Origin: an uncultured candidatus Porisulfidus sp.
GTDB taxonomy: Bacteria > Pseudomonadota > Gammaproteobacteria > Poriferisulfidales > Poriferisulfidaceae
Assembly: GCA_965204575.1 (NCBI GenBank)
Contig: OZ241993.1
Span: forward strand, 1,040,586-1,104,585
Direction of reading: 5' to 3'
Length of the DNA stretch: 64,000 nucleotides
Below the pieces are notes generated by a model. That model was given only the letters and a program-made list of their open reading frames with translations, made no database searches and had not been told where the DNA came from. Positions 1 through 64,000 of this stretch are shown piece by piece (positions within the stretch are counted from its first letter, which is position 1; the number at the start of each line of letters is the position of its first letter). Position numbers and translations under genes: made by a program.

Positions 1-1347
1 GAAGAGATGGACCGCCTGGACCGGCGCATGATTCAGCTCAAGATCGAACGCCAGGCCCTGCGCAAGGAGGACGATCCGGCCTCCCGCGAGCGGCTGAAGG
101 TGCTGGAGGAAGAACTGGCGCGCCTGGAGAAGGAGTATGCCGACCTGGAGGAGGTCTGGAAGGCCGAGAAGTCGGCGGTCAGCGATACCGCCCGGCTCAA
201 GAAGGAACTGGACCAGGCGCGGCTCGAAATGGACCGGGCGCGGCGTGAGAACGACCTGGAGCGTGCCGCGGAACTGCAGCACGGGATCATCCCGGACCTT
301 CAGCGCCAGCTGGAGCAGGCACATGACTCGGAGAAGCCGCAGGCGACCCTGTTCCAGGACATCGTCACCGAAGAGGAAATCGCCGAGGTGGTGGCGCGTG
401 CGACCGGCATCCCGGTGTCCCGGATGCTGGAGGGAGAGAAAGAGCGGCTGCTGCGCATGGAGGAGGCGCTGCACCGGCGGGTGGTCGGCCAGGACGAGGC
501 CGTGACCGCGGTCTGCCACGCAATCCGGCGCTCCCGCTCCGGGCTGACCGACCCGGGCCGCCCGATCGGGTCTTTCCTGTTCCTGGGGCCGACCGGTGTG
601 GGCAAGACCGAACTATGCAAGGCGCTGGCGGAATTCCTGTTCGACCAGGAGTCGGCGATGGTGCGCGTGGACATGTCGGAGTTCATGGAAAAGCATTCCG
701 TGGCGCGGTTGATTGGCGCGCCGCCTGGGTACGTGGGCTACGAGGAAGGCGGCCGGTTGACCGAAGCGGTGCGCCGCCGCCCGTTCACGGTGGTCTTGCT
801 CGACGAGATCGAGAAGGCGCACCCGGACGTGTTCAACGTGCTGTTGCAACTGCTCGACGACGGCCGCCTGACGGACGGCCACGGCCGGACCGTAAGTTTT
901 GCCAATGCGGTGGTGGCGATGACCTCCAACCTGGGCAGCGACACGGTGCAGAAGATGGCGCGCGAGTCGCACGAGGACCTGAAGCTTGCCCTGCAGGAGC
1001 GGTTGACGGAGCACTTCCGCCCGGAATTCATCAACCGGATTGACGAGACGCTGGTGTTCCGGGCATTGCAGCGCGAACAGATCCACGAGATCGTCCGCAT
1101 CCAGGTCGAGCGGCTCAAGGAGCGCTTAGCCGAGCGCAACCTGGCGCTGGAGTTGTCGGACGAAGCCGTCGAATTCATCGGCAATGCCGGCTACGACCCG
1201 GACTACGGCGCGCGACCCCTGCGCCGGGTGTTGCGCAACGACCTGGAGAACCCGTTGGCTCAGGCGCTTCTGGAGGGGAAATTCCTGCCCGGCCAGACGG
1301 TGCAGGTGGATTGCGGGAAAGAGGGCCTCCGCCTTATCGCGGCGTAA
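1..1347 (+). CDS. clpB: Chaperone ClpB, C-terminal part (5' end lies outside the window); second AAA+ domain and C-terminal domain
   Basis: The translation has a Walker A motif ([15 protein letters not shown]) and sensor/arginine-finger regions typical of ClpB/Hsp104 NBD2. The open frame runs from base 1 and stops at 1347. Confidence 0.9.
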
Positions 1348-1375
1348 CTTTCGCCAGCAGGAATTCCATCAGGAC
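1275..1375. repeat. Direct repeat copy 1 of the clpB-3'/proS-3' junction (about 100 bp); copy 2 is at 2596-2695
   Basis: The last ~70 nt of clpB ([23 protein letters not shown]) recur at 2596-2670 as a degenerate copy ([23 protein letters not shown]). The similarity continues about 25 nt past the stop codon. Confidence 0.8.
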
Positions 1376-1520
1376 ATCCACGAAATGGACGACCTTGTTC
1401 CGCGCAATGGTCGGTAAGACCATCACCTGCAAGGAACCTACGTCACAAATCCGGGCTGAATTTAGGGGGAAGACGCACGAAAATTTGACAGGAATCATTA
1501 GTGGTGCTAGGTTTTGACCC

Positions 1521-1739
1521 ATGCCGGAGCATAAAATTCAAAGGGCTAAATCTTTCCGTTCGGGTTTTCTCGACGGAGTGATCTTTTTGTTAAGAATTAA
1601 TGAAATGGATTCTTTGGAGGAGAGAAGCCGCCGGAGGATTCAAGATTACGATCCCAGTTATTTAAGGGAATCTGGAGATCTCGAACGGATTGGACGCGAT
1701 ATGAGGGAAGCGTTTTCAAATGTAGTAGATGTCCCGTAA
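1521..1739 (+). CDS. Hypothetical small protein in the low-GC islet
   Basis: A 72-aa ORF in the AT-richer inserted segment. No recognisable motif. Confidence 0.25.
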   Translation: MPEHKIQRAKSFRSGFLDGVIFLLRINEMDSLEERSRRRIQDYDPSYLRESGDLERIGRDMREAFSNVVDVP

Positions 1740-1790
1740 AAAGACCAGACGGGAACGAGCAAGTCGTTCGAACTTGTCTCCACAAAAAGA

Positions 1791-2177
1791 GTGCCCCGGC
1801 AAACAAATCCAGCAGAACCCGCCGAACAAGAAAATCAAGCCCTGATTCAGACAGAGAGCAGTTTTTCCGGTCCTTTGCCACATCCGGAACTTTTTGCTCA
1901 ATACGATAAGGTTTTGCCTGGCACGGCTGAACGGATATTAAAAATGACCGAGTCTGAACAGGGGCATCGGCATTCTTTAGTTAGAGCTGTTCTCAAAGGA
2001 GATCAGCGCTATCGACTTTTCGGGATGACATTTGCTTTTCTTATCTGGATGGGAGCCATTGGTGGAGCTATATATCTGATCTCCATTGACAAAGATTGGA
2101 TGGGCGGTTTCATTTTCTTTATTGCCCTGGCAGGAATCGTCCGACAATTTATTCAAGGGAAAAGCCAGAACAAGTGA
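1791..2177 (+). CDS. DUF2335-like membrane protein
   Basis: The N-terminal segment SFSGPLPHPELFAQYDKVLPGTAERILKMTESEQGHRH matches the DUF2335 signature. Two C-terminal hydrophobic helices are present. It lies in the low-GC islet. Confidence 0.6.
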   Translation: MPRQTNPAEPAEQENQALIQTESSFSGPLPHPELFAQYDKVLPGTAERILKMTESEQGHRHSLVRAVLKGDQRYRLFGMTFAFLIWMGAIGGAIYLISIDKDWMGGFIFFIALAGIVRQFIQGKSQNK

Positions 2178-2595
2178 AGAAAAGCAAGGCAGGCATTCCG
2201 ATACCTTCATTTGTCAACTACTCGCTATGATTCCCCTTGTTTTTCAGAAGGTGTGGCTTCCATGTGTGCTAGTTGCCGGGGCAGCCGGATAAGGGAATTT
2301 TTTGATAGGAAATGGAGTTTGGCTGAATAACAAGAGCCAAAGAAATGATGAGAGCCAAATCCCGTCAACCCCGCTCGGGCCCTCTACCTTGGTACCTGCA
2401 TCGGAGGTTGGCATGGTAGGATTTATTCCCGGCAATGAATCCATGGAGTAACCCATGGTTAGAAGACTTAATCCGCCGCCACCGCCACCGCCGTATCCTT
2501 CCAGGCAGAGTTAGTTGCTAATCGGGCTTGACAGCCTTCAATTCCGGAAAAATCGGATCGCTGGGCAAGAAGTGTCTTTTGCCGGACGCTGTCTA

Positions 2596-2695
2596 GGGGA
2601 AATTCCTGCCTGGCCAGACGGTCCAGGTGGATTGCGGAGAAGGGGGCCTGCGCTTCAGTTCGGCGTGATTCTCGCCTGCAGGAACTCCAGCAGTC
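2596..2695. repeat. Direct repeat copy 2 of the clpB-3'/proS-3' junction; overlaps the real proS 3' end
   Basis: See the repeat at 1275-1375; roughly 85% identity. Confidence 0.8.
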
Positions 2696-4373
2696 CGTCT
2701 GCCGTCACATCTTCCGCCTCGTCGAGGTTGCGACGATGCCGGTATTCCAGCCGGCCTTCTTCGAGCGTGCGCGGACTGATGACCACCCGGTGAGGGATGC
2801 CGACCAGGTCGGCTTCGGCAAACATGACCCCCGGGCGCAGGTTGCGGTCGTCGAGCAGGACCTCAATGCCAAGTTCCCTGCATTGCCCATATAGCGTTTC
2901 GGCGGTATCGCGAACCGTATCGTCGCGATCGGCACCGATCGGGCACAGCAGGACGGAAAAGGGTGCCATCGCATCCGGCCAGATGATGCCATGCTCATCG
3001 TGGTTTTGTTCGATGGCGGCGGCCACGATCCGGGTAATGCCGATGCCGTAGCAGCCCATCGTGACGACCTGAGCCTTGCCGTCGGGATCCAGTACGGTGC
3101 AGTCCATGGCCTGACTGTATTTGTTGCCGAGCTGGAAGATGTGGCCGACTTCAATGCCGCGCGCACTGCGTACGGGACCGCTCCCGTCCGGACTCGTTTC
3201 CCCGTCCTCAAGGTTGCGGATATCGCAGATCTGGTCCGGAGTCGCGTCGCGCTCCCAGTTGACGCCGGTGTAGTGCACGCCCTCGCGGTTGGCGCCGCAC
3301 ACGAAATCCGAAAGCACGGCTGCGCTGGCATCGACGTAGAGGGGCAGTTCAAGCCCGGCAGGCCCCAGCGAACCAACCGGGCAACCGAGCTTCTTCTGGA
3401 CTTCCTCTTCATCTGCAAAGCACAACGGGCTTCGGACGCCTTCGATCTTGGCAGCCTTCACCGCATTCAGGCGATGATCGCCGCGCAGGATCAGCGCGAC
3501 CAGCGAGCCTTCCTCCTCACCCTGGACGATCAGGGTCTTGACCGACTGTTCCGGCGGCGTGCCGAGGAACTCCGAGACCTCCTCGATGGTGTGCTGGCCG
3601 GGGGTGTCGACCTCTTTCATTTCCTGGGTCGGCTCGGGACGCGGGGACTCCGGGGCCGGGGCGGGCGCCTGCTCCACGTTGGCCGCGTAATCCGACTGCT
3701 CCGAATACACGATCTCGTCTTCGCCGGAATCCGCCAGTACGTGGAATTCGTGCGACAGGGCACCGCCGATCGCACCCGAATCGGCCCGCACGTATCGATA
3801 TTCGAGCCCCAGGCGGTCGAAGATCCGGCAGTAGGCGAGGCGCATCTCCTCGTAGGTCTCATCCAGGCTGGCCGGGTCGAGATGGAACGAATAGGCGTCC
3901 TTCATCACGAATTCCCGGGCCCGCATCACGCCGAAACGGGGGCGGATCTCGTCCCGGAACTTGGTCTGGATCTGGTAGTAGTTCACCGGCAGCTGGCGGT
4001 AGCTCTTGAGTTCGCGCCGCGCGATGTCGGTGATGACTTCCTCGTGGGTCGGGCCGAAGCAGAATTCCCGTTCGTGGCGGTCGGCGAAGCGCAGCAGTTC
4101 CGGCCCGTACTGCTCCCAGCGCCCGGATTCGTGCCACAATTCCGCCGGTTGCACGGCCGGCATCAGCAATTCCACGGCACCGCTGCGGTCCATTTCCTCG
4201 CGCACGATGGTTTCGACCTTGCGCGCAACCTTCAGGCCGAAGGGCATCCAGCTGTACAGCCCGGCGGCCAGCATCCGGATGAGGCCGGCGCGCAGCATCA
4301 ACTGGTGGCTCACGATCTCGGCATCGGCCGGGGTCTCCTTGAGCGTGGTCAGAGGCAGTCGGGACAGGCGCAT
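2655..4373 (-). CDS. proS: Prolyl-tRNA synthetase
   Basis: 572 aa. Class II aaRS motifs with an editing-domain insertion. Typical bacterial ProS N-terminus ([30 protein letters not shown]). Confidence 0.95.
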
Positions 4374-4480
4374 GGTCGACGGTCAGGCGCGCCCATCATA
4401 CAGAAACAAAGGCGCCGGGCGGGCAGCGCCACGAATGTCCTGTCGGCTTTCGCTTCGGTGCGGGCTCGCTGAAAATCCGG

Positions 4481-4793
4481 TCACGCAAATGCTTCTCGAT
4501 GCTGTGGCTCTTGCGCCGCATGTTGCCGGCGCGCCTGGGCCAGTTCATAACTCGCCTGCATGCGCATCCAGTGATCGGCAGTTCCCCAGCCGATGTTTTC
4601 CAGTGCGAGTGCCATGTTGGCGGATAATCCCGCCTTGCCGTTCAGCAGGCGCGACAAGGTCCCCCGCTCGCAATGCAGGTGGGCAGCCGTCTCGGTGACA
4701 TTCCAGCCGACTGCTTCAATGTTTTCACGAATCAGTTCGCCCAGATGCGGTGGATTCAGCATCGGGCGGGCGCGTTTGCTGTCGTTTCTGTTC
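4481..4793 (-). CDS. XRE-family HTH protein, HigA-like antitoxin/regulator (orphan)
   Basis: 104 aa with an HTH (LGELIRENIEAVGWNVTETAAHLHCERGTLSRLLNG) typical of HigA. An ATG at 4793 is preceded by a GGAG-like SD. No HigB-like partner is found upstream. Confidence 0.65.
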
Positions 4794-4984
4794 ATGGATT
4801 CTGCCCCTTCCCGTTTTGTGGCGTCGATCTGGTCATTCCCGGTCGTCACGGAGGTATTGTGGCGTGTCGTGCCATGTGCTGCAACCCGCGGGCACTTTCG
4901 AGGGTGGGACATGGCGGAGATCGGATACGCCCGCGCAACATCCGCGGTGTATACTTGCAGGAATCCCATGAGCGCGTACCCGCG

Positions 4985-5896
4985 ATGTCCGACCGCCGCC
5001 TGAAAGCCTTCTACACGGTGGCCCGGCTGCTGAGTTTTACCAAGGCGGCCAAAGTCCTGCACCTGACCCAGCCGGCGGTGACGTTCCAGATCCGGCAGTT
5101 GGAGGATTACTACAAGACGCGTCTGTTCGACCGGACGCACAATCGCATCACGCTGACCGAATCCGGCGCCAAGGTGTACGAGTACGCGCGCCAGATCTTC
5201 GAGTTGTACAACGAACTGGAAACCGAGATGAACCGCATCGCCGGCGACCTGACCGGGCCGGTCACGGTCGGCGCCAGCAACACCATCGCGGTGTACATGC
5301 TGCCGCGGATGCTGCGCGAGTTCCGCACCCACCACCCGGAAATGGTATTGCGCCTGAAGGTCTCGAACACCGAAGGGGTGGCGACGATGGTGGAGAGCGG
5401 CACGGCCGACCTCGGCATCGTGGAAGGGCCGGTGAGCGACAAGGCCTTGCTGGTGGAGATGTGCAAGATGGACGAACTGGTGGCGATCGCGCCGCCCAGG
5501 CACCCGCTCCTGCACAGCGCGCCGGTGCGCATCAGCCAGGTGCTGCAGCACCCGTTCGTCATGCGCGAGGAAGGGTCCGGGACCCGCAAGGTCATCATGA
5601 ACTACCTGGAAAACCAGCGCATCGGCGTCGACCGCATCGACATCGTGATGGAACTCGGCGGCCTGGAGGCGATCAAGGCCGCGGTGGAGTCCGGCATGGG
5701 CGTGTCAATCCTCTCGCGCGAGACCATCCACAAGGAGTTGCAGCTGCGCACCCTGAGTTGCGCGTCCCTGACCCCGGCGCTGACCCGCCAGCTGTCCCTG
5801 GTCAGCCTGCGCCAGCCGCACCGCCCCCCGACCGTGGAAGCCCTGCGGGACTTCGCCATGGATTTCTACGCCGCCGTGCCGGAGGCAGCCGCGTGA
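4985..5896 (+). CDS. LysR-family transcriptional regulator
   Basis: An N-terminal HTH (LKAFYTVARLLSFTKAAKVLHLTQPAVTFQIRQLE) followed by a LysR substrate-binding domain. ATG at 4985. Divergent from the HigA-like gene. Confidence 0.85.
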   Translation: MSDRRLKAFYTVARLLSFTKAAKVLHLTQPAVTFQIRQLEDYYKTRLFDRTHNRITLTESGAKVYEYARQIFELYNELETEMNRIAGDLTGPVTVGASNTIAVYMLPRMLREFRTHHPEMVLRLKVSNTEGVATMVESGTADLGIVEGPVSDKALLVEMCKMDELVAIAPPRHPLLHSAPVRISQVLQHPFVMREEGSGTRKVIMNYLENQRIGVDRIDIVMELGGLEAIKAAVESGMGVSILSRETIHKELQLRTLSCASLTPALTRQLSLVSLRQPHRPPTVEALRDFAMDFYAAVPEAAA

Positions 5897-6948
5897 TCAA
5901 GGTGTTCCGCGAATGGTACGGGCGGCATTTCACGGACCCGCAGCAGGTCACCCTGCTGTTGCTGATCGGCCTGGGGCTGGCCCTGGCCCTGTTCATCGGC
6001 GACATCCTGGCGCCGCTTCTGGTCAGCGTCCTTCTGGCCTACATCCTCGAAGGGCTGATCCGCACGCTGGAGGAGGCCCGGATCCCGCGGTTGTTCTCCT
6101 TCCTCCTGGTCTACGTCCTGTTCGTGGCGGTCCTGTTGCTGTTGCTGCTGCGCCTGGTGCCGGTGCTGTCGGAACAGATCGTGGATCTCGCGGCGCGGCT
6201 GCCGAGCATGGTCGCGGCGGGGCAGCGTTGGGTCGAGTCGCTCCCGGACCTTTACCCGGAACTGGTCAGCCCGACCCAGGTGGAACAGATCCTGACGGCG
6301 GTGCGGGTGGAAGTGCTGGCGTTCGCGGACGAGATCATCCGCTTTTCCCTGGACACGGTGGTGGACGTGCTGTCGATCGTGGTGTACACGGTCGTCGTGC
6401 CGATCCTGGTGTTCTTCCTGCTCAAGGACAAGCGGCGGATCCTGGACTGGGCCAAGACCTACCTGCCGGCACCGCAGTCGCTCAGTTCCCGGGTCTGGGG
6501 CGAAATGGACCTGAAGGTGTCGCAGTACCTCCGCGGCAAGCTGATCGAGATCGGGGTGGTCTGGGTCGCGACGTTCTTCGCGTTCGCGCTGTTCGGCCTG
6601 CAGTATGCGCTGCTGCTGTCGTTCCTGGTCGGACTGTCGGTCATCATCCCGTACGTGGGCGCGGTGGTGGTGACGGTCCCGGTGATGCTGGTTGCCGCCT
6701 TCCAGTGGGGCCTGAGCCCGGAGTTCGCCTACCTGATGCTGGCCTACCTCGTGATCCAGTTCCTGGACGGAAACCTTCTGGTGCCGCTGCTGTTCTCGGA
6801 GGCGGTCGACCTCCATCCGGCCGCCATCCTGACCGCGATCCTGGTGTTCGGCGGGTTCTGGGGCGTATGGGGCGTGCTGTTCGCCATCCCCTTGGCTTCG
6901 CTGATCGACGTGGTGCTGCGCAGTTGGCCGCGCGCCGCGCCGGACTAG
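5893..6948 (+). CDS. AI-2E family transporter (PerM/YdiK-like permease)
   Basis: A multi-pass membrane protein with the AI-2E pattern. The GTG start overlaps the LysR stop (GTGA). Confidence 0.75.
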   Translation: MIKVFREWYGRHFTDPQQVTLLLLIGLGLALALFIGDILAPLLVSVLLAYILEGLIRTLEEARIPRLFSFLLVYVLFVAVLLLLLLRLVPVLSEQIVDLAARLPSMVAAGQRWVESLPDLYPELVSPTQVEQILTAVRVEVLAFADEIIRFSLDTVVDVLSIVVYTVVVPILVFFLLKDKRRILDWAKTYLPAPQSLSSRVWGEMDLKVSQYLRGKLIEIGVVWVATFFAFALFGLQYALLLSFLVGLSVIIPYVGAVVVTVPVMLVAAFQWGLSPEFAYLMLAYLVIQFLDGNLLVPLLFSEAVDLHPAAILTAILVFGGFWGVWGVLFAIPLASLIDVVLRSWPRAAPD

Positions 6949-6955
6949 GGAAGAA

Positions 6956-7438
6956 TCAGGCTTTCGACAGGTCGGCGACTGCCGCCAGCACTTCCGCCGC
7001 GTGTTCGGGCACCCGGACCTTGCGCCAGACGCGGCGCACGACGCCCTCCGGGTCGATCAGGAAGGTGCTGCGCTCGATGCCGCGGACTTTCCGCCCGTAC
7101 ATGTTCTTCATCTTGATGACGTCGTAGCGCTTGCAGGCGACCTCGTCCGGGTCGGAGAGGAGCTGGAACGGGAACTTGTGCTTGGACTTGAAGTTCTCAT
7201 GCATCTTGAGCGTGTCGCGGGAGATGCCGAAGACGACGGTCCGGCGCCGGCGGAAGCGCGGGTACAGGTCGCGGAAATCCTGGCCCTCGGCGGTGCAGCC
7301 GGGCGTGTTGTCCTTGGGATAGAAGTACACCACCACGGGGCGGCCACGGAGTTCGGACAGACGCACGGGCTTGCCGCCCGTCGCCACCAGTTCGAAGTCT
7401 GGAGCCTTGTTGCCTTCCGCAACCGGTTTCCGCGCCAT
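6956..7438 (-). CDS. bcp: Thiol peroxidase Bcp (peroxiredoxin Q, AhpC/TSA family)
   Basis: The peroxidatic Cys sits in the PKDNTPGCT motif. 160 aa. Confidence 0.9.
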   Translation of the reverse strand: MARKPVAEGNKAPDFELVATGGKPVRLSELRGRPVVVYFYPKDNTPGCTAEGQDFRDLYPRFRRRRTVVFGISRDTLKMHENFKSKHKFPFQLLSDPDEVACKRYDVIKMKNMYGRKVRGIERSTFLIDPEGVVRRVWRKVRVPEHAAEVLAAVADLSKA

Positions 7439-7554
7439 TTTCTACGAATGACTTCAGAATTAAGGAGATTTCAGCATAGCATATTCGGGAGTGCGCCCCG
7501 AAGGGGGGTGAGGCAGCGATTTCGAGGGCTGCCGCCTCCAAGTCACCCTGTCGC

Positions 7555-7887
7555 CTACTCCAGGATCGCGGCAAGACGGGCGAGCACGTCGTTCATGATG
7601 GATTCAGGAACGGTGTCGACACATCTTCCTTTCCGGGCACCGAGGTCAAGTGCGCGAGGCTGGTCGCAGCGGATTACCCCGGTTGTCCGGGTATCCGCGC
7701 CCTCCAGGGAAACCGCGAAGCCGCGCCTGCGCGCAAATCCTCCACCCGTGGCGATGGGCAGAACGACGGGGATCCCGGTGAGATGGTTGAAAGGGGCGGG
7801 AGAGACGATCAGGACGGGTCGGGTTCCCTGCTGTTCATGGCCCGCGGTGGGATCAAGGCTGACGAGCCAGATGTCGCCTCGCTCCAC
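7555..7887 (-). CDS. Type II toxin, PemK/MazF family endoribonuclease
   Basis: 110 aa. GDIWLVSLDPTAGHEQQGTRPVLIVS is typical of MazF/PemK. Confidence 0.85.
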   Translation of the reverse strand: MERGDIWLVSLDPTAGHEQQGTRPVLIVSPAPFNHLTGIPVVLPIATGGGFARRRGFAVSLEGADTRTTGVIRCDQPRALDLGARKGRCVDTVPESIMNDVLARLAAILE

Positions 7888-8144
7888 TACAGCAACTCGC
7901 GGCCGACCGGCTTCGCCTCAACCCAGGCGCGGTCTTTGGCAGAAGTGGGAGCGGTCTCGTCGCATTGCCCCAGGAGGTCATCAAGCGAATAACGGGGGCG
8001 TGCCTCGGGCTCAATCACCAGACGGCCATCCTGGACGTCGATCTCCACCTTGGCTCCGGCTCCAAGTTTCAGGAGGTCGAGAATGGCGGGAGGGACTGCG
8101 AGCATGATGGAACCGCCGACCTTCCGCAGGTTTGTCGAGTGCAT
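7887..8144 (-). CDS. Type II antitoxin, PemI/MazE family (AbrB/SpoVT fold)
   Basis: MHSTNLRKVGGSIMLAVPPAILDLLKLGAGAKVEIDVQDGRLVIEP resembles PemI. Its stop overlaps the start of the toxin gene. Confidence 0.8.
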   Translation of the reverse strand: MHSTNLRKVGGSIMLAVPPAILDLLKLGAGAKVEIDVQDGRLVIEPEARPRYSLDDLLGQCDETAPTSAKDRAWVEAKPVGRELL

Positions 8145-8293
8145 GAATGCCTCCATTAGTTATATATAAATATAACAAATGCAGGATCGAAACACCAGCC
8201 GCAGACCTTGTGTCTAGAAAGCATATCGGCGGGTTCGACGGGATTATTGGCGGGGTTAAGTTAAACTGTAAAGGCGTATCCACCGGCTCTCGC

Positions 8294-9178
8294 ATGACGA
8301 CTTTTCAAGGCAGCATGGTTGCCATGGCAACCCCCATGAGTGCATCAGGGGAGGTGGACTATGCGGCACTGTCCGCGCTGGTGGACTTCCATCTGGAGCA
8401 GGGCAGCGATGCGCTGGTTCCGGTCGGCACGACGGGAGAATCGGCGACCTTGAGCGTGGAAGAGCACCACGAGGTGATCCGCCGCGTGGTGAAGCAGGTG
8501 AATGGGCGGATTCCGGTCATCGCGGGCACCGGCGCCAACGCCACCACCGAGGCCATCGAACTGACCCGCTACGCCCACGAGGCTGGAGCCGATGCCTGCC
8601 TGCTGGTGACCCCGTACTACAACAAGCCGACCCAAGAGGGTCTGTACCGGCATTACCGGGCCATTGCCGGGGCCGTGCCGATTCCGCAGATCCTGTATAA
8701 CGTCCCGGGCCGGACGGCCTGCGACATGCTGCCGGAGACGGTGGCACGACTGTCCGAGCTGGGGTCGATCATCGGCATCAAGGAGGCGACCGGCGACCTG
8801 GAGCGAATCCGGCGTTTGCGCGAGTTGTGCGACGATGCGTTCATAATCATTAGCGGAGACGACGAGACATCCATGGAAACGCTGTTCAACGGAGGCCGGG
8901 GAGTGATCACGGTGACAGGGAATGTGGCGCCCAGACTGATGCACGAGATGTGCCAGGCGGCGCTGGACGGAGACGAAGAAACGGCGCGGGCCTGCAACGG
9001 CAAGCTGGAGCGCCTCCATCGGGACCTGTTCGTCGAATCCAACCCGATCCCGGTCAAGTGGTGCCTGAACCGGATGGGGTTGATTCCGGAGGGCATCCGG
9101 TTGCCGCTGACCCCGCTTTCGGAAGCGCACCACGAGACCCTGTGTGCCGCCATGCGTGCGGCGGAGGTGCTGGAATGA
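8294..9178 (+). CDS. dapA: 4-hydroxy-tetrahydrodipicolinate synthase
   Basis: ATPMSASGEVDYAALSALVDFHLEQGSDALVPVGTTGESATLSVEEH is the DapA signature. ATG at 8294. Confidence 0.93.
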   Translation: MTTFQGSMVAMATPMSASGEVDYAALSALVDFHLEQGSDALVPVGTTGESATLSVEEHHEVIRRVVKQVNGRIPVIAGTGANATTEAIELTRYAHEAGADACLLVTPYYNKPTQEGLYRHYRAIAGAVPIPQILYNVPGRTACDMLPETVARLSELGSIIGIKEATGDLERIRRLRELCDDAFIIISGDDETSMETLFNGGRGVITVTGNVAPRLMHEMCQAALDGDEETARACNGKLERLHRDLFVESNPIPVKWCLNRMGLIPEGIRLPLTPLSEAHHETLCAAMRAAEVLE

Positions 9179-10266
9179 AGCGCTGGCTGTGGGCGGGTTG
9201 CCTGGCGGGCATGCTCGCGGGTTGCGGGGACGAGCCTTTGACCGTCGAGGAACTGGTCGGCGAGGCGGCGGACGTGTTCGAATCCGACTGGTTCGGGGGC
9301 GAGGAAGAGTATGGCGCCAGCCAGTCGACGGAAGCGCTCAGGGTGCCGCCGCAGTTGTCCCTGCCGGATACCAGCAAGCAGTTGATCATCCCGGAGTTCG
9401 GCGGGGTCAGCGCCAAGAAGACCGACCGGGGCCAGGCCGCGGTGTTGCCGAGCTTCCTGGAAATGAAGGTGCGCCGGGAGGGCAATGTGCGCTGGCTGGA
9501 AGTGGGTTCGGACCCGGTCACCTTGTGGCCGCACCTGCGCGCGTTCTGGGAAGACCAGGGGTTCGAGCTGGCCCAGGAGGCGCCGCTGGTCGGTTTGCTG
9601 GAGACGCGGTGGCGCGAGAAGGCGGATGACGTCCGGGCCTTGGAAGCGGAGGGCGGCAGCCCTTATTACGCGGCATCCCGCGAGAAGTTTCGGCTGCGGA
9701 TGGAGCGCGAGCCGAATGCCTACGCCAACGTGTTCATCACGCGTCAGAAGTTGGAAGTGGCGGGCGTGGGTGACAACAATTCGGTGGTCTGGAAGCCCGG
9801 GCGGCCGGATCCGGAACGGGAAGCCGAGATGCTGATTCGCCTGATGGAATACCTGGGCGCGTCGCGGATGGAGGGCGTCGCCACCTTGGAGGAAGAGGAG
9901 GTGGAGGAGACCGTCGGTCTTGATCTGCAGTATGTCGGCGGCATTCCGGTGCTGATGGTGGAGGACGAATACAGCAGCGTATGGCGCCAGGTCGGCGTGG
10001 CTCTGGAACGCTCGGGGCTGTACGTGGTCGACTCTGATCGCGGCCAAGGCACCTACGTGTTCCGCTACCGGAGCGGGGATTCCGCCGACGGAAAAGACGT
10101 CCTGCTGGAAGTGCACCTCTTGGCGCGCGAGGAAAACCTGACGCTGCTGACGGTGCACCGGCACAAATCGAAGCAACCCGTCCGCAAGGAACTGACCCGC
10201 AGCGTGTTGCGCTCGATCCTGGCCGCATACGCGCTGGTGCCCCGCGCCACGGCCGACGCGAAATAA
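9175..10266 (+). CDS. bamC: Outer membrane protein assembly factor BamC (NlpB) lipoprotein
   Basis: Lipoprotein signal peptide with lipobox (MKRWLWAGCLAGMLAGCG). Conserved position immediately after dapA. The start overlaps the dapA stop (ATGA). Confidence 0.8.
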   Translation: MKRWLWAGCLAGMLAGCGDEPLTVEELVGEAADVFESDWFGGEEEYGASQSTEALRVPPQLSLPDTSKQLIIPEFGGVSAKKTDRGQAAVLPSFLEMKVRREGNVRWLEVGSDPVTLWPHLRAFWEDQGFELAQEAPLVGLLETRWREKADDVRALEAEGGSPYYAASREKFRLRMEREPNAYANVFITRQKLEVAGVGDNNSVVWKPGRPDPEREAEMLIRLMEYLGASRMEGVATLEEEEVEETVGLDLQYVGGIPVLMVEDEYSSVWRQVGVALERSGLYVVDSDRGQGTYVFRYRSGDSADGKDVLLEVHLLAREENLTLLTVHRHKSKQPVRKELTRSVLRSILAAYALVPRATADAK

Positions 10267-10280
10267 TCCAGTTTTAGGAT

Positions 10281-10308
10281 CGCGGTCCGGCCGGAAGCCG
10301 GGCCGCGG
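10281..10308. terminator. GC-rich hairpin between the convergent bamC and folE2 genes (possible bidirectional terminator)
   Basis: cgcggtccggccggaagccgggccgcg forms a stem of about 10 bp. No clear U-tract follows. Confidence 0.3.
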
Positions 10309-11205
10309 TCAGTCGTCCTTGTCTTGCGGAGTGATGCCGGACTGCATCCGGGACATGGCGAGGTAGGTGATGTTGTCGCGCCGCGAGATGACGTCCCGGG
10401 ACTTGTCCTTTTCGATGCAGGCGTAAGCCGAGTGGTTGTGGATGGACTCGAAGTTCTCCGATTCCACCTTGTAGGCCCGGACCCGGTCGTCCTCGTTGAG
10501 CCGCAGGGCGAGGTCGCGGACCATGTCTTCCACGAATTTGGGGTTGTCGTAGGCACGCTCGGTGACGTACTTCTCGTCCGGGCGCTTGAGCAGCCCGTAC
10601 AGTTCGCAGGATGCCTCGCTCTCGGCCATCTCGATCAGGTCTTCGATCCAGACCGGCTTCGTCAGGGTCACGCTGAGCGTGATGCGGGAGCGTTGGTTGT
10701 GCGCGCCGTAGTCCGAGATGCTCTTGGAGCAGGGGCACAGGCTGGTGACCGGGATCGCGATGGAGGCGGTCAGGCGCGTGTCGCCGCGGTTGAAGCGCCC
10801 GCTCAGGCGGATCTGGTAGTCCAGGTAACTGCGCACGCCGGACACCGGGGCGGCCTTGTTTATGAAGAACGGGAAGGCCATTTCGATGAAGCCTTCCTCC
10901 GCGTCGAGCCGGATCGCCATGTCGCGCAGCAGCCCGTTGAAGTTTTCCAGCGAGACCGCTTTCTTGTGATCCTGCAGGACATGTACGAAGCGGGACATGT
11001 GCGTGCCCTTGACCTCCGGCGGCAGGTTGACCGTCATGGTCAGCCGTGCGACCGTGGATTGGGGCTTGCCGCTGCGGTCGACGAACTCGATCGGGTGCAG
11101 AATGTCCTTGATGCCGACCTGGTTGATCGGGATCGCCCGCGTGTCCGCCGAGCTTTGCTCGTCGTGTAGATGATCGCCGTGCTGGAGAGGATCGGAGTAA
11201 GCCAT
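10309..11205 (-). CDS. folE2: GTP cyclohydrolase FolE2 (type IB, MptA family)
   Basis: 298 aa with a conserved CPCSK metal-binding motif and a DUF198-like fold. Confidence 0.85.
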
Positions 11206-11356
11206 CCGAATCTACGCTTCCTGTTTATCCGGTTAGCCCATATTACTCTGGAATAGGCGGTGGGGCAAATGACGGGATTCCCGACCCCCAAAGCCCTGCG
11301 GGCGGGATTCGGTGGGCGATAATAGGGGTTAACTTGGAATCTGATTCGTCGGTCTC

Positions 11357-14022
<2,666 letters not shown>

Positions 14023-14026
<4 letters not shown>

Positions 14027-15294
14027 GCCAGGAAGTCCGGGTCCCCGACATGGGGGATGTCGAGGAAGCGGAGGTGATCGAGGTCTTCGTACAGGCCGGG
14101 CAGTCGATTTCCGTAGACGAGCCGCTGATTACCCTGGAATCGGACAAGGCCGCGATGGACCTGCCGTCGCCATTCGACGGTGTGGTGGAGGCCGTACACG
14201 TCAAAGTCGGGGATATGTTGGCGGTGGATGCACTGGTCGTGACCCTGACCGACCGTCCGGATGACTCCGAACCGGAGCCGGAAGCACCCGAGGCCGAATC
14301 CGCACCGTCTTCGAAGCCGGTTGCCACGAAGCCAGCTGAACCCGTTGCCAGTCCGGCCCCGCCGCCGATTGCCCCGGAGCCTCGCCGCCTTGGCACCTTG
14401 CCCCACGCCGGGCCTGCCGTACGCCGTTTCGCGCGTGAACTCGGCGTGGATCTGGAGCAGGTCTCTGGCAGCGGCCGCAAAGGCCGGGTTACGCACGAGG
14501 ATGTCCAGCTCTACGTCAAGGCGATCCTGACGCGGCAACAAGAGCCGACGGCAGCCGTCCGTCCGTCCGGGCCGCCGGTGGACGCCGAACGATTCGGCCC
14601 GACCCGGACCGAGCCGCTGACCCGTATCCAACGGCGTTCTGGTGCCAACCTTCAGCGCAATTGGCAACTGGCCCCCCACGTGGCCCAGCACCACAAGGCG
14701 GACATCACGGAACTGGATAAACGGCGGAAGGAATTGCGCGGGCAGAAAGGGTTCGAGTCCCTGACGCTGACCGCCTGCGTGCTTCAGGCTTGCGCCCAGG
14801 TGCTGAAGCAGTTTCCCCGCGTCAATGCCTCGCTGAGCGAAGACGGGCGAGACCTGATCGTCCGCGAGTACGTTCACATCGGGTTCGCGGCGAACACCGA
14901 CGAGGGTTTGGTTGTCCCGGTGATTCGCGATGCCGACCAGAAATCGATTTCCGTCCTCTCTGGAGAGGTTGCGGCCTTGGCCGAACGCGCCCGGGACCAG
15001 CAGCTGACCGCCGAGGACATGCAGGGCGGCGGCTTCACCTTGTCCAACCTCGGCGGCATCGGGGGTGGGCATTTCACCCCTGTCATCAACCTGCCCCAGG
15101 TGGCGGTGCTGGGCATCTCGCGCGCGGTGCGCGAGCCCGCCTGTATTGAAGACAAGGTCGGGTCCCGGCTGATGATGCCGCTGTCGCTGTCCTACGACCA
15201 CCGCGTCATCGACGGCGTAGAAGGAGCCCGGTTCGTGATGGCTCTGGCCGCATTGCTGGAGAATCCCGACGAGTTGGACTGGGGAGAGGGGTAA
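14023..15294 (+). CDS. aceF: Dihydrolipoamide acetyltransferase E2 (single lipoyl domain)
   Basis: A lipoyl domain (ITLESDKAAMDLPSPFDGVV), a Pro/Ala-rich linker, a subunit-binding domain, and a catalytic domain with the DHRVIDG motif. The start overlaps the aceE stop. Confidence 0.93.
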
Positions 15295-15297
15295 TCC

Positions 15298-16707
15298 GTG
15301 AAGACGATTGACCTAGTGGTGATTGGCGGTGGCCCCGGTGGCTACAGCGCCGCGTTCCGCGCGGCGGACCTGGGCATGAAGGTGATGCTGGTGGAACGTT
15401 TCCCGCGGCTCGGTGGCGTATGCCTGAACGTCGGTTGCATCCCGTCCAAGACTTTGCTGCACGCGGCCGGCCTGATCGAGGATGCGGCCGAATGGCGGGA
15501 CCGGGGGGTGGTGTTCGACCCGCCGCGGATCGACCTGGATGCGTTGCGTGCCTGGAAGGAGAAGGGCGTATCGCAACTGGCCGACGGCCTCGGTGCGCTT
15601 GCCAAGCGGCGCGAGGTCGAGGTGGTGACTGGCCGAGGGAAGTTCATTTCCGCGCATACGTTGGCGGTCGAGACTGACGAAGGAACCGAAGAAGCCCGCT
15701 TTTCGCAAGCGATCATCGCCACGGGATCACGGCCGATCAAGCTTGGGTTGTTTCCAGATGATCCCCGGGTCTTGGACTCCACGTCCGCATTGGACTTGAC
15801 GGAGATCCCGGAGCGGCTGCTGGTGGTGGGGGGCGGTGTCCTGGGTCTGGAACTTGCCACGGTGTTCCGCGCCCTGGGGTCGCAGGTGACCGTGGTGGAA
15901 GCGCTGGAACAGATAATGGGCGAGGCCGACAAGGACGTGGTGCGGGCGTATCTCAAGCGCAACAAGGAACGGTTTGCTGCGCTGCATACGGGGACCCAGG
16001 TGGAGAAAGCCGAAGCAAAGGATGATGGTATTTCGGTACAACTCAAGAATGCGGACCGCCAGTGGGAAGAGTCGTTCAATGCGGTGCTGGTCGCGGTGGG
16101 ACGAGCGGCGAACAGCGAAGACTTGGGTCTGGAGAGCGCCGGGGTCGCGGTTGGGGAATCCGGCACGATTCCGGTCAACCACCAGCAGCGGACCAACATC
16201 CCCCACATCTTCGCCATCGGCGACGTGACGGGCGCGCCGATGCTGGCGCATCGGGCCTCCTACCAGGGCCGGTTGGCGGCGGAAGTCGCGGCCGGCATGA
16301 AATCCGCCTACGAGGCGAGGGTGGTTCCCTCGGTGGCCTACACCGACCCGGAAGTCGCCTGGGTGGGACTGACCGAACGCGAGGCCAAGGCTCAGGGCAT
16401 TGCTTATGAGCGCGGCATCTTCCCGTGGGCGGCAAGCGGACGGGCAGTCGGAACTTCGCGCGTCGAGGGCATGACCAAGCTGCTATTCGATTCGGAGACG
16501 AAACGCCTCATCGGGGCGGCCGTGGTGGGCGTGCATGCCGGGGAGTTGATCGCGGAGGCGGCCCTGGCGATCGAGACCGGTTGCGAAGCGGGAGACATTG
16601 CCGGGACGATCCATCCGCATCCGACATTCTCGGAGACTCTGGCCCAGGCCAGCGAGGTGGCCGAAGGGACGGTAACGGAGTTATTTCTGGGGCGTGGCAG
16701 GAATTGA
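15298..16707 (+). CDS. lpdA: Dihydrolipoyl dehydrogenase E3
   Basis: FAD-binding GGGPGGY motif, redox-active CLNVGCIPSK, and a C-terminal dimerisation domain. GTG start. Confidence 0.95.
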   Translation: MKTIDLVVIGGGPGGYSAAFRAADLGMKVMLVERFPRLGGVCLNVGCIPSKTLLHAAGLIEDAAEWRDRGVVFDPPRIDLDALRAWKEKGVSQLADGLGALAKRREVEVVTGRGKFISAHTLAVETDEGTEEARFSQAIIATGSRPIKLGLFPDDPRVLDSTSALDLTEIPERLLVVGGGVLGLELATVFRALGSQVTVVEALEQIMGEADKDVVRAYLKRNKERFAALHTGTQVEKAEAKDDGISVQLKNADRQWEESFNAVLVAVGRAANSEDLGLESAGVAVGESGTIPVNHQQRTNIPHIFAIGDVTGAPMLAHRASYQGRLAAEVAAGMKSAYEARVVPSVAYTDPEVAWVGLTEREAKAQGIAYERGIFPWAASGRAVGTSRVEGMTKLLFDSETKRLIGAAVVGVHAGELIAEAALAIETGCEAGDIAGTIHPHPTFSETLAQASEVAEGTVTELFLGRGRN

Positions 16708-16718
16708 GTCCATCATAA

Positions 16719-16756
16719 GTTGAGGCAAGGGAGGTGCCTCAACAGCCAAAATTTTA
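16719..16756 (+). terminator. Putative rho-independent terminator after lpdA
   Basis: Hairpin gttgaggca-agggagg-tgcctcaac followed by agccaaaatttt. Confidence 0.4.
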
Positions 16757-16817
16757 AGCTTGATTGTGTTCTCGGATTCTTGTGTAAAGGACGCTAGATG
16801 TAACGCGCAAGTCGTTT

Positions 16818-19721
16818 ATGAATAATCCAAAAGTTGAATCTTGCCCTACATATAAGCGAACCGGGTTTGCTTCATTCCTGTTTGCGGTCATTTGCCCAAA
16901 AGATGCCAAAGCCGCTCTTTTGAGCCCGAACGTCTTGAGGTTGGCGTTCACGGTACGACTCAAGGAAATCCCCATCGGGAAAATCGAAGCGAGTGAAGTA
17001 AAAACCTTGTGGCGATGGGGAAGCGTTCGGATTCGACATGCTTCCGGGAAAGCGGCTGTTTCGGGATTGTCGCGACACAATGCCGAGGAACTAGCAAAAA
17101 CACTAGAAGCTTCCAGAGTCGATTGGTGGCATAAGCTTTTCGCGACGCAGATCGAATCTCTGCGCTCCGTTCACGACCATTTGGCGCACTTCAGCAACCC
17201 GCCAAGGTATATCTCTCATGGTGCCGGCTGTAACCTTGAGCGCGATGCGGAGGCAGTGGCTGGCCGATTTGCTTCCCGGTGGCCGGATGCGTTGTCCAGC
17301 AGCCCGGAAATTAAGATGCTGAAAATGGTCCGGGAGTATTTGAAGGATCCTGATGGTTGCCGCATAAAGGCAAACAAAATCTATATTGCAAATCAACTGA
17401 ATGGTTCGCGCGAATTTTTCGATCAAGTGGAGGCGCGGCCGCTAACCGATGAACAACGTAGAGCGGTTGTCATCGACGAAAACCGCAATCTGGTTGTCGC
17501 TGCGGCAGGAAGTGGAAAGACCTCGGTGATTGTGGGCAAGGCCGGCTGGCTTGTCTGGAGGGACTATCGGCGCCCGTCTGAATTGTTGCTGCTGGCTTTT
17601 GCGAGAGATGCGCGGAAAGAGATGGAAGAGCGGATCCAAAAGCGGCTTGGCGATAAAACAGCGCAAAGTCTTACAGTTCGAACCTTTCATAGTTTGGGTA
17701 TGTCGATTATTGGTCAAGCAGAAGGCCAACTCCCAACGTTGGCCAAAGTGGCTGAAGACAGCAGGGCGTTGTCCGATCTGCTGAAATCCATCATTGATAA
17801 CTTGCTCACGGAACACGCATTCACAAAAATTTTGCTGAAATGGTTCCAAACTTACTTCGCACCCTACAAAAGCGAACATGAATGCCAAAGTATGGGCGAG
17901 TATTGGGACTATGTCCGCAAGCATGACATCCGGTCACTGAAAGGTGAGAAGGTCAAGAGTTACCAAGAATGCGAGATTGCGAATTTTCTCTACCTCAATG
18001 GTGTTTCCTACGAGTACGAAGCAATTTATGAACACAAGACCGCGACACTGGACAGGCGGCAATATCAACCCGATTTTTATCTCCCGGAAGCAGGAGTCTA
18101 CATTGAGCATTTCGGGCTCAATGCATCGGGAGATCCTGCTCCGTTCGTCGATAAGACAGAATACCTCCGGTCCATGAAGTGGAAGCGGCAATGTCACGAC
18201 AGATTCGGCACTATTCTCGTTGAGACATTCAGCCACGAGCATGATGCGGGGAAATTAACCGAGAACTTGGCTGAGAAATTAGCGGCTCACGGCGTGACCT
18301 TTTCTCCAATTCCTTCTGCAGACATCTTCTCTATTTTGAATGAACAGGGTCGGGTTGATCCGTTCACACATTTTGTGGCGACTTTTCTACAACACTACAA
18401 AGGGGCTCGATTGTCATTTCAGGAGGTAGCTCGACGGGCTACGGGTGTCAGGGACAGGCTGAGGGCAGAAGCGTTTCTAGCCGTTTTCAAGCCGATTTTC
18501 CAGCGCTACCAAGATACCCTTTCCCAGCAAGGACAGATAGATTTTCATGACATGATCAATCAAGCAACGGAGCATGTAGAGACGGGACGCTACCGTAGCC
18601 CTTTCGGCTATATCCTCGTCGATGAGTTTCAAGACATCTCCCCTGGGAGAGCTAGATTGCTGAAGGCATTGCTCGATCAGTCTCCGACGACCCAGTTGTT
18701 TGCCGTTGGCGATGACTGGCAATCAATATACCGGTTCGGTGGATCAGACATTGCCGTTATGCGCGAGTTCGAAGATCATTTCGGGCACAGTGAGCGTATT
18801 GATTTGGAAACAACTTTTCGCTGTGCCGATCGAATCTCTAAAGTTGCGACTGACTTCATTCTTCGCAATCCTGCACAGATACACAAGGAGACCCATTCAG
18901 TACTCCAAGCAGCCGGGACCAGTGTGTATATCGGCCTTCCTGAGAAAGAGCGCTCTCTGCTCAGAGAAACGCTTGATGAGATTGCCGCTGACGCGGCTCG
19001 TCATGACGGAGGATCGACTGTTCTGTTGTTGGGTCGCTACCGGCATATGCAGCCGGAAAATATGTCTGAGTTAGGCGGACAATACTCTGGGTTGCAACTC
19101 TCCTACATGACCGTGCATCGTTCAAAAGGACTGGAGGCCGACTATGTCGTGGTGCTCGGTCTGTGTTCCGGAAAATACGGGTTTCCGTCCGAGATCAGTG
19201 ATGACCCACTTCTCGACTTAGTTCTTGCTGAGCCGGAAAAGCACCCGAATGCTGAGGAGCGCCGCTTATTCTATGTCGCTGTCACACGTGCCAGACGACG
19301 TGTCTATCTGCTCGCAGATGATGGTCCGCCTTCTTCCTTTGTCCAAGAGTTGATTGATGGGGAATACGATGTTGCCGTTTTCGGACGAGCACCAGAAAAT
19401 GACGTTTCTTGCCCGAGGTGCACCGAGGGGCGCTTGGAACGACGCGAAAATGCTCGGAATGGAAAAATTTTTTACGGCTGCTCGAATTGGCCTTATTGCA
19501 AGTATCGACAGCCCGTTTGTCCCAAGTGCAAAACAGGGTTGTTGGTCAAAAAAGACACTGCTTTTCGCTGCGAGGACTGTGGCCAAGATGTAGAGGGCTG
19601 TCCCAGATGTGATGGCTGGCTGATAAAAAGAGTCAGCCAGTATGGCCCTTTCTTTGGCTGTTCGAATTGGCCTTTCTGTGATTACACCCGAAACATTAAG
19701 CAACGACAGTCACGGCACTAG
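16818..19721 (+). CDS. Helicase IV (HelD)-like SF1 UvrD-family helicase with an inserted nuclease-like domain and three C-terminal topoisomerase-type C4 zinc ribbons
   Basis: 967 aa. Walker A AAAGSGKTSVIVGKAGWL and the motifs LLLAFARDARKEMEERI, ILVDEFQDISPGRARLL, LFAVGDDWQSIYRFGG, DYVVVLGLCSGKYGFP and YVAVTRARRRVYLL align with E. coli HelD. An insert around YQECEIANFLYLNG...QPDFYLPEAGVYIEHFG looks like a PD-(D/E)xK-type domain. Three CxxC...GCSNWPxC modules close the C-terminus. Low-GC context. Confidence 0.8.
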   Translation: MNNPKVESCPTYKRTGFASFLFAVICPKDAKAALLSPNVLRLAFTVRLKEIPIGKIEASEVKTLWRWGSVRIRHASGKAAVSGLSRHNAEELAKTLEASRVDWWHKLFATQIESLRSVHDHLAHFSNPPRYISHGAGCNLERDAEAVAGRFASRWPDALSSSPEIKMLKMVREYLKDPDGCRIKANKIYIANQLNGSREFFDQVEARPLTDEQRRAVVIDENRNLVVAAAGSGKTSVIVGKAGWLVWRDYRRPSELLLLAFARDARKEMEERIQKRLGDKTAQSLTVRTFHSLGMSIIGQAEGQLPTLAKVAEDSRALSDLLKSIIDNLLTEHAFTKILLKWFQTYFAPYKSEHECQSMGEYWDYVRKHDIRSLKGEKVKSYQECEIANFLYLNGVSYEYEAIYEHKTATLDRRQYQPDFYLPEAGVYIEHFGLNASGDPAPFVDKTEYLRSMKWKRQCHDRFGTILVETFSHEHDAGKLTENLAEKLAAHGVTFSPIPSADIFSILNEQGRVDPFTHFVATFLQHYKGARLSFQEVARRATGVRDRLRAEAFLAVFKPIFQRYQDTLSQQGQIDFHDMINQATEHVETGRYRSPFGYILVDEFQDISPGRARLLKALLDQSPTTQLFAVGDDWQSIYRFGGSDIAVMREFEDHFGHSERIDLETTFRCADRISKVATDFILRNPAQIHKETHSVLQAAGTSVYIGLPEKERSLLRETLDEIAADAARHDGGSTVLLLGRYRHMQPENMSELGGQYSGLQLSYMTVHRSKGLEADYVVVLGLCSGKYGFPSEISDDPLLDLVLAEPEKHPNAEERRLFYVAVTRARRRVYLLADDGPPSSFVQELIDGEYDVAVFGRAPENDVSCPRCTEGRLERRENARNGKIFYGCSNWPYCKYRQPVCPKCKTGLLVKKDTAFRCEDCGQDVEGCPRCDGWLIKRVSQYGPFFGCSNWPFCDYTRNIKQRQSRH

Positions 19722-19732
19722 GCCGCCGCAGC

Positions 19733-20170
19733 TTAAAGGTTGTTCGATAGCGAAGACCACGGATTGACGAGCGCCACATCCATCCCTCTAAAATCTTTAG
19801 TGTTGCGCGTGACGAGAGTTAATCCGTGTCGCTTTGCTACAGCGGCAATCTGCGCGTCAGCCATTGGCTTTTGGCGGCCTGTGTTGTCTCCATCTCCCAT
19901 GATTCTTCCCCAGAGGATTGCGGCATCTTGGTCGAAAGGAAGAATTCGGTCTTGAAATTGAGAGACCAAGTCATCTTCAACCCAGCGCATGAGGAGGTCT
20001 CTTTTTGCTGGCTCTTTCACACGGCTTGCGCCTCGCGCCAACTCACCAAGACTGATTGAGGAGAGGAATAGGTTTTCGGGATTCTGTTCTGCAAACCAAG
20101 CTGTCACTTTAGGCTCAGGCCGAGGCTTGAGCGTTTCGCTGAGCACATTGGTGTCGATCAGGTAGGGCAT
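19733..20170 (-). CDS. vapC: VapC-family PIN-domain toxin
   Basis: MPYLIDTNVLSE... carries the PIN acidic residues (D6, E, D). 145 aa. Confidence 0.85.
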   Translation of the reverse strand: MPYLIDTNVLSETLKPRPEPKVTAWFAEQNPENLFLSSISLGELARGASRVKEPAKRDLLMRWVEDDLVSQFQDRILPFDQDAAILWGRIMGDGDNTGRQKPMADAQIAAVAKRHGLTLVTRNTKDFRGMDVALVNPWSSLSNNL

Positions 20171-20490
20171 TATTCGAGATCAATCTGGCGGCCTGTGGAA
20201 CGGTCACGCTCAATCACGATGTCTTCGCCCACAAATGGGGATGAGCGAAAGAAATCGACCAATTCCACACCAGTTCGTGCCGATCTTACGGGTGTCATAG
20301 ACGTGATGGCCTTACGTACTTTTTTGGCGTTTTTCCCTCCCTCCCGGAGGATGCTGGCAACAGCCTTGATGGCCCATGCGTCGCGCGTAGGTACGGTGAC
20401 TTCAATGCGTCGCGCCCCTTGGGCGGTTGCTTTGGCGCGATGTCGGGCGACCCGCACCTTCGATTTTGTACTTGTCGATCGCTTGGGCAT
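20170..20490 (-). CDS. vapB: VapB-type antitoxin (partner of the upstream PIN toxin)
   Basis: A 106-aa ORF whose stop overlaps the toxin start. Basic N-terminus, C-terminal toxin-binding-like tail. Confidence 0.6.
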   Translation of the reverse strand: MPKRSTSTKSKVRVARHRAKATAQGARRIEVTVPTRDAWAIKAVASILREGGKNAKKVRKAITSMTPVRSARTGVELVDFFRSSPFVGEDIVIERDRSTGRQIDLE

Positions 20491-20596
20491 GTATATAATC
20501 CGGTAACGTTACCGGATTATATACTATAATAACCTGGATGCGAATAGAACGCTGTCATCTCGGATTTTCATAAATGATAAATGAGGTTCATTCGAT

Positions 20597-20947
20597 ATGA
20601 ATATTCAAGACTACGTTGAAGAGGGAATCTTCTCTCCGAAATTGATTTCGGATGTGCTTTTCACGACCCAGTCCGATATTGCAAACACCTTGGGTCTCAC
20701 TCGGAGTGCTTTTTCCCACGCCGAGAGGCGACGGGCAGAGAAAACACAAACCCGATTGCAGGAAATGCTGGAGATTCTCGATCGCGTCGAGCAGTTCACT
20801 GGCTCACCGCTTGCATCTTACGCATGGTTTCGTTCGGAACCAATCACCGGGTTCGGGGGGCATACCGCCAGCAGGCTGGTACGCGAAGGACACGCTGATT
20901 ACGTGCATGAGTATCTTGACCGCAAACAGGCTGGCAGAGATGCCTGA
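20597..20947 (+). CDS. Xre/MbcA/ParS-family antitoxin (DUF2384 C-terminal domain), orphan
   Basis: The C-terminal SYAWFRSEPITGFGGHTASRLVREGHADYVHEYLDR matches the DUF2384 toxin-binding domain, and an N-terminal HTH is present. No RES-domain toxin ORF lies downstream. Confidence 0.7.
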   Translation: MNIQDYVEEGIFSPKLISDVLFTTQSDIANTLGLTRSAFSHAERRRAEKTQTRLQEMLEILDRVEQFTGSPLASYAWFRSEPITGFGGHTASRLVREGHADYVHEYLDRKQAGRDA

Positions 20948-21005
20948 TCAAGTTGTTTGCCCATACGCTATACTTTTCGCGCCTTTTTAGCTACGCAATT
21001 GTTCA

Positions 21006-21077
21006 GTGCCTGCCGTCACCCTTTCTGACGGCTCGACCCGCGAGTTTGCACAGCCGGTCACGGTGATGCAGAGGTTG
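21006..21077. repeat. Degenerate duplicate of the thrS 5' coding end (direct repeat partner of 29588-29659)
   Basis: gtgcctgccgtcaccctttctgacggctcgacccgcgagtttgcacagccggtcacggtgatgcag is about 85% identical to the thrS start, where it encodes (M)[21 protein letters not shown]. Confidence 0.8.
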
Positions 21078-21137
21078 GGAAGGCAATCTCGACAAATTCC
21101 GGCAAGGCCGCCCGGCGTGATCTAATTGATTGGGGGC

Positions 21138-22361
21138 CTATGCTGGGCATTCAAACGCTGTCGCATAGGCCGCGAGATCTGCCGCACTCATGTCGAGTTG
21201 TCGTGCGATTTCTTTCCAGCCGGCAACCGCAGTGGCAACTTCGTCGATGATGGCTTCGGCTCGGTGCGCGCTCAATGCGAAGTAGGGTGCAGCGGTGCGG
21301 GCGAGATCCAGATTAGCCTCTGGGCCTTCTTCCGAGATCCAGGTCGTCAATTCTCGCGCTTTCTCGGCCAGGGGCACCGGGTTCAGGTCATAGGCCGGTG
21401 AAAGACGCCATTGGTTGTCATGGTCGTACAGGAACCCGTGATTGCGGAGGTGGTCGTCCAGGTTGCCTGCCATCACATTGAATACGACCCGTCGCCACAG
21501 TTCGTGCAGGTCTTCCGTCGGGGCGCTTGAGTGCATCCTGATGGCTTCCGCGATATCCGTGTACGCCGCTTCGTCGCCATCCTCGAGCCCCAGGAGGGTC
21601 ATCGCCGAGATGAACGGGATCCGCCGCTCGCCATCCCGGTCGAATCGTGTCATCAGGGATACCGGTCGGCCCGCCACGTCCAACAGTGTGGCTTCTGCAG
21701 TGTTGATGCCGGCGGCGGCGGCCAATGTCATGGCCAGCACCTCGCCATGGGGAATACTTCGGTCGTCATCCTGTGTCGGAAACTTGGCGATGGCGAGGCG
21801 GCCGTCATCATCTATGACGGCGGATTTTGGCCGGGCGCCGCCGAGAGGGGAACCTTCGTTCAGAAGGATCTTCAGGTCTTCGGCAGTTTCGGTGCCTGAT
21901 CCTACGGCATCGGCAGCATTGATCAGTTCCGGCAGCCGAATCAAGGGAGGCACGCGGCGGGGGCGGGTGCCGGGTTCGAGACCTTCTTCGCCTTTTCGGC
22001 GGAACTGGAGTGCGCCGATTCTCGTTCGGTCGTCAATGGAGAGAAGGTAATCCACCTCGGACAAGGTGCGCTTTTCGCCGGTTTTGCGAAAAGCCCGCCT
22101 GGCCAGTTGCCGACCCCATCGGTCCGGTGCGGCATCGCGCAATGCACCGGGCAGTGCTGACTTGCTCGACGAGGTATAAAACGGTTGCTGTCCGAGCGGC
22201 AGGTTCGCGGGGTCGAGCGCAAAGGCCTGAGGACGATTGAGCCATTCATGGGCGTATTCGAAAACCGAGCTTGGGCCACGCCGCTTGGCAAGGTAATGGA
22301 ACCGTCCGACAAGACAGGCCACTCCATTGTCGTCGATGAAGACTTCAAGGGTGTCGGTCAT
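21138..22361 (-). CDS. hipA: HipA-family type II toxin (Ser/Thr kinase)
   Basis: 407 aa. An N-terminal HipA_N-like region and a C-terminal kinase core with the aspartate-containing motif (LDDHLRNHGFL). Paired with the HTH gene at 22358-22693. Confidence 0.8.
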   Translation of the reverse strand: MTDTLEVFIDDNGVACLVGRFHYLAKRRGPSSVFEYAHEWLNRPQAFALDPANLPLGQQPFYTSSSKSALPGALRDAAPDRWGRQLARRAFRKTGEKRTLSEVDYLLSIDDRTRIGALQFRRKGEEGLEPGTRPRRVPPLIRLPELINAADAVGSGTETAEDLKILLNEGSPLGGARPKSAVIDDDGRLAIAKFPTQDDDRSIPHGEVLAMTLAAAAGINTAEATLLDVAGRPVSLMTRFDRDGERRIPFISAMTLLGLEDGDEAAYTDIAEAIRMHSSAPTEDLHELWRRVVFNVMAGNLDDHLRNHGFLYDHDNQWRLSPAYDLNPVPLAEKARELTTWISEEGPEANLDLARTAAPYFALSAHRAEAIIDEVATAVAGWKEIARQLDMSAADLAAYATAFECPA

Positions 22362-22693
22362 GATGGTGCCCGGGTTTGCTTGCGGGGCCGTATTTTCTTG
22401 GGCAGCCGGTGTTCTTCAAGGTCCAGTCCGAGGGAATCGTCGCGTCGGTCAGCCACTTGGCCGAGACCTTCGGCAAGCCCGAGGATCGCCAACACGGTCG
22501 CATAGGCCCCCATCGAGACCGAAGGGTCGCCGCGCTCCACCTTGTGGAGGGTGGCACGGCTAATGAATGCCCGTTCCGCCATCGAGACCGTGGAGATGCG
22601 GCGCTTCTTCCGCGCCACCACGATGTCCTCGCCGAGCTTGGCGAGGGCACGCTTCGCCGCACCAGGCAGTGCACGTGTCGCTAAGGTCTTCAT
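22358..22693 (-). CDS. hipB: HipB-like XRE HTH antitoxin
   Basis: HTH ISTVSMAERAFISRATLHKVERGD. Overlaps the start of hipA. Confidence 0.75.
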   Translation of the reverse strand: MKTLATRALPGAAKRALAKLGEDIVVARKKRRISTVSMAERAFISRATLHKVERGDPSVSMGAYATVLAILGLAEGLGQVADRRDDSLGLDLEEHRLPKKIRPRKQTRAPS

Positions 22694-23405
22694 ATTGTCT
22701 TATATTATAATCAAAAAACAATTGAATGTTTATTTAATTATACAATATGATACATGCCTTCCTGTTGTGAAGTGCTTCAGGTTACGCCCATTGCGGGCAG
22801 CTTTCCAGAAGGATAGAGACTCTCCGCATGAAGAACGAGCCTGTCCTGCTTCATTCGGACCGGGGCTTTGACCCAATCAGGAGCACCCTGGCCTGAGGGT
22901 CCTGAAGTCGCCGTCGGGAGGTCTCGGCCTGCCTTTTGCCGATGGGAAAGGATCCGTATTCCGTGCCTTGGCTTGTTGATTCTTCGACAGATGGAATCTC
23001 TTCATAATCATTTCAAAAATAGTGAAATGATATATTGATAAATTGAATAATCCGTTGTATATCATTCATATAATAATTTCAAATATCCTAATTATTGTTT
23101 CATGCCAATCACCGACTCGGCCGTGAGTTTCACGGACTGCATGAGGGCAACGTGATACGCTACCGGTTGAGGCTTGAGGATCTTGCCGGGCTCGGAGAGG
23201 ATTCATGATGAAACGTCTACGGACTCTTGCGAAGAAGATTTTCGGCATCGTGGACATTCGACGCTTCGGAGAGTTTGCGAGAAGCGGCCGCGCCTGCTCA
23301 GGCCGTTAGCACTCCCGGTCGTTCGGGTCCGGATCAGTAAGAGACTGCCTTTTACTCAGACAACTCGCGGGTCGAGGGGCGATCGTGCAACTAAGGGATG
23401 AGACT

Positions 23406-23436
23406 GATGTGTATAATATCTGTAATTATACACATC
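23406..23436 (+). promoter_or_regulatory. Perfect 12-bp inverted repeat operator, with an embedded TATAAT, upstream of the vapBC module
   Basis: gatgtgtataat-atctgta-attatacacatc lies 10-40 nt upstream of the VapB start at 23447. Confidence 0.55.
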
Positions 23437-23446
23437 TGGAGTTGTC

Positions 23447-23641
23447 ATGCGCACCAATATCGAGATCAATGATAGTTTGATGGCAGAGGCCATGAAGGCG
23501 GGAGGATTCGAGACCAAGAAAGCTACTGTGGAGGAAGGATTGCGCCTGCTTGTGCAAACCCGATTACAGGGACGAATCCGGAAATTGCGCGGGAAGTTGC
23601 GCTGGGAGGATTCGCTTGACGAAATGCGGCGTGACCGGTGA
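23447..23641 (+). CDS. vapB: VapB-family antitoxin
   Basis: 64 aa. MRTNIEINDSLMAEAMKAGGFETKKATVEEGLRLLV is a typical VapB N-terminus. Confidence 0.8.
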   Translation: MRTNIEINDSLMAEAMKAGGFETKKATVEEGLRLLVQTRLQGRIRKLRGKLRWEDSLDEMRRDR

Positions 23642-24027
23642 TTGTCGTCGACTCCTCCGTCTGGATTGATTACTTCAACGGCACCGAGACCCGAGAAACC
23701 GCGCTGCTTGACGGAATCCTCGGCCTGGAACCGGTTATGGTGGGCGACCTTATTCTGGCGGAGGTTCTGCAAGGTTTCCACGCTGACCGCGACGTTCGCA
23801 GGGCGCGTATGGTGCTGGATACCCTATTGTTTGAGCCTATGCTGGGCCGCGGTATTGCTTTGGCCAGTGCTGCTAATTACCGGACACTTCGTGGCAAAGG
23901 TATTACCGTACGGAAAACCATTGACGTGCTAATCGCGACCTTTTGTATAGAAAATGGCCATGTCTTGCTTCACTCTGACCGGGACTTTGTCCCGATTGAA
24001 GAACACCTCGGACTAAAAGCCCTTTAG
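23638..24027 (+). CDS. vapC: VapC-family PIN-domain toxin
   Basis: MIVVDSSVWIDYF... is a PIN domain. It overlaps the vapB stop by 4 nt. Confidence 0.85.
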   Translation: MIVVDSSVWIDYFNGTETRETALLDGILGLEPVMVGDLILAEVLQGFHADRDVRRARMVLDTLLFEPMLGRGIALASAANYRTLRGKGITVRKTIDVLIATFCIENGHVLLHSDRDFVPIEEHLGLKAL

Positions 24028-24149
24028 CCATTGAATAGCCCTACAAGTTTTTCAGGGTGAGCATTTCGTTTGGTGGACAGGCCGGGATTGTTTTGGGGTG
24101 CGGTCGAGGATGGCTAGACTGTCATGGGTGGCTCTCCAGAAGCAATAGA

Positions 24150-24190
24150 TACTCTATTCCGTATACAATATGATTATACGCAATAGCGTG
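24150..24190 (+). promoter_or_regulatory. Palindromic operator-like sites upstream of hipB (second module)
   Basis: Two palindromes, aatagatactctatt and cgtatacaatatgattatacg, sit just upstream of the ATG at 24196. Confidence 0.35.
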
Positions 24191-24195
24191 TTTTC

Positions 24196-24468
24196 ATGTC
24201 ATTGGAACCGGAGTTGACAATGAATCAAATCGCCCGAACTGCGAAACAGGTCGGCGTGGCGGTGCGTCGCCATCGTCGTGCCTTGGGGTGGAGTCAAAGC
24301 GACCTCGGATCAAAAGCGGGCCTGCGCCAGGCGACGATATCGACGCTGGAGAGCGGAGAACCCGGGACGCGCTTGCGTACGCTGGTCGACGTCATGGCCG
24401 CGCTCGATCTTGAGGTGGTGATCCGGGACCGCTCCAAGGCTCCCAAGAGCATCGAGGAACTGTTCTGA
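24196..24468 (+). CDS. hipB: HipB-like XRE HTH antitoxin
   Basis: HTH IARTAKQVGVAVRRHRRALGWSQSDLGSKAGLRQATISTLESGE. Confidence 0.8.
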   Translation: MSLEPELTMNQIARTAKQVGVAVRRHRRALGWSQSDLGSKAGLRQATISTLESGEPGTRLRTLVDVMAALDLEVVIRDRSKAPKSIEELF

Positions 24469-25769
24469 TGGCGCGTCGGCGAACCCATATTCCTCTCGAC
24501 GTCTACCTCAATGGCCGTCTTGTCGGCCGGTTGCATCGGTCGGCGGGTGGAGCAGTAGAGTTCCGGTATGACGAGAGTTGGCTGAGTTGGGAGGGCGCCT
24601 TGCCGGTTTCACTCTCGCTGCCGCTGCGCGAGGAGCGCTATTCGGGTGATGCCGTCATCACGGTTCTGGACAATCTGCTTCCGGATGATGAAGCAGTTCG
24701 CCGCCGGGTCGCGGAGCGGGTCAGGGCCGAGAGCCATAGCGTTTACGATCTCCTGTCGAAGATCGGAAGGGATTGCGTGGGGGCCTTGCAGTTCCTGCCT
24801 CAAGGGTATGCGCCCGACCCGGTGGATGCGGTGGAAGGGCGACAGATTCCTGATGGCGAGGTTGCCGAAAGAATCCGCAGCCTTGCCATGACTCCGCTGG
24901 GCATCGACGAGACGGAAGCCTTCCGGATCTCGATTGCAGGCATGCAGGAGAAAACCGCTTTCCTCCACTGGGGAGGGGAGTGGCACCTCCCGCACGGCAC
25001 GACCGCGACGACCCACATCATGAAACCGCAGATTGGCGTATTGCCGAACGGGATTGATCTCACCCAGAGCGTGGAAAACGAGCATCTGTGCCTGAAGCTA
25101 ACTTCCGCTTTCGGGTTGCCCACCGCGCGCACGGCAATCACGGACTTCGACGATATCCGCGTGCTGGTGATCGAGCGTTTTGATCGGCGCTGGGACCAGG
25201 AAGAGCGATTGTTGCGGTTGCCTCAGGAAGACTGTTGCCAGGCGCTTTCGGTGCCGTCGTCTCTGAAATACGATGCCGACGGCGGCCCCGGAATGTCCGA
25301 TCTTCTCAACTTGCTGCAAGGCAGCGACACGCCATCGGTGGACCGGCGGCTGTTCCTGAAGTCTCAGATCGTGTTCTGGCTACTCGGTGCGACTGACGGG
25401 CACGCCAAGAACTTCTCCGTTTTCTTGGGACCCGGATCCCGGTTCAGCCTAACTCCTTTTTATGACGTGATGTCGACGCAGCCCGCCGTGTATGCGGGAA
25501 AGATCAGAAAGAACCAGTACAAATTCGCACTCGCGGTCGGCGACAATCGGCACTACGTCATGGACACGATCCTGCCGCGCCATTTCGTGCAAACGGCAGA
25601 AAGCAGTGGCGTGAAAGGTACGGTCGTTGAAGAGGTCTGCGCTGAAGTAGCGGGATCAGCCGAACACGCAATCGGTGAAGCGCTGGGTTCCTTGCCAGAG
25701 GATTTTCCGGAGGCGCTGGCCGACTCGATTATCCAGGGAGTGCGGGCGCGTTTGAAGCGGCTTCAGTAG
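24468..25769 (+). CDS. hipA: HipA-family type II toxin (Ser/Thr kinase)
   Basis: 433 aa. N-terminal HipA coupling region (LDVYLNGRLVGRL) and a kinase C-domain (ATDGHAKNFSVF). The start overlaps the hipB stop. Confidence 0.85.
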   Translation: MARRRTHIPLDVYLNGRLVGRLHRSAGGAVEFRYDESWLSWEGALPVSLSLPLREERYSGDAVITVLDNLLPDDEAVRRRVAERVRAESHSVYDLLSKIGRDCVGALQFLPQGYAPDPVDAVEGRQIPDGEVAERIRSLAMTPLGIDETEAFRISIAGMQEKTAFLHWGGEWHLPHGTTATTHIMKPQIGVLPNGIDLTQSVENEHLCLKLTSAFGLPTARTAITDFDDIRVLVIERFDRRWDQEERLLRLPQEDCCQALSVPSSLKYDADGGPGMSDLLNLLQGSDTPSVDRRLFLKSQIVFWLLGATDGHAKNFSVFLGPGSRFSLTPFYDVMSTQPAVYAGKIRKNQYKFALAVGDNRHYVMDTILPRHFVQTAESSGVKGTVVEEVCAEVAGSAEHAIGEALGSLPEDFPEALADSIIQGVRARLKRLQ

Positions 25770-26004
25770 ATGGCGGGTCGAGATCCGGGGATTTTTTCAG
25801 CAACTTGAACGCGAGATTGAACAGTAGTATCAGTCATTTCCATGTGTTTTCCCTGTAGCGGATATGCCCTGATCCTAACTCGATTCCCGTCGCGTCTGTC
25901 AAGTTTATCTATATAGTCCCCTTTTTAGGCATTGAATTCTTCTTCCCCGATCTCCGAGCTAGGGCGATTTTGGGGGATTTTTTCCGTTTGGGGTTGCCCA
26001 CCAA

Positions 26005-27830
26005 GAGATTTTCGAGCCGAAGAGGGTGATGTGGTCGGGTTTTGTGTCCAACCGCTGGGGGCTGAGGATGATTTTTGACGCTTCGGCGCCCTGTCGCGCA
26101 GGGCTCCGCTCGCCGCTCAGGCGGCCCGTGCCAGGGTCGCAGCCGAACCGGTCGTCACGAAGTGTCGTAGGCCAGGAACCCGGCCATTCGGTCCAGCGCC
26201 TGCCGGACCCGCTGCACATGAGCCGTCTGGAACACCAGCCGCCGGTTGCGGGCATGCCGCACCACCTTGGCCACCAGGTGGACCCAGCACAGGCGCACCT
26301 GCTTCATCCGGGTCCACAGCCAGTCGCGTCCGAACGCGGCATGCCGCAGCAGCGCGTTGACGTTGGCCGACAGCACCGCCAGCTGCCACCAGGCGGCGTT
26401 CGCCCCGAACTTCCCCGACGGCATCATGCCGCCGGCCAGGTCCTGCTTGAGCACGGCGTGCACCTCTTCGCCATGCCCGCAGCGCTCGTGCGCGAAGCGC
26501 ACCACCTCCGAGGCGGTCATCCCCAGGCCCGCCCCCTCCCCGGAGCGCCCCGGATACGGCAGGTTGGTCAGATAGACCCGGTAGCGGTACGCCGGACGCC
26601 CGGACCTCGCCGGCGTCTCGTCCGGGTTCACCCCCAACACGCCCGGCAAGACACGCCGGGTGCCGACATGGCGCAGCAGCTGCCCCCGGGACTGCCGCGC
26701 GCCCCACGGCGAGACATAATCCAGGTCGGCGCATTCCAGTTCCGGCTCCGAGGCCCGCACCGGCTCCCACCACTGCTCCGGCGTCGCCCCCACGGCCTCG
26801 CGTAGTTCTTCTCTCTGCGGCGCGCCGACCACGAAGCCGATCACGCCGAAGCGGCGCAATGCCGCCGGGCGCGAAGCCGGCACGTTGCAGAAGCGGATCA
26901 GCCGGTTCTGGCAACCCGCCCCGTCCGAACGCAGCCACACCCGCCGCACCTCCGGCGGCAGCCCCGACAGCACCCGCTGGAGCATCTCCAGGTTGCCCAC
27001 CGAGGCCGGCACGTTGCCGTCGCGGAACTGGCTCGCCAGCACCATGCCCAACTCCGGGCAGAACATCGACAGCGGCTGGTAGCCCCGCTCGCCCGGAACC
27101 TCGCCGGTCGAACTGCGGTAGGTCGGCTGCGCCTCGCGCTTGCCCGAGGCCAGCACCGTCGCATCCAGGTCCAGGGTCAACTCGTCCAGCCCCAGGCGCC
27201 GGATCAGGCCCCGCGCCAGCCGCCGGTTGACCGCCTCGACCAGTTGCAGGGCCGCCGCCGGCTCCGGCACCACCGCCGCGCCCTTCACGCGCGCCGCACC
27301 GGCCGCCGCATCATGGAAACGCCGCAGCCAGTCATGCACCGCATTGGCGGACGGGAAGGTGCGCCCGCGCCCCCCGCGGAAGCGCGCCGCCAGCCCCGCC
27401 GGCATCACCCCCAGAAGCTCCGGTTCGTAGTCGCGCACCAGTCGGCACAGGCTGCGGTCCGCCTCCAGCGCGTCCACGTCCGAGACCCGCTCGTGACCGA
27501 TCACGTTGAGCAGCAGCACGGTCAGCATCATCTGGCCGTCGCGCCAGCCCTGCGCCCCGGCCACCTGCACCGGAAGGGTCCGAAACGCCCCGCTGCGGCG
27601 CAGCAGCTCCAGCCACAGCACGGCCCCGCCACAGGCGCTGGTTCGGCTTAACTTGGGGTCGCCCCCAATGGCGACCAAAGGGGAAAAGTTCGACATATAA
27701 TGAGACTCCCGGTTGGTTGTTCCCGGTTCACCCAATGGGTGAAACTTTTGCACCACCGATTTTAACCGTTTCACTCGGTTAAATAAGCGCCAACCGGGAC
27801 CTCGCTCTCATTTAGCTCGGATATCGGGGT
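26005..27830 (-). mobile_element. IS1380-family insertion sequence (ends approximate)
   Basis: Contains the DDE transposase at 26155-27696. Terminal inverted repeats could not be defined confidently. Confidence 0.4.
26155..27696 (-). CDS. IS1380-family DDE transposase
   Basis: The C-terminal signature HAVLKQDLAGGMMPSGKFGANAAWWQLAVLSANVNALL fits the conserved H-x-K-x-LK...SGKF-AN-W...LA-N pattern of IS1380 transposases. An ATG at 27696 has a GGGAG SD; there is an upstream in-frame GTG at 27774. Confidence 0.7.
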   Translation of the reverse strand: MSNFSPLVAIGGDPKLSRTSACGGAVLWLELLRRSGAFRTLPVQVAGAQGWRDGQMMLTVLLLNVIGHERVSDVDALEADRSLCRLVRDYEPELLGVMPAGLAARFRGGRGRTFPSANAVHDWLRRFHDAAAGAARVKGAAVVPEPAAALQLVEAVNRRLARGLIRRLGLDELTLDLDATVLASGKREAQPTYRSSTGEVPGERGYQPLSMFCPELGMVLASQFRDGNVPASVGNLEMLQRVLSGLPPEVRRVWLRSDGAGCQNRLIRFCNVPASRPAALRRFGVIGFVVGAPQREELREAVGATPEQWWEPVRASEPELECADLDYVSPWGARQSRGQLLRHVGTRRVLPGVLGVNPDETPARSGRPAYRYRVYLTNLPYPGRSGEGAGLGMTASEVVRFAHERCGHGEEVHAVLKQDLAGGMMPSGKFGANAAWWQLAVLSANVNALLRHAAFGRDWLWTRMKQVRLCWVHLVAKVVRHARNRRLVFQTAHVQRVRQALDRMAGFLAYDTS

Positions 27831-27871
27831 TCTTTATTTCCTCCTATAATAAGTAAAGGAGGATTTTATAG

Positions 27872-28126
27872 ATGCCTTTAAACATCAAAAATATTGCTAC
27901 TCATGCGTTAGCAAAGAAAATCGCAACCTTAACTGGGGAGTCTATGACTAAGGTTGTCACAGAGGCTCTCCAGGAGAAATTGGTGCAAGTGGAAAAGGCA
28001 AAAGGCCGCGTTGGACTGGCGGAGGAACTTGATCGCATTGCCTTGCACTGTGCCAGTCTACCAAGGCGCGATGACAGAAGCCCCGACGAGATCATTGGTT
28101 ACGACGACCACGGGCTACCCCAGTGA
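27872..28126 (+). CDS. vapB: VapB-family antitoxin
   Basis: 84 aa. MPLNIKNIATHALAKKIATLTGESMTKVVTEALQEKL. Confidence 0.75.
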   Translation: MPLNIKNIATHALAKKIATLTGESMTKVVTEALQEKLVQVEKAKGRVGLAEELDRIALHCASLPRRDDRSPDEIIGYDDHGLPQ

Positions 28127-28544
28127 TCGCCATTGATGCGTCTGCTCTCATCGCGATTCTGAGCGATGAACCGGAACGAAGTGGTTTCAACAAACTGATC
28201 GAGTCGGAAGAATTTGCGTACATTAGTGCTGCCAGCCTACTTGAGACCCGTATAGTTCTGTTTTCTCGCTTTGGTGACGATGGAGTCTTGGCTTTGGATT
28301 CGTTCCTTCTGAAAAGTGGCATCACTGTTGTCGAGGTCTCTCCCCGCATGGGCGCATTGCATTTGAGGCATACCAGCGTTTTGGCAAAGGGACAGGCCAT
28401 GGCGCATCTCTAAATTACGGAGACTGTTTTTCGTATGCTTTGGCAAAATATCTGGATGCTCCACTTCTCTTTAAGGGCGATGACTTTTCCAAAACAGACA
28501 TTTTCTCGACGTTGGTCGATACAGGAGAAACAGGTCAGCACTGA
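28123..28544 (+). pseudogene. vapC: VapC PIN-domain toxin interrupted by a frameshift
   Basis: The N-terminal PIN region (MIAIDASALIAIL...) reads to about 28385. The conserved C-terminal part (IAFEAYQRFGKGTGHGASLNYGDCFSYALAKYLDAPLLFKGDDFSKTDI) continues in the -1 frame, up to the stop at 28544. Confidence 0.7.
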
Positions 28545-28703
28545 GCAAGTGACTGAAGATCAAATGTCTGCATTGATCCTTGTCGCATGTGGATTGTAAA
28601 ACTGCAAAACTGATGTCCAAGACAAATCACTGGTGTTGTACCTCAGAGTTGAACCTGGGTCTTATAAAATATCCCGGTATCGGATTCATACAGGAACGGT
28701 AAC

Positions 28704-29579
28704 ATGGGAAATACCGAGGAATGCTATAAAGTTTGCCGTGAGAATATATCGGAGGCAGGACTATGGGTAGTGAAGTCAGAATATTGCGTGGTCCGTGCTT
28801 TGAGATCTCCACGGTGGTCAAAAACTTCTCAGCGTGACGAATCATCTAGGCCAGGTGTTTACATTCTTGCTGATGGAGCTAAAGAAAAGATTTACATTGG
28901 TCAAACCGATACTCTTCAGAAGAGAATACGTACTCATAAAAATAATAGATTCGATTGGTGGGAAGAAATGTTGTGGATTACCCCGGATGGAAGCTACCGG
29001 TTCGGGACAGACCGTAGACGCTACGTGGAATCCAAGCTGATAAGCCAAGCCCGGAAGCAAGAGATCGAATTGAAAAATGATCAGTTTCCAGAACCACCTC
29101 AGCTAGACCTAGATGAGCAAAAAGACCTAGATGAAAAGGTTCTAAATCCCATTCTCCAGATATTTATTCCTTTGATGATGGGCTTCAATTTTGTGTTGCC
29201 ATCGCCCCAGAGAGATACTGAACCAGGTTGTACTGAGTTTGAAATTATTCCGCAACAAGAGAGCATCAAGGCCTTTGCGAAGATAGTTGGCGGCAAATGG
29301 ATTGTGCAAAAAGGTTCTCAAGCCCGCAAAGATTGGATGGGAGGTGCGAGAACGAAAGAGCTCATTAAGGGGGCATACCACAATCTGTATCAGTCTTTAA
29401 AGAAACAGGATATTCTTCGCGAATACGAGGAATTCTGTGTTTTCACCGAAGACCATGAATTTGATAGTCCTAGTGCGGCCGCATCTGTCATCTACGGACG
29501 ACAGGCCGCGGGTCCTCGCAATTGGAATGTGAGAGGCGAAGACAAAACCTACCGGGAATGGGAAAAAGAGAACCTATAA
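28704..29579 (+). CDS. GIY-YIG nuclease-domain protein with a C-terminal DUF4357 domain
   Basis: GVYIL...KIYIGQT...R...E gives the GIY-YIG core. The C-terminal [22 protein letters not shown] resembles DUF4357. Confidence 0.6.
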
Positions 29580-29587
29580 ATCCTCCA

Positions 29588-31513
29588 GTGCCTGTCGTAA
29601 CCCTTCCTGACGGTTCCACCCGCGAGTTCAAGCAGCCGGTCACGGTGATGCAGATCGCCGAGGACATCGGTGCGGGCCTTGCCAAGGCGGCATTGGCCGG
29701 CCGGGTCAACGGGCGGTTGGTGGATGCCTGCGTCGAGGTGGACGAGGACGCCGAAGTTTCCATCATCACCAATCGCGACGAGGAAGGCATCGAGATCCTG
29801 CGCCATTCGCTGGCACACATGCTGGGGCAGGCGGTCAAGCAACTGTATCCAGACGCCCAGATGGCGGTCGGCCCGGTGATCAAGGACGGGTTCTACTACG
29901 ACATCGCCCACAAGGAATCCTTCACCGAGGAAGACCTTGAGAAGATCGAGGCCAAGGTGCAGGAGCTGATCGCACAGGACTATGACGTGCTGCGCGAAGT
30001 GGTGACCCGAGAGCGGGCCCGCGAAGAATTCGAGGGACGTGGCGAAACCTACAAGGTGCAGATCGTCGACGAGATCCCGGAAGGCGAGGAAATCGCGCTG
30101 TACCACCACCAGGAATACGTCGACATGTGTCGTGGCCCGCATGTCCCGAACACCCGCCACCTGCGGGCGTTCAAGTTGACCAAACTGGCGGGCGCCTACT
30201 GGCGGGGCGACTCCCGCAACGAGATGCTGCAGCGCATCTACGGCACCGTCTGGCCGGACGCCAAGCAGCTTCGGGCCTACCTCCACCGGCTGGAGGAAGC
30301 GCAGAAGCGCGACCACCGCAAGCTGGGGCGCGCGATGGACCTGTTCCATTTCCAGGAGGAAGCGCCGGGCATGGTGTTCTGGCACGCCAACGGCTGGATC
30401 CTGTATCGCCAGTTGGAAAGTTACATTCGCGAACGCCTGGACCAGACGGGCTACCAGGAGGTGCACACTCCGCAGATACTGGATCGCAGCCTTTGGGAGC
30501 GGTCCGGGCACTGGGACAAGTTCGGCGAGATGATCTTCACCACCGAGTCCGAGAACCGCGAGTACGCGGTCAAGCCGATGAACTGCCCGGGTCATGTCCA
30601 GTTGTTCAACCAGGGGCTCAAGAGTTACCGGGACCTGCCGTTGCGCATGGCCGAATTCGGCACCGTGCACCGCAACGAGCCGTCGGGCACCCTGCACGGG
30701 CTGATGCGGGCGCGCCGCTTCGTGCAGGACGACGCGCACATCTTCTGCACACCGGAACAGCTGCAGGACGAGATTGCCGAGTTGATCGAACTGACGCGTT
30801 CGACTTACCGGGACTTCGGATTCGAAGACATCATATTGGGCCTGTCGACCCGCCCGGAGCGGAGGATCGGCGAGGATGCCCTGTGGGACCGGGCCGAGAA
30901 GGCGTTGGACGAGGCGATGACCGCGACCGGCCTGGAATTCGCCGTGCATCCGGGCGAGGGCGCGTTCTACGGGCCGAAGATCGAGTTCACCTTGACCGAC
31001 TGCATCGGGCGCGAATGGCAGTGCGGCACGATCCAGCTGGATTTCTCCATGCCGGACCGCCTCGGTGCCCGGTACGTGGACGAGAACAGCGAGAAGGTGG
31101 TGCCGGTCATGATTCATCGTGCCATCTTCGGCTCGCTGGAACGGTTCATCGGCATCCTGATCGAACACTACGCCGGGGACCTGCCGCTGTGGCTGGCGCC
31201 CCGCCAGGCAGTGGTGCTGAACATCACCGATGCCCAGGCCGACTATGCCCGGGAGGCCATGGCACGGTTGCAGGCAGCCGGCGTGCGGGCGCAGAGCGAT
31301 CTTCGAAACGAGAAAATCTCCTTTAAAATACGCGAGCACACGCTCGCGCACGTCCCGTACCTGCTGGTAGTGGGCGATCGGGAACAGGAAAACCGGGCTG
31401 TCGCGGTGCGAGCGCGGGACGGCACGGACCTGGGGCCGGTGCCGCTGGATGAACTGGCGGAGCGGTTTGCTGTTACAATTCGCGCTCGCCGATCAAATCT
31501 GATGGAGGATTGA
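29588..31513 (+). CDS. thrS: Threonyl-tRNA synthetase
   Basis: 641 aa from a GTG. TGS domain ([26 protein letters not shown]), editing domain, class II core and anticodon-binding domain. Confidence 0.93.
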
Positions 31514-32034
31514 GTATCAGCGCAGAGAAAGAGATTCGCCTCAACGAGGACATCAGCGTACCGCGCGTGCGGCTGATTGACGAGGGCGGCATCAACCGGG
31601 GCGTCATGGGCCTTCGCGAGGCCCGGCAACTGGCCACCGATGCCGACATGGATCTGGTTGAGATTTCCCCCAACACCGAGCCCCCCGTGTGCAAGGTCAT
31701 GGATTACGGGAAATTCTGTTTCGAGCGAAAGAAGAAGGCCCAGCAGGCCCGCAAGAAGCAGAAGCAGATCCAGATCAAGGAAGTCAAGTTCCGGCCCGGC
31801 ACCGAAGAGGGTGACTACCAGGTCAAGCTTCGCAACCTGAAACGGTTCCTGGGCGACGGGGACAAGACCAAGGTGACGATTCGCTTCCGCGGCCGGGAAC
31901 TGCACCACCGCGAACTGGGGGAGCAGAAGCTGAGCCGGATCGAGGACGATCTCCAGGAATACGGCGAAATCGAGCAACACCCGAAAATGGAAGGCCGCCA
32001 AATGGTCATGGTGGTCGCCCCTCGCCGCCGCTAA
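31510..32034 (+). CDS. infC: Translation initiation factor IF-3
   Basis: [14 protein letters not shown]...[22 protein letters not shown]. Non-AUG start region (TTG/AUU-type) overlapping the thrS stop, as is usual for infC. Confidence 0.85.
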
Positions 32035-32059
32035 TCTGCCACAGACTCACCGAACGATC

Positions 32060-32257
32060 ATGCCCAAACTCAAGACCAACCGGGGTGCGGCCAAGCGGTT
32101 CCGCAAGACGGCCAGCGGCAGGTTCAAGTGCCGCCAGTCGCATCGCAACCACATCCTGACCAAGAAGAGCACCAAGCGCAAGCGCGCCCTGCGCTCTCCG
32201 GATCACCTCGAATCCTCGGATGCCGCCTTGGCACGGCGGCTGTTGCCCTACATCTGA
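32060..32257 (+). CDS. rpmI: 50S ribosomal protein L35
   Basis: [23 protein letters not shown]. Confidence 0.9.
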
Positions 32258-32263
32258 CCGGCC

Positions 32264-32629
32264 ATGCCCCGAGTCAAACGCGGCGTCACCACCCATGCTC
32301 GCCACCGCAAGGTGCGGCGGCAGGCGCGTGGCTACTATGGCGCGCGCAGCCGGACGTTCCGTTCCGCCAACCAGGCGGTGATCCGCGCAGGACAGTATGC
32401 GTACCGCGACCGCCGTACGCGCAAGCAGGACTTCCGCCGGCTGTGGATCGTGCGCATCAACGCGGCGGCCCGGATGTGCGGCCTGTCGTACAGCCGCCTG
32501 ATGCACGGCCTGGCCCAGGCGGAGATCGAGATCGACCGCAAGATGCTGGCGGACCTCGCGATGAACGAGTTCGACACGTTTGCGCAACTGGCGGATCAGG
32601 CCAAGGCCCGGTTGTCCGCGAGTTCTTGA
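32264..32629 (+). CDS. rplT: 50S ribosomal protein L20
   Basis: [17 protein letters not shown]... Confidence 0.93.
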
Positions 32630-35669
<3,040 letters not shown>

Positions 35670-35685
<16 letters not shown>

Positions 35686-35963
35686 CCAAAACCGACCTGG
35701 CAGCCCGTCTGGTCGATCAGATTGGCCTCAACCGGGCGGAGTCCCGCGAGTTGGTGGATGCCTTATTGAACGAGATCAGCGCAGCACTCTGCGCGGGCGA
35801 GGACGTCCGCTTGTGGGGCTTCGGCAATTTCATCCTGCGCGACAAGGCGGCGAGGCCCGGCCGCAACCCGCGCAACGGCGAAGAGACGGTCATCGTTCCT
35901 CGGCGGGTGGTGACTTTCCGCCCGGGGCAGAAATTGCGCAAGAAGATGGAAGGCCATGAATGA
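35670..35963 (+). CDS. ihfA: Integration host factor alpha subunit
   Basis: MGKTLTKTDLAARLVDQIGLNRAESRELVDALL...GRNPRNGEE. Confidence 0.9.
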
Positions 35964-36303
35964 GAATGGAAGAGAGGGTCAGGCCGTCCTGCCAAACAAG
36001 CGGTATTTCACGATAGGAGAAGTCAGCAATTTATGCCAGGTTAAGGATCATGTATTGCGGTACTGGGAAAAGGAGATTCCGGCACTGAGTCCGAAACGCC
36101 GGCGCGGGCGGCGGTACTATCAACGTGAAGACGTCTACCTGATTCGAGAGATTCAGGCCTTGATGCAGGAAGGATACACCCTGGAGGGGGCCCGGCAGAA
36201 ACTCCAGGGGCGGTCTCCGGTTCCGCAGGACACGGCGCAGACCCAGGCCATACGGCAGGCCGTGGCGGAGCTTGAGAAAGTCGCCGAGATGCTCAAGGAG
36301 TAG
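35956..36303 (+). CDS. MerR-family transcriptional regulator
   Basis: HTH YFTIGEVSNLCQVKDHVLRYWE. This is the conserved partner gene downstream of ihfA in many gammaproteobacteria. Confidence 0.75.
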   Translation: MNENGREGQAVLPNKRYFTIGEVSNLCQVKDHVLRYWEKEIPALSPKRRRGRRYYQREDVYLIREIQALMQEGYTLEGARQKLQGRSPVPQDTAQTQAIRQAVAELEKVAEMLKE

Positions 36304-36355
36304 GGGTGACGAAAAGGTTGGGCGGGAGAAGGGTCCCGCGGCGTTCGGATACGGG

Positions 36356-36433
<78 letters not shown>

Positions 36434-36466
36434 GTCCCGCCGTGGAAATCCGGGTTCGGCCCGACC

Positions 36467-37255
36467 ATGATCTGGGACCTGGAGTTGATCCTGGTGGTGG
36501 CGACTGCCGCCACGGGCCTGATCTACTACGGCCATTTCTTCTGGTACCGCCTGCGCCGCCAGGCCCCGCCGGTCCGCCGGCCCTGGTTCGCCGAGTGGTC
36601 GCACGCGCTGTTCCCGGTGCTGCTGCTGGTGCTGGTGTTGCGAACGTTCGCGATTGAACCGTTCCGAATTCCCTCTGGCTCCATGATCCCGACGCTGCTG
36701 GTCGGCGACCTGGTCCTGGTCAACAAGTACAGCTATGGTCTCAGGCTTCCGGTGCTGCACACCCGTATCCTGGAGGTGGGCAAACCCGAGCGGGGCGATG
36801 TGGTGGTATTCCGTTATCCGAAGAATCCGAACCAGGACTACATCAAGCGGGTGGTGGGGCTGCCGGGGGACGAAGTGGTCTATGTCGGGAAGCGCCTGAT
36901 GGTGAACGGGGAGGTCTATCCCCTGACGGACCCGCGCCCGTTCCTGGACGCGGTCACCGGCCTCCCGTACCCGTATCGCACGCAGTACACGGAAAGCATC
37001 GGCGGGCGTCGGCACGAGGTCCTGCACGACGCCCTGTCCGAGAGCGTCACCGACAACTTCACGGTGCTGCCGGGCCACTACCTGGTGATGGGCGACAACC
37101 GCGACAGCAGCCGCGACAGCCGGGACTGGGGGTACGTGCCGGAGGGCCACCTGGTGGGCCGGGCTTTCCTGATCTGGATGAATTACAGGCTCTTGCTGCC
37201 GTCGCTGACCAACCCGGAGGTTTCGCTGCTTTCCCGCCTCGGCAAGATCGAGTGA
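36467..37255 (+). CDS. lepB: Signal peptidase I
   Basis: Catalytic Ser in RIPSGSMIPTL and Lys in YIKRVVGLPGD. Single N-terminal TM segment. Confidence 0.9.
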   Translation: MIWDLELILVVATAATGLIYYGHFFWYRLRRQAPPVRRPWFAEWSHALFPVLLLVLVLRTFAIEPFRIPSGSMIPTLLVGDLVLVNKYSYGLRLPVLHTRILEVGKPERGDVVVFRYPKNPNQDYIKRVVGLPGDEVVYVGKRLMVNGEVYPLTDPRPFLDAVTGLPYPYRTQYTESIGGRRHEVLHDALSESVTDNFTVLPGHYLVMGDNRDSSRDSRDWGYVPEGHLVGRAFLIWMNYRLLLPSLTNPEVSLLSRLGKIE

Positions 37256-37263
37256 ATCGCTGA

Positions 37264-37941
37264 ATGGCGCAGATCGAGAACTGGTTGCCGAAGGCGGTTC
37301 TGGACAGCCCCGAATACCGGACCGCCCGCACACACCGCAGCGCCGGTTCGCCGCACAACGAGCGGCAGGAATTCCTGGGCGACGCGCTGCTCGGCCTGGT
37401 GATTTCGGATCTCCTGTGCGAGCGCTTCCCGGACCTGCCGGAAGGAGACCTGAGCCGCCTGCGCGCGCACCTGGTCTGTGGCACCATGCTGGCGAAACTG
37501 GCGGAATCGGCCGAAATGGACCAGCTGCTGATCGCGGAGGCGTTGAGCGCGGCCCGGCCGCGCGCCCGCCGCGCCATGGCGGGAAATGCGCTGGAAGCGG
37601 TGATCGCGGCGGTCTACCAGGTGTGCGGGTTCGAGGAAGTGCGCACCTTCATCCTCCGCCTGTACGATCAGGCCCTGAAGGAGCTGCCGCCCCTGGAGTC
37701 CCTGCGCAGCGCCAAGACCGAGCTGCAGGAATTGCTGCAGGCGAGGGGCCGGGAGCGTGCCCGCTATACGTTGCTCGAAGAACGGCCGAAGCATTCGCCG
37801 CGCTTCGAGGTGCAATGCGAAGTGAAGGATCCGAAGGTGCGGACCCGGGGCACGGGCAACCGCATCCGCGAGGCGGAGCAGAATGCGGCGGCGGCCGCGG
37901 TCGCCGACATCCGGCGCAAGCGGCCCGGATGGACATCGTGA
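37264..37941 (+). CDS. rnc: Ribonuclease III
   Basis: ERQEFLGDALLGLVISDLL RNase III signature and a C-terminal dsRBD. Confidence 0.93.
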   Translation: MAQIENWLPKAVLDSPEYRTARTHRSAGSPHNERQEFLGDALLGLVISDLLCERFPDLPEGDLSRLRAHLVCGTMLAKLAESAEMDQLLIAEALSAARPRARRAMAGNALEAVIAAVYQVCGFEEVRTFILRLYDQALKELPPLESLRSAKTELQELLQARGRERARYTLLEERPKHSPRFEVQCEVKDPKVRTRGTGNRIREAEQNAAAAAVADIRRKRPGWTS

Positions 37942-38819
37942 CCCGCTGCGGGTTCGTGGCACTTTGCGGCAAGCCGAACGTCGGCAAGTCGACGCTGTTC
38001 AACCGCCTGCTGGGGAAGCCGCTGTCTGCCGCCACCGGCAAGCCGCAGACCACCCGGCACAACATCAAGGGCATCCTGACCGAGCAGGGCAACCAGTTCG
38101 TTTTCGTGGACACGCCCGGCATCCACTCCGGGCGGGTCCGGGCGCTTTCGCAATTGCTCAACGCCAACGCCAGCGAAGCCATGGGTCAGGTGGACGTGGC
38201 GGTGATGGTGGTGGAGGTCGGGGTGTGGAACGCACGCGACGAAAAGGTGCTGGGCGAATTGCGCGACGCGAAGATCCCGGTCATGCTGTGCGCCAACAAG
38301 ATCGACCGCATGCCCGACCAGGCATTGATCCTGCCGTATTTTGCCCAGTTGGCCGAGCACGAGTTCCTTGAATACATCCCGGTCAGCGCGCGAACCGGGG
38401 AAGGTTGCACGGTTCTCAAGGAGAACCTGGCGAAGCACGTCCCGGAGCGGGAGCACCTGTTCGAGGCGGACGCGCTGACGGACCGGCATGAACGTTTCTT
38501 CGCGGAGGAGTTGATTCGGGAGCAGTTGCTGATCCAGCTGGACAAGGAGCTGCCCTACGTCATGCACGTCCAGGTGACCGGCTTCCAGAACCAGGAAGAG
38601 CGCGTGCACATCTCTGCGCAGATCCTGGTGGAACGGGAATCGCAGCGCAAGATCCTGCTTGGCAAAAACGGCACACGCATTGGTTCCATCGGGCGCGCGG
38701 CACGGCTGCGCATGGCCGGGCTCCTGGATCAGCCGGTGATCCTGAAGTTGCACGTCAAGGTGCAGCCGAACTGGCAGCGGGACCCAAACATCCTGGCCAG
38801 CTATCGCGGAGGCGTGTGA
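37929..38819 (+). CDS. era: GTPase Era
   Basis: G1 motif GKPNVGKSTL, G3 DTPG, G4 NKID, and a C-terminal KH domain. Confidence 0.9.
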   Translation: MDIVTRCGFVALCGKPNVGKSTLFNRLLGKPLSAATGKPQTTRHNIKGILTEQGNQFVFVDTPGIHSGRVRALSQLLNANASEAMGQVDVAVMVVEVGVWNARDEKVLGELRDAKIPVMLCANKIDRMPDQALILPYFAQLAEHEFLEYIPVSARTGEGCTVLKENLAKHVPEREHLFEADALTDRHERFFAEELIREQLLIQLDKELPYVMHVQVTGFQNQEERVHISAQILVERESQRKILLGKNGTRIGSIGRAARLRMAGLLDQPVILKLHVKVQPNWQRDPNILASYRGGV

Positions 38820-39514
38820 TGCGGCAGGACGAACTGGTCGCGGCGTATGTGATTCAGGCACGCCCTTGGCGCGAGACCAGCCTGCTGTACAAGGTGGTCG
38901 CACAGGACCATGGTCGGGTCAGCCTGATCCATCGCGGGGCACGCAACAACCGTCGCGACCGGCCGCTGCCGACATTGACCCCGGTACGGGTATCCTGGGG
39001 CGGGCGTGGCAGCTTGTACACCCTGCGCCACGCCGAGGTCGCCGGCCCGATGACAGTGAAAGACCCGAAGCGGCAAGTCTACGCCCTGTACGTCAACGAG
39101 ATTGTCAGCTACCTGCTGCCGGACGATCGCTATTCGGACGAGATCTATCCGCTGTACCACGAGGCACTGGCTCATCTGGACACGGTCGCGGATCCTGAAT
39201 TCGTGCTTCGCGGAATCGAGATGGACTTGCTGCACTTGGCCGGCCATCCGCTGCAACTGGATCGCACCGAGCAGGGGAAGGTCGAGCCGGGCCGGCAATA
39301 TCGTTATCACCCGGGGGCCGGTCCCACGGAACTTCCGGGGGAAAGCGGGGCGGACGGGATCAGCGGCCAGACCCTGCTGACTCTTCAGGCGCGGCAGGAA
39401 ATGGACGAGCAAACGCGGCGCGAGGCGCGCCGCCTGATGCGGCAGGTATTGGACTACTACATTGCCCCGCAGACGATTCGGTCGCGAGGCATCATGCAAG
39501 CACTGACGGGCTGA
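38816..39514 (+). CDS. recO: DNA repair protein RecO
   Basis: 232 aa. An N-terminal OB-fold region and a C-terminal helical domain, in the conserved position after era. Confidence 0.85.
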   Translation: MMRQDELVAAYVIQARPWRETSLLYKVVAQDHGRVSLIHRGARNNRRDRPLPTLTPVRVSWGGRGSLYTLRHAEVAGPMTVKDPKRQVYALYVNEIVSYLLPDDRYSDEIYPLYHEALAHLDTVADPEFVLRGIEMDLLHLAGHPLQLDRTEQGKVEPGRQYRYHPGAGPTELPGESGADGISGQTLLTLQARQEMDEQTRREARRLMRQVLDYYIAPQTIRSRGIMQALTG

Positions 39515-39526
39515 TTCCCGCGACCT
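39424..39526. repeat. Direct repeat copy 1 (recO 3' end); its partner is at 39912-40012
   Basis: About 100 bp at roughly 92% identity. It contains ...cgccgcctgatgcggcaggt(a/g)ttggactactacattgc.... Confidence 0.85.
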
Positions 39527-39662
39527 TAGGACAAACAGCACTGAAATTGAGTTTTCTAATAAATGGTAACGAGCGCAATAGGAATTGCGCTTCTAATGAG
39601 TTCGCCAATTGTGTTTTTTTGGGGACTGGCAGAACTTGTCAGTGTGCTCGAATCAATGAAGC

Positions 39663-39803
39663 AATCCCTTTCTTAGAAGGTCATGGAATTCGCTGATATT
39701 TTTTCTCACATTAGGATATTTTGTTATCTTCCACAGGAAAACACCAATAGAGAGTACCGCGACCCCAGCCACTACAACACTCATAGCGATGATGAAGTCA
39801 GGC
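39663..39803 (-). CDS. Small hydrophobic peptide (46 aa, single TM helix) inside the recO-duplication insert
   Basis: MPDFIIAMSVVVAGVAVLSIGVFLWKITKYPNVRKNISEFHDLLRKGLLH. It lies in an AT-rich segment bounded by the recO-end direct repeats and is too short for the ORF track. Confidence 0.35.
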
Positions 39804-39911
39804 ATCTTGTGCTCCCTTTAATACCAAGATTCAGTATAACAAACCAACCCTCCAAGATTGATTGCATAGGTTCATAAACATTTGAGAACAGCCGGCGGGT
39901 CGCGGTGAGAG

Positions 39912-40012
39912 TCGCGCCGCCTGATGCGGCAGGTGTTGGACTACTACATTGCTCCGCAGACGATTCGGTCGCGGGGCATCATGCAGGCGCTGACGGGTTG
40001 ATTCCTGCGATC
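39912..40012. repeat. Direct repeat copy 2 (displaced recO 3' end)
   Basis: See the repeat at 39424-39526. Confidence 0.85.
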
Positions 40013-40052
40013 CTCGATATGGCACCTGAGCCTCAGCGGCTCAAAGGAGGGG

Positions 40053-40925
40053 TCAAGGCAAGCAGTCTTCGGGTTCAGGCGGTTGCCCGCCGTCCCTACG
40101 CAAGATGCGCAACGCCGCCTCGATATCAGCCTCGGATGCACATGTAGCGAAGAACGAAGCCATTTTCATCGCGGATACCTTTTCGGCGACTGCCATGACG
40201 ACGAACTGGTTGATGCTCGTGCCTTCCTCTTTGCTGATCTCCGTGACCGCCGACTTTAGGGAAGCCGGTAGTCTCAGGGGATAGGTGCTGGCTGGCTTCT
40301 TCATGGCACGGTCGGGCTGTCGGTCGCGAGGTTCGAGTGGTTGGGGAATGCGTTGATTGTCGCGGCAGTACTGCCACAGGTAGGCATCGACTTGTTGCCG
40401 AGTGAGTCCATGCTCCCGGCTCAGAAACGTGACCATCTCTTCCACAGTTGCGGAACACGCGGCGGCGCATTGCTTCATCCAGGTGTCAGGCTTCTCCGTG
40501 TCTTCAAGGCCGATGGCCGTTGCCAAGTGTCGGTTCGTGGCAGGTCCCATATAGGGAAGTTCCGTAAGCACAACCCTGCCGTGCTTGCGCATCCGTTGCT
40601 TGAAAGCCTCCCATCCTTCCGCATGAATCAACTTGCATCCCTTGAGGAAAGCATCCGCCTTCCGCTGATGGCGGATCGGCAGCGTCTGGGCATCTATTGA
40701 CTCCATGGCCACGATCCTGCCCAGGTCGAGGTTGTGGAATTTCTTGACGATGGTGTCGAAGTGCTTCTCGACGACTGAGTTCCGAAAACCCGAGACATAG
40801 ATGACCCAGAGGTACACCTCAAGAAATCCCTTCAGGTCGAGATCGTCGAAAACCCTCGGCTCCCACGGGCTGCCAACATGTGCCTGTGCGGTTTCCAGCA
40901 TCCGTGTTGCCTTGTTCTTATCCAT
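40053..40925 (-). CDS. Fusion protein: Tag-like (3-methyladenine DNA glycosylase I-like, HhH) N-terminal domain plus HicB-like RHH C-terminal domain
   Basis: FLEVYLWVIYVSGFRNSVVEKHFDTIVKKFHNLDLGRIVAM parallels E. coli Tag (FEMICLEGQQAGLSWITVLKKRENYRACFHQFDPVKVAAM). The C-terminus YPLRLPASLKSAVTEISKEEGTSINQFVVMAVAEKV matches the HicB-like antitoxin motif. Confidence 0.55.
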   Translation of the reverse strand: MDKNKATRMLETAQAHVGSPWEPRVFDDLDLKGFLEVYLWVIYVSGFRNSVVEKHFDTIVKKFHNLDLGRIVAMESIDAQTLPIRHQRKADAFLKGCKLIHAEGWEAFKQRMRKHGRVVLTELPYMGPATNRHLATAIGLEDTEKPDTWMKQCAAACSATVEEMVTFLSREHGLTRQQVDAYLWQYCRDNQRIPQPLEPRDRQPDRAMKKPASTYPLRLPASLKSAVTEISKEEGTSINQFVVMAVAEKVSAMKMASFFATCASEADIEAALRILRRDGGQPPEPEDCLP

Positions 40926-41025
40926 TTGTCATTGCCGTTTGCGGGCGGTCCCAACGTGAATTATAAAGAAAGGTTGATGATTTTATTGGCAATCTATAAG
41001 ATGGTTTAAAATAAAAGAGATTCGC

Positions 41026-41945
41026 ATGGCACACAGGCAACCCGGGAAATCGTATCGTCAGGGCATCGCTCTGGCCCACCTGTTCGACACGTTCCCGAAC
41101 GAGAAAGCGGCGCAGGAATGGTTCGAAAGCGTGGTATGGGCGAAGGGACGCTACTGCCCACGCTGTGGCTCTACGAGCACCCACGAGGCCAAGCATGCGA
41201 AATGCCCATACCGTTGCCGCGATTGCGGAAAGTACTTCAGCGTGAAGACGGGAACCGCCATGGCATCGTCCAAAGTTTCTCTTCGCAAGTGGGCCATCGC
41301 CATATACATTGACGCGACCAGCCCGAAAGGCGTGTCTTCGCTCCAGTTGCACCGAGATATCGGTGTGTCGCAGCCCACGGCCTGGTTCATGTTGCACCGC
41401 ATCCGCGAAGGATTCACGGACAAGCGCGCATCTATGGATGGCTTGGCCGAAATTGATGAGATGCACATCGGCGGCAAGCGTAAGAATATGCCCAAGAGTA
41501 AGCGAAAGGAACGGTCAGGGCGGAGTGCAACCGGCAGGACTGCGGTCGTTGGCGTGAAGGATCGCCAGACGAGGAAAGCTCGTGCAAAAGTGGTGGCGGA
41601 CCCGGGTTTGGACACTCTCCATGAGTTTCATTCGTGATCACGTCGCTGATGACGCAAAGGTCTGTACGGACGATGCCGTTCGACTCTGAACCCGTGAAAC
41701 ATGGCATGGGAGAGTACGTGCGGGGCATGGCCTACACGAACGGGGTCGAGTCGCTCGGGCTCATGCTTGAGCGGGGCGATATCGGTATTGATCATCAAAT
41801 GATTGCAAAGCATCTTCACTGGTACGTCAGCGGATTCGCCGGTCGTCACGGGGTGCGCGAGCGGAACACGCTGGAGCAACTGCGGGATGTTGCCGCTAGA
41901 ATGGCCGGCAAGAGGTTGCCGTATTGCGAACGGGTTCGTTTCTGA
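41026..41945 (+). pseudogene. IS1595-family transposase, inactivated by at least two frameshifts
   Basis: An N-terminal Zn-ribbon (CPRCGSTSTHEAKHAKCPYRCRDCGKYF) and DDE region read to EFHS* at 41637. The segment IRDHVADDAKVCTDDA lies in another frame. A third frame carries GMGEYVRGMAYTNGVESLG...HLHWYVSGFAGRH. Confidence 0.75.
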
Positions 41946-41956
41946 CAGGGGAGTGA

Positions 41957-42898
41957 TTGGAGAGCGTCATGGGAAACCCGATTTATGGAGGTGCAACGCC
42001 TGAGCAGGTGGCACTTGAGATGCTTCGGCCATCCAAGTTCATTGAACCGCTTTATGATCTCGTGTTTGGGGACGCCTTTGATTGGCTGGAATCGGCGGAG
42101 CATGAATCGATTCACGCGGTCGTGACCGACCCGCCTTACGGGTTGATCGAATACAAACCTGAACAACTCCAGAAGCGCCGAGATGGCAATGGCGGGGTAT
42201 GGCGTCTGCCGCCTTCGTTTGATGGAAGCAAACGTCAGCCAGTTCCGCGCTTTACGGTCTTGACTGACAGGGACAAAGATGAAATGAGGGCATTTTTTGC
42301 CCGTTTGGCTGAAAGTCTCTACCCGGTCCTCGTTCCAGGGGCCCATGTCTTCATTGCTACCAACCCCCTTCTAGCCCATTTGGTCTTCGAACCGTTCCTT
42401 GCTGCAGGATATGAGAAACGAGGAACGCTGATTCGTGAAGTGCATACGCTGCGCGGCGGTGACCGTCCCAAAAATGCCCATAAGGAATTCCCTGATGTCA
42501 CGGTCATGCCAAGATCATGCTTTGAGCCATGGGAAATTTTCCGGCGTCCGCTTCAAGGACGCGTTCAAGACAATCTGCGAAAGTGGGGAACCGGCGGTCT
42601 TCGGCGTCTCTCTGCGGAGCAACCGTTCAAGGATTTAGTCAAATCGTGTCCAGCGAAGAGGAAGGAGCGGGAAATTGCCCCCCATCCTTCATTGAAACCG
42701 CAAGCGTTTCTTCGGCCGTTGGTGAGGTCCAGCCTTCCTCTTGGTAAAGGTACCATACTCGATCCATTTGCAGGGTCAGGGTCCACCCTTGCAGCGGCGA
42801 TGGCTTGCGGCATAGAGAGTGTGGGCATTGAACGTGACCCGGAATACCATCAAATGGCATTGGACGCCATTCCGGCGTTGGCGCGTTTGGAAGTCTGA
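41957..42898 (+). CDS. Beta-class DNA methyltransferase (N6-adenine or N4-cytosine)
   Basis: Motif IV TDPPYGL comes before motif I DPFAGSGSTLAAA, in the ParB-MTase/beta-class order. Confidence 0.85.
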   Translation: MESVMGNPIYGGATPEQVALEMLRPSKFIEPLYDLVFGDAFDWLESAEHESIHAVVTDPPYGLIEYKPEQLQKRRDGNGGVWRLPPSFDGSKRQPVPRFTVLTDRDKDEMRAFFARLAESLYPVLVPGAHVFIATNPLLAHLVFEPFLAAGYEKRGTLIREVHTLRGGDRPKNAHKEFPDVTVMPRSCFEPWEIFRRPLQGRVQDNLRKWGTGGLRRLSAEQPFKDLVKSCPAKRKEREIAPHPSLKPQAFLRPLVRSSLPLGKGTILDPFAGSGSTLAAAMACGIESVGIERDPEYHQMALDAIPALARLEV

Positions 42899-42900
42899 CC

Positions 42901-43500
42901 ATGTTCGACAATGATGTTCAATTGCCTCCCGGATTGGAGATTTCCGCGATCCAACGCTCTATCGAGTTTGTCGAAAAACAATTAAGTGAACGTGACTTCG
43001 TGGACCTCTATCTTGAACAGGCCAATATATTCAGCGCGTTAGTGGGCATGTTCGCAACCAAGGCGCTGGATCAAGTCAGCAACTATGAAAAGCATCGGCA
43101 TAGCCATACGGCTCAACAACGTTTTCCTGATTTGTGCCGCCGGGGAGCATCCTTCCCACTTAAACCCGAGGATTCACTGGAGAGCAAGGCCAGCAAACGG
43201 CCTTGGGCGATACAATCCCACTACGATCACGCCGGATGGTACATCATCTGGAGATATCTGGTCGACCTGACCAAGACCATCAAGGATGATGCGGCTTTGG
43301 TGATTTGGCGCGTTGATGTCGTCTATTTGACCAAAACCGATTGGAAGTACGAGGGTTCGTCGGCAGATATGAGTGGCGGAGGAAGAACGCATACTTTTGG
43401 TGTGCGAAAACCTGCCACGCGATTGCGGGGCTGTGCCGTCTACAAGCGCCCCGACATCGTCATTCGTGATGGCAAGCCTGTGCCCGTCAACCTTCCTTGA
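42901..43500 (+). CDS. Hypothetical protein, candidate restriction endonuclease partner of the methyltransferase
   Basis: 199 aa, immediately downstream (3-nt gap) of the MTase in a low-GC insertion. No family recognised. Confidence 0.4.
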   Translation: MFDNDVQLPPGLEISAIQRSIEFVEKQLSERDFVDLYLEQANIFSALVGMFATKALDQVSNYEKHRHSHTAQQRFPDLCRRGASFPLKPEDSLESKASKRPWAIQSHYDHAGWYIIWRYLVDLTKTIKDDAALVIWRVDVVYLTKTDWKYEGSSADMSGGGRTHTFGVRKPATRLRGCAVYKRPDIVIRDGKPVPVNLP

Positions 43501-43698
43501 TTCCCTATTCTTTAAGAACAGTCGTAAGCAGGCGCCAACTCCAGGCAGAGGAAAAGCAGCGAAAGCGAAGCTCTTGCTTCCGTATATCCCCTAGGAACCA
43601 AGTTCAAATATGCCTTGCAACTCTTGCGGAGTGTATGCAGGTATTCCCGGAAAGCCTTTAGTGGTAGAGTGTCCATAGCAAAAACTACTTTGTGTACC

Positions 43699-44421
43699 GT
43701 GAAGAATGTACGACTAGGCGTGAATATTGACCACATAGCGACCCTGCGCCAGCAGCGCCACACGGACTACCCGGACCTGGGCGAGGCGATCCGCCGAGTG
43801 GAAGCGGCCGGGGCGGACGGCATCACCCTGCACCTGCGCGAGGACCGGCGGCACATCCAGCTGGAGGACGTGGAACAGGCGCGCCGGGAAGTGAGTGGAA
43901 CCCTGAACCTGGAGATGGCCGCAACCGAGGAGATGCTGGACATTGCGGAACGCATCCGTCCGGATTACTGCTGCCTGGTGCCTGAGCGGCGCGAGGAACT
44001 CACCACTGAAGGCGGTCTGGACGTCGTGGCGGGCGAAGATCGGATCCGGGAGGCGTGCACCCGGCTGAAAGCGGCGGGCATTCAGGTTTCGCTGTTTGTC
44101 GAGCCGACGCACGAAGCGATGGATGCCGCGGTCGAACTGGGTGCGTCGATCGTGGAGTTGCACACCGGTCCCTACGCCAACGCGACGGAGCCGGAAGCCC
44201 ACGAGGCGGAGCTGGAACGGCTGGTTTCCACCACGCAGTATGCGCGGGAACGGCTGACGGTCAACGCCGGACACGGCTTGCATCGCGACAACGTGGGCCC
44301 GGTGGCTTCGATCCCGGGAATGAACGAACTTAATATCGGTCACGCCATCGTCTGCCGGGCGGTGATGGTGGGATTGGAAGGAGCCGTGCGCGAAGTGCGC
44401 GAAGCCATGGAGGCGTCATGA
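43699..44421 (+). CDS. pdxJ: Pyridoxine 5'-phosphate synthase
   Basis: [15 protein letters not shown]...[16 protein letters not shown]...NLEMA...VNAGHGL...ELNIGHAI is the PdxJ signature. GTG start assumed at 43699. Confidence 0.85.
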
Positions 44422-45311
44422 GGGAGTATCCGACCATTGAATCCAGCATCGGCAACACGTCGCTGGTTCGCCTGCAGCGCATGGCGCCGGAAGGGGTGAT
44501 GGTGCTGGCCAAGCTGGAAGGAGACAATCCGGCCGGTTCGGTCAAGGACCGTCCGGCCATCCACATGATCGAGGCCGCCGAGGAACGCGGAGACATCCGT
44601 CCGGGCGACACGCTGGTCGAGGCGACCAGCGGCAACACCGGGATCGCGCTGGCGCTGGCGGCGGCGATCCGCGGCTACCGGATGATCCTGATCATGCCGG
44701 AGAACATGAGCCTGGAACGGCGCCAGACCATGGCGGCGTACGGGGCCGAACTGATCCTGGTGACCGAGGCCGAGGGCATGGAGGAGGCACGCGACCGGGC
44801 GCTGGCGATGAACCGTGCGGGCGAAGCGTTCATCCTGAACCAGTTCGACAACCCGGACAACTCGGACTCGCACTACCGGGGCACCGGGCCGGAGTTGTGG
44901 CGGGACACCGGGGGCGAGCTGACGCATTTCGTGTCTTCCATGGGCACGACCGGAACCGTCAGCGGGGCCGGGCGCTACCTGAAGGAGCAGAACCCCGACA
45001 TCGAGGTGATCGGCGTGGAGCCGGCGGACGGTTCCGCCATTCCGGGCATCCGCCGCTGGGCAGAGGGGTACGTCCCGAAGATCCTGGAGCGGGACGTGGT
45101 CGACCGGACAATCGATGTCACGCGGGGGGATGCGGAGAACACCATGCGCGAACTGGCGAAGCGGGAAGGGATCTTCGCCGGGATCTCGTCGGGCGGCTGC
45201 ATGCACGTGGCCCTGCAGGTGGCGGCGGAGGCCGCGCCGGGGTCGGTGATTGCCGCCATCGTGTGCGACCGCGGAGACCGCTACCTGTCCTCGGGGGTCT
45301 ATCCGTCATGA
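44418..45311 (+). CDS. cysM: Cysteine synthase B (O-acetylserine sulfhydrylase)
   Basis: PLP lysine in SVKDRPA, plus the [10 protein letters not shown] motif. 297 aa. Confidence 0.85.
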
Positions 45312-46111
45312 TCGGGGACGTGCTGGCCTTCGACATCGAGACCATTCCGGATGCGAAGCTGGGCCGGCGTCTTTACAACCTCTCAGACGACCTCCCCGAC
45401 GAGGACGTGGTGCGCGCCATGGAGCAGTTGCGCATGCAGAAGACCGGCGGACACCTGTTCCAGCCGCTGTACCTGCAGAAAGTGGTCTGCATTTCGGTGG
45501 TGTACCACACGGAATCGGTGCTGGTCGCGAAGTCCTTGGAGGACATCGACGCGGATGAATGCACGATCATCCGCAACTTCTTCGACGGCATCGAACGGGC
45601 CGCCCCGCGGCTGGTGACCTGGAACGGCAACGGGTTCGACCTCGCGGTGCTGAACTACCGTGCCATGCATCACGGGATCTGCGCTCCGCGCTTCTGGGAG
45701 ACGGGCGACAACGAGCGGGACTTCCGCTACAACAACTACATCAGCCGCTACCACGAGCGGCACCTGGACCTGATGGACGTGCTGTCGCGCTACAACCCGC
45801 GCGCCTCGGCCGGGCTCGACGACTTCGCCACCATGCTGGGCTTCCCCGGGAAGCCGGAGGGGATGTCCGGCGGCGAGGTGTGGCCGGCCTACCGGGAGGG
45901 GCGGCTGGCCGAGATCCGCGAGTACTGCGAAACCGACGCGATCAGCACCTACCTGGTGTTCCTGCGCTTCGAATTCCTGCGCGGCAACCTGCTGCGGGAG
46001 GAGTACGTCGAACTGTGCGACCAGTTGCAGTCCTACCTGGAAGAGGAGGACAAGGAGCACTTCCGCGATTTCCTGGCGCGGTGGGACCGCGCGGGCGACC
46101 CGGTCGGCTAG
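45308..46111 (+). CDS. PolB-exonuclease-like 3'-5' exonuclease (COG3298 family)
   Basis: VLAFDIETIPD is an Exo I motif, followed by WNGNGFDLAVL. The start overlaps the cysM stop. Confidence 0.65.
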   Translation: MIGDVLAFDIETIPDAKLGRRLYNLSDDLPDEDVVRAMEQLRMQKTGGHLFQPLYLQKVVCISVVYHTESVLVAKSLEDIDADECTIIRNFFDGIERAAPRLVTWNGNGFDLAVLNYRAMHHGICAPRFWETGDNERDFRYNNYISRYHERHLDLMDVLSRYNPRASAGLDDFATMLGFPGKPEGMSGGEVWPAYREGRLAEIREYCETDAISTYLVFLRFEFLRGNLLREEYVELCDQLQSYLEEEDKEHFRDFLARWDRAGDPVG

Positions 46112-46115
46112 GCCG

Positions 46116-47243
46116 TCAGTCCAGCAGTTTCCCGATGATGGCGCGGTAGACTTCGGCCAGCCGGTCGAGGTCCTCGACGGCGACGTGCTCGTCGATCTTG
46201 TGGATGCTGCGGTTGATCGGGCCGAATTCGACCACTTCGGCGCCGGTCGGCCGGATGAACCGTCCGTCCGAGGTGCCGCCTTCGGTGCTGAGCTCCGCTT
46301 CCGACCCCAGCACTTCCGATACGGCGTCCTGGCAGGTCCGGGTCAGGGTGCCGGGCGGCGTGCGGTAAGGCAGGCTCGCCTCCGCCCATTCGATCTGGTG
46401 CTCAAACCCGGCTTGCCCGAGAATCCCGGCGATCCGCTCTTTCAGTTCTTCGGCGGTGACTTCCGTCGAGTAGCGCAGGTTGAAGTCCGCGGTCAGTTCG
46501 CCCGGGACCACGTTGGCGGCGCCGCATCCGCTGTTGAGGTTGGAAACCTGGAACCGGGTCGGCTGGAAGTCCTCGTTGCCCTCGTCCCAGATGGTTTCGG
46601 TCAGTTCCACCAGGGCCGGCGCGAACCGGTGAATCGGGTTGTCGCACAGGGCCGGGTAGGCGATGTGGCCCTGGATGCCGCGAACCGTCAACCGCCCGGA
46701 CAACGAACCGCGGCGGCCGTTCTTGATGACGTCGCCAAGCCGTTCGCGGCAACTGGGTTCGGCGACGACGCACCAGGCAGGGATCTCCCGGCGCGCCTGA
46801 AGTCGCTCGACCGCGGCCCGGGTGCCGTGCACGGCCGGGCCTTCCTCGTCGCTGGTCAGCAGCAGGCCGATGGCGCCGGGGTGATCGGGCCGTTGCGCGG
46901 CGTACCGGGCGCAGGCGACCACCATTGCGGCGACGCCGCCCTTCATGTCGGCCGCGCCGCGGCCGTACAGGAGCCCGTCGCGGATCGCCGGGCTGAAGGG
47001 GTCGCTGCTCCACTGCTCGAGCGGGCCGGTCGGCACGACATCGGTGTGCCCGGCAAACATCAGCAACGGTTCGCTTTCGCCGTGGCGCAGCCACAGGTTC
47101 TGAACCTCGGCGAACGGCATGGGCTCGGCGACGAACCCATGGGGCGCGAGGTATTCGGCGATCAGGTCTTGGCAGCCCGCGTCTTCCGGCGTGACCGACG
47201 GCCGCTCGATCAGCGCGCAGGCGAGGTCCAGGACTTCCGGCAT
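46116..47243 (-). CDS. dapE: Succinyl-diaminopimelate desuccinylase
   Basis: M20 peptidase motifs (GHTDVVP, SDEEG). 375 aa. Confidence 0.9.
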   Translation of the reverse strand: MPEVLDLACALIERPSVTPEDAGCQDLIAEYLAPHGFVAEPMPFAEVQNLWLRHGESEPLLMFAGHTDVVPTGPLEQWSSDPFSPAIRDGLLYGRGAADMKGGVAAMVVACARYAAQRPDHPGAIGLLLTSDEEGPAVHGTRAAVERLQARREIPAWCVVAEPSCRERLGDVIKNGRRGSLSGRLTVRGIQGHIAYPALCDNPIHRFAPALVELTETIWDEGNEDFQPTRFQVSNLNSGCGAANVVPGELTADFNLRYSTEVTAEELKERIAGILGQAGFEHQIEWAEASLPYRTPPGTLTRTCQDAVSEVLGSEAELSTEGGTSDGRFIRPTGAEVVEFGPINRSIHKIDEHVAVEDLDRLAEVYRAIIGKLLD

Positions 47244-47244
47244 G

Positions 47245-47592
47245 CTACCGCTCCAGCGCCTGCGCCCAGGCCGTCTCGTCGAAGCCGACGCTCAACGTGC
47301 CTTCGGCATCGAGAAGCGGACGCTTCAGCAGGGTGGGGTGGGCGAGGAGCAACTCGACGGCAGTCGCGTCGGTCAGCCCGCTGCGTTCGTCTTCCGGCAG
47401 TCGTCGCCAGGTCGTGGAGCGGCGGTTCAGCAACGTGTCCATCCCAAGCCGGGCGGCCCAGTCTTCCAGTTGGGTGCGCGTCAGCCCGTCGGCGCGGGTG
47501 TCGTGGAAGCGGTAATCAATGGCCTGGCGTTCCAGCCACCGGCGTGCAGCCCGGACCCGGTCGCAGTTGGGGATGCCATAGACGGTCACCAT
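47245..47592 (-). CDS. ArsC/Spx-family protein (YffB-like)
   Basis: MVTVYGIPNCDRVRAARRWL with a CxxR motif. 115 aa, between dapE and dapD. Confidence 0.75.
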   Translation of the reverse strand: MVTVYGIPNCDRVRAARRWLERQAIDYRFHDTRADGLTRTQLEDWAARLGMDTLLNRRSTTWRRLPEDERSGLTDATAVELLLAHPTLLKRPLLDAEGTLSVGFDETAWAQALER

Positions 47593-47594
47593 GG

Positions 47595-48422
47595 TCAACT
47601 GTCGGCCGCTTCGCGCAGGAGCGCGTTGATGCCGACCTTGCTGCGGGTCTTCTGGTCGACCTGCTTGACGATCACCGCGCAGGCCAGGCTGTACTTTCCG
47701 TCGGAAGCGGGCAGCGAGCCGGGGACGACCACGGCGCCGGCCGGGACCCGGCCGTAGGAGACCTCGTCGCGTGCGCGATCGTAAATCCGGGTGCTCTGGC
47801 CGATGAACACGCCCATGGAGATGACCGCGCCGCGTTCGACGATTACGCCTTCCACGATTTCCGAGCGTGCGCCGATGAAGCAGCCGTCCTCGATGATGGT
47901 GGGGGCGGCCTGCAGCGGTTCCAGCACGCCGCCGATGCCGACGCCGCCGGAGAGATGGACGTTCTTGCCGACCTGGGCGCAGGAACCGACCGTCGCCCAG
48001 GTGTCCACCATGGTTCCGGAGTCGACGTAGGCCCCGATGTTCACGAAACTCGGCATCAGCACCACGCCGGGCGCGATGAAGCTGCCGAAGCGCGCGGTCG
48101 CGGGCGGCACGATGCGGACTCCGCCGCTGTCCAGTTCCTTTTCGCTGCCCAGGGCGAAGCGGCCGGCCACCTTGTCGCGGTAGCGGGTGTGCCCGCCATC
48201 GATGACCTCGTTGTCGGTGATGCGGAACGAAAGCAGCACGGCCTTCTTGAGCCACTCGTTGACGACCCAGCCGCCGCCGGCGGGCTCGGCGACCCTCAGG
48301 CGGCCGTCGTTGAGGTCCTGCAGGGCTTCCCGCACGGCGTCGCGAACGGGCTCGGGGGCGGAGTCCGGGGTCAGTTGCGCGCGTTCCTCGAACGCCTGCT
48401 CGATGGTGGACTGGAGGCTCAT
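47595..48422 (-). CDS. dapD: 2,3,4,5-tetrahydropyridine-2,6-dicarboxylate N-succinyltransferase
   Basis: Hexapeptide-repeat left-handed beta-helix region. 275 aa. Confidence 0.9.
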
Positions 48423-48612
48423 GAGAGAGGCCCGGCTGAAAGCATGGCGCGTATGTTAACAGGAAGGTCGCGAGAGGCGGGGGCGGGCGGGCCGGCGACC
48501 GATGATTTTTCACCGTTGCGGCCGGCGCGTCCGCCGCGCTTGGAGTGGCGCACACCCGCGCAGGGACAGCGGCACGGCATGTTGTATACTTAGGCGAAAC
48601 CACAATGGTAGC

Positions 48613-48631
48613 CCCCCCCCCCCCCCCCCCC
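48613..48631. repeat. Poly-C homopolymer tract (19 C) in the dapD/secB-like divergent intergenic region
   Basis: gccccccccccccccccccccctag, read directly from the sequence. Confidence 0.9.
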
Positions 48632-48862
48632 TAGAAAGAGTCTTCCCCCGCGCCTCCGCGGCGGGCATCGGGAACGTCCGCGGCACCGCCCCGCGCAGGG
48701 CTGGCCGCGCGAGACGGCGGTCGGGCACGTGGCGCGGCCATCGCCAGGCAGGGCGCGTTCTTTCATGCCGGCCTCAAGCGCCTGCCCAGACCGGGGTTTG
48801 ATAAAGAAAAAACTATTTGTTAAAATCCTGCCCATCATCGGGAAGTGGTATTTGCATCTTTA

Positions 48863-49285
48863 ATGGAACCTAACATCGTTATGCATGGCCGATACATACG
48901 GGATCTATCCTTCGAGAATTTCGGTGCGCCGGCCTTGCCGGGGGACGCCGCCCCCGTCTTCGACATCGACGTCGGGGTGGAGAGCAGGCGGGCCCGGGAC
49001 ATGCACGAGGTGATGCTGTTCGTCCAGGTCACCGCCCGGCGCGAGGAGCAGATCGCGTTCCTGATCGAGTTGAACTACGCCGGCCTGTTCCAGGTCCAGG
49101 ACCTGGACGAGCGGGAGACGCGGCGTTTCCTCCACACCGAGGCGCCGCGCATGCTGTTTCCGTTCGTCGACCGGATCTGCGCGGACGCGACCCGGGACGG
49201 CGGCCTGCCGCCGCTGGCCCTGACGACCCCGGACTTCGCCCTGCTGTACCGGGAACGCGAGGAGAAACCCGCCGCCATCGACTGA
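48863..49285 (+). CDS. secB: SecB-like export chaperone
   Basis: GRYIRDLSFEN..., HEVMLFVQVTARREEQIAFLIELNYAGLF and MLFPFVDRICADATRDGGLPPLALTTPDFALLY align with E. coli SecB. Confidence 0.7.
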   Translation: MEPNIVMHGRYIRDLSFENFGAPALPGDAAPVFDIDVGVESRRARDMHEVMLFVQVTARREEQIAFLIELNYAGLFQVQDLDERETRRFLHTEAPRMLFPFVDRICADATRDGGLPPLALTTPDFALLYREREEKPAAID

Positions 49286-49314
49286 CTACTGAGCCTGTGT
49301 GGAAGCTCAGCCAC

Positions 49315-50727
49315 ATGCAAGAATCCCCCCCCCCCCCCTCAAACCATAACCGGCCTGAACTAGGGCCCGGCGCGGCCCGCGCGCCGGTCCTGCGCCGTCG
49401 CCGTCGCGACGGGTGGCTGCCGCCGGAGAAACGCCGTGCGCGTTCCAGGACGCGGGTGCGCCGGCAGGTGGCGGTCAACGTGCTGGGGGTGTGCTCCATG
49501 CTTTCGCACTCGGTGGCGCCGTACCTGGCGGCGGTCGCCGCGAAAAGCACCACCGCGGTCGGCGCGGTCGGCACGTTCGCCGCCCTGGCGCCCGACGAGG
49601 CGGCGGCGCAAAACCCGGGCCCGGCGGGAGCCAAGGGCGACAAGGGCGACAAGGGCCAGGTGGGCATTCCTGGACGACCGGGCGACAAGGGCGAGGAGAT
49701 GGGCGCACCCCCCGGTGAGAAGGGCGCAACAGGCGTAAAGGGCTCGCCCGGCGGAGAAGGTCAGAAGGGCGATCAGGGACGGCCGGGCAATCGAGGCAGC
49801 CGAGGCATACCGGGCGAAGAGGGGGCGAAGGGCGTGCTGGGATTCAAAGGCCTTCCGGGAGGCGCTGGCGATCAGGGCTCGAAGGGCCCGAGGGGCGATC
49901 CAGGTCCGCAGGGCTCGGCGGGTGTCAAGGGCGATACGGGCCAGAAGGGCGACCCGAAGGCGATCGGTGCCAAGGGCGATACAGGCGAGGCGGGCGCACC
50001 GGGTGCACCGGGCACGCCGGGCGCGCAGGGTTCGCAGGGCGCACAGGGCGCACAGGGCGCGCCGGGCGCACCGGGCGCATCGGGCACGCCGGGCGCCAAA
50101 GGGGAGGCAGGCGCGGGCGGCTTCGATTTTTCCGAGCAGGGGAAGGCGCGGGTCCGGGAGAAGGCCCGGGCCCTGCGGGAATCGGAGAACCCGGCCGACC
50201 AGCGGATCGGTCGGCTGCTGGAAGGCATCCTGGACGAGCTGGCGCCGGCCGCGGGGGGACAGCTGCAGTCGCTGCAGTCCGCCGGCGGGCGGGCGCTGCA
50301 GACCGAGGAGCCGGCGAGTGACAGCCTGACCCTGCTGCGGTATGCCTCCCGCTCCGACACGCCCCGGGCGGAGCAGGCCGGGGCGCTGATGGGCAGCATC
50401 TTCCTGAACCAGCGGGACATCGCCGAGAATCGCCAGAACATCGAGAAGAACCGGCAGGACATCGCCGGGCTGCGGGACGAGGACTACAGGCTGCGCAACC
50501 GCTCGCGCGAGGGGACCGCCCTGGCCATCGCGCTCGGCGGCATCCACTTCCCGCTGGACAAGGACCGGTCCGTCTCGCTGCGCTTCGGGCGCTTCGAGGG
50601 CGAGGAGGCGCTGGCGCTGGGCGCGTCCTTCCGCCTGCGGGAGAACTGGCAGATCGATTTTGGCATGGGCCGGGGGCTGAGCTACCGGCAGAACGGCTAT
50701 TCCGCCGGGCTGAGCTACAGCCGGTAG
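49315..50727 (+). CDS. Collagen-like trimeric autotransporter adhesin, paralog 1: Gly-X-Y repeat stalk, coiled coil, YadA-like C-terminal anchor
   Basis: About 56 Gly-X-Y triplets ([21 protein letters not shown]...), with Lys and Pro frequent in the Y position. The C-terminus [69 protein letters not shown] matches the YadA anchor pattern. The start is uncertain: ATG 49315 reads through the poly-C tract, and ATG 49498 is a conservative internal alternative. Confidence 0.65.
49325..49338. repeat. Poly-C homopolymer tract (14 C) at the 5' end of the first collagen-like adhesin gene
   Basis: aatcccccccccccccctc. It is in frame, encoding SPPPPS, if translation starts at ATG 49315. Confidence 0.9.
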
Positions 50728-50764
50728 GCGGCCCCTGAGACTGAACCACGAGGAGGTGAGGAAG

Positions 50765-52189
50765 ATGAGCAGCGAGGAGAAGAGGCGGCCGGATTCGGAA
50801 GACGGGCTTCCGCCCGAGTCGAGGGAGGCCGCGGGGCGCGCGCCGGTCCTGCGCCGTCGCCGTCGCGACGGGTGGCTGCCGCCGGAGAAGCGCCGTGCGC
50901 GCTCCGGGACGCGGGTGCGCCGGCAGGTGGCGGTCAACGTGCTGGGGGTGTGCTCCATGCTTTCGCACTCGGTGGCGCCGTACCTGACGGCGGTCGCCGC
51001 GAAAAGCACGACCGCGGTCGGCGCGGTCGGCACGTTCGCCGCCCTGGCGCCCGACAAGGCGGCGGCGCAGGACCCGGGCCCGCCGGGCCAGAAGGGCGAA
51101 AAGGGCGACGCGGGCGTACAGGGCGCGCCGGGTTCGCAGGGCGCGCCGGGTGGCGAAAAGGGCGGCCGGGGCGACATGGGCCAGAAGGGCGAGCCGGGTG
51201 ATCCGGGCGCCACGGGCGAGAAGGGTTCGCAGGGCTCACCCGGCAGGCGTGGCATCACCGGCAACAAGGGCGAGGAGGGTGATCCGGGCGCGACAGGTAG
51301 TCAGGGTCAGAAGGGCGTTTTCGGCGAGCCGGGTGATCCGGGTCCGCAGGGCGCGGCAGGTGATCCGGGTCAGAAGGGCGCGATGGGTCAGAAGGGCGAG
51401 GCCGGCGGCCCGCCGGGCCAGAAGGGCCAAAAGGGGACAGCCGGCACAGCCGGCCCGTCGGGCGCCGCCGGTGCGCCGGGCGCAGCCGGTGCGCCGGGCG
51501 CCGCCGGTGCGCCGGGCGCTGCCGGTGCATCGGGCGCCGCCGGTGCGCCGGGCGAGAAAGGCGATGCGGGCGCGGGCGGCCTTGACTTCTCCGAGGAGGG
51601 GAAGGCGCGGATCCGGACCACGGCCCAGATCCTGCAGAAATCGGAGAATCCCGCCGACCGGCAGATCGGGGAGCTGCTCGAGGAGGTCCTGGACGAACTG
51701 GCGCCGGCCGCCGAGGGACAGCTGCAGTCGCTGCAGTCGGCCGGCGGGCAGGCGCTGCAGGCCGGGGAGGAGCCGACGGGCGACAGCCTGGCCCTGCTGC
51801 GCTACGCCGCCCGCTCCGACGTCACCGGGGCGGAGCAGGCCGGGGCGCTGGTGGGCAGCGTGCTCCTGAACCAGCGGGACATCGCCGAGAATCGCCAGAA
51901 CATCGAGAAGAACCGGCAGGACATCGCCGGGCTGCGGCACCAGTACCGCGACCTGCGCGACCGCTCGCGCGAGGGGACCGCCCTGGCCATCGCGCTCGGC
52001 GGCCTGCGCGTCCCGGTGGCCCGGGACTGGGCCGTGTCGCTGCGCTTCGGGCGCTTCGAGGGCGAGGAGGCGGTCGCGCTGGGCGCGGCCTTCCGCCTGA
52101 AGGAGGGCTGGCAGGTCGATTTCGCGCTGGGCCAGGGCCTGAGTTACTCGCAGAACGGCTATGCCGGTGGCGTGAGCTACAGCTGGTAG
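50765..52189 (+). CDS. Collagen-like trimeric autotransporter adhesin, paralog 2
   Basis: A strong SD (AGGAGG) sits 8 nt upstream of ATG 50765. There is an Arg-rich N-terminal extension, a conserved hydrophobic leader, about 50 Gly-X-Y triplets, and a YadA-like anchor ending ...GVSYSW. Confidence 0.8.
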
Positions 52190-52199
52190 CCCGGTCGCG

Positions 52200-52832
52200 A
52201 TGGCGGTGCGGCGGCGGGCGGCGGAGGCGGCGATGCGGCACTTGCTGACGTACGAGGGGGCACGGGCGGACGGCTGCTGGCGGGAGGTCGCCCCGGACAT
52301 CCTGACCTTCCCGTTCTGGACCCCGGACTTCTGCGAGGAACTGGTGGCGGTGTCCGAGCTGCTCGACGAGTTCCGCCCGTACGCCCCCGACGTGGAGGGC
52401 AACGCCGCGCCGGGGCAGGAACTGCGGATCAACCGGATCAGCCCGCGCTTCGCGGAACAGTTCGAGACGCATTTCCAGGAGCGCGCGGCGCCGATCCTCC
52501 GCGTGCACTGGTGGCCGCTGAACCTGGGCAAGACGCGCATGCCCTTCGTGCTGCGCTACTCCGCCGACACGCAGGCCTCCCTCGACCCGCACCACGACGC
52601 CGCCATGGTGAGCCTGGCGATGCCGCTCAACGCCGGCTACGAGGGCGGGCACCTGACCTTCCCGCGCCAGCACTGGGACAGCCGCGAGGTCGAGGTCGGG
52701 CACGTGATCGCCTTTCCGAGCCGGGTCACCCACGTGCACTGGGTCACGCCGGTGACCTCCGGGACCCGCTACGCGATGACCTGCTGGCTGTCCGACCCGA
52801 ACGCCCAGCCCGACGATGCCATTCTCGCGTGA
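52200..52832 (+). CDS. 2OG-Fe(II) oxygenase homologous to the catalytic domain of procollagen lysyl hydroxylase (PLOD/LH)
   Basis: LDPHHDAAMVSLAMPLNAGYEGGHLTF...HVIAFPSRVTHVHWVTPVTSGTRYAMTCWLSDP parallels the human PLOD C-terminus ([29 protein letters not shown]...GTRYIMVSFVDP). HxD...H iron triad. Confidence 0.8.
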   Translation: MAVRRRAAEAAMRHLLTYEGARADGCWREVAPDILTFPFWTPDFCEELVAVSELLDEFRPYAPDVEGNAAPGQELRINRISPRFAEQFETHFQERAAPILRVHWWPLNLGKTRMPFVLRYSADTQASLDPHHDAAMVSLAMPLNAGYEGGHLTFPRQHWDSREVEVGHVIAFPSRVTHVHWVTPVTSGTRYAMTCWLSDPNAQPDDAILA

Positions 52833-54267
52833 GGAGCCGGCGGACGTCCCCGCCGTCCTTGTCGTCCACCTCGCGCGCCACCGGGAACGCCGCCGCCGCC
52901 TGTCCGCCCTGCTGAAGCGGCACGGGTTCGCGCACGTGAACTGGCTCGACGCGGTGGACGGCCGGGAGCTGGACCCCGCGCCGCCGTGGCGGGGCGCCGG
53001 CCTGCCGCCGGCCAACGCCTGGCCGAACTGGGCGGATCCGTACGCCCGCCGCGCCCTGACCCTGGGCGAGGTTGCCTGTACCCTGTCGCACGTGGCCGCC
53101 TGGCGGCGCATCGCGGACGAGGGCTACCCCGCCATCGTGCTGGAGGACGATGCGCTCCCGGTGGAGCCGCTGATCCGGGACCTGCCGGACCTGCTGGCGG
53201 ACCTCGATCACTTCGACTTCGACCTGTGCTACCTCGCCCAGCGCAACGCGCCGGGGCCGAAGGCGCTGATGGGCCGGCACGTGCACCTGGTCGACTACCA
53301 CCCGGTGTGGACGCTGGCCTACCTGCTGGCGCCGTCCGGCGCGGAGAAGCTGCTCGCCAGCCCCTGGCAGAGCCGGCTGGTCCCGGCCGACGAACTCCTG
53401 CCCGCCGCGTTCGGCCGGAACCGGGACCCGGAGATCAACCGGGCCTACGTCGGCGACGGCGGCATGGTGCTGTCCAGCAACCAGCGCTTCTTCACCCCGG
53501 CCGAGGGTTCGGAGAGCAGCGAGACCGAGAAGAGCCGGCCGGTGCGGGAGCCGGAATGCGGCCTGACGGGCCTGACCGTGGCGACCGAACGCCGCCCGGA
53601 ACTGCAGCGCCTGCAGGAGTCCGGCCTGCGCTACGGCCTGGAGATCGAGGCCCTGGGGCTGGGCCAGCCCTGGCGCGGCGGCGAGATGTCCGAGGGCACC
53701 GGCGGGGGACAGAAGATCAACCTGCTGCGCCCCGCCCTGCAGCGGCTGCCGCCGGAGCGGCCGGTGCTGTTCGTGGACGGCTACGACACCCTGATCTCCG
53801 GGCATGTCTCGGACATCCTGGGCGCCTGGCGGCAGACCTGCGACGGCCCGCTGTTCGCCGCCGAGGTCTACTGCTGGCCGGATCGCGACCGGGCCGACGA
53901 CTACCCTTCCGCGGCGACCCCCTACCGCTTCCTGAACTCCGGCGCCTTCATCGGCAAGGCCGGGGACCTGCTGCGCATCCTGGACGGGAAGATCGACGAC
54001 CGCGCGGACGACCAGCGCTACTACACCGAGCGCTTCCTGTCCGGCCGGCACGGCATGACGCTGGACACCGAGTGCCGGGTCTTCCAGTGCCTCAACGGCG
54101 CCCTGGACGACGTGCGGGCGGACGAGGGGCGGGGCATGCTGTTCAACCGGCGCACCGAGAACTGGCCGGCGGTGATCCACGCGAACGGCCCAAGCAAGGA
54201 GTGGCTGGAGAAGGACGGCCGGCCCGTGGGCGGCCGCTGGCGCCGCTACTACGGGGAGATGATTTGA
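52816..54267 (+). CDS. Bifunctional glycosyltransferase: N-terminal GT25 (collagen galactosyltransferase/LgtB-like) domain fused to a PLOD/LH3-type glycosyltransferase domain
   Basis: GT25 motifs VLVVHLARHRERR, LTLGEVACTLSHVAAWRRI and IVLEDD. The C-terminal half (LTVATE..LGLGQPWRGG..GGGQK..LFVDGYDTLISG..CWPD..YRFLNSGAFIG..YYTERFL..VFQCLNGALDDV..IHANGPSK) is colinear with the N-terminal GT domain of human lysyl hydroxylases. Confidence 0.8.
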   Translation: MPFSREEPADVPAVLVVHLARHRERRRRLSALLKRHGFAHVNWLDAVDGRELDPAPPWRGAGLPPANAWPNWADPYARRALTLGEVACTLSHVAAWRRIADEGYPAIVLEDDALPVEPLIRDLPDLLADLDHFDFDLCYLAQRNAPGPKALMGRHVHLVDYHPVWTLAYLLAPSGAEKLLASPWQSRLVPADELLPAAFGRNRDPEINRAYVGDGGMVLSSNQRFFTPAEGSESSETEKSRPVREPECGLTGLTVATERRPELQRLQESGLRYGLEIEALGLGQPWRGGEMSEGTGGGQKINLLRPALQRLPPERPVLFVDGYDTLISGHVSDILGAWRQTCDGPLFAAEVYCWPDRDRADDYPSAATPYRFLNSGAFIGKAGDLLRILDGKIDDRADDQRYYTERFLSGRHGMTLDTECRVFQCLNGALDDVRADEGRGMLFNRRTENWPAVIHANGPSKEWLEKDGRPVGGRWRRYYGEMI

Positions 54268-54286
54268 ATCTCTGGTTGAGGTAACG

Positions 54287-54709
54287 ATGAGCAAAAGAAT
54301 TTCAGCACTGGTCATCCTTGTCGCGCTGTCCCTGCCGCTGACCGCGCAGGCGCACGACAACCTCTTCAATCCGGGGCACCAGCACGGGCTTGAGGTCGAT
54401 GCCATTTCCGAGCGCAACAGAGGGTCTTTCTGCATCGTGTTCAAGGAATCTTCGGTCGAGTGTCCAGAGAAGTACAACAGCCTCAGAGGGTGCGCGTACA
54501 AGTGCCTGTACCGGGTATGGGCGGACTGGTCGGACGACCGGGGGAGTGGCCGCGAGGTCGATCATAACTGGAGCCGCTGCCATATTGCAGGCAGTCACAA
54601 CCCGGCGCTTGCGGCGGCGGAAGTCCGCATCACCAAGCCGCACTGGGCGACCGGGGCCTGGGGCGCGTATGTCCGCGCCGGGGATGACGGAGAAAAGATC
54701 GTGAGGTGA
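54287..54709 (+). CDS. Small secreted Cys-containing protein (signal peptide)
   Basis: MSKRISALVILVALSLPLTAQA signal peptide; 7 Cys residues; low-GC segment. Confidence 0.5.
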   Translation: MSKRISALVILVALSLPLTAQAHDNLFNPGHQHGLEVDAISERNRGSFCIVFKESSVECPEKYNSLRGCAYKCLYRVWADWSDDRGSGREVDHNWSRCHIAGSHNPALAAAEVRITKPHWATGAWGAYVRAGDDGEKIVR

Positions 54710-54737
54710 GACTGATGAACCCAAACAGGAGAAAATC

Positions 54738-55031
54738 ATGAAGAAAACCATACCCGCGCTGATCCTGATGCTGGCCTTGTCCCCGGCATACGGATTGGCA
54801 CCTAAACCCCGACCCCTTGTGGACATCTGCAAGGATCACTTCGAAAGAAGTTCCGCCTACCAGAGTTGCACCGATATTCAATATGCGGATGTCGGCGGCG
54901 GCTACTGCAAGGTCATGGCGTGGTGCCGCTCGGTAAATGAAACGCTATCTTCCACGTCCAAGAGGACAAAGCCGTCGGAGGCCGACGAACTGTACAACTG
55001 TCAGGGCCAGTTGACGATCAAGGTTTGCTGA
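54738..55031 (+). CDS. Small secreted Cys-rich protein (signal peptide)
   Basis: MKKTIPALILMLALSPAYGLA signal peptide, an SD (AGGAGA) upstream, and 8 Cys residues. Confidence 0.5.
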   Translation: MKKTIPALILMLALSPAYGLAPKPRPLVDICKDHFERSSAYQSCTDIQYADVGGGYCKVMAWCRSVNETLSSTSKRTKPSEADELYNCQGQLTIKVC

Positions 55032-55083
55032 TGGCCGGAGCAACGAGGCTAATCGTGAGCGGCGTGTTCGCCTGACCTGGGCC

Positions 55084-56055
55084 ATGCCTTCCGGGGAACC
55101 CGTGCTGGTCACCGGCGGGGCTGGCTACGTGGGCAGCCATGTGGCGCTGGCGCTTCGCGAGGCGGGCTACCCTGCCGTGGTCCTCGACGACCTCTCCACG
55201 GGGCGGCGCGAGGCGGTGCCCGACGGGGTTGGATTCATCGAGGGCGATGTCGGCGACCGGGTCGCCGTCGGCCGCATCCTCGGGGAATCCCGCATCGCCG
55301 CCGTCGTGCATTGCGCCGCCAGCGTCAGCGTCCCCGAATCCGTGCGCGACCCGCTACGCTACTACCGCAACAACAACAGTGCGGGCACGGGCTTGGTCCG
55401 CGCCTGCGTCGAGGCCGGGGTGGGACGCTTCGTCTTCTCGTCGACCGCCTCGGTGTACGGCGTGCCGCGCACGGTGCCGATCCCCGAGGATGCCCTGACC
55501 CTCCCCATCAATCCCTACGGATGCTCCAAGCTGGCCTCCGAATGGATGCTGCGCGATGTCGCGGCGGCCCACGACTTCCGCTGCATCACGCTGCGCTGCT
55601 TCAATGCGGCCGGGGCCGACCCCCGGGGCCGGGCCGGGTCGGATGGCCCGGATTCCGGACACCTGATCGAGGTCGCCTGTGCGGCCCTCGCCGGCCGCCG
55701 CGACCGCGTCACCGTGTACGGCACGGACTACGGGACGGCGGACGGCACCTGCGTGCGGGATTACGTCCACGTGTCGGATCTCGCCGCAGCCCATGTCGCC
55801 GCGCTGCGCGAGCTCGAGGACGGGGGGGAAGGCGGCGTGTTCAACTGCGGCTACGGACGCGGCTTCTCGGTCCGCGAGGTGTTGGAGACGGTGCAGGCCG
55901 AGGCGCGCGTGCGCCTCGACATCCGCGACGGGCCGCGTCGCGCCGGCGACCCCCCGGTGCTGATCGCCGAGGCGTCGAGAATTCGACGGACGCTGCGCTG
56001 GTCGCCGCGCTTCGACGACCTCGCCGTGATCGTCCGCACCGCACTCGCCCGCTGA
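55084..56055 (+). CDS. galE: UDP-glucose 4-epimerase
   Basis: Rossmann motif VLVTGGAGYVGSH, catalytic YGCSK, and an SDR extended-family C-terminus. Confidence 0.85.
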   Translation: MPSGEPVLVTGGAGYVGSHVALALREAGYPAVVLDDLSTGRREAVPDGVGFIEGDVGDRVAVGRILGESRIAAVVHCAASVSVPESVRDPLRYYRNNNSAGTGLVRACVEAGVGRFVFSSTASVYGVPRTVPIPEDALTLPINPYGCSKLASEWMLRDVAAAHDFRCITLRCFNAAGADPRGRAGSDGPDSGHLIEVACAALAGRRDRVTVYGTDYGTADGTCVRDYVHVSDLAAAHVAALRELEDGGEGGVFNCGYGRGFSVREVLETVQAEARVRLDIRDGPRRAGDPPVLIAEASRIRRTLRWSPRFDDLAVIVRTALAR

Positions 56056-56207
56056 AACCGGCTTCCCGTCGCCGGGACCAGGCGAAGGCCGCGCCCGTGT
56101 GACCGGGGTCCGTATCCGGGCAGGGCCACGTCTTCGGGCGTGTAATGGCGCAGGAACGGCTTGCCGGGCGTGCCGCGGCGGTTGTCGAGCCTGCCGCTCT
56201 CGCGGCA

Positions 56208-56450
56208 TCATGCGAGCAGCCGGGTCAACTGCGCCCGCGACAGCCCGGTGGCCTTGCCCAGGTATGCCTTGAACGCCCCCTTGTCGGCCTTGCCCAGGTG
56301 CGGGCAGTCAAACTGCCGGCAGGTGGCTTCGGTGAAGCGGCAGGCGTCGCAGCGGGAGACCGGCTCCAGGTCGAACGAGTCGTTGCCGGCGGTGAAGTCG
56401 CGCAGGTCCTGCAGGGTCCGGATGCGTCGGGTGTTTAGCTTCAAGATCAT
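56208..56450 (-). CDS. Hypothetical small Cys-containing protein (weak call)
   Basis: An 80-aa stretch from an internal Met of a longer minus-strand ORF, with a CDACRFTEATCRQFDC cluster. Uncertain. Confidence 0.2.
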   Translation of the reverse strand: MILKLNTRRIRTLQDLRDFTAGNDSFDLEPVSRCDACRFTEATCRQFDCPHLGKADKGAFKAYLGKATGLSRAQLTRLLA

Positions 56451-56722
56451 CCTTCGGATGATCCCGCAGCCCTTCAGGCTCCTGTCTCGTTGGAAATGGT
56501 ATGAAGGCCGCCTTGGTTTTGGCGGGCGGATCATCAGGAGAGAGAGGCGAACCCTCCAGCCTGGTTGCTGGAAACCGATATTGTCCACCTGGGGCACTTT
56601 AGATGCCGTACCGGACTGCTGGAGGGTTCGCCTCCTCATCCGATCAGATCCAGGCCGGGCGGCCTTTATAATGGCAATCCACAAATGACGGGCTTCGGAA
56701 GCATCGGAGCATCGGCCAAACA

Positions 56723-57349
56723 ATGGAAGGACCCGACATCGTCTGCGTTCACCAGACCAACTTCCTGGAAAAGGAGGAAGCGCTCCGCCTGCGCGACCAG
56801 ATGGCCCAGGCCATCTCCCTGCACGGAAGCCAGGGGACCGTGGGCAGCAGAGACGGGAATTTCAGCGTCGACAAAACCTACCGGAACTCCAAGATCTACT
56901 TCCTCGACCCGTGGAACCCGCCCGACTGCATGGACGGCGACCTGGTGCGGGCGGTGTTCTACAAGATCGCCGGGTTTGCGGAAATCGCCTGCCGCACCAC
57001 CCTCAAGCACCTTGACATCCGCCTGAACGATCTCGCCGGCACCCCGCTTCAACTCGGCCGCTACCGGGTGGGCGAGCGGTACGAGGAGCATTCCGACAAC
57101 AGCGAGAGTTCGCATAAGGGGCGGCTGCTCTCGATCTCCGTGACCGTCTCGAGCGCCCGCGAGGGCGGCCACCTCTTGCTCAGGCGGCTTCCTCCGAGCA
57201 GTCCGGCGGTCGAGGAAATCCGGCAGGACCGGGCCATCGTCGCCTTTCCGAGCTGGGAACGGCACAGCGTGAGCGCCGTCGAGCAAGGGGAACGCTATTC
57301 GATCGTGACGTGGTTCGAAGGCACGCGCGGAAGCCCGGGGCAGCGGTGA
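56723..57349 (+). CDS. Prolyl 4-hydroxylase-like 2OG-Fe(II) oxygenase (P4Hc/PKHD type)
   Basis: RVGERYEEHSDNSE (HxD) ... KGRLLSISVTVSSAREGGHLLL ... AFPSWERHSVSAVEQGERYSIVTWF fit the P4Hc fold and match the layout of YbiX/PiuC-type hydroxylases. Confidence 0.7.
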   Translation: MEGPDIVCVHQTNFLEKEEALRLRDQMAQAISLHGSQGTVGSRDGNFSVDKTYRNSKIYFLDPWNPPDCMDGDLVRAVFYKIAGFAEIACRTTLKHLDIRLNDLAGTPLQLGRYRVGERYEEHSDNSESSHKGRLLSISVTVSSAREGGHLLLRRLPPSSPAVEEIRQDRAIVAFPSWERHSVSAVEQGERYSIVTWFEGTRGSPGQR

Positions 57350-57728
57350 CCGAGGCCCTGGGCCCGGACGCGGAAGGCGGGGCCGCCAGGCAGGCGGAAA
57401 CGGAAGAGGGCGTCGGCAGCGCCCTGCCCGAGGCGAGCAACTCACAAGTGCGGTGAATCAAGCGGCAGGCCTGCGGCTACCGCAGCCGCGAACGCGCCCG
57501 CCAAGCCATCTGCTTCCACCTCGGCGGGCCCGGCCTTTGTCCGGGACCTCCGTTCCAATTCCGTGAAGCCCCCCGCACATAGTCGGTCTCCATAGCGTAT
57601 ATAAGGATAAATGCACACAGGCAATGAGGGCAATGAGGGTGCGCGTGGGTTAGGCAATAATGGTAAGATAATCCTGCACCTGAAATGGATACGGTGCCTT
57701 GTATGGATGATTTGTACGGGAGAAGAAA

Positions 57729-57887
57729 ATGGAAGCATTTGATTGGGTTCTCGGCTCCGTACAGATTGTAATTTTAGGATTTTTGTGGACACTGCATAAG
57801 GACATGTCTCGTCTTGGTGAACGAGTAGCTAAGCTTGAAGGATTGTTTGAAGGATTTATTCGTACAGATAGAGAAAGCACCGCATAA
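57729..57887 (+). CDS. Small hydrophobic protein (52 aa, one TM helix), weak call
   Basis: MEAFDWVLGSVQIVILGFLWTLHKDMSRLGERVAKLEGLFEGFIRTDRESTA, in an AT-rich segment. Confidence 0.25.
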   Translation: MEAFDWVLGSVQIVILGFLWTLHKDMSRLGERVAKLEGLFEGFIRTDRESTA

Positions 57888-57960
57888 TCACGAAGTCAAT
57901 TCCTTGCAGGTGATGGTCTTGCCGGCCATCGCCCGGAACAGATCGTCCAGTCGGTCCTGA
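57888..57960. repeat. Degenerate repeat related to 1381-1450, in inverted orientation, with a 21-bp identical core aagaccatcacctgcaaggaa
   Basis: The reverse complement of 57888-57945 aligns with 1385-1445 at about 85% identity. Both encode SLQVMVLP(A/T)IARN-like fragments. Confidence 0.7.
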
Positions 57961-58219
57961 GTGTGCCGCTCGCAGTTGCCTGCGTTCAGGCGAAAGGTGG
58001 GCTCGTGACAGAGGGCAGATGGATGAACGAAGACAGCCGTGACGCCTGCGTGGGCCTTCAGTGGGCCTTCAGTCACGGTGTCGCGCTTGGCCCACAGGGT
58101 CCAGAGAGACACCGGAACGCTTTGGTGTAAATAGGATAAATGAAAATCTAAATTTCAAGTATCCTAAAACTACAGATCATTTTTCTGCTTTTCCCCGGAA
58201 CCGGCCATGAGGGGATACC

Positions 58220-60862
58220 CTATTCGCGCAGGGAGTCCCCGAGTTCCTTGATGTGCTGGCGCAGGGTATCGGAGATCTGCGTCTGCATCTTGGGGTCCCG
58301 GATCGGGCGGGACTTGGCGTCGGTCACGGTGAACACGTCCTGCACCTGCGCGCCCAGGGTCGTGATCCGCGCCTGGGTGATCCGGACCTGGCACGAGTCG
58401 AGGGCCCGGCTGACGGTCCACAGCAGGCCCGGGTGGTCGGAAGTCGAGAGGTTGATCCGGGTCTCGGGCGGGGTCTCGCGCTGCACGAATTCGATTTCGG
58501 TCGGGAGGTCGAAGTGCCGGGTCCGCCGTTTCGGTCGACGCAGCACCGGGCGGTCGAAGTCCCCCGGCGCCTGCGCCACGTTCTGCAGGGTGGTGCGCAT
58601 TTCCTCCAGCGCATAGCGTTCGCTGATCGGATGACCGTCGACGTCGGTCACCAGGAAGGTCTGCAGGATGTGGTGGTCGCGGGTCTTGGTGATGCGCGCG
58701 TACAGCACGTTCGCGCCGAGCCGGGCGAGCGCCGCCGTGAGCGGGACGAACAGGCGGGCATGGCTTTCATCGTAGACCAGCACTTCCGTGCAGTGATGCA
58801 CGCCCTGGTGGCGCACGAACACCTGGGTCGGGATTCCGGGGTTGCGGCCGACAATGCACTCGGTCTGCCAGGCCAGTTCGTCGTCGGTGTAGTGCAGGAG
58901 GTCGCCGTCGGACAGGGAGTCCCAGAACCGGTGGCAGGCGGCCGGTTCGCCTTGGGAGACTTTCGCGAGTGCCGAAGTCTTGAGGTCGTCGATCTGCCGT
59001 GCCGCGTCGAACGGCCGGTCCAGGCCGCGCTGCAACTGCTGGTCGGTCGCGACGTACAGCTGGTACAACAGTGCTTCGCGCCAGGGCGTCCACAGCGCCG
59101 GGTTGGTGCCGCGCAGGTCGGCGACCGTCAGCAGGAAGAGGCCGCGCAGGCGAACCCCGTTTCCGACCAGCCCCGCGAACTGGCTCACCACGTCCGGGTC
59201 GCTGATATCGCGCTTCTGCGACGTCATCGACATCTGCAGGTGATGCTCGACCAGCCAGTGAACCATGCCGGCGTCGTAGGCGCTCAGATGGTGATTCAGG
59301 CAAAACTCCCGGGCGAGCCTGCTGCCGATGCTGGAATGGTCGCCGTCGCGCCCCTTGCCGATGTCGTGGAACAGGGCCGCGAGGTACAGCAGTTCGGGCT
59401 TGGGGAATTGCAGGAACAGCTCGCGGTAGAGGGGGTTTTCGCCTTTCCGGACCGTCTTGGTGATATGCCGCAACTCGGTCAGCACCCGCAGGGTGTGCTC
59501 GTCCACCGGGTGGATGTGGAACAGGTCGTACTGCATCATGCCGACCACCTTCGCGAAGTCCGGCCAGTACCGGCGCAGGACGCCGTAACGGTTCATGCGG
59601 CGCAGTTCGCGGGCGACGTGCTGGGGCTGGCGCAGGATCTCCATGAACAGGCTCTTGGAGGCCAGCCGGGCGCGGAAGGCGTCGTCGATCCGATGCAGGC
59701 TGGCGCGGACCGACCGGATGGTGCGCGCCCGCACGCCCTCGATTTCGGGGTTTTGCTGCAGCAGCAGGAACAGTTCCAGAAGCCCTTGGGGGTGGCGCTC
59801 GAAGACCTGCTCGTTGCGGGTCTCCAGGTAGCCGTCCAGGGCCTGGAAATAGGCGTTCAGGGGCCTCGGGGCATTGCGGCTGGGCGGTTGCAGGCTCTCG
59901 CGGTACTGCTGGCCGAGCACTTCGGCGAGACGATCGATCTCGCTGGTCGTGCGGTAAAAGTCCTGCATGAACGACTCGACGGTATGGTTGACGGTGTCGC
60001 CCTGGTAGCCGAGCCGCTCGGCGATCGGGCGCTGGTAGTTGAACAGCAGGCGCTCTTCGGCCTGGCCGCTGGCCTCGTGCAGGGCGAAACGCACCCGCCA
60101 CAGGAACCGCTCTCCCTCGTGCAGCAGTTCCAGTTCCTCCGGCTCGCAGAAGTCCGACGGGCTCTCGATGTCTTCGTGCCGCTTCAGGATCCAGTGCAGG
60201 GTCTGGATGTCGCGCAGTCCGCCGGGCCCCTCCTTGATGTTGGGCTCCAGCCGGTAGTTGCTGCCGCCGAACTGCCGGTGGCGGAATTCCTGCTCCGTGA
60301 CCTTGCCTTGAAAGAATTGCCCGTGGGTCCACAGGGGCGCCCGGAACAGCCCGATCCGGGGCACCAGGTTGCCTTCCAGGTCGCGGGCCAGCTTGGAACT
60401 CCCGCACAGGTGCCTCATCTCGAGCCAACTGGTCATCAGGGTGATATCGTCGCGGGCGTCCTGGCGGCACTGGTGAACGGTGCGCACGCTCTGCGACAAC
60501 TTCAGCCCGCCGTCCCACAGGGCCTGGAAGAACGGGCCCAGTTCCTCCGGGGCGCGCCGCCCCCGGTACAGGGCCAGGATGTCGATATCGGAATAGGGGT
60601 GAAGTTCGCCCCGGCCGTAGCCGCCAACCGCGAGCAAAGCGAGATCCTCGACCTCATTCAACCGGTACTCGCGCCACAACACCTGCAGCATCCGGTCGAT
60701 GAGTTCGGCCCGTGCGTGGATCAGTTCGGCAATGTCATGGTCCGGGAAGCGTTCCGACAGGAACTGCTGGATCGCCTCGGTCCACCGCTTCCAGCTTGCG
60801 GGGCCGGCATCCTGCGGCGAGGGATGCGCGTTGAGGCAGGCCTGGGCCAGGTCGGTTCTCAC
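58220..60862 (-). CDS. glnD: Bifunctional uridylyltransferase/uridylyl-removing enzyme GlnD
   Basis: Nucleotidyltransferase motif LALLAVGGYGRGELHPYSDIDIL, an HD domain, and two C-terminal ACT domains. GTG start at 60862 overlaps the map stop. Confidence 0.88.
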   Translation of the reverse strand: MRTDLAQACLNAHPSPQDAGPASWKRWTEAIQQFLSERFPDHDIAELIHARAELIDRMLQVLWREYRLNEVEDLALLAVGGYGRGELHPYSDIDILALYRGRRAPEELGPFFQALWDGGLKLSQSVRTVHQCRQDARDDITLMTSWLEMRHLCGSSKLARDLEGNLVPRIGLFRAPLWTHGQFFQGKVTEQEFRHRQFGGSNYRLEPNIKEGPGGLRDIQTLHWILKRHEDIESPSDFCEPEELELLHEGERFLWRVRFALHEASGQAEERLLFNYQRPIAERLGYQGDTVNHTVESFMQDFYRTTSEIDRLAEVLGQQYRESLQPPSRNAPRPLNAYFQALDGYLETRNEQVFERHPQGLLELFLLLQQNPEIEGVRARTIRSVRASLHRIDDAFRARLASKSLFMEILRQPQHVARELRRMNRYGVLRRYWPDFAKVVGMMQYDLFHIHPVDEHTLRVLTELRHITKTVRKGENPLYRELFLQFPKPELLYLAALFHDIGKGRDGDHSSIGSRLAREFCLNHHLSAYDAGMVHWLVEHHLQMSMTSQKRDISDPDVVSQFAGLVGNGVRLRGLFLLTVADLRGTNPALWTPWREALLYQLYVATDQQLQRGLDRPFDAARQIDDLKTSALAKVSQGEPAACHRFWDSLSDGDLLHYTDDELAWQTECIVGRNPGIPTQVFVRHQGVHHCTEVLVYDESHARLFVPLTAALARLGANVLYARITKTRDHHILQTFLVTDVDGHPISERYALEEMRTTLQNVAQAPGDFDRPVLRRPKRRTRHFDLPTEIEFVQRETPPETRINLSTSDHPGLLWTVSRALDSCQVRITQARITTLGAQVQDVFTVTDAKSRPIRDPKMQTQISDTLRQHIKELGDSLRE

Positions 60863-61629
60863 GGGAACCGTTCGTCGGGCCGGGCGGTCAGCACCTCGAA
60901 GCCGTCCCCGGTGACCAGGATGGTGTGCTCCCACTGGGCCGACAGGCTGTGGTCGCACGTGACCACGGTCCACTGGTCCGGCAACAGCCGCACCTGCGGC
61001 ATCCCGGCGTTGATCATCGGTTCGACCGTGAAGGTCATCCCGGGCTTCAGCGCCATCCCGGTGCCGGCCTTGCCGTAGTGCAGGACTTGCGGGTCCTCGT
61101 GGAATTCGCGCCCGATGCCATGGCCGCAGTATTCGCGCACCACGGACAGGTTGCGGGCCTCCGCGAAGCTCTGGATGGCATGGCCGAGGTCGCCGAGCTG
61201 GAGGCCCGGGCGCACCAGGCAGATGGCCCGGTGCATCGCCTCGTAGGTCAGGTCGACCAGCCGGCGGGCCTGCACCGACGGCTTGCCGAGCAAAAACATG
61301 CGGCTGGTGTCGCCGTGGTAGCCGTCCTTGATGACGGTGACGTCGATGTTGAGGATATCGCCGCGCTTGAGCTTGCGGTCGGAGGGGATGCCGTGGCAGA
61401 CCTGGTGGTTGAGCGTGGTGCAGACGGATTTCGGGAAGCCGAGGTAGTTCAGCGGGGCCGGGACGGCGTCCTGCTTCTCCGTGATGTGACGGTGGCACAG
61501 GTCGTTGAGGTAATCCGTGGTGACCCCGACCTTGACGTGCTCGGCGATCATTTCCAGCACTTCCGCGGCGAGGCGCCCGGCGGTACGCATCTTCTCCACT
61601 TCGTCGGAGGTTTTGATGGTGACGGGCAT
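60859..61629 (-). CDS. map: Methionine aminopeptidase type I
   Basis: 256 aa. The metal ligands D, D, H, E, E are in their conserved positions. Confidence 0.93.
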   Translation of the reverse strand: MPVTIKTSDEVEKMRTAGRLAAEVLEMIAEHVKVGVTTDYLNDLCHRHITEKQDAVPAPLNYLGFPKSVCTTLNHQVCHGIPSDRKLKRGDILNIDVTVIKDGYHGDTSRMFLLGKPSVQARRLVDLTYEAMHRAICLVRPGLQLGDLGHAIQSFAEARNLSVVREYCGHGIGREFHEDPQVLHYGKAGTGMALKPGMTFTVEPMINAGMPQVRLLPDQWTVVTCDHSLSAQWEHTILVTGDGFEVLTARPDERFP

Positions 61630-61783
61630 GGCGGCGTGTGCGTCGGGAATCGTTTGGCGGCGGGGTTCCTATTATGGGCTATCGGGTCGTCAGGCGTGCG
61701 GCTGAGAGCTGCCTGTGTGGGAGGACAAGCGTGCAATTATGTTAGAATTATAGATATATTTCTGACATTTTTCCAGGAAAGCC

Positions 61784-62380
61784 ATGAAGAGCCTTCCGAA
61801 ACGCATCATGGAGCATGCGCAATCCCTGCCGGAAGCGGCGCCGCTGTGCGCGGGCGCCCTGCTGCACCTGGGCAACCGGGCCGCGGTCGACCAGTCGCTG
61901 TCGCGCCTGGCGAAGTCCGGGAAACTCTTGCGGGTCTGTCAGGGAGTCTATGTGCGACCCATTGAAACGCGCTTCGGCCTGCGCAACCCCTCTACCAGGC
62001 AGGCTGTCCGGGCGCTTTCGGAATTGTGGGGAGAAACTGTGGTCCCATGTGGCGGGGGAGCCGCCAGTGCCCTCGGCTTGACGACCCAGAATCCCGTCCA
62101 GTCGGTTTACCTGACTTCGGGGGCTGACCGCGAGCTACGGTTCGGGGCCCTGTCCGTGCTGTGGCGCCACGCTCCGCGCTGGCAACTGGTCGCGCCGAAC
62201 CGGCTGGCCGGCGCCGTCGTTCGGGCGCTGTCCTGGCTGCATCGCGAAGAGGCGGAAGAGGCGCTCAGGCAAGTCCTGCCCAATCTTTCCGAAGAGGACA
62301 AGGCCGAATTGCTCGAGGTTCGGGCGGTTATTCCGACTTGGATGGCGCAGGCCGTCAGCGAGGTGGTGGCCGGTGGCTGA
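61784..62380 (+). CDS. AbiEi-like (DUF6088-type) putative type IV antitoxin/transcriptional regulator, orphan
   Basis: The N-terminus PLCAGALLHLGNRAAVDQSLSRLAKSGKLLRVCQGVYVRP fits the AbiEi N-terminal winged-helix pattern. No AbiEii nucleotidyltransferase gene is adjacent. Confidence 0.55.
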   Translation: MKSLPKRIMEHAQSLPEAAPLCAGALLHLGNRAAVDQSLSRLAKSGKLLRVCQGVYVRPIETRFGLRNPSTRQAVRALSELWGETVVPCGGGAASALGLTTQNPVQSVYLTSGADRELRFGALSVLWRHAPRWQLVAPNRLAGAVVRALSWLHREEAEEALRQVLPNLSEEDKAELLEVRAVIPTWMAQAVSEVVAGG

Positions 62381-62498
62381 AACTTTTCTCCGTCTCTTGT
62401 CGGACGATGATCGGCGAGACCTTCTGGACCTTGTTGCAGGAATGCACGCGCGGTCTGACCATGTAGCACCTTTTTAGACATCACTTGATGTATAATTT

Positions 62499-62729
62499 AT
62501 GCATCATTCCCGGATGGAGGCCGGCATGCGAACGACCCTGAACATCGACGAGACCCTGCTGGCGCAGGCGCGGCTGCTCACCGACATCGAGTCGAAATCG
62601 AAGTTGGTGCGCGAGGCGCTGAGGGCGCTGGTGGAGCGGGAGAGTGCCCGCCGGCTCGCGAAACTGGGTGGCAGCCAGCCTGAACTTCTGGACGTTCCGC
62701 GCCGCCGTCTCGCCGATGATCCTGGTTGA
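62499..62729 (+). CDS. vapB: VapB-family antitoxin
   Basis: MRTTLNIDETLLAQARLLTDIESKSKLVREALRALVERESARRLAKLGG. Confidence 0.8.
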   Translation: MHHSRMEAGMRTTLNIDETLLAQARLLTDIESKSKLVREALRALVERESARRLAKLGGSQPELLDVPRRRLADDPG

Positions 62730-63087
62730 CACCTCGGTCTGGGTCGAGCATTTCCGCGTCGGCAACGAGGCGCTGGTCCGCCTGCTCGATGAACATCAGG
62801 TGTGGGTCCATCCGTTCGTAATCGGCGAGGTCGCCTGCGGCAACCTCGAGGATCGCAAGGAAATTCTGTCGGGGCTCACGCATCTTCCCGCGGTGCCGGT
62901 GGCGACGCATTCCGAGGTGCTGTTCTTCTTGGAGCGGAACCGGTTGGCAGGGCTCGGCATCGGCTACATCGACCTGCACTTGCTGGCGTCGGCATCGCTG
63001 GCGCCGCCGATGCGGCTGTGGACGCGGGACCGGCGTCTCGGGACGGTGGCGGACGGCATGGATTGCGCTTATGGACGCCACCACTAG
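62716..63087 (+). CDS. vapC: VapC-family PIN-domain toxin
   Basis: MILVDTSVWVEHF... The start overlaps the vapB stop. Confidence 0.85.
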   Translation: MILVDTSVWVEHFRVGNEALVRLLDEHQVWVHPFVIGEVACGNLEDRKEILSGLTHLPAVPVATHSEVLFFLERNRLAGLGIGYIDLHLLASASLAPPMRLWTRDRRLGTVADGMDCAYGRHH

Positions 63088-63167
63088 GGCAAAGGATTTG
63101 ACATGCATGTTCTACAATATGCTCCGTACAGTTACATAGACCCGTCAACCGTGCTGGAATAGGGCAG

Positions 63168-64000
63168 ATGACCGCTGAAGTCAGGCTTCAAACAGAAAAT
63201 ACGGCTCCATTATCAGCGGTGGATCAAACCCGTCTAGAAATATCAAAGCGCACCGACACGGAAAAGAAATCATGCCTTGGGCAGTTTCTAACACCTGCGA
63301 GCACGGCCACATTTATGGCAGGACTTTTCCCTCGATCTCAAGGGGAATGCCGCTTGCTTGACGCTGGAGCCGGAATTGGTTCTCTCTCAAGTGCGTTTTT
63401 GGAAAGGTGCGCAAATGGAGGAATGAAATTTGATGCAATCCGGATTACAGCATTTGAAATTGACCCTGCAATCCGGGATGAACTGCGGCGTTCTTTGTCC
63501 TACTACACCGGGAAGTGTCCTCTATCCTATGAAATCCTCAGCGAGGATTTCGTAGAAGAAGCAGTCAATTCGATCCAGTTTCAAAAATGCAATTTCACGC
63601 ACTCTATTCTGAATCCTCCCTACAAGAAAGTCCGCAGTAATTCCAGGTGCCGGGAACTTACGCGCCAAGTTGGGATTGAGACCGTCAACCTTTATTCCAC
63701 ATTCGTGGCCTTGGCCATCGCACTGACCCAACTGAATGGACAGGTTGTGGCAATTATCCCTCGCAGTTTCTGCAATGGGCCTTACTATCGCCCTTTCCGT
63801 GAATTCATTTTTGCCCACACTGCCATCCGGCATATACACCTATTCGCATCCCGAGACAGGGCTTTCAGGGATGATGATGTGCTTCAGGAGACGATCATTA
63901 TTCGGCTCGAACGAGGGGCCAAACAAGGGCCCGTAACGATTTCTACTTCAACCGACAACACTTTTGCTGACCTGACCGAACACACTTATCCGTTTGAGCA
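63168..64000 (+). CDS. Gamma-class N6-adenine DNA methyltransferase (Eco57I/N6_Mtase-like), 3' end outside the window
   Basis: Motif I LLDAGAGIGSL precedes motif IV ILNPPY. The frame is open from ATG 63168 to the window end. It is absent from the ORF track because it has no stop. Confidence 0.75.
   Translation, partial: MTAEVRLQTENTAPLSAVDQTRLEISKRTDTEKKSCLGQFLTPASTATFMAGLFPRSQGECRLLDAGAGIGSLSSAFLERCANGGMKFDAIRITAFEIDPAIRDELRRSLSYYTGKCPLSYEILSEDFVEEAVNSIQFQKCNFTHSILNPPYKKVRSNSRCRELTRQVGIETVNLYSTFVALAIALTQLNGQVVAIIPRSFCNGPYYRPFREFIFAHTAIRHIHLFASRDRAFRDDDVLQETIIIRLERGAKQGPVTISTSTDNTFADLTEHTYPFE

Follow-up and report, generated by a model that had tools for sequence, protein, structure and literature searches.

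A core-flanked toxin–antitoxin and defence hotspot between lpdA and thrS in an uncultured gammaproteobacterial clade, with a displaced duplicate of the beginning of thrS

In the 64,000-nucleotide stretch of DNA analyzed here (the window), the beginning of thrS occurs twice, once at the start of the functional gene and once far upstream, among toxin–antitoxin (TA) genes that separate thrS from lpdA. This arrangement raises the question of how the 5′ end of a housekeeping gene came to be duplicated and displaced. The preliminary description of this DNA read the whole interval as one island that had replaced the upstream region of thrS by integration into, or recombination at, the start of the gene. 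The comparisons described below make it likely that the lpdA–thrS interval is a long-standing, integrase-free site of TA and defence gene swapping in an uncultured gammaproteobacterial clade, and that the truncated thrS copy (thrS′) was left there by imprecise recombination and does not mark the integration of a site-specific mobile island.

Gene content of the lpdA–thrS interval

The 12.9-kb interval stands out by its base composition, with a GC content of 44–55 % across most of 16.7–29.6 kb versus approximately 65 % in the flanks; this low-GC character, reported in the preliminary description, holds except for the hipBA module on the minus strand (~61 %) and the insertion sequence (70–73 %). 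The left core flank is lpdA (15298..16707, plus strand), for which Pfam calls were obtained in the relatives. At the nucleotide level, lpdA is 84–86 % identical to its counterparts in the related loci L081, L082 and L090, and the block 14000–16700, encompassing the end of aceF together with lpdA, is about 88 % identical to L081, L082 and L214. The right core flank is the functional thrS (29588..31513, plus strand), with the TGS, SAD, core and anticodon-binding domains all recognized by Pfam.

The genes listed in the preliminary description are all present between these flanks, and the helicase described there as HelD-like is, by Pfam, a UvrD/helicase-IV-like protein with a C-terminal topoisomerase-type zinc ribbon (Zn_ribbon_Top1). 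This low-GC gene (16818..19721, plus strand; PF00580, 4.9e-45; PF01396, 1.5e-17) scores 504 bits against NF008276, under the cutoff of 543, and is collinear in the window, L084, L085/86 and L089; a ResIII gene located 5′ of it in L084 and L085/86 is absent from the window. Next comes a minus-strand module (19733..20490) consisting of a vapC gene encoding a PIN domain (19733–20170; PF01850, 3e-18) and a 106-aa putative antitoxin (20170–20490) without a family match; this module is shared by the window, L081 and L085/86. It is followed by an orphan antitoxin of the Xre/MbcA/ParS type (20597..20947, plus strand; Xre_MbcA_ParS_C, formerly DUF2384; PF09722, 1.1e-7). The RES toxin partner is missing beside it, as it is in L081, whereas in L082 and L084 the xre homologs are followed by a RES gene.

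Beyond the displaced thrS start lies the minus-strand hipBA module (21138..22693), which comprises hipA (21138–22361; PF07804, 9.8e-51) and a hipB-like HTH gene (22358–22693; PF13560) and produced no tblastx match in any sampled relative. Three further TA modules are encoded on the plus strand: a vapB-vapC pair (23447..24027; PF09957, 1.4e-15; PF01850, 1.1e-10), the VapB homolog of which was found in L085/86; a hipB-hipA pair (24196..25769; PF01381; PF07804, 1.4e-48; PF13657, 3.8e-28), a homolog of which adjoins lpdA in L090; and an Rv0623-like vapB (27872–28126; PF07704, 7.5e-25) with a broken vapC (27872..28599 for the module), a homolog of which sits 3′ of the thrS′ scar in L084. The vapC of the latter pair is interrupted by a frameshift near 28405–28415, such that the PIN profile is matched over positions 1–75 of 120 and the C-terminal PIN motif is in another frame. 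Altogether, the interval contains three vapBC modules, two hipBA modules, the orphan Xre antitoxin, the helicase and a candidate single-gene defence gene, PDC-S14.

The last-named gene encodes a full-length GIY-YIG/DUF4357 nuclease (28704..29579, plus strand; PF14267, PF01541). Its product matches the PADLOC profile PDC-S14 (PDLC04923) over residues 37–290 (4.8e-50), and this match together with both domains assigns it to PDC-S14, with a defence role that is that of a candidate only. The gene adjoins thrS in the window, L082/83 and L090, and the protein aligns with its homologs from L082 and L090 to the last residue, with 55–60 % amino acid identity; a metagenome scan with this protein recovered no relative. 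Homing by the GIY-YIG gene was considered and rejected because the genes are no more similar than this, the adjacent thrS 5′ alleles do not cluster, and the family is a defence candidate.

Between the second hipBA pair and the frameshifted vapBC lies an intact minus-strand insertion sequence (25945–27829, or 25940..27834 with the target duplication). Its transposase (26155–27774) scores 63 bits against PF13701, above the cutoff, and 157.7 bits against NF033539, under the equivalog cutoff of 180. With a DDE transposase of the family, 17-nt terminal inverted repeats (94 % identity) and a 5-bp TTCTT target duplication, the element belongs to the IS1380 family. Its transposase gene is the sole mobility gene among the ORFs scanned: Pfam, NCBIfam and PADLOC searches of the plausible ORFs in 16.8–29.6 kb detected no tyrosine or serine recombinase and no excisionase, in agreement with the earlier statement that no integrase remains. 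Searches of the island for Rfam families and tRNA genes yielded nothing relevant.

The displaced thrS start and the working gene

The duplication consists of a direct repeat of 76 nt, 20997–21072 versus 29579–29654 (84 % identity, BLAST E ~1e-15), that spans the thrS GTG and codons 1–22 and brackets 8.5 kb; its last 23 nt are identical. The copy of the thrS start noted in the preliminary description is thus real, although the similarity ends at 21072 rather than at 21077. The thrS′ scar itself (21006..21072, plus strand) is a decaying allele of the L081/L214 type, 92.5 % identical to L081 versus 86.6 % to the window's own thrS. It carries private substitutions, and its reading frame continues into unrelated sequence past the junction 21072/21073, probably an illegitimate joint. 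The 23-nt identical stretch is present in nearly all thrS alleles and, judged from these alleles, appears to be ordinary coding conservation that is not specific to the repeat pair.

Directly upstream of the scar is a conserved 46-nt block (CATACGCTATACTTTTCGCGCC...TTCA; 20960..21005, plus strand), probably a −10 region with a short 5′ UTR. In the relatives with ThrRS at least 88 % identical, this block stands before thrS and before every thrS fragment; its sole copy in the window precedes the 67-nt fragment, with which it occupies 20960–21072. The working thrS of the window lacks this block, which is retained in all close relatives. As originally suggested, recombination took place inside the thrS 5′ end. 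The N-terminus of the working gene is complete: the GTG start, at 29588 and not 29587, aligns with Met1 of Escherichia coli ThrRS, and the homology to the relatives starts at 29584–29586.

In E. coli, the thrS operator is a leader of ~120 nt with two anticodon-arm-like hairpins beside the ribosome-binding site. The preliminary description noted that thrS lacks its native leader, the region that carries this operator in E. coli. A conserved upstream block was indeed lost, but the features of an E. coli-type translational operator were not found in the upstream region of this clade's thrS genes: conservation is limited to the 46 nt, RNAalifold predicted no conserved helix and no covariation in the leader, and there was no Rfam match. 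The only conserved structure in the RNA analysis was an invariant hairpin inside the thrS coding start.

Because the working thrS is without its conserved upstream block, its transcription would come from the GIY-YIG gene, with translational coupling as a further possibility; 8 nt separate the TAA codon of that gene from the thrS GTG. A consensus promoter scan revealed no clear promoter, and the promoter and terminator scans were uninformative. The locus shows that turnover of this sort can cost an essential synthetase gene the conserved region in front of it, and the gene may then rely on transcription from within the island. A stronger version, which we consider rather doubtful, is that the hotspot now carries the essential thrS as a passenger, with the promoter-proximal block left 8.5 kb away before a dead fragment, and that the GIY-YIG gene is the only source of thrS expression, by co-transcription with termination–reinitiation or from a leaderless start. 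Were this the case, selection for ThrRS would shelter the neighbouring defence cargo, the only clean way back would be for the two 67-nt thrS repeats to recombine, and the flank-gene scars thrS′, lpdA′ and recO′ would record more generally how integrase-free defence hotspots grow by one-ended recombination.

Related loci and the origin of the scars

The comparison set comprised 13 related loci, the close relatives having been obtained by protein search and look-up of the encoding contigs, which are metagenomic and were viewed with 10-kb flanks. The closest genome compared is ~92 % identical at the nucleotide level, and an exact look-up of the window's ThrRS, with either V or M as its first residue, gave no match; a scan of genome contigs with ThrRS gave, among the matches listed, relatives of at most 69 % identity, and a metagenome scan with the leader pattern, which was too loose, returned 120 loci that were all chance matches. 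The clade includes contigs from metagenomes of the sponge Aplysina aerophoba, and the microbial metagenomes of sponges have been reported to contain exceptionally many defence genes (PMC5099237, PMC5649159).

Wherever ThrRS is 88 % identical or more, the relatives share the right flank thrS-infC-rpmI-rplT-pheST, whereas the set of TA and defence modules upstream of thrS differs in every one of them; the more distant L092 (86 %) and L093 (82 %) have no island. On the left, aceEF-lpdA is visible in L081, L082, L090 and L214, with lpdA–thrS intervals of 1.4, 4.7, 6.4 and 1.06 kb, respectively. The 10-kb flank does not reach as far as lpdA in L084, L085/86, L089 and L091, and the only visible trace of the left flank in L089 is a displaced lpdA fragment. 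The modules reassorted between genomes include vapBC, hipBA, Xre-RES, the helicase, GIY-YIG/DUF4357 and restriction–modification genes. With fixed flanks, varied content, TA and defence enrichment and atypical composition, the locus has the hallmarks of a core-flanked hotspot, and because most modules of the window recur, reshuffled, at the same locus in the relatives, it appears to be an old, hypervariable one. The same gene content in relatives, as a sign of ancient vertical inheritance, had been named in advance as grounds for dismissing the island, and the recurrence of most modules provides these grounds in part. The description of a single 12.9-kb island has to be abandoned, since the left 4.3 kb (helicase, vapCB, xre116, and the native thrS leader with the first 67 nt of the gene) is collinear with L081 and L085/86, and only 21073–29587 lies past the scar.

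Three independent thrS′ fragments were identified, ending at nt 67 in the window, at nt 147 in L084, where the fragment adjoins a truncated vapB, and at nt ~686 in L089, where it is fused with 2–3 nt of microhomology to nt 955 of lpdA, that is, to an lpdA 3′ fragment. The fragments differ from the functional thrS of their own genomes by 8–16 % and are closer to thrS alleles of other genomes. A further scar, a recO 3′ fragment (39901–40010) that matches the end of the genuine recO with 91 % identity, marks the recO-pdxJ region as a second hotspot in the window.

These scars bear directly on the competing explanations. An island or integrative and conjugative element (ICE) that integrated site-specifically into the thrS 5′ end, provided the gene with a new 5′ end and was subsequently deprived of its integrase would account for the displacement of the native 5′ end to the far side, for the complete replacement N-terminus of the functional gene, and for a direct repeat that ends in identical nucleotides as a site-specific core would. 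Such integration, as proposed for the thrS start in the preliminary description, is nonetheless very unlikely given that neither an integrase nor an excisionase was found among the ORFs scanned, the supposed core is kept in nearly all thrS alleles, the crossover point is not constant among the fragments of the relatives, and the content combines, as a mosaic, modules that relatives carry at the same locus. The suggested search for an attP-like thrS fragment was performed with the 8.5-kb block and a 22-nt 'core' against plasmids, phages and viral contigs, and gave no meaningful match and nothing resembling attP.

An intragenomic tandem duplication, in which sister strands were joined illegitimately, linking the thrS 5′ region to DNA further upstream, and one copy then diverged or had its content replaced, would require no foreign DNA at the joint. 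The thrS/lpdA joint of L089 is a classical tandem-duplication junction, and the private substitutions in the window fragment are consistent with age; the origin of the scars by this route is still unlikely, because fragment and functional copy are each nearer to alleles of other genomes and no duplicated content is common to both sides of the window scar. That the structure is a chimera or collapsed repeat in metagenome-derived sequence is hardly credible, even though the relatives too are metagenomic contigs: the repeat is too short and too diverged to mislead an assembler, the genes on both sides are intact, the insertion sequence has a clean target duplication, and comparable scars occur in the independent contigs L084 and L089.

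The varying break points and the absence of an integrase, together with the foreign alleles of the scars, point to homologous exchange, accompanied from time to time by an illegitimate joint, as the way in which the locus was built. Content would normally be exchanged by homologous recombination within the conserved flanking genes, with aceEF-lpdA to the left and thrS-infC-rpmI-rplT-pheST to the right. Occasionally, just one end would recombine homologously and the second would be sealed by an illegitimate joint, in the manner of homology-facilitated illegitimate recombination; such a one-ended event would add DNA rather than replace it and leave behind a truncated copy of the flank gene. In the window, two blocks of different ancestry, helicase-vapCB-xre-thrS leader-thrS codons 1–22 and hipBA...GIY-YIG-thrS, would have been joined in this way at thrS nt 67, with the IS1380 insertion and the vapC frameshift as later events.

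Relation to known systems

The ICE SXT/R391 integrates into the 5′ end of prfC. The thrS case is similar in that the insertion lies within the 5′ coding end of a housekeeping gene with a role in translation, and in that the inserted DNA provides a replacement N-terminus and new upstream sequence. Unlike SXT/R391, the lpdA–thrS locus has no integrase, conserved crossover point or conjugation genes, and its mosaic content is native to the locus in relatives.

The primary work on homology-facilitated illegitimate recombination is reportedly that of de Vries and Wackernagel in 2002, Prudhomme in 2002, and Meier and Wackernagel in 2003. The microhomology at the L089 joint, the sole junction that could be examined, resembles this process. 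One-ended recombination of this kind has been proposed for displaced arrays of T6SS immunity genes in Vibrio cholerae (PMC5361080). The resemblance to these arrays extends to the proposed combination of one homologous anchor with one illegitimate joint, to new DNA beside a conserved anchor, and to older content that is pushed away and orphaned, such as the xre antitoxin and the truncated vapB. The difference is that the displaced piece here stems from an essential aminoacyl-tRNA synthetase gene, of which it comprises the 5′ end and the promoter-proximal block, and that the process is deduced from sequence.

The 'minimal mobile elements' of Neisseria are comparable core-flanked variable loci. 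The core defence hotspots cDHS1 and cDHS2 of Pseudomonas aeruginosa are likewise core-flanked and without mobile-element markers, and how such integrase-free hotspots are built has explicitly been called open (PMC10250203). Like both, the lpdA–thrS locus has fixed core flanks, TA- and defence-rich content that varies between close relatives, lower GC and no dedicated integrase, and transfer through flank homology is proposed. The taxon and the flanks differ, and one flank of the locus described here is an essential gene without its own conserved upstream block. Defence hotspots that lie between core genes and lack an integrase are already known to be common; the lpdA–thrS locus differs in that it preserves, with its relatives, physical scars of their building, namely datable truncated copies of thrS, lpdA and recO that record the addition of DNA.

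The lpdA–thrS locus in the window and its relatives

Directly past the lpdA stop codon (16707), the GC content of the window falls from about 65% to 44–55% and recovers at thrS, as the preliminary description had noted; the exceptions are the hipBA(-) pair (21138-22693, about 61%) and an insertion sequence (70–73%). Profile searches confirmed every gene named in that description: a UvrD/helicase-IV-like helicase (16818-19721) that ends in a topoisomerase-type zinc ribbon, a PIN gene and its 106-aa partner, an orphan antitoxin of the Xre_MbcA_ParS_C family (xre116, 20597-20947), two hipBA pairs, hipBA(-) and hipBA(+) (24196-25769), a VapB-PIN pair, an Rv0623-type VapB followed by a PIN gene that carries a frameshift, a GIY-YIG/DUF4357 gene whose stop codon lies 8 nt ahead of thrS, and an intact IS1380-family element (25945-27829) bounded by 17-nt inverted repeats and flanked by a TTCTT target duplication. 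As reported, the ORFs scanned in this interval yielded no integrase. The GC content of the IS1380-family element, 70–73% versus 65% in the host core, and its perfect 5-bp target duplication suggest a recent arrival from a source of higher GC. Between hipB(-) and vapB(+), about 750 nt of approximately 50% GC (22694-23446) hold no convincing ORF and match no family; this stretch may be degraded cargo.

For comparison, we used the contigs of ThrRS homologues with 76–96% identity, among them MKWU01 from the Aplysina aerophoba sponge metagenome (PMC5099237, PMC5649159). On the right, thrS-infC-rpmI-rplT-pheST is kept in all relatives with ThrRS at least 88% identical; on the left, aceEF-lpdA is seen in the loci L081, L082, L090 and L214, and in the other relatives above this threshold lpdA falls outside the 10-kb flank. 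The DNA upstream of thrS differs in content in each of these relatives: Phd-PIN-VapB (1.06 kb) in L214; vapCB-xre116 (1.4 kb) in L081; xre-RES, a D12 methylase, DUF6996/6997/7226 and GIY-YIG/DUF4357 in L082/83; hipBA, a methylase, a DUF6996 gene and GIY-YIG/DUF4357 in L090; ResIII, helicase, vapCB, HTH, VapB, Fic/HipA-like, Phd, methylase and DUF6996 genes in L085/86; ResIII, helicase, a thrS fragment, a truncated vapBC, xre-RES and Eco57I in L084; helicase, KAP NTPase, HSDR_N, TnpB, a thrS fragment and an lpdA fragment in L089; and type I R-M, HepT/MNT, IS1595 and a TPR protein in L091. The more distant L092 (86%) and L093 (82%) carry housekeeping genes or other synteny at this position. By tblastx, the helicase, vapCB, xre116, VapB, hipBA(+), Rv0623-vapBC and GIY-YIG modules all have same-locus homologues in some relative, hipBA(-) and the IS being the only modules without one. 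Therefore, the locus is not a single recent island but an old, clade-wide reshuffling hotspot for defense and toxin–antitoxin genes, flanked by core genes; the discrete island of 12.9 kb originally proposed is not supported.

The PADLOC profile for the candidate PDC-S14 recognizes the GIY-YIG/DUF4357 protein (4.8e-50), and DUF4357 is also contained in GmrSD-type restriction enzymes (PMC4619093), so the gene is cargo rather than a mobility gene. Adjoining thrS in L082 (6762-9813) and L090 (6456-9427) is a trio consisting of a D12 methyltransferase, a DUF6996/DUF6997/DUF7226 protein and GIY-YIG/DUF4357, which looks like a restriction-modification-like defense system. The set recurs in L085/86 (7525-9671) without the nuclease, which L085-88 lack; the window retains the nuclease only. 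In L084 and L085/86, the helicase comes after a ResIII protein (about 940 aa), with which it possibly forms a two-gene system; in the window this partner is missing and the helicase is abutted by lpdA.

A stranded thrS leader and the expression of the working gene

The internal copy of the thrS 5' end previously noted is borne out by a 76-nt direct repeat (20997-21072 versus 29579-29654; 84% identity, BLAST E ~1e-15), which takes in the GTG start of thrS (29588) and codons 1–22. In alignments with E. coli ThrRS, this GTG corresponds to Met1. Several database ThrRS entries of the clade (P0003, P0004, P0006 and P0009) are called as 621 aa from Met21; because the full GTG-initiated 5' end exists in their DNA (L082, L090 and L214), this start is an artefact of gene calling and the proteins are not truncated.

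In all relatives at or above 88%, a 46-nt block, CATACGCTATACTTTCCGCGCC...TTTTTCA, lies ahead of the thrS start, and similarity among them ends completely upstream of it. Within it, a 12-nt core, ACGCTATACTTT, hardly varies; L081 differs at one base. The core lies about 33–47 nt before the GTG clade-wide (L081-L091, L214 and, inside the block at 20960-21005, the window). There is neither a conserved -35 element nor a Shine-Dalgarno sequence, and no RNA fold is conserved; the core is probably a -10 region, though strict conservation extends beyond a hexamer. The window holds a single copy of the block (20960-21005), immediately ahead of the 67-nt thrS fragment, and homology of the working thrS to its relatives begins only at 29584-29586. 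Thus, 20960-21072 represents the native promoter-proximal region and first 22 codons of thrS, and the working gene has lost the conserved block. The vapCB-xre116-leader context of the fragment is the same as in L081, and its allele is of the L081/L214 type (92.5% identity to L081, 86.6% to the window's own thrS). The fragment also bears private, partly non-synonymous changes, and hence the joint is not recent.

The preliminary description had held that thrS lost its native leader, which in E. coli carries the translational operator. The conserved upstream block is indeed gone; however, no E. coli-type operator is evident that could have been lost: only 46 nt are conserved in the clade, with no conserved fold and no Rfam match. 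The likely promoter region of the working gene, by contrast, is missing. The GIY-YIG protein of the window is complete to its last residue and is separated from thrS by ATCCTCCA; the corresponding gap is 127 nt in L082 and 513 nt in L090, both of which hold the conserved block. We infer co-transcription of the working thrS and the GIY-YIG gene, perhaps with translational coupling between the two; alternatively, thrS may be expressed leaderless from TATAAA at 29575-29580. Consensus promoter and terminator scans were uninformative for thrS expression. The apparent dependence of an essential thrS on island sequence is a curious feature of this hotspot.

Recombination scars and their possible origin

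Two relatives carry displaced thrS fragments of their own. In L084 (4841-5476), the leader is followed by a thrS fragment that stops at nt 147 and, about 40 nt further on, by a vapB cut in mid-gene and then vapC, both homologous to window 28034-28430. In L089 (7757-8911), the leader is followed by 686 nt of thrS, from which 14 internal nt are deleted, and this fragment is joined with 2–3 nt of microhomology to lpdA nt 955 (the last 450 nt of lpdA); the real thrS follows after a spacer of about 1 kb, and a TnpB/IS605 gene lies just upstream of the scar. Each fragment shows higher identity to thrS from other genomes than to the functional thrS of the genome that carries it; the L084 allele is nearer L089/L090 (91.8% identity to L089 versus 83.7% to L084's own thrS). 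Together with the window fragment, they amount to three independent events, each with its own break point and a different neighbour.

The thrS start had been proposed as a site of integration or recombination. Recombination stands, but not targeting by an integrase: the fragments break variably (nt 67 in the window, nt 147, nt 686), and no integrase was found. The window repeat ends in 23 identical nucleotides, which are coding sequence conserved in almost all thrS alleles, and the suggested search of plasmids, phages and viral contigs for an attP-like thrS fragment gave no meaningful match to the 8.5-kb block or the putative core. For these reasons, the joint appears not to be site-specific. 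Tandem duplication could also have left a second thrS 5' end, with its allele replaced later, and is the weaker explanation.

The usual route would instead be cassette exchange by homologous recombination within the core genes on either side. At times, homologous recombination at one end would be combined with an illegitimate joint at the other, adding DNA of a related genome and leaving a truncated flank gene at the joint. Either block could have been the incoming one, with hipBA...GIY-YIG-thrS using thrS as its anchor and lpdA-helicase...thrS' using lpdA.

The recO-pdxJ interval (39515-43614) is a second low-GC hotspot in the window, its spacer measuring 4.1 kb versus approximately 25–115 nt in L081, L082 and L214. 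Here, 110 nt of the recO 3' end are present a second time (39901-40010 versus 39414-39523; 91% identity). The interval also holds an IS1595-type transposase remnant (41026-41637) and, at 41957-42898, an N6_N4 DNA methylase with a 199-aa ORF after it. Like the thrS fragment, the recO duplicate is a flank-gene scar, in this case on the other kind of flank.

What sets the lpdA-thrS hotspot apart is the unusual legibility of its recombination scars. Core defense hotspots without mobile-element markers have been described (PMC10250203) and are consistent with the mechanism outlined here, and homology-facilitated illegitimate recombination, which has been put forward to explain displaced arrays of T6SS immunity genes (PMC5361080), follows the same logic as the one-ended joint that we infer at lpdA-thrS.

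What the first reader, a model, noticed from the sequence alone, without database searches (positions are those of the whole stretch)
16818..19721. HelD-like helicase with an embedded nuclease-like domain and a triple zinc-ribbon tail: candidate defence or anti-MGE factor
Helicase IV-like motifs are clear. The protein also carries an insertion with a PD-(D/E)xK-like signature (E...QPDFYLPEAGVYIEHFG) and three topoisomerase-type C4 Zn ribbons at the C-terminus, not found in E. coli HelD. It heads an island packed with TA modules. Helicase-nuclease fusions of this kind are common single-gene antiphage systems.
Basis: partly seen in the sequence, partly recalled or inferred. Interest (0 to 1): 0.6.

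Follow-up and report, generated by a model that had tools for sequence, protein, structure and literature searches.

The report
Mobile helicase with built-in nuclease
This gene encodes a DNA-unwinding motor of the E. coli helicase IV type with a DNA-cutting domain built into it and three zinc fingers at its end; it belongs to a large, unnamed, horizontally mobile family found in defence islands and mobile elements, making it a plausible but untested one-gene defence against phages or plasmids.

Summary
ORF 16818-19721 (+) encodes a 967-aa protein. Its motor matches E. coli helicase IV at 41-44% identity in two blocks. About 150 extra residues sit in the domain-1B position, and a 114-aa tail follows the HelD-like part.

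The insert folds as a PD-(D/E)xK nuclease (pLDDT 94). Its closest relatives are T7 endonuclease I, Vsr and homing endonucleases. E384, D419 and E430 are each kept in at least 92 of 94 diverse homologues. The canonical lysine is never present (F432); K456 and H460 on the next helix are conserved instead. The tail holds three C4 ribbons of the topoisomerase I type, and all 12 cysteines are conserved.

This is not the RNAP-recycling HelD. It belongs to a large uncharacterised family: more than 150 clusters at 50% identity share the helicase, insert and tail. Members about 60% identical occur in unrelated phyla. Outside this lineage, 11 of 11 loci examined sit among integrases, transposases, TA modules or restriction/DISARM genes, on plasmids, or near prophage ends. 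No partner gene is conserved.

PADLOC 2.0 has no model for the family, and I found no experimental paper. Best reading (confidence about 0.5): a stand-alone helicase-nuclease acting against invading DNA. The defence role rests on context only.

The parts
16818..19721 (+). Whole gene: 967-aa helicase IV-type SF1A helicase with an embedded nuclease domain and a zinc-ribbon tail
   Evidence: ORF list. NCBIfam helicase IV 504.5 bits. AlphaFold2 model with mean pLDDT 93.8 and pTM 0.87. Full-length homologues at 62-99% identity.
16818..17417 (+). N-terminal domain (aa 1-200): beta-rich module (strands 11-85) followed by long helices (86-126, 134-148, 163-196). This is the most variable part of the family.
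   Evidence: Secondary structure from the model. Weak Helicase_IV_N match (E = 0.0013, 19.2 bits, below the 24.5 cut-off). Helicase_IV_N is found in 14 of 49 diverse members. Mean identity 47% here against about 75% for the motor.
17418..17783 (+). Motor domain 1A, first part (aa 201-322). Walker A 'AAAGSGKTS' lies at aa 228-236 (window 17499-17525).
   Evidence: 44% identity to E. coli HelD 162-307. G231, G233, K234 and T235 are invariant in 94 homologues.
17784..18476 (+). Enlarged domain-1B region (aa 323-553): helical 1B elements on either side of the inserted nuclease domain
   Evidence: Replaces HelD residues 308-388. Helices 315-345 and 500-570 in the model.
17910..18317 (+). Embedded PD-(D/E)xK nuclease-fold domain (aa 365-500). 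S381-x-x-E384 lies on helix 382-393. P418-D419-F420 comes before strand 420-422. E430-H431 lies on strand 427-432. K456 and H460 lie on helix 446-463.
   Evidence: PADLOC and PHROG nuclease profiles. T7 endonuclease I match at 1.3e-4 with the family profile, aligning the catalytic E20, D55 and E65. Domain model pLDDT 94.2. Foldseek hits to I-Bth0305I, AbaSI, Vsr, R2 RLE, homing endonucleases and DUF559. Residue conservation.
18477..19376 (+). Motor domains 1A (second part) and 2A (aa 554-853), carrying motifs II (VDEFQD 601-606), III (GDDWQ 631-635), IV (R668), V (H767, K770) and VI (T823, R824)
   Evidence: 41% identity to HelD 389-681. D602, Q605, D606, G631, D632, D633, Q635, R668, H767, K770 and R824 are invariant.
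19410..19499 (+). Zinc ribbon 1 (C865, C868, C888, C894), topoisomerase I type
   Evidence: Pfam Zn_ribbon_Top1. Cysteines invariant or at least 90% conserved.
19518..19580 (+). Zinc ribbon 2 (C901, C904, C918, C921), a shorter C4 ribbon
   Evidence: Third Zn_ribbon_Top1 stretch when the tail is searched alone. Cysteines at least 90% conserved.
19599..19679 (+). Zinc ribbon 3 (C928, C931, C948, C954), topoisomerase I type
   Evidence: Best Pfam Zn_ribbon_Top1 stretch, residues 926-962. Cysteines at least 90% conserved.
19733..20947 (.). Context rather than part of the system: PIN toxin (19733-20170, -), its 106-aa partner (20170-20490, -) and an orphan Xre/MbcA/ParS-type antitoxin (20597-20947, +). 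These travel with the helicase only in this lineage.
   Evidence: Pfam matches. Same order between lpdA and thrS in L001, L012 and L002. Absent next to family members elsewhere.

Best explanation
The gene encodes a self-contained helicase-nuclease that moves between genomes as cargo of mobile elements and defence islands. It most likely acts on invading or aberrantly replicating DNA.

**Shown**
- It has an intact SF1A motor of the E. coli helicase IV type.
- A T7-endonuclease-I/Vsr-like PD-(D/E)xK domain is embedded in domain 1B, with its metal-binding acidic triad conserved.
- Three conserved C4 ribbons of the topoisomerase I type form the tail.
- The N-terminal domain is variable.
- The gene stands alone and is horizontally mobile.

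**Inferred**
- The zinc ribbons and the N-terminal domain bring the enzyme to single-stranded or branched DNA. In E. coli topoisomerase I such ribbons bind ssDNA.
- The motor translocates 3'-5' and unwinds, as helicase IV does.
- The nuclease sits in 1B beside the DNA path and cuts the unwound strand or the fork/junction. The result would be degraded or unreplicatable foreign DNA.
- The variable N-terminus would set target or trigger specificity.
For: - **Motor intact.** Walker A, motifs II-VI and the arginine fingers are invariant in 94 homologues of 33-93% identity. UvrD, Rep and PcrA are the top structural matches.
- **Nuclease likely functional.** E384 is kept in 93/94 homologues, D419 in 92/94, E430 in 93/94, H431 in 88/94, K456 in 91/94 and H460 in 94/94. 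The domain is nearly as conserved as the motor (70% against 74-77% mean identity). Fold and profile matches are all to active nucleases.
- **Zinc tail.** All 12 cysteines are at least 90% conserved, and 48 of 49 diverse members carry Zn_ribbon_Top1. The ribbons of E. coli TopA bind ssDNA (PMC4678816, abstract).
- **Mobility.** GC is 50.6% against 65% for the backbone. Homologues of about 60% identity occur in Chromatiales, Rhodospirillaceae, Spirochaetia, Bryobacterales and Pseudomonadales.
- **Context.** Neighbours include a type III MTase plus an NsnB-like ATPase, a type IIG RM enzyme and DrmB. Others are GmrSD, Type ISP, integrases, transposases and TA pairs. The family is also on conjugative and mobilizable plasmids.
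- **Prophage ends.** In 15 of 34 viral contigs of at least 20 kb, the gene lies within 3 kb of a contig end (44% within the terminal 10% of contig length, against 20% expected; p = 0.001). There it sits next to serine recombinases or a Mob_Pre relaxase.
- **No partner.** No neighbour family is conserved across 73 loci.
Against: - No experiment exists, and nothing here measures phage or plasmid restriction.
- The family has no model in PADLOC 2.0, and I found no paper describing it.
- The canonical catalytic lysine is missing (F432), so nuclease activity is an inference.
- In this lineage the gene has stayed in one chromosomal slot (lpdA-thrS) through 80-93% protein identity. That shows stable vertical retention, not rapid turnover.
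- The context sample is small (about a dozen independent loci plus viral contigs) and has no matched control.
- Proximity to prophage contig ends may partly reflect misdrawn prophage borders.
Confidence: 0.5

Rival explanations
1. The protein works for the mobile element that carries it. It would be a replication, recombination or transfer helper: unwinding nicked element DNA and resolving branched intermediates, much as host PcrA/UvrD serves rolling-circle plasmids and ICEs, with the endonuclease-I-like domain acting as a junction resolvase.
For: - Family members lie next to integrases, large serine recombinases, a Mob_Pre relaxase, a TrwC fragment and SSB, and on conjugative plasmids.
- The nearest solved sequence relative of the insert is T7 endonuclease I, a junction-resolving enzyme.
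- PHROG Holliday-junction resolvase hit.
Against: - The gene is not tied to any one type of element or to any replication module.
- In this lineage it persists in the chromosome with no element around it.
- It sits at element edges among cargo, not in core modules.
- Several neighbours are bona fide defence genes.
Confidence: 0.2
2. It is an accessory host DNA-repair or recombination helicase: a helicase IV paralogue with an added structure-specific nuclease that processes stalled forks, gaps or recombination intermediates.
For: - Closest named relative is E. coli helicase IV, a 3'-5' DNA helicase (PMC8655204, introduction).
- Stable position next to housekeeping operons in four related genomes.
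- UmuD and a 3'-5' exonuclease are neighbours on one plasmid.
Against: - Patchy distribution with about 60% identity across phyla.
- Foreign GC content.
- Variable, mobile-element and defence contexts elsewhere.
- It diverges about twice as fast as the flanking lpdA and thrS: 85% identity against 91% and 94.5% in L012.
Confidence: 0.15
3. The embedded domain is catalytically dead and serves only as a DNA- or structure-recognition module, so the protein is a specialised helicase and not a helicase-nuclease.
For: - The lysine of the ExK motif is replaced by F/L/Y/W/V in 94 of 94 homologues.
- T7 endonuclease I needs the equivalent K67. This rests on general knowledge; the K67A variant 2pfj is the chain that aligned.
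Against: - The three acidic residues, H431, K456 and H460 are almost invariant. That level of conservation is not expected for a purely structural role.
- Vsr-like members of the superfamily also lack this lysine and are active. This rests on general knowledge; the Foldseek matches to Vsr and I-Bth0305I are.
Confidence: 0.15
4. It is a housekeeping RNA-polymerase-recycling HelD.
For: - Distant similarity to HelD_BACSU and HelR models (E = 1.7e-9 and 8e-4).
- Topoisomerase I zinc ribbons are known to contact RNAP (PMC4678816, abstract).
Against: - HelD_BACSU scores 36 bits against a cut-off of 419, and HelR 17.8 against 750.
- Foldseek ranks B. subtilis HelD 40th, below UvrD, Rep, PcrA, AddA and RecB.
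- RNAP-recycling HelD carries a clamp arm in the 1B position and has no helicase activity, and is distinct from E. coli helicase IV (PMC8655204). Here that position holds a nuclease fold.
- The gene is accessory and mobile.
Confidence: 0.02

Closest known systems
E. coli DNA helicase IV (HelD, b0962; NCBIfam NF008276)
   Same: The SF1A motor is 41-44% identical over residues 174-322 and 554-853. Order is collinear, with an N-terminal extension before the motor and a reduced 2B region.
   Different: - About 150 extra residues forming a nuclease fold inside 1B.
- A 114-aa triple zinc-ribbon tail.
- The N-terminal domain is only weakly similar.
- Score is just under the family cut-off (504.5 against 543).
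- Accessory and horizontally mobile, not a fixed chromosomal gene.
RecB / AddA helicase-nucleases
   Same: A UvrD-like SF1A motor and a PD-(D/E)xK nuclease in one polypeptide. Both appear among the structural matches.
   Different: - In RecB/AddA the nuclease is a C-terminal RecB-type domain with the canonical lysine. Here it is a T7-endonuclease-I/Vsr-like domain inserted in 1B.
- No partner subunits here.
- TIGR scores are far below the cut-offs.
Phage T7 endonuclease I (PF05367) and Vsr-like nucleases (Vsr, I-Bth0305I, DUF559/DUF2726)
   Same: The core fold is shared, and the S-x-x-E, P-D-F and E motifs align with T7 E20, D55 and E65.
   Different: - K67 of T7 endonuclease I is replaced by Phe.
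- The domain is embedded in a helicase instead of forming a free-standing dimer.
- Below the Pfam cut-off (20.4 against 29.1 bits).
- hhalign against Vsr is not significant.
Gabija (GajA nuclease plus GajB UvrD-like helicase) and single-protein helicase-nuclease defences such as Nhi or Hhe
   Same: A UvrD-type motor combined with a nuclease activity in a defence-island setting. GajB models match at up to 159 bits.
   Different: - No GajA/OLD-type partner next to it.
- The GajB similarity is generic motor similarity in split stretches.
- None of the 25 best PADLOC matches covers the whole protein; the strongest (GajB, 159 bits) aligns in three separate stretches.
- Nhi and Hhe use Upf1/Dna2-like motors (general knowledge, not tested here).
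PADLOC candidates PDC-S69, PDC-S68 and HEAT_CxxC_PD-DEXK
   Same: Their C-terminal nuclease domains are homologous to the insert (E = 2e-12 to 6e-7).
   Different: Only the nuclease domain is shared; the rest of those proteins is unrelated. They are themselves untested candidates.

Membership tests
E. coli-type DNA helicase IV (NCBIfam NF008276) | Whole-protein score at or above the curated cut-off (543 bits) | tested here: not met
   504.5 bits in two stretches. It is a near miss caused by the insert and the divergent N-terminus.
E. coli-type DNA helicase IV (NCBIfam NF008276) | SF1A motor with all helicase motifs, collinear with HelD | tested here: met
   41-44% identity in two collinear blocks. 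The motifs are invariant in the family.
E. coli-type DNA helicase IV (NCBIfam NF008276) | Helicase_IV_N N-terminal domain (PF12462) | tested here: inconclusive
   E = 0.0013 and 19.2 bits against a cut-off of 24.5 for this protein. The domain is found in 14 of 49 family members, down to E = 1e-10.
E. coli-type DNA helicase IV (NCBIfam NF008276) | Small helical 1B domain and no C-terminal extension | tested here: not met
   231 residues in place of 81, plus a 114-aa tail.
RNAP-recycling HelD / HelR (NF041464, NF041254) | Score above the family cut-off; secondary-channel arm and clamp arm | tested here: not met
   36.1 bits against 419 and 17.8 against 750. Foldseek rank 40, TM 0.30-0.37. The 1B position holds a nuclease fold, not a clamp arm (PMC8655204).
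PD-(D/E)xK nuclease superfamily | alpha-beta-beta-beta-alpha-beta core fold | tested here: met
   Model elements are H382-393, E420-422, E427-432, H446-463 and E466-471. Foldseek gives 17 viral nuclease matches at E <= 1e-3. I-Bth0305I matches with probability 1.0 and rmsd 2.7 A.
PD-(D/E)xK nuclease superfamily | Acidic metal-binding residues (E ... D ... E/D) | tested here: met
   E384, D419 and E430 align to T7 endonuclease I E20, D55 and E65. They are kept in 92-93 of 94 homologues.
PD-(D/E)xK nuclease superfamily | Lysine of the (D/E)xK motif | tested here: not met
   F432; never K in 94 homologues. K456 and H460 on the following helix are conserved and might substitute, which cannot be tested with these tools.
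PD-(D/E)xK nuclease superfamily | Metal-dependent phosphodiesterase activity | not testable with these tools
   Needs a biochemical assay.
Phage endonuclease I family (PF05367) | Score at or above the gathering threshold (29.1 bits) | tested here: not met
   20.4 bits, E = 4e-4 on the insert alone. A family profile against PDB T7 endonuclease I gives E = 1.3e-4. It is a related domain, not a member.
Topoisomerase-type C4 zinc ribbon (PF01396) | Score above the cut-off (32 bits) and four Cys ligands per ribbon | tested here: met
   63.6 bits on the whole protein, 73.7 bits and three stretches on the tail. All 12 cysteines are conserved.
Gabija | GajB helicase encoded next to a GajA ATPase-TOPRIM nuclease | tested here: not met
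   GajB models match, but the neighbours are lpdA and a PIN toxin. No conserved neighbour was found in 73 loci.
Any named or candidate system in PADLOC-DB 2.0 | Full-length match to a system-specific model | tested here: not met
   Best hit is GajB at 158.8 bits in three split stretches. Only the nuclease domain matches PDC-S69, PDC-S68 and HEAT_CxxC_PDDEXK. DefenseFinder and later PADLOC releases were not available.
Anti-phage / anti-plasmid defence system (functional class) | Protection of a host against phage or plasmid when expressed | not testable with these tools
   Context evidence only.

The most novel reading that the evidence does not exclude
This is the founding example of a widespread, unrecognised single-protein immune system. 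A helicase IV-type motor carries a junction- or fork-cutting endonuclease-I-like nuclease inside its 1B domain. It uses topoisomerase-type zinc ribbons and a swappable N-terminal sensor to find and destroy the single-stranded or branched replication and transfer intermediates of phages and plasmids.
Probability: 0.4. Interest if true: 0.65.

Novelty: new variant of a known kind. Interest (0 to 1): 0.5.

Why it matters
Helicase-nuclease pairs are a recurrent design in bacterial immunity and repair; RecBCD, AddAB, Gabija, Hachiman and Nhi are examples. This family uses a different layout. The nuclease is embedded in domain 1B of an SF1A motor, the same site where RNAP-recycling HelD carries its clamp arm. 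Three topoisomerase-type zinc ribbons are added at the end.

The family is large: more than 150 clusters at 50% identity share the helicase, insert and tail. It occurs in many phyla, on plasmids and at prophage borders, yet NCBI's annotation of the plasmid copies examined names it only 'UvrD-helicase domain-containing protein'.

If it proves to be a defence system, it would add a common single-gene system to the catalogues. It would also give helicase IV-type enzymes, whose cellular role is still poorly defined, a concrete biological setting. If instead it serves mobile elements or repair, it still defines a new helicase-nuclease architecture with a well-predicted structure that is ready for biochemistry.

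Tried and rejected
- **Exact-sequence lookup of the window protein.** Not on record. I used close homologues instead.
- **Homologue search with the insert alone.** It returned only 28 short gene fragments and no new architectures.
- **Source names for ten NCBI-held clusters.** None carries a name.
- **hhalign of the insert profile against E. coli Vsr.** Not significant (probability 0.7%, E = 0.08), though E25 and D51 line up. I therefore describe the domain as T7-endonuclease-I/Vsr-like, not as a Vsr family member.
- **Literature.** Seven full-text searches and look-ups in three recent discovery papers found no description of this architecture.
- **Promoter and terminator scan.** Nothing above shuffled expectation around the gene.
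- **Gabija membership.** Considered and rejected, because there is no GajA.
- **RecB/AddA membership.** Rejected, because the nuclease type and position differ and the scores are far below cut-off.
- **RNAP-recycling HelD.** Rejected.
- **A conserved helicase + PIN + ParS three-part system.** Rejected, because that trio exists only in this lineage.
Full report
**1. The observation**

It begins 110 bp after lpdA. Its GC content is 50.6%, against 65.3% for aceE-lpdA and 62.8% for thrS.

Pfam finds a UvrD-helicase domain stretched over residues 209-655, although the profile has only 271 positions. It also finds UvrD_C and Zn_ribbon_Top1. NCBIfam's best model is DNA helicase IV (NF008276) at 504.5 bits, just under its 543-bit cut-off. 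Rep, PcrA, UvrD, AddA and RecB all score far below theirs.

BLASTP against E. coli K-12 HelD gives two collinear blocks:
- residues 174-322 align to HelD 162-307 at 44% identity;
- residues 554-853 align to HelD 389-681 at 41% identity.

Between the blocks, 231 residues stand where HelD has 81. After residue 853, where HelD ends, there are 114 more residues. The insert and the tail are therefore real additions to a helicase IV-type core.

**2. The insert is a nuclease-fold domain**

Sequence evidence, with residues 351-500 searched alone:
- PADLOC PDC-S69 (2e-12), HEAT_CxxC_PD-DEXK (3e-9) and PDC-S68 (6e-7), in each case matching their C-terminal nuclease part;
- PHROG Holliday-junction resolvase and endonuclease families;
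- Pfam Phage_endo_I at E = 4e-4, below the gathering threshold;
- T7 endonuclease I in the PDB at E = 1.3e-4, using a profile of 32 diverse family inserts.

The T7 alignment pairs S381-x-x-E384 with T7 E20, P418-D419-F420 with D55, and E430 with E65.

Structural evidence:
- AlphaFold2 models the full protein at mean pLDDT 93.8 and pTM 0.87, and the insert alone at pLDDT 94.2.
- The insert shows the alpha-beta-beta-beta-alpha-beta core expected of the superfamily.
- Foldseek against the PDB gives no hit at E <= 1e-3. The top of the list is nonetheless nearly all PD-(D/E)xK enzymes: AbaSI, I-Bth0305I (probability 1.0, rmsd 2.7 A), Vsr, the R2 restriction-like endonuclease, PA/L-protein endonucleases and HincII, plus subunits of protist mitochondrial ribosomes.
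- Foldseek against viral models gives 17 hits at E <= 1e-3. Those that carry a name are mostly called restriction enzyme, endonuclease I, homing endonuclease or DUF559; Vsr endonuclease and DUF2726 appear just above that threshold.

The lysine of the (D/E)xK motif is absent. Position 432 is F/L/Y/W/V in all 94 homologues examined. The conserved residues are E384 (93/94), D419 (92/94), E430 (93/94), H431 (88/94), K456 (91/94) and H460 (94/94). K456 and H460 lie on the helix after the third strand and could supply the missing positive charge; that is inference. A direct profile comparison with E. coli Vsr is not significant, so I call the domain T7-endonuclease-I/Vsr-like and do not file it in either family.

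**3. The tail and the N-terminus**

The tail holds three C4 ribbons: C865/868/888/894, C901/904/918/921 and C928/931/948/954. Pfam Zn_ribbon_Top1 scores 73.7 bits in three stretches on the tail alone. All 12 cysteines are at least 90% conserved. In E. coli topoisomerase I these ribbons bind single-stranded DNA and the C-terminal region contacts RNA polymerase (PMC4678816, abstract).

The N-terminal 200 residues form a beta-rich module followed by long helices. They resemble Helicase_IV_N only weakly. They are the least conserved part of the protein:

| Region | Mean identity among close homologues |
|---|---|
| N-terminus | 47% |
| Zinc tail | 61% |
| Nuclease domain | 70% |
| Motor | 74-77% |

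**4. A large family, not a one-off fusion**

- The word-index search returned more than 1,500 homologues. The best 120 nearly all match over at least 83% of the query (most over 95% or more), are 62-99% identical, and all carry Zn_ribbon_Top1.
- The exhaustive HMMER search of 1.84 billion cluster representatives found 3,136 proteins at E <= 1e-30. Nearly all of the best 150, each standing for a different 50%-identity cluster, match in one stretch from about residue 170 to about 960. That stretch covers motor, insert and tail. The N-terminus is often different.
- Of 49 diverse members, 48 carry Zn_ribbon_Top1 and 14 carry Helicase_IV_N. A few carry extra domains such as SprT-like, LTD or a STAND NTPase.
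- All helicase motifs are invariant.
- NCBI annotates the plasmid copies only as 'UvrD-helicase domain-containing protein'. None of ten clusters looked up carries a name.

**5. Distribution and context**

Proteins 58-66% identical occur in Rhodospirillaceae, Thalassobaculaceae, Spirochaetia, Bryobacterales and Pseudomonadales. Proteins 80-93% identical occur in Chromatiales-like Gammaproteobacteria. Taken together with the foreign GC content, this indicates horizontal transfer.

In three relatives of the source genome (L001 93%, L012 85%, L002 80%), the order is lpdA | helicase | PIN + partner | orphan ParS-type antitoxin | thrS. The helicase and those three small genes are therefore the older occupants of this slot. 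The window genome has since gained two HipBA pairs, a VapBC, a DDE transposase, an Rv0623-like/PIN pair and a GIY-YIG/DUF4357 protein. In L012 the helicase is 85% identical while lpdA is 91% and thrS 94.5%, so it diverges roughly twice as fast as its neighbours.

Outside this lineage, every locus examined is variable or mobile:

| Locus | Neighbours |
|---|---|
| L013 | type III MTase (492 bits), NsnB/PDC-M55A-like ATPase, ResIII, multi-ubiquitin/E2/ThiF-JAB operon, PLD |
| L014 | three integrases, transposases, TrwC fragment, SSB |
| L015 | Type ISP C-terminal fragment, transposases, PIN, caspase-like protein |
| L016 | GmrSD-like protein, integrase, ParA |
| L017 | integrase + AlpA, type IIG RM enzyme (686 bits) |
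| L020 | transposases, resolvase, AddAB-like pair, TacAT |
| L021 | transposases, integrase, REase-ARP, deaminase |
| L022 | DISARM DrmB (248 bits) with a large helicase, RelB/YafQ |
| L018 | conjugative plasmid of Methylotuvimicrobium |
| L019 | mobilizable Acinetobacter plasmids |

In IMG/VR, 346 candidate stretches encode relatives. Of 34 viral contigs of at least 20 kb, 15 carry the gene within 3 kb of a contig end (44% within the terminal 10% of contig length, against 20% expected; p = 0.001). There it sits beside large serine recombinases, a Mob_Pre relaxase or an M15 peptidase. Some of this end bias may come from misdrawn prophage borders.

An all-against-all comparison of ORFs within 4 kb of the gene in 73 loci found conserved neighbours only within groups of closely related loci. 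None was conserved across the family. The gene therefore works alone.

**6. What it is not**

- **RNAP-recycling HelD.** The NCBIfam HelD_BACSU and HelR models score 36 and 18 bits against cut-offs of 419 and 750. B. subtilis and mycobacterial HelD rank 40th or lower structurally. The literature separates E. coli helicase IV, a 3'-5' helicase with a small 1B domain, from HelD, which has a clamp arm in the 1B position and no helicase activity (PMC8655204). In the present family that same position holds a nuclease.
- **Gabija.** GajB models match through generic motor similarity, but there is no GajA.
- **RecB/AddA.** The nuclease type and position differ, and the scores are far below cut-off.
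- **Any PADLOC 2.0 system.** No model covers the whole protein.

**7. Most likely mechanism**

*Shown:*
- an intact SF1A motor;
- a conserved nuclease-fold active site embedded in 1B;
- three conserved zinc ribbons;
- a variable N-terminus;
- stand-alone, mobile, defence-island and mobile-element cargo.

*Inferred:*
- The ribbons, and perhaps the N-terminal domain, engage ssDNA or branched DNA.
- The motor translocates 3'-5' and unwinds.
- The 1B-embedded nuclease cuts the unwound strand or the fork/junction.
- Invading or aberrantly replicating DNA is destroyed as a result.

I give this defence or anti-MGE reading about 0.5. The rivals are a helper for the carrying element (0.2), an accessory host repair enzyme (0.15) and RNAP-recycling HelD (0.02). 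Separately, and compatible with any of these roles, the nuclease domain may be catalytically dead and used only for DNA recognition (0.15).

**8. Novelty and verdict**

Its functional reading is plausible and supported by context, but it is untested. The family is absent from the defence catalogue I could query, and I found no paper on it.

Helicase-nuclease fusions in defence islands are a known kind. The new elements are the helicase IV-type motor, the nuclease embedded in 1B, the lysine-less endonuclease-I-like active site and the triple topoisomerase-type ribbon tail. I rate it a new variant of a known kind, with interest 0.5.

Noticed in passing
window 20597-20947 (+): An Xre/MbcA/ParS-type antitoxin gene with no RES-type toxin gene after it. 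The same orphan is kept at 80-96% identity next to the helicase and PIN pair in L001, L012 and L002, so it has been retained without its usual partner.
   Followed up: partly
window 19733-29579: A dense run of toxin-antitoxin genes between lpdA and thrS: a PIN toxin with a 106-aa partner, HipBA (21138-22693), VapBC (23447-24027), a second HipBA (24196-25769) and an Rv0623-like gene with a short PIN (27872-28413). The run also holds a DDE_Tnp_1_4 transposase (26155-27774) in a 70% GC patch and a GIY-YIG/DUF4357 protein (28704-29579). All but the first pair are absent from the same slot in related genomes.
   Followed up: partly
L013 4559-6995; L019 283-2655: Operons encoding a multi-ubiquitin domain protein and a ThiF-type E1 enzyme (plus a prokaryotic E2, a JAB domain and BubE in L013) lie within a few kb of family members in two unrelated places: a metagenomic chromosome and Acinetobacter plasmids. 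In L019 a second 1130-aa UvrD-like helicase and a sigma factor sit between them. This may be coincidence within defence islands or a recurrent association.
   Followed up: no
IMG/VR loci L023-L074: Family members tend to lie within 3 kb of the ends of predicted viral contigs (15 of 34 contigs of at least 20 kb), next to large serine recombinases, a Mob_Pre relaxase or an M15 peptidase. This is the position typical of prophage cargo, or of host DNA wrongly included in the prophage call.
   Followed up: partly
L020 10402-16393 (-): An AddAB-like pair (a 1115-aa UvrD-type helicase plus an 883-aa PDDEXK_1 protein) and a TacA/GNAT toxin pair lie directly downstream of a family member, among transposases.
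   Followed up: no
window 1-3000, 39000-44000, 63000-64000: Further low-GC patches (47-57% GC against a backbone of about 65%) suggest other acquired segments in this window. I did not examine them.
   Followed up: no
A4 members: Single family members carry extra domains: SprT-like protease, a lamin-tail domain, a STAND NTPase and DUF5818. Only 14 of 49 keep a recognisable Helicase_IV_N domain, so the N-terminal module seems to be swapped often.
   Followed up: partly

Follow-up and report, generated by a model that had tools for sequence, protein, structure and literature searches.

Integrase-free chromosomal hotspots between conserved core genes are a general concept of pangenome biology. 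One documented class of event is the "insertion with long target duplication" (Nobusato et al. 2000; Furuta, Abe & Kobayashi 2010, PMC2853133). In published cases, the duplicated target is 46-423 bp long and often overlaps the 3' end of a gene, with an identity of 93-100% between the repeats in the cases listed (PMC2853133). The definition of Furuta et al. 2010 asks for a repeat of >30 bp that is single-copy in the insert-free genome, for an insert of <20 kb without a mobility gene, and for the presence of both the R and the M gene inside the inserted sequence (PMC2853133).

The locus described here comes from 'Ca. Porisulfidus', a sponge symbiont that oxidises sulfur, and lies in a contiguous stretch of 64 kb, which as a whole is referred to as the window. 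It was compared with about 20 related contigs, nine of which are from species-level relatives. The gene order pheT-ihfA-merR-tRNA-Pro-lepB-rnc-era-recO...pdxJ-cysM is common to the window and the relatives, and the RecO protein of the window is 84-97% identical to that of L001-L009. In six of the nine species-level relatives recO adjoins pdxJ at a spacing of about 90-170 bp; in the window the two genes are 4.2 kb apart. The flanks have a G+C content of 0.657, against 0.414 in the 374 bp that the copies of a direct repeat enclose and 0.549 in the other 3.6 kb of the island. Thus, the earlier note on this DNA was right in describing the segment that parts recO from pdxJ as low in G+C and accessory. 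The features of the locus are the following.

38816-39514, plus strand: recO, intact (Pfam RecO_N and RecO_C; NCBIfam TIGR00613)
39414-39526, plus strand: direct repeat copy 1, comprising the functional 3' end of recO and 12 nt past the stop codon
39527-39900, minus strand: A+T-rich insert of 374 bp, G+C 0.41
39653-39805, minus strand: TM50, an intact gene for a 50-aa membrane peptide with a single helix
39863-39894, no strand assigned: a 32-nt motif at the insert's right edge
39901-40013, plus strand: direct repeat copy 2, a recO 3' end that is displaced and non-functional
40053-40925, minus strand: p290, a DNA-glycosylase-like domain of the helix-hairpin-helix (HhH) type fused to a ribbon-helix-helix (RHH) DNA-binding domain
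41026-41945, plus strand: IS1595-family transposase pseudogene in split ORFs (Pfam, NCBIfam)
41969-42898, plus strand: beta-class DNA methyltransferase (Pfam N6_N4_Mtase; PADLOC MTase_II)
42901-43500, plus strand: p199, a 199-aa ORF with a PD...ESK motif
43640-43698, plus strand: pdxJ leader of about 60 nt, conserved in the alignment
43699-44421, plus strand: pdxJ, intact, starting at about 43699 (Pfam PdxJ, E 2e-94)

Over 110 nt (39414-39523 and 39901-40010), the copies of the direct repeat are 91% identical; the repeat stretches to about 113 nt with 12 differences. No other repeat of this kind is found in the 64-kb window, so that a chance match can be discounted. The duplication of some 100 bp of the recO 3' end reported in the earlier note therefore stands, albeit not with the 92% identity given there. 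An in-frame stop lies at the 5' edge of copy 2, which continues straight into the native recO-p290 spacer, which is of the L013 allele type. The target of the repeat is single-copy in L001-L009, L011, L013, L015, and L017.

Comparison of the recO-pdxJ site among relatives shows it to be layered and polymorphic. In L005, where the site is empty, a 57-nt remnant of p290 is left between the two genes. Three species representatives and three further contigs (L001, L002, L006, L033, L034, L035) have p290 as sole occupant, and four independent strain contigs (L011, L013, L015, L017) carry the block of p290, IS1595, methyltransferase, and p199 with the same broken transposase; despite the full block, the recO duplication is absent from these four. 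The repeat with its insert, a unit of 487 bp, occurs in the window only. No strain other than the source genome was found to carry this unit. On this evidence p290 is the older layer of the island. L015 and the window have an identity of 82-91% in the core genes but of 94-97% in p290, the IS, the methyltransferase, and p199; the island being closer than the core genes, the block has moved horizontally. Its exchange between diverged lineages, always at the recO-pdxJ site, is thereby demonstrated. Neither within 39.4-43.7 kb of the window (ORF, Pfam, and NCBIfam searches) is there an ORF for an integrase or recombinase, nor do the relatives' gene calls at the site include a tyrosine or serine recombinase domain. 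The recO-pdxJ spacer is a real but ordinary variable hotspot that is free of an integrase.

These occupancy states change the picture drawn in the earlier note, in which the duplicated recO end marked an insertion of 4.2 kb. The repeat flanks only the innermost 487-bp unit, and the other 3.6 kb does not represent one recent insertion, because the p290-only and the p290-IS-methyltransferase-p199 states exist in relatives without the duplication. That reading was to fall if relatives shared the insertion as an ancient, fixed feature; most of the inserted DNA is indeed present in relatives, so that it falls for this part, but the site is polymorphic rather than fixed.

The A+T-rich DNA between the repeats, previously given as 385 bp with a gene for a 46-aa transmembrane peptide, is confirmed in kind and corrected in size to 374-377 bp and 50 aa. 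Besides TM50 it contains a fragment of a neighbouring ORF and nothing else. Its part 39527-39855 is 91-93% identical to sequences of L020-L025, located at the prmC-DLH hotspot of related strains, and, to judge from this identity, is a fragment copied from that hotspot within the same species group. In comparison with L021 and L024 the insert has an internal deletion of 188 nt at a CCATT microhomology, and its left end cuts into a 129-aa ORF of L024. No related copy of 39856-39900 was found, the 32-nt motif excepted, which recurs just once, in a different variable spot where the L001 contig ends; a metagenome scan with this motif gave only two chance matches on unrelated low-G+C contigs. At prmC-DLH the upstream sequence differs in every strain, and flanking repeats are absent around the TM50-homologous DNA.

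TM50 is preceded by a ribosome-binding site (GGGAG) and by an extended -10-like element, TGTTATACT, with which the conserved cassette starts. Among eight related alleles the C-terminal 22 amino acids are invariant, with four synonymous changes, and the comparison shows TM50 to be under selection. No homologue beyond its own cluster was found among 1.8 billion representatives; the predicted peptide is an orphan family restricted to this symbiont group. TM50 was also considered as a possible member of a type I toxin-antitoxin pair, in which a small hydrophobic toxin goes with an antisense RNA antitoxin that overlaps it: the peptide is small and has one transmembrane helix, the 3' region of the gene has a stable predicted fold (z = -3.8), and no Rfam RNA was found.

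The protein p290 consists of an HhH part (residues about 1-195) and an RHH part (about 205-275). Its HhH motif is LPYMGPAT (P124, G127), and D147 is invariant across 23 aligned homologues. Like the HhH DNA glycosylases (Tag, EndoIII/Nth, OGG/AGOG) and defence proteins of the glycosylase type it has the HhH motif and, 20 residues past the glycine of the hairpin, an Asp; unlike them, it carries a fused RHH domain. Its predicted fold is all helical, the best matches, at weak E-values, being Tag, EndoIII, MutY, and AlkA. The PADLOC OGG model matches with E 1.5e-27 and a PDB profile search gives a weak match to Tag, while Pfam gives no significant match. None of the Foldseek matches, which for the RHH part are Arc, CopG, and AmrZ, reaches E<=0.001, the best being E 0.078; Arc-like and HicB-like PHROGs are matched by the C-terminal domain. 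The Tag-like/HicB-like fusion proposed in the earlier note is broadly right, if worded as an OGG/Tag/EndoIII-like N-terminal and an Arc/CopG/HicB-like C-terminal domain.

The IS1595 transposase is decayed, as had been noted before. It is divided by two or more frameshifts, near 41632 and 41672, into the Zn-ribbon with the first DDE part (41026-41637) and the remaining DDE part (41634-41945); both the Zn-ribbon and the DDE_Tnp_IS1595 domain are present, yet not in one reading frame. ORF A has 203 aa in the window, L011, L013, and L017. ORF B has 114 aa in the latter three and 103 aa in the window, where a later start codon is called; L015 has an extra deletion. Neither terminal inverted repeats nor a target-site duplication were found around 40.9-42.0 kb or between 40.9-41.04 kb and 43.48-43.7 kb, and none link the restriction-modification (RM) genes to the IS.

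The methyltransferase, a 313-aa ORF (Pfam PF01555, E 6e-18; PADLOC MTase_II, E 8.5e-111), has DPPY at residues 58-61 and FAGSGS near 271-276. Its PDB relatives include the CcrM, RsrI, and MboIIA methylases, and it probably makes m6A. The downstream p199 has more than 2,784 homologues, and its motif residues P76-D77 and E94-S95-K96 are invariant. In other phyla it is always found directly downstream of an orthologous methyltransferase (66-67% identical); the pairing in L026-L030, including a Phycisphaerales MAG, occurs in unrelated gene neighbourhoods. In the methyltransferase, synonymous changes far outnumber nonsynonymous ones. The comparisons show the two genes to be a conserved pair under purifying selection. 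Foldseek finds SfiI and BglI as best, though weak, matches of p199 (E 0.02-0.2, probability about 0.4), residues 63-80 of the model being of low confidence. A type II restriction endonuclease partner of the PD-ExK type is the probable assignment of p199, and the pair would probably constitute a type II RM system with presumed restriction activity. The conserved linkage, invariant motif, and purifying selection fit the methyltransferase and candidate endonuclease of the earlier note. In common with type II systems with beta-class N6/N4 methylases (RsrI, MboII, CcrM-type), DPPY and FxGxG stand in beta-class order and the methyltransferase is tightly linked to a downstream partner with a putative PD-ExK motif; unlike known systems, the p199 family has no Pfam, PADLOC, or PDB sequence match.

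At the other end of the island, the Pfam profile of PdxJ begins at residue 33 of a longer ORF. The pdxJ leader is kept in all strains, with or without inserts upstream, and holds an extended -10-like element, TGGTAGAGT, so that it may contain a promoter. The IS, methyltransferase, and p199 genes have the same orientation as pdxJ, and no terminator-like site is found between p199 and pdxJ. Whereas pdxJ may be detached from the operon promoter, as the earlier note has it, its expression would be served by its own conserved leader, by read-through from the co-oriented island genes, or by both.

Taken together, the locus is probably best explained as an integrase-free gene-exchange hotspot with a history of at least three separate events, the last being an insertion with long target duplication. 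Firstly, p290 would have been acquired early; it is now polymorphic and would have been deleted again in some strains. Secondly, a 2.7-kb block of the IS1595 transposase and the RM pair would have been inserted between p290 and the pdxJ leader, with the transposase already inactivated by frameshift in every copy seen. Thirdly, and most recently, in this genome alone, a 374-bp fragment with TM50 and its predicted promoter would have been inserted 12 nt past the recO stop codon, duplicating about 110 nt of target, i.e., the recO 3' end. A linear or circularised fragment may have been joined by an illegitimate or recombinational reaction at two sites that lie about 110 nt from each other, e.g., on sister chromosomes; copy 1 would have remained the working recO end, and copy 2 would be decaying. 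In favour of this history, the empty, p290-only, and p290-IS-RM states of one site all occur in relatives, each of which has just one copy of the sequence matched by the repeat. Against it, the repeat copies differ by about 9%, and the RM genes, which are inside the repeats in the published class, are outside them in the window; likewise, the 487-bp unit was found in the source genome alone, the RM genes are not tied to the IS by inverted repeats or a target-site duplication, and the fold matches of p199 to nucleases are weak.

This divergence could also mean that the two recO ends come from different strains, with two hotspot arrangements joined in tandem, which is considered rather unlikely. 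DNA of a co-resident strain, arranged as recO-TM50... or as recO-p290-IS-RM-pdxJ, would have entered either by a homologous crossover combined with an illegitimate joint (homology-facilitated illegitimate recombination) or by a Campbell-type single crossover with a small circle bearing a recO 3' end. The differences in the interior of the repeat are of the kind expected from this: all six are synonymous third-position transitions, four of them at sites that are also polymorphic among strains, and copies 1 and 2 are as distant from each other as each is from the L013 allele. As synonymous differences at strain-variable sites fit two recO alleles, a duplication in situ would have to date back roughly to the separation from the nearest sampled strains. 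Moreover, island exchange between lineages does take place, and the three non-synonymous differences cluster within the opening 12 nt of copy 2, the pattern that a junction would give. However, TM50 would be required beside recO in some strain; none of the about 20 related contigs has this arrangement, and all eight TM50 loci (8/8) are at prmC-DLH. Outgroup comparison assigns no more than two interior changes to copy 2 alone, and these together with the three at its edge are compatible with neutral decay after duplication in situ; across the first 11 nt past the stop codon, the copies are of the same allele type.

In a further reading, which is regarded as decidedly improbable, the recO 3' end and the pdxJ leader would serve as a recombinase-independent docking site for self-promoted cassettes (TM50, p290-IS-RM) that shuttle between co-resident strains. 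If so, the divergent repeat would be a scar left by homologous capture, Campbell-type or one-sided, instead of a staggered break, and TM50 would be a new minimal mobile module, which combines a promoter with a membrane peptide of 50 aa (possibly a toxin) and moves from hotspot to hotspot.

Very unlikely is the remnant of a site-specific integrative element targeted to the recO 3' end, either CIME-like and non-autonomous or a decayed island, with the repeats as attL and attR and the integrase lost or acting in trans. The classical signature of such elements consists of imperfect direct repeats by which the target gene regains its 3' end, and a phage-type integrase adjoins the prmC-DLH TM50 hotspot in L031; the island, however, has no integrase, be it in the window or in island-bearing relatives, TM50 loci elsewhere are without flanking gene-end repeats, and no other recO-targeted element is seen among the relatives. 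With its arbitrary ends, one of which is inside a neighbouring ORF, and its internal deletion, the insert looks like a fragment and not like an element. Exceedingly improbable is a false tandem duplication of the recO end by concatenation of two strain variants during assembly: the source genome was assembled from a metagenome in which the symbiont population has several strains, the structure occurs in one assembly only, and the divergence of the copies is typical of strains, but the unit is just 487 bp on a 1.8-Mb contig, so that single reads should span it, the second variant (recO-TM50-...) is unseen in any other sample, and the junction at 39895-39913 shows no simple overlap.

Returning to the preferred history, the newest event resembles insertions with long target duplication in that the repeat, which far exceeds a transposon target duplication in length, overlaps a gene's 3' end, the insert is free of mobility genes, and the locus carries RM genes. 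A repeat of 110-113 nt with a single-copy target and an insert of 374 bp without a mobility gene agree with the definition of Furuta et al. 2010; different from it, the methyltransferase and p199 are downstream of copy 2, the insert is a mere fragment with a small peptide gene, and the repeats are 91% identical as against 93-100%. With integrative elements and CIMEs at gene 3' ends the locus shares imperfect direct repeats, one of which rebuilds the gene end, but a recombinase is absent, such repeats are not found at the other genomic locations of the insert, and its ends are arbitrary; a discrete element would have the same ends everywhere, while those of the insert vary and the copy in the window ends inside an ORF. 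As in integrase-free hotspots, a single core-gene spacer has alternative occupants by strain, the island is more alike between lineages than its flanks are, and the cargo comprises defence and addiction genes. The recO-pdxJ site, in an uncultured sponge symbiont, is a new instance of such a hotspot and departs from the concept in nothing essential.

The 4.2 kb between recO and pdxJ constitute an accessory hotspot that is built in layers and exchanged horizontally; a long target duplication brackets a small, recent insertion in it. The gene order in the window is pheT, ihfA, a MerR regulator, tRNA-Pro, lepB, rnc, era, recO, the 4.2-kb island, pdxJ, and cysM. The flanks have a G+C content of 0.657; it drops to 0.414 over the 374 bp that follow recO and amounts to 0.549 over the 3.6 kb beyond. 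The features at the junction are the following:

38816-39514, recO
39653-39805, minus strand, TM50, an intact 50-aa ORF for a membrane peptide, located between the two repeat copies
about 43699, start of pdxJ, 4.2 kb past recO

The duplicated recO 3' end claimed in the earlier note is real. Positions 39414-39523 and 39901-40010 match over 110 nt with 91% identity, the repeat can be extended to about 113 nt, over which the copies differ at 12 positions, and the 64-kb window contains no second repeat of such kind. A membrane peptide is indeed encoded between the copies, but it has 50 and not 46 amino acids, and the segment measures 374-377 bp instead of 385 bp. Overall, the observation is confirmed and its interpretation is partly supported.

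A RecO-based scan of species-representative genomes yielded nine close relatives (L001-L009), all of them metagenome-assembled genomes of sponge-associated Chromatiales or 'Ca. Porisulfidus'; protein-based look-ups provided extra strain-level contigs from several sponge metagenome projects. In L003, L004, L005, L007, L008, and L009, pdxJ is located directly after recO. L001, L002, and L006 carry p290, the gene of an HhH-glycosylase-like/RHH fusion protein, on the minus strand between recO and pdxJ, without the duplication, and p290 is also alone at the site in the contigs L033-L035. A 57-nt leftover of the p290 5' end in the otherwise empty spacer of L005 (L005:10715-10771) shows that p290 was lost there by deletion. 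The order recO, p290, IS1595 transposase, methyltransferase, p199 (a candidate endonuclease), pdxJ is common to the contigs L011, L013, and L017, with core identities to the window of 95-97%, and to L015, with 82-91%; in these four, the transposase is split alike, only one recO end is present, and TM50 is absent from the island. The site is therefore a hotspot whose content is polymorphic, four states of it being known at least. Among the compared relatives, only the 487-bp unit, which consists of one repeat copy and the 374-bp insert with TM50, is private to the window genome. In L015, an additional 80-aa gene with a weak DUF2730 match (L015:8791-9033) lies between p199 and pdxJ and is a further layer of the same hotspot.

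Between L015 and the window, lepB-era, recO, pdxJ, and cysM are 82-91% identical, whereas identity reaches 94-97% for p290, the IS, the methyltransferase, and p199; the high-identity tract of L015/L011 starts inside the 3' part of p290 and ends about 30 nt beyond p199. This difference implies that the block was transferred from one diverged lineage to another and entered the same spacer; thus, a restriction-modification and glycosylase block travels between lineages approximately 15% apart in their core genes. The earlier note had held that an insertion shared by relatives would be an ancient, fixed feature. The island is not specific to the window, yet it is not simply ancient and fixed. Every strain, whether or not it has an insert, shares about 60 nt ahead of pdxJ, with TGGTAGAGT among them. 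The genes of the IS, the methyltransferase, and p199 are oriented towards pdxJ, and a terminator scan revealed no terminator-like site between p199 and pdxJ. A sigma-70 promoter scan gave no promoter-like or consensus site, and terminator-like sites were no more frequent than expected by chance. The pdxJ gene of E. coli also possesses an internal promoter.

The N-terminal 195 residues of p290 match the PADLOC OGG model (E 1.5e-27), which represents the OGG-like gene that accompanies type IV CBASS as an accessory. In this domain, the HhH motif reads LPYMGPAT, and an invariant Asp follows 20 residues past the hairpin glycine; its structure model is confident, and the top fold matches, with weak E-values, are Tag, EndoIII, MutY, and AlkA. 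Residues about 205-275 form a ribbon-helix-helix domain (Arc, CopG, and AmrZ folds; Arc-like and HicB-like PHROGs) with a Pfam HicB match below threshold. The "Tag-like/HicB-like fusion" of the earlier note is a fair description. In synonymous/nonsynonymous comparison, p290 evolves faster than the methyltransferase and p199. Standalone 195-aa homologues of the N-domain (window 40338-40925; protein handles P0018-P0088), 60-72% identical, are found in sponge-associated MAGs of Rhodobacteraceae, Acidobacteria, and Bryobacterales, which suggests a glycosylase-like gene spread across phyla within sponge microbiomes; this uncharacterised OGG-like family is flagged here. Some p290-matching proteins align solely with the RHH tail and bear PIN domains.

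The IS1595 transposase has Zn-ribbon and DDE matches, and its frame must be shifted near 41632 and 41672, at least twice in all, for it to be read through. Terminal inverted repeats were found neither around IS1595 nor around IS1595 plus the restriction-modification genes; therefore, a role of this unit as a transporter IS was dropped. The methyltransferase is of the beta class with a DPPY motif. For p199, more than 2,784 homologues with an invariant PD...ESK motif exist, without matches in Pfam, PADLOC, or PDB sequences or in plasmid or phage collections, and its top fold matches, which are weak, are the restriction enzymes SfiI and BglI. In unrelated phyla, p199 is always located immediately 3' of a methyltransferase 66-67% identical to that of the window. 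Synonymous to nonsynonymous changes are 16:4, 18:1, 19:7, and 21:2 for the methyltransferase and 6:2, 7:3, 16:6, and 6:3 for p199. Synonymous changes thus prevail clearly in both genes, and the two are probably a functional type II restriction-modification pair, in which p199 would be the presumed nuclease. As an uncharacterised family with more than 2,700 members, always accompanied by one methyltransferase family, p199 is likewise flagged.

TM50 encodes a single hydrophobic helix; its ribosome-binding site is GGGAG, and its extended -10-like element is TGTTATACT. A single related cluster, 92% identical, was found, and there were no remote homologues among 1.8 billion representatives. The conserved part begins at the -10 element, the upstream sequence being different in every strain. 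TM50 is a real gene: its last 22 residues never vary although the codons show four synonymous changes, and the helix substitutions are conservative. All related copies (8/8) reside in another hotspot, between prmC and a dienelactone-hydrolase gene (DLH) upstream of gatCAB, next to OLD-like ATPases, HTH regulators, and BrnT/BrnA; flanking gene-end repeats were not found at these loci. Window positions 39527-39855 are 91-93% identical to prmC-DLH DNA; compared with the loci L021 and L024, the window insert lacks 188 nt, deleted between CCATT microhomologies, and terminates inside a neighbouring 129-aa ORF. Taken together, the insert is a fragment of another island rather than a discrete element.

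In related strains, the prmC-DLH hotspot (L020:3657-7341) encodes AAA_15/DUF4435 (OLD-like) and AAA_21 ATPases and BrnT/BrnA, which marks it as a defence and toxin-antitoxin island; in one strain, a phage-type integrase (L031:7373-8356) adjoins the hotspot with TM50. The 3' region of TM50 (39527-39660, minus strand) folds with -32.9 kcal/mol (z = -3.8 versus shuffled sequence), includes the hairpin AGCGCAAU/AUUGCGCU, and may serve as a terminator or as a regulatory RNA element. Rfam gave no match anywhere in 39.0-44.2 kb. At the insert edge, a 32-nt sequence (GCATAGGTTCATAAACATNTGAGAACA..., 39863-39894) is shared with the very end of the L001 contig (L001:20665-20696), an unrelated variable spot, and no function or element is assignable to it. 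Further copies were found neither in the window nor in the fetched loci, and a metagenome scan returned two chance matches only, on unrelated low-G+C contigs.

Other stretches of the window are variable, too. An 8.5-kb block (21072-29586; G+C 0.57) with two HipA/HTH (HipBA-like) modules, a DDE transposase, and a GIY-YIG/DUF4357 protein is absent from L001-L006. A 9.8-kb block of genome-like G+C (48466-58219; 0.685) is absent from L001, L002, L005, and L011 and partly present, inverted, in L015 and L017, where epimerase and glycosyltransferase genes are called; it looks like a variable polysaccharide-type region. A small stretch (61631-63110) contains an AbiEi/DUF6088-like gene (61784-62380) and a PIN-domain gene (62644-63087), and all strains diverge immediately past 63071.

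The repeated recO sequence is single-copy in every relative; in the window, copy 1 completes recO, and copy 2 is followed without a break by the recO-p290 spacer that is native to the L013 allele type. Our main reading is an in-situ insertion with long target duplication at the recO 3' end, which would date back roughly to the time when the nearest strains split off. Of the 12 copy differences, three lie close together within the initial 12 nt of copy 2, where they create a stop codon; six are interior, and three are located past the stop codon of recO. The interior six are synonymous third-position transitions, and four of these sites also vary among strains, suggesting two alleles. The main rival is accordingly an allelic accretion, with two recO alleles joined between strains by one-sided homologous and illegitimate recombination or by a Campbell-type event. 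The all-synonymous pattern is no decisive proof of two alleles, however: once the changes are assigned to lineages by outgroup, just two of the interior ones are peculiar to copy 2, which, with the edge changes, is compatible with neutral decay after an in-situ duplication. Accretion also requires a recO-TM50 allele, which is unobserved; since an in-situ insertion does without it, the latter is kept as the main reading. That the 487-bp unit is an integrase remnant is less likely; no recombinase was found in the window island or at the same site in any relative. An assembly artefact is less likely as well.

The layered island and the long target duplication are a new instance of known phenomena and do not overturn current understanding. 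In an uncultured sponge symbiont, they show in good resolution how a hotspot between core genes is naturally filled in successive layers without an integrase. The class called "insertion with long target duplication" has 46-423-bp repeats, often over the 3' end of a gene, without mobility genes; it came to notice first in the surroundings of restriction-modification genes (PMC2853133). The 487-bp unit matches this class in its long repeat over the recO 3' end and in the lack of a recombinase, and adds a case whose inserted piece traces to another hotspot of the same pangenome. In the published class the restriction-modification genes are inside the repeats (PMC2853133), while in the window they are located outside.

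What the first reader, a model, noticed from the sequence alone, without database searches (positions are those of the whole stretch)
48600..48640. Second, longer poly-C tract (19 C) in the dapD / secB-like divergent promoter region at the island edge
The tract lies between two divergently transcribed starts (dapD start at 48422 on the minus strand and the secB-like start at 48863 on the plus strand). That is where tract-length variation could modulate promoter spacing for the island operon.

It also coincides with the left boundary of the inserted island, so it might be an integration scar or a recombination hotspot. An AT-rich stretch containing ttaaaat follows it.
Basis: inference. Interest (0 to 1): 0.6.

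Follow-up and report, generated by a model that had tools for sequence, protein, structure and literature searches.

The report
Variable poly-C tract before adhesin operon
A real run of 20 cytosines lies upstream of a horizontally acquired operon for collagen-like surface adhesins; its counterpart in a related lineage varies in length, so it is probably an ordinary mutable expression switch, though not one that works through the spacing of the main promoter.

Summary
The tract is real. It is C20 (48612-48631), not C19, flanked TAG-C20-TAG, and about 1e-5 such runs are expected by chance. It lies 189 nt upstream of dapD (-) and 231 nt upstream of a SecB-like gene (+).

That gene opens an island operon with two collagen-like YadA-anchor adhesins, a lysyl-hydroxylase-like oxygenase, a collagen-type Gal/Glc-transferase fusion and GalE.

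The tract belongs to the island, not to dapD. A related lineage with the same cassette carries TAG-Cn-TAG 118 nt upstream of its SecB-like gene. There n is 12 to 16 in five assemblies encoding the identical SecB-like protein, and 6 of 11 contigs break at the tract.

A second tract (C14) lies just before the first collagen gene and is C16 in the closest relative.

The best sigma-70-like promoter (TTGATA-17-TAAAAT, conserved in that relative) starts 166 nt downstream of the tract, so promoter spacing is not supported. The tract more likely sits in the leader of a distal transcript.

In this genome it lies in 280 nt of lineage-specific junction DNA, at one end of a cassette segment inverted relative to two relatives. 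The closest relative lacks it.

Verdict: a new member of a known kind (a homopolymeric contingency tract). The mechanism is unproven, and a relic reading remains plausible.

The parts
48612..48631 (+). Poly-C tract, 20 C (poly-G on the dapD strand): the finding
   Evidence: About 1e-5 expected by chance. A related lineage has a homologous TAG-Cn-TAG tract with n = 12-16.
48609..48634 (+). TAG-C20-TAG motif. The TAG triplets on both sides are the only flanking sequence shared with the tract of the P0005 lineage.
   Evidence: In blastn of 48500-48870 against all loci, only TAG+Cn and Cn+TAG match. Sequences.
48605..48607 (+). ATG 4 nt upstream of the tract, a candidate start of a short leader ORF. 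At n=20 it reads MVAPPPPPP*. At n=19 or 22 the ORF runs to a TAA overlapping the SecB-like ATG.
   Evidence: Shuffles show the open frame is not significant. No clear Shine-Dalgarno sequence. This is inference only.
48563..48590 (+). Distal promoter-like site GGGACA-16-TATACT. Its -10 ends 21 nt before the tract, which would put the tract in a transcribed leader.
   Evidence: 9 of 12 matches; 0.1 sites expected in shuffles. Not validated.
48518..48797 (.). Lineage-specific junction DNA that contains the tract. It has no homologue in relatives L089 or L180.
   Evidence: dapD-side homology with L089 ends near 48517. Homology with L180 begins at the -35 hexamer, near 48798 (the blastn match starts at 48838).
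48798..48826 (+). Proximal promoter-like site TTGATA-17-TAAAAT (TG-extended -10) for the SecB-like operon, 166 nt downstream of the tract
   Evidence: 10 of 12 matches. Conserved as TTGAAA-16-TAAAAT in L180.
48863..49285 (+). SecB-like chaperone gene, the first gene of the island operon
   Evidence: Pfam SecB E 1e-34, but below the NCBIfam equivalog cut-offs. Homologues sit in the same cassette elsewhere.
49325..49338 (+). Second poly-C tract (C14), 40 nt after the SecB-like stop codon and just after a conserved ATG (49315). At n=14 it is in frame with collagen gene 1.
   Evidence: It is C16 in L180/L181 and C14 in L171, and ATGC is invariant 5-8 nt upstream.
49315..50727 (+). Collagen-like trimeric-autotransporter gene 1 (collagen repeats plus YadA anchor). 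The start codon is probably ATG 49315, read through the C14 tract.
   Evidence: The conserved Arg-rich N-terminal extension requires a start upstream of 49371.
50765..52189 (+). Collagen-like trimeric-autotransporter gene 2, a tandem duplicate with period 1459 nt. ATG 50765 follows GAGGAGG.
52200..52832 (+). 2OG-Fe(II) oxygenase resembling collagen lysyl hydroxylase
   Evidence: Pfam PF13640. Matches the LH domain of human LH3 (E 6e-14) and of mimivirus L230 (E 1e-12).
52816..54267 (+). Fusion of a GT25 domain (COLGALT1-like) and a PLOD-type glucosyltransferase domain
   Evidence: Pfam. PDB matches: LH3 GT domain 2e-40, mimivirus R699 8e-34, COLGALT1 1e-22.
55084..56055 (+). GalE (UDP-glucose 4-epimerase), the last conserved gene of the inverted segment
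   Evidence: TIGR01179 at 392 bits.
56049..56664 (.). The other junction of the inverted segment, also without a homologue in relatives
   Evidence: No significant repeat is shared with the 48518-48797 junction.
56723..57349 (+). Second 2OG-Fe(II) oxygenase of the cassette. It keeps its orientation relative to glnD as in L180 and L089.
   Evidence: 96% nt identity to L180 7147-7874. PF13640 in relatives.
48423..48517 (-). Conserved dapD upstream region. It is core genome, not part of the element, and marks the island's left boundary.
   Evidence: Alignment with L089 and blastn.

Best explanation
The C20 run is a genuine hypermutable homopolymeric tract that belongs to the acquired collagen-adhesin cassette. 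It is one of two such tracts in the cassette's 5' part.

Most likely it is a contingency (phase or 'rheostat') element. Slipped-strand mispairing changes its length, and that changes how much of the SecB-like/collagen-adhesin operon is expressed.

It does not act through the spacer of the main promoter. It probably acts from within the 5' leader of a transcript started at a weaker distal promoter just upstream (48563-48590). That transcript would add a variable component to the constitutive proximal promoter (48798-48826).

**Shown**
- The tract is real and far beyond chance.
- It is linked to the cassette, not to dapD.
- The homologous tract in a related lineage is polymorphic in length and breaks assemblies.
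- The same cassette has a second variable tract at the collagen gene.

**Inferred**
- This particular tract varies within this organism's population.
- It is transcribed.
- Its length affects expression.
For: 1. C20 lies at 48612-48631, with about 1e-5 expected by chance. The only two long C/G runs in 64 kb both sit in the first 730 nt of the island operon.
2. The P0005 lineage (SecB-like 74% identical, same cassette) has TAG-Cn-TAG 118 nt upstream of its SecB-like gene. In assemblies encoding the identical protein n is 12, 13, 14, 15 and 16. Six of 11 contigs begin in or at the tract.
3. Only TAG-Cn-TAG is shared between the window's leader and that lineage's leader, while everything around it has diverged. 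Six matching flank bases are unlikely by chance (about 3e-4, my estimate). This points to common descent under constraint.
4. Poly-C tracts recur on the sense strand upstream of the collagen gene across the cassette family: C14 in the window, C16 in L180/L181, C14 in L171 and C11 in L089.
5. A promoter-like site lies 21 nt upstream of the C20 tract in the window. Another lies 36 nt upstream of the C11 tract in L089. Both are compatible with the tracts being in 5' leaders.
6. The controlled genes encode surface adhesins, the usual targets of such switches. Precedents: the G(n) tract upstream of the uspA1 trimeric autotransporter gives graded transcription (PMC7302503). C-stretches of up to C19 occur in Bordetella fim promoters (PMC1891110). 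SSRs acting through a 5'-UTR are described in PMC12721329 (abstract).
Against: - The tract is 231 nt from the start codon and 166 nt upstream of the best promoter. By the positional rule used for Bordetella tracts, a tract more than 150 nt upstream has a low probability of overlapping a promoter (PMC1891110).
- The closest relative (L180/L181, SecB-like 97% identical) keeps the proximal promoter but has no tract upstream of it. The tract is therefore dispensable for operon expression.
- In the window the tract lies in lineage-specific junction DNA created by a rearrangement.
- No second assembly of this exact locus could be retrieved, so length variation of this tract itself is untested.
- In the P0005 lineage the scan tool finds no sigma-70-like site on either side of the tract.
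- The length differences come from metagenome consensus assemblies, and homopolymer sequencing error may contribute.
Confidence: 0.5

Rival explanations
1. Relic or by-product. The tract is an inherited or displaced piece of an older switch, or of a collagen-gene 5' end, that a rearrangement stranded upstream of the operon. It still mutates in length but has no effect on expression in this genome. The working switch in this lineage would be the C14 tract at the collagen gene.
For: - The tract sits in 280 nt of junction DNA with no homologue in L089 or L180, at one end of a segment inverted relative to both.
- The closest relative lacks it but keeps the proximal promoter and the collagen-gene tract.
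- The left flanks of the two tracts in the window resemble each other: CCACAATGgtag-C20 and CCACATGcaagaat-C14.
- One reading frame after C20 gives a weak hit (4.2 bits) to the conserved RRRD(S/G)W motif of the collagen N-terminal extension.
Against: - TAG-Cn-TAG is conserved with the P0005 lineage although the surrounding DNA is unalignable. This argues for constraint.
- A 20-nt pure run without interruptions is not what decay produces. Unselected tracts tend to shorten and accumulate interruptions (general knowledge).
- The profile hit is marginal and is in Arg-rich, GC-biased frames.
Confidence: 0.27
2. Recombination-prone site. The C/G run (G20 on the other strand can form a G-quadruplex, and it causes replication slippage and stalling) promotes breakage and illegitimate recombination. 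It would be a cause of the rearrangements at the cassette's 5' end, not only a bystander. This reading does not exclude the best explanation.
For: - In the P0005 lineage, L084 (fetched again as L175) has an unrelated left flank joined exactly at the tract. The join is in a k=141 assembly, so it cannot be an overlap artefact of a 12-nt run.
- L083 (fetched again as L173) has a compound tract, C16-acgcccccttccg-C9.
- 6 of 11 contigs stop at the tract, as expected for a branch point in the assembly graph.
- The window's tract lies in an inversion junction.
Against: - In the window the tract is about 95 nt inside the junction DNA, not at either homology breakpoint (near 48517 and near 48798).
- The two junctions share no significant inverted repeat. 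The best match is 23 nt at 87% identity (E 0.86 against the whole window; a 15-nt core at E 0.055 between the two junction segments).
- Only one alternative flank was seen, with only 215 nt of sequence.
Confidence: 0.1
3. Classical promoter-spacer switch, as in Bordetella fim or Neisseria opc/porA/fetA. The tract would set the distance between a -10 element right after it (TAGAAA) and an upstream -35 or activator site, for either the SecB-like operon or dapD.
For: - TAG follows the tract in both lineages and could begin a -10-like hexamer (TAGAAA in the window, TAGGTC in the P0005 lineage).
- Long C-stretches have this role in the fim promoters (PMC1891110).
Against: - The scan finds no -35/-10 pair straddling the tract on either strand.
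- TAGAAA and TAGGTC lack the conserved T at position 6, and they share only TAG.
- With 20 C any -35 hexamer would fall inside the run.
- The conserved dapD upstream region ends about 95 nt before the tract.
- A near-consensus promoter exists 166 nt downstream.
Confidence: 0.08
4. Sequencing or assembly artefact, for example a poly-G/C read artefact or a chimeric join.
For: - Homopolymers of this length are hard to sequence, so the exact count of 20 is uncertain.
- No second assembly of this locus could be retrieved.
Against: - Homologous tracts with the same TAG flanks occur in at least five independent assemblies from NCBI, ENA, JGI and Logan.
- A second tract 700 nt away is conserved in three lineages.
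- The sequence on both sides is continuous with genes of one genome.
Confidence: 0.03

Closest known systems
Moraxella catarrhalis uspA1 G(n) tract (PMC7302503)
   Same: A homopolymeric G/C tract upstream of the ORF of a trimeric-autotransporter adhesin. Its length differs between strains, and it changes mRNA level in a graded way rather than by frameshift.
   Different: The uspA1 tract is short (6-12 G) and lies 29 bp upstream of the ORF (PMC7302503, Table 1). Here the tract has 20 C, lies 231 nt upstream, sits in front of a chaperone gene that heads a multigene operon, and a separate strong promoter lies between tract and gene. No expression data exist here.
Bordetella fim2/fim3/fimX promoter C-stretch (PMC1891110)
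   Same: A long poly-C run (up to C19 in B. bronchiseptica fim3) upstream of a surface-adhesin gene in a GC-rich proteobacterium, with length polymorphism between strains.
   Different: [quoted passage not shown] Here no promoter elements straddle the tract. The organism is a gammaproteobacterium whose DapD is at most 75% identical to any species representative found.
Helicobacter pylori sabA with two repeat tracts (PMC2715451, PMC4081817, abstracts)
   Same: One adhesin locus carries two simple-sequence tracts, one in the upstream regulatory region (rheostat-like) and one at the 5' end of the coding sequence (on/off). The window has C20 upstream of the operon, and C14 apparently inside the start of collagen gene 1.
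   Different: The repeat types differ (poly-T and CT in sabA), the adhesin class differs, and the sabA upstream tract is adjacent to the -35 element.
Haemophilus influenzae SSR acting through a 5'-UTR (PMC12721329, abstract) and Neisseria meningitidis nadA distal repeats (PMC2791445, abstract)
   Same: Precedents for repeat tracts that act from outside the core promoter, either in the 5'-UTR or upstream of the -35 element.
   Different: Those use multi-nucleotide repeats with defined protein or RNase partners. No such partner is known or predicted here.

Membership tests
Homopolymeric-tract contingency locus (slipped-strand phase variation) | Uninterrupted homopolymer long enough to slip (about 8 nt or more) | tested here: met
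   C20 at 48612-48631. About 1e-5 expected by chance.
Homopolymeric-tract contingency locus (slipped-strand phase variation) | Tract length differs between closely related strains or populations | tested here: inconclusive
   Met for the homologous tract of the P0005 lineage (12-16 C with an identical SecB-like protein). Met for the neighbouring collagen-gene tract (14 vs 16). Untestable for this exact tract because no second assembly could be retrieved.
Homopolymeric-tract contingency locus (slipped-strand phase variation) | Located in the regulatory region or 5' coding part of a surface or variable gene | tested here: met
   The tract is in the intergenic region upstream of the SecB-like / collagen-like YadA-anchor adhesin operon.
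Homopolymeric-tract contingency locus (slipped-strand phase variation) | Length change switches or tunes expression | not testable with these tools
   Needs reporter fusions, or RNA and protein measurements on defined tract lengths.
Promoter-spacer tract (Bordetella fim, Neisseria opc/porA type) | Tract lies between the -35 or activator site and the -10 of the controlled promoter | tested here: not met
   Two promoter-like sites were found. One ends 21 nt upstream of the tract and the other starts 166 nt downstream. None straddles it on either strand.
5'-leader tract (uspA1 / 5'-UTR SSR type) | Tract lies downstream of a transcription start and upstream of the start codon | tested here: inconclusive
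   The promoter-like site GGGACA-16-TATACT at 48563-48590 would place the tract at about +12 to +35. This is a consensus match only and no TSS data exist. No sigma-70-like site was found near the P0005-lineage tract.
Intragenic frameshift switch (pilC / opa / bvgS type) | Tract lies inside the ORF of the controlled gene, so that +/-1 nt shifts the frame | tested here: not met
   No frame through C20 is continuous with the SecB-like ORF. ORFs through the tract stop at the TAG, 64 nt before the SecB-like ATG, or at a TAA overlapping it. By contrast, the C14 tract is in frame with collagen gene 1 from ATG 49315.
Integration scar / att site of a genomic island | Direct repeats at both island ends, an integrase or recombinase, and often a tRNA target | tested here: not met
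   No repeat is shared between the two junctions beyond chance. The only tRNA is 12 kb away at 36357. The ORFs that were scanned against family libraries (46116-56055) include no integrase, but the right end of the island (56.1-58.2 kb) was not scanned. The only flanking repeat is TAG...TAG around the tract itself.

The most novel reading that the evidence does not exclude
The tract may be the core of a three-state translational leader switch.

- An ATG lies just upstream of it: 4 nt in the window, 6 nt in L175, and 35 nt in frame in L174.
- Any frame of poly-C encodes polyproline.
- The conserved TAG right after the tract is the stop codon in one phase. At n=20 the product is MVAPPPPPP*.
- In a second phase the leader ORF runs the whole way and ends in a stop codon overlapping the SecB-like start. 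This is TAATG in the window at n=19 or 22, and ATGA in L174 at n=14. That arrangement would give translational coupling and protect the C-rich leader from Rho.
- The third phase stops 42-64 nt short of the start codon.

Tract length would then set operon output through uORF phase, Rho polarity, and EF-P-dependent polyproline stalling. The same tract may in addition serve as a recombination breakpoint that swaps upstream regions.
Probability: 0.12. Interest if true: 0.7.

Novelty: new member of a known kind. Interest (0 to 1): 0.45.

Why it matters
Homopolymeric contingency tracts are known almost entirely from host-adapted pathogens such as Neisseria, Haemophilus, Bordetella, Moraxella, Helicobacter and Campylobacter.

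Here the same device appears in an uncultured gammaproteobacterial lineage known so far only from metagenome-derived assemblies. One relative comes from a Tara sample; the other sample types were not determined. It appears to gate a cassette for collagen-like adhesins together with enzymes resembling the animal and giant-virus collagen lysine hydroxylation and Gal-Glc glycosylation pathway.

If the tracts do switch this cassette, the bacterium varies display of a host-mimicking, post-translationally modified collagen on its surface. That would be relevant to symbiosis and immune evasion.

There is also a practical point. These tracts break metagenome assemblies (8 of 13 contigs examined end at one), so such loci are systematically fragmented and under-annotated.

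Tried and rejected
**Searches that gave nothing useful**
- Exact-protein look-ups of DapD, SecB-like, DapE and P0001 to find other assemblies of this locus returned nothing on record.
- The genome-collection scan with DapD gave a best hit of only 75% identity. None of the 80 loci carries island genes. This defined the island as absent from distant relatives but identified no organism and gave no allele of the tract.
- The metagenome scan with a SecB-like alignment returned only canonical SecB at 40-48% identity.
- The plasmid collection searched with the glycosyltransferase gave no match.
- Rfam at the gathering threshold and at E <= 1 showed no RNA family at or near the tract.

**Ideas tested and not supported**
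- RNA folding of the leaders leaves the tract unpaired, and the folds are no more stable than shuffles (z = +1.05 and +1.47). A 7-bp stem closing the tract in L174 is not conserved in the window.
- The open leader ORF is not significant by dinucleotide shuffles (P = 0.21 and 0.58).
- The 'relic of a collagen gene 5' end' idea gave only a 4.2-bit profile hit.
- A search for inverted repeats between the two inversion junctions found nothing significant.
- The C>G skew of the leader, as a Rho site, is in the top 1% of the window, but only because of the tract itself.
- A sigma-54 site and leftward (dapD-directed) promoters using the tract as spacer were examined by eye and rejected as poor matches.

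Full report
**1. Observation.** With the window's composition about 1e-5 such runs are expected. The only other long run is C14 at 49325-49338, and the next longest C/G run is 7. In 1.83 Mb of unrelated proteobacterial loci fetched here only three C/G runs reach 9-10 nt. The tract is therefore real and non-random.

**2. Genes around it.**
- To the left, on the minus strand, are dapD (47595-48422), an ArsC-family gene and dapE.
- To the right, on the plus strand, the operon begins with a SecB-like gene (48863-49285).
- It continues with two tandemly duplicated collagen-repeat/YadA-anchor genes (period 1459 nt).
- Next are a 2OG oxygenase and a GT25 + PLOD-GT fusion. The oxygenase matches the lysyl-hydroxylase domain of human LH3 and mimivirus L230. 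The fusion matches COLGALT1 and the LH3/R699 glucosyltransferase domain.
- The operon ends with a 140-aa protein of no known family, then GalE.
- Further right are a second 2OG oxygenase (56723-57349), then glnD and map on the minus strand.

The island thus fills the glnD-dapD interval, about 48518-58219. None of 80 DapD loci from other species has island genes beside dapD. The best DapD identity was 75%, to gammaproteobacterial MAGs and Thioalkalivibrio, so the organism has no close species representative among the loci returned.

**3. Promoters.** The scan finds two sigma-70-like sites in 48300-49600, against 0.1 expected.
- TTGATA-17-TAAAAT lies at 48798-48826, 36 nt before the SecB-like ATG. 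It is conserved as TTGAAA-16-TAAAAT in the closest relative.
- GGGACA-16-TATACT lies at 48563-48590 and ends 21 nt before the tract.

Nothing straddles the tract, which ends 166 nt before the -35 hexamer of the strong site. The conserved dapD upstream region ends near 48517. 'Promoter spacing' is therefore not supported for either gene. If the distal site is active, the tract is in a transcribed leader.

**4. Relatives.** SecB-like homologues led to loci with the same cassette in different chromosomal contexts.

*P0005 lineage (74% identity).* A poly-C tract lies 118 nt upstream of the SecB-like ATG, flanked TAG-Cn-TAG as in the window.
- Eleven assemblies from NCBI, ENA, JGI and Logan encode the identical SecB-like protein.
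- Five of them span the tract, with n = 12, 13, 14, 15 and 16. The 16 is in a compound form, C16-acgcccccttccg-C9.
- The other six contigs begin in or immediately after the tract.
- One assembly, L084 (fetched again as L175), has an unrelated left flank joined exactly at the tract.
- Outside TAG-Cn-TAG the leaders of the two lineages cannot be aligned. This suggests the motif is inherited and constrained.

*Lineages without a tract upstream of secB.* The P0006 and P0010 lineages have no long tract.

*L089 (core about 87-90% nt identical).* It has none upstream of secB. It has C11 in the leader of its collagen gene, 36 nt after a promoter-like site.

*L171 (82% identity).* It has C14 between the SecB-like and collagen genes.

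*L180/L181, the closest relative (SecB-like 97%, core 94-96%).* It has C16 at that position, where both contigs end, and no tract upstream of secB.

**5. Structure of the locus.** Comparison with L089 and L180 shows that the segment from the SecB-like promoter to GalE is inverted in the window, relative to glnD, the second oxygenase and dapD. This assumes that the L180 cassette, whose contig ends just after its second SecB-like gene, continues as in L089. The two junctions, 48518-48797 (which contains C20) and 56049-56664, have no homologue in either relative. They share no significant repeat. So in this genome the tract lies in lineage-specific junction DNA.

**6. The neighbouring C14 tract.** ATGC is invariant 5-8 nt upstream of this tract in three lineages. 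In the window ATG 49315 is in frame with collagen gene 1 only when n = 11, 14 or 17. The Arg-rich N-terminal extension (..[24 protein letters not shown]..) is conserved at the protein level across lineages. In gene 1 it has no in-frame ATG downstream of the tract. This looks like a classical frameshift on/off switch. In L171 the same ATG is out of frame at n = 14, and an internal ATG lies 48 nt after the tract. The cassette therefore seems to carry two mutable tracts, as H. pylori sabA does (PMC2715451).

**7. Mechanism for C20.** I commit to a contingency tract that acts on the operon from a 5' leader, at confidence 0.5. Precedents are given under evidence (PMC7302503, PMC1891110, PMC12721329).

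A more specific and speculative version is as follows.
- The nearby ATG (48605), the polyproline coding of poly-C and the conserved TAG form a short leader ORF.
- At n = 19 or 22 in the window, and at n = 14 in L174, that ORF reaches a stop codon overlapping the SecB-like start (TAATG and ATGA respectively).
- Shuffles show the open frames alone are not significant, so I give this reading about 0.12.

**8. Against, and rivals.** The distance from the gene, the intervening strong promoter, the absence of the tract in the closest relative and its junction location all allow a relic with no present function (0.27). A role in promoting rearrangements is suggested by the flank switch in L084/L175 and by the contig breaks (0.10, not exclusive). 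A spacer-type promoter switch (0.08) and an artefact (0.03) are unlikely. No RNA family, stable structure or plasmid copy was found.

**9. Verdict.** Interest in the tract itself is moderate. The cassette it precedes is the more unusual object and deserves its own follow-up.

Noticed in passing
window 48863-57349: The island encodes what looks like a complete collagen lysine-modification pathway of the animal and giant-virus type, next to its likely substrates. The parts are two collagen-like YadA-anchor adhesins rich in G-x-K triplets, an LH3/L230-like lysyl hydroxylase, a COLGALT1-like + PLOD-GT fusion, GalE, a second 2OG oxygenase and a dedicated SecB-like chaperone. The block is conserved in at least five lineages in different chromosomal contexts. 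I found no paper describing it.
   Followed up: partly
window 49315-49338; L180 8461-8487; L171 627-647: The C14 tract just after a conserved ATG(C) is in frame with collagen gene 1 at n = 14. It is C16 in the closest relative, and C14 but out of frame in L171. This is probably a classical frameshift on/off switch for the first adhesin gene. Collagen gene 2 has its own ATG with a strong Shine-Dalgarno sequence and no tract.
   Followed up: partly
window 48518-56664 compared with L089 and L180: The SecB-like-to-GalE segment is inverted in the window relative to glnD/dapD when compared with two relatives. All three carry the cassette in the same glnD-dapD interval. The two junction segments are novel DNA, and no mediating repeat was found.
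   Followed up: partly
L084 / L175 positions 176-209: The alternative left flank that joins the tract in one assembly contains a 13-nt direct repeat, CCTTAAGTCAATG, twice with 8 nt between the copies. It is absent from the window and from all other loci. It could be a protein-binding site or a mobile-element end.
   Followed up: partly
L083 / L173 positions 361-398: A compound tract, C16-acgcccccttccg-C9-TAGG, replaces the simple Cn. The inserted 13 nt resembles the sequence that follows the tract (cgcctttccg), which suggests a slippage duplication or a misassembly.
   Followed up: no
L180 4313-7152: The closest relative has an IS605-family TnpB gene and two small ORFs inserted after glnD. It also carries a second, frameshifted SecB-like paralogue (109 + 50 aa) of the L089 type upstream of the oxygenase.
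   Followed up: no
window 49371-49497 and 50830-50956; L171, L174, L089, L081: The collagen-like adhesins carry a conserved Arg-rich N-terminal extension (..LRxRxRDSEWWS..[18 protein letters not shown]..) before the hydrophobic signal segment. It may be a family-specific extended signal region, possibly the part recognised by the SecB-like chaperone.
   Followed up: partly
L081 8461-9963 compared with L082 8073-9741: Two assemblies of one species differ in the collagen gene by indels of 42, 133 and 9 nt within the repeat region. The 133-nt indel splits the gene in L082. This is either repeat-length variation or assembly error in the collagen repeats.
   Followed up: no
window 56544-56560 and 56618-56634; 56208-56723 (-): A perfect 17-nt inverted repeat and a 171-aa ORF with no clear family lie in the right junction DNA. 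They may be remnants of a mobile element.
   Followed up: no
window 48726-48748 and 56078-56099: A weak inverted match (23 nt, 87% identity) has one copy in each junction of the inverted segment. It is not significant on its own (E 0.86 against the whole window).
   Followed up: no
window 54287-54709: A 140-aa ORF with a signal-peptide-like N-terminus and no Pfam or NCBIfam match lies between the glycosyltransferase and GalE, in a local GC dip. Relatives L083 and L089 lack it.
   Followed up: no
window 17000-21000, 23000-26000, 28000-30000, 39000-44000; tRNA-Pro at 36357-36433: Several stretches of 47-56% GC stand against a background of about 65%, and there is one tRNA-Pro (ggg). These may be further acquired regions. 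They were not examined.
   Followed up: no
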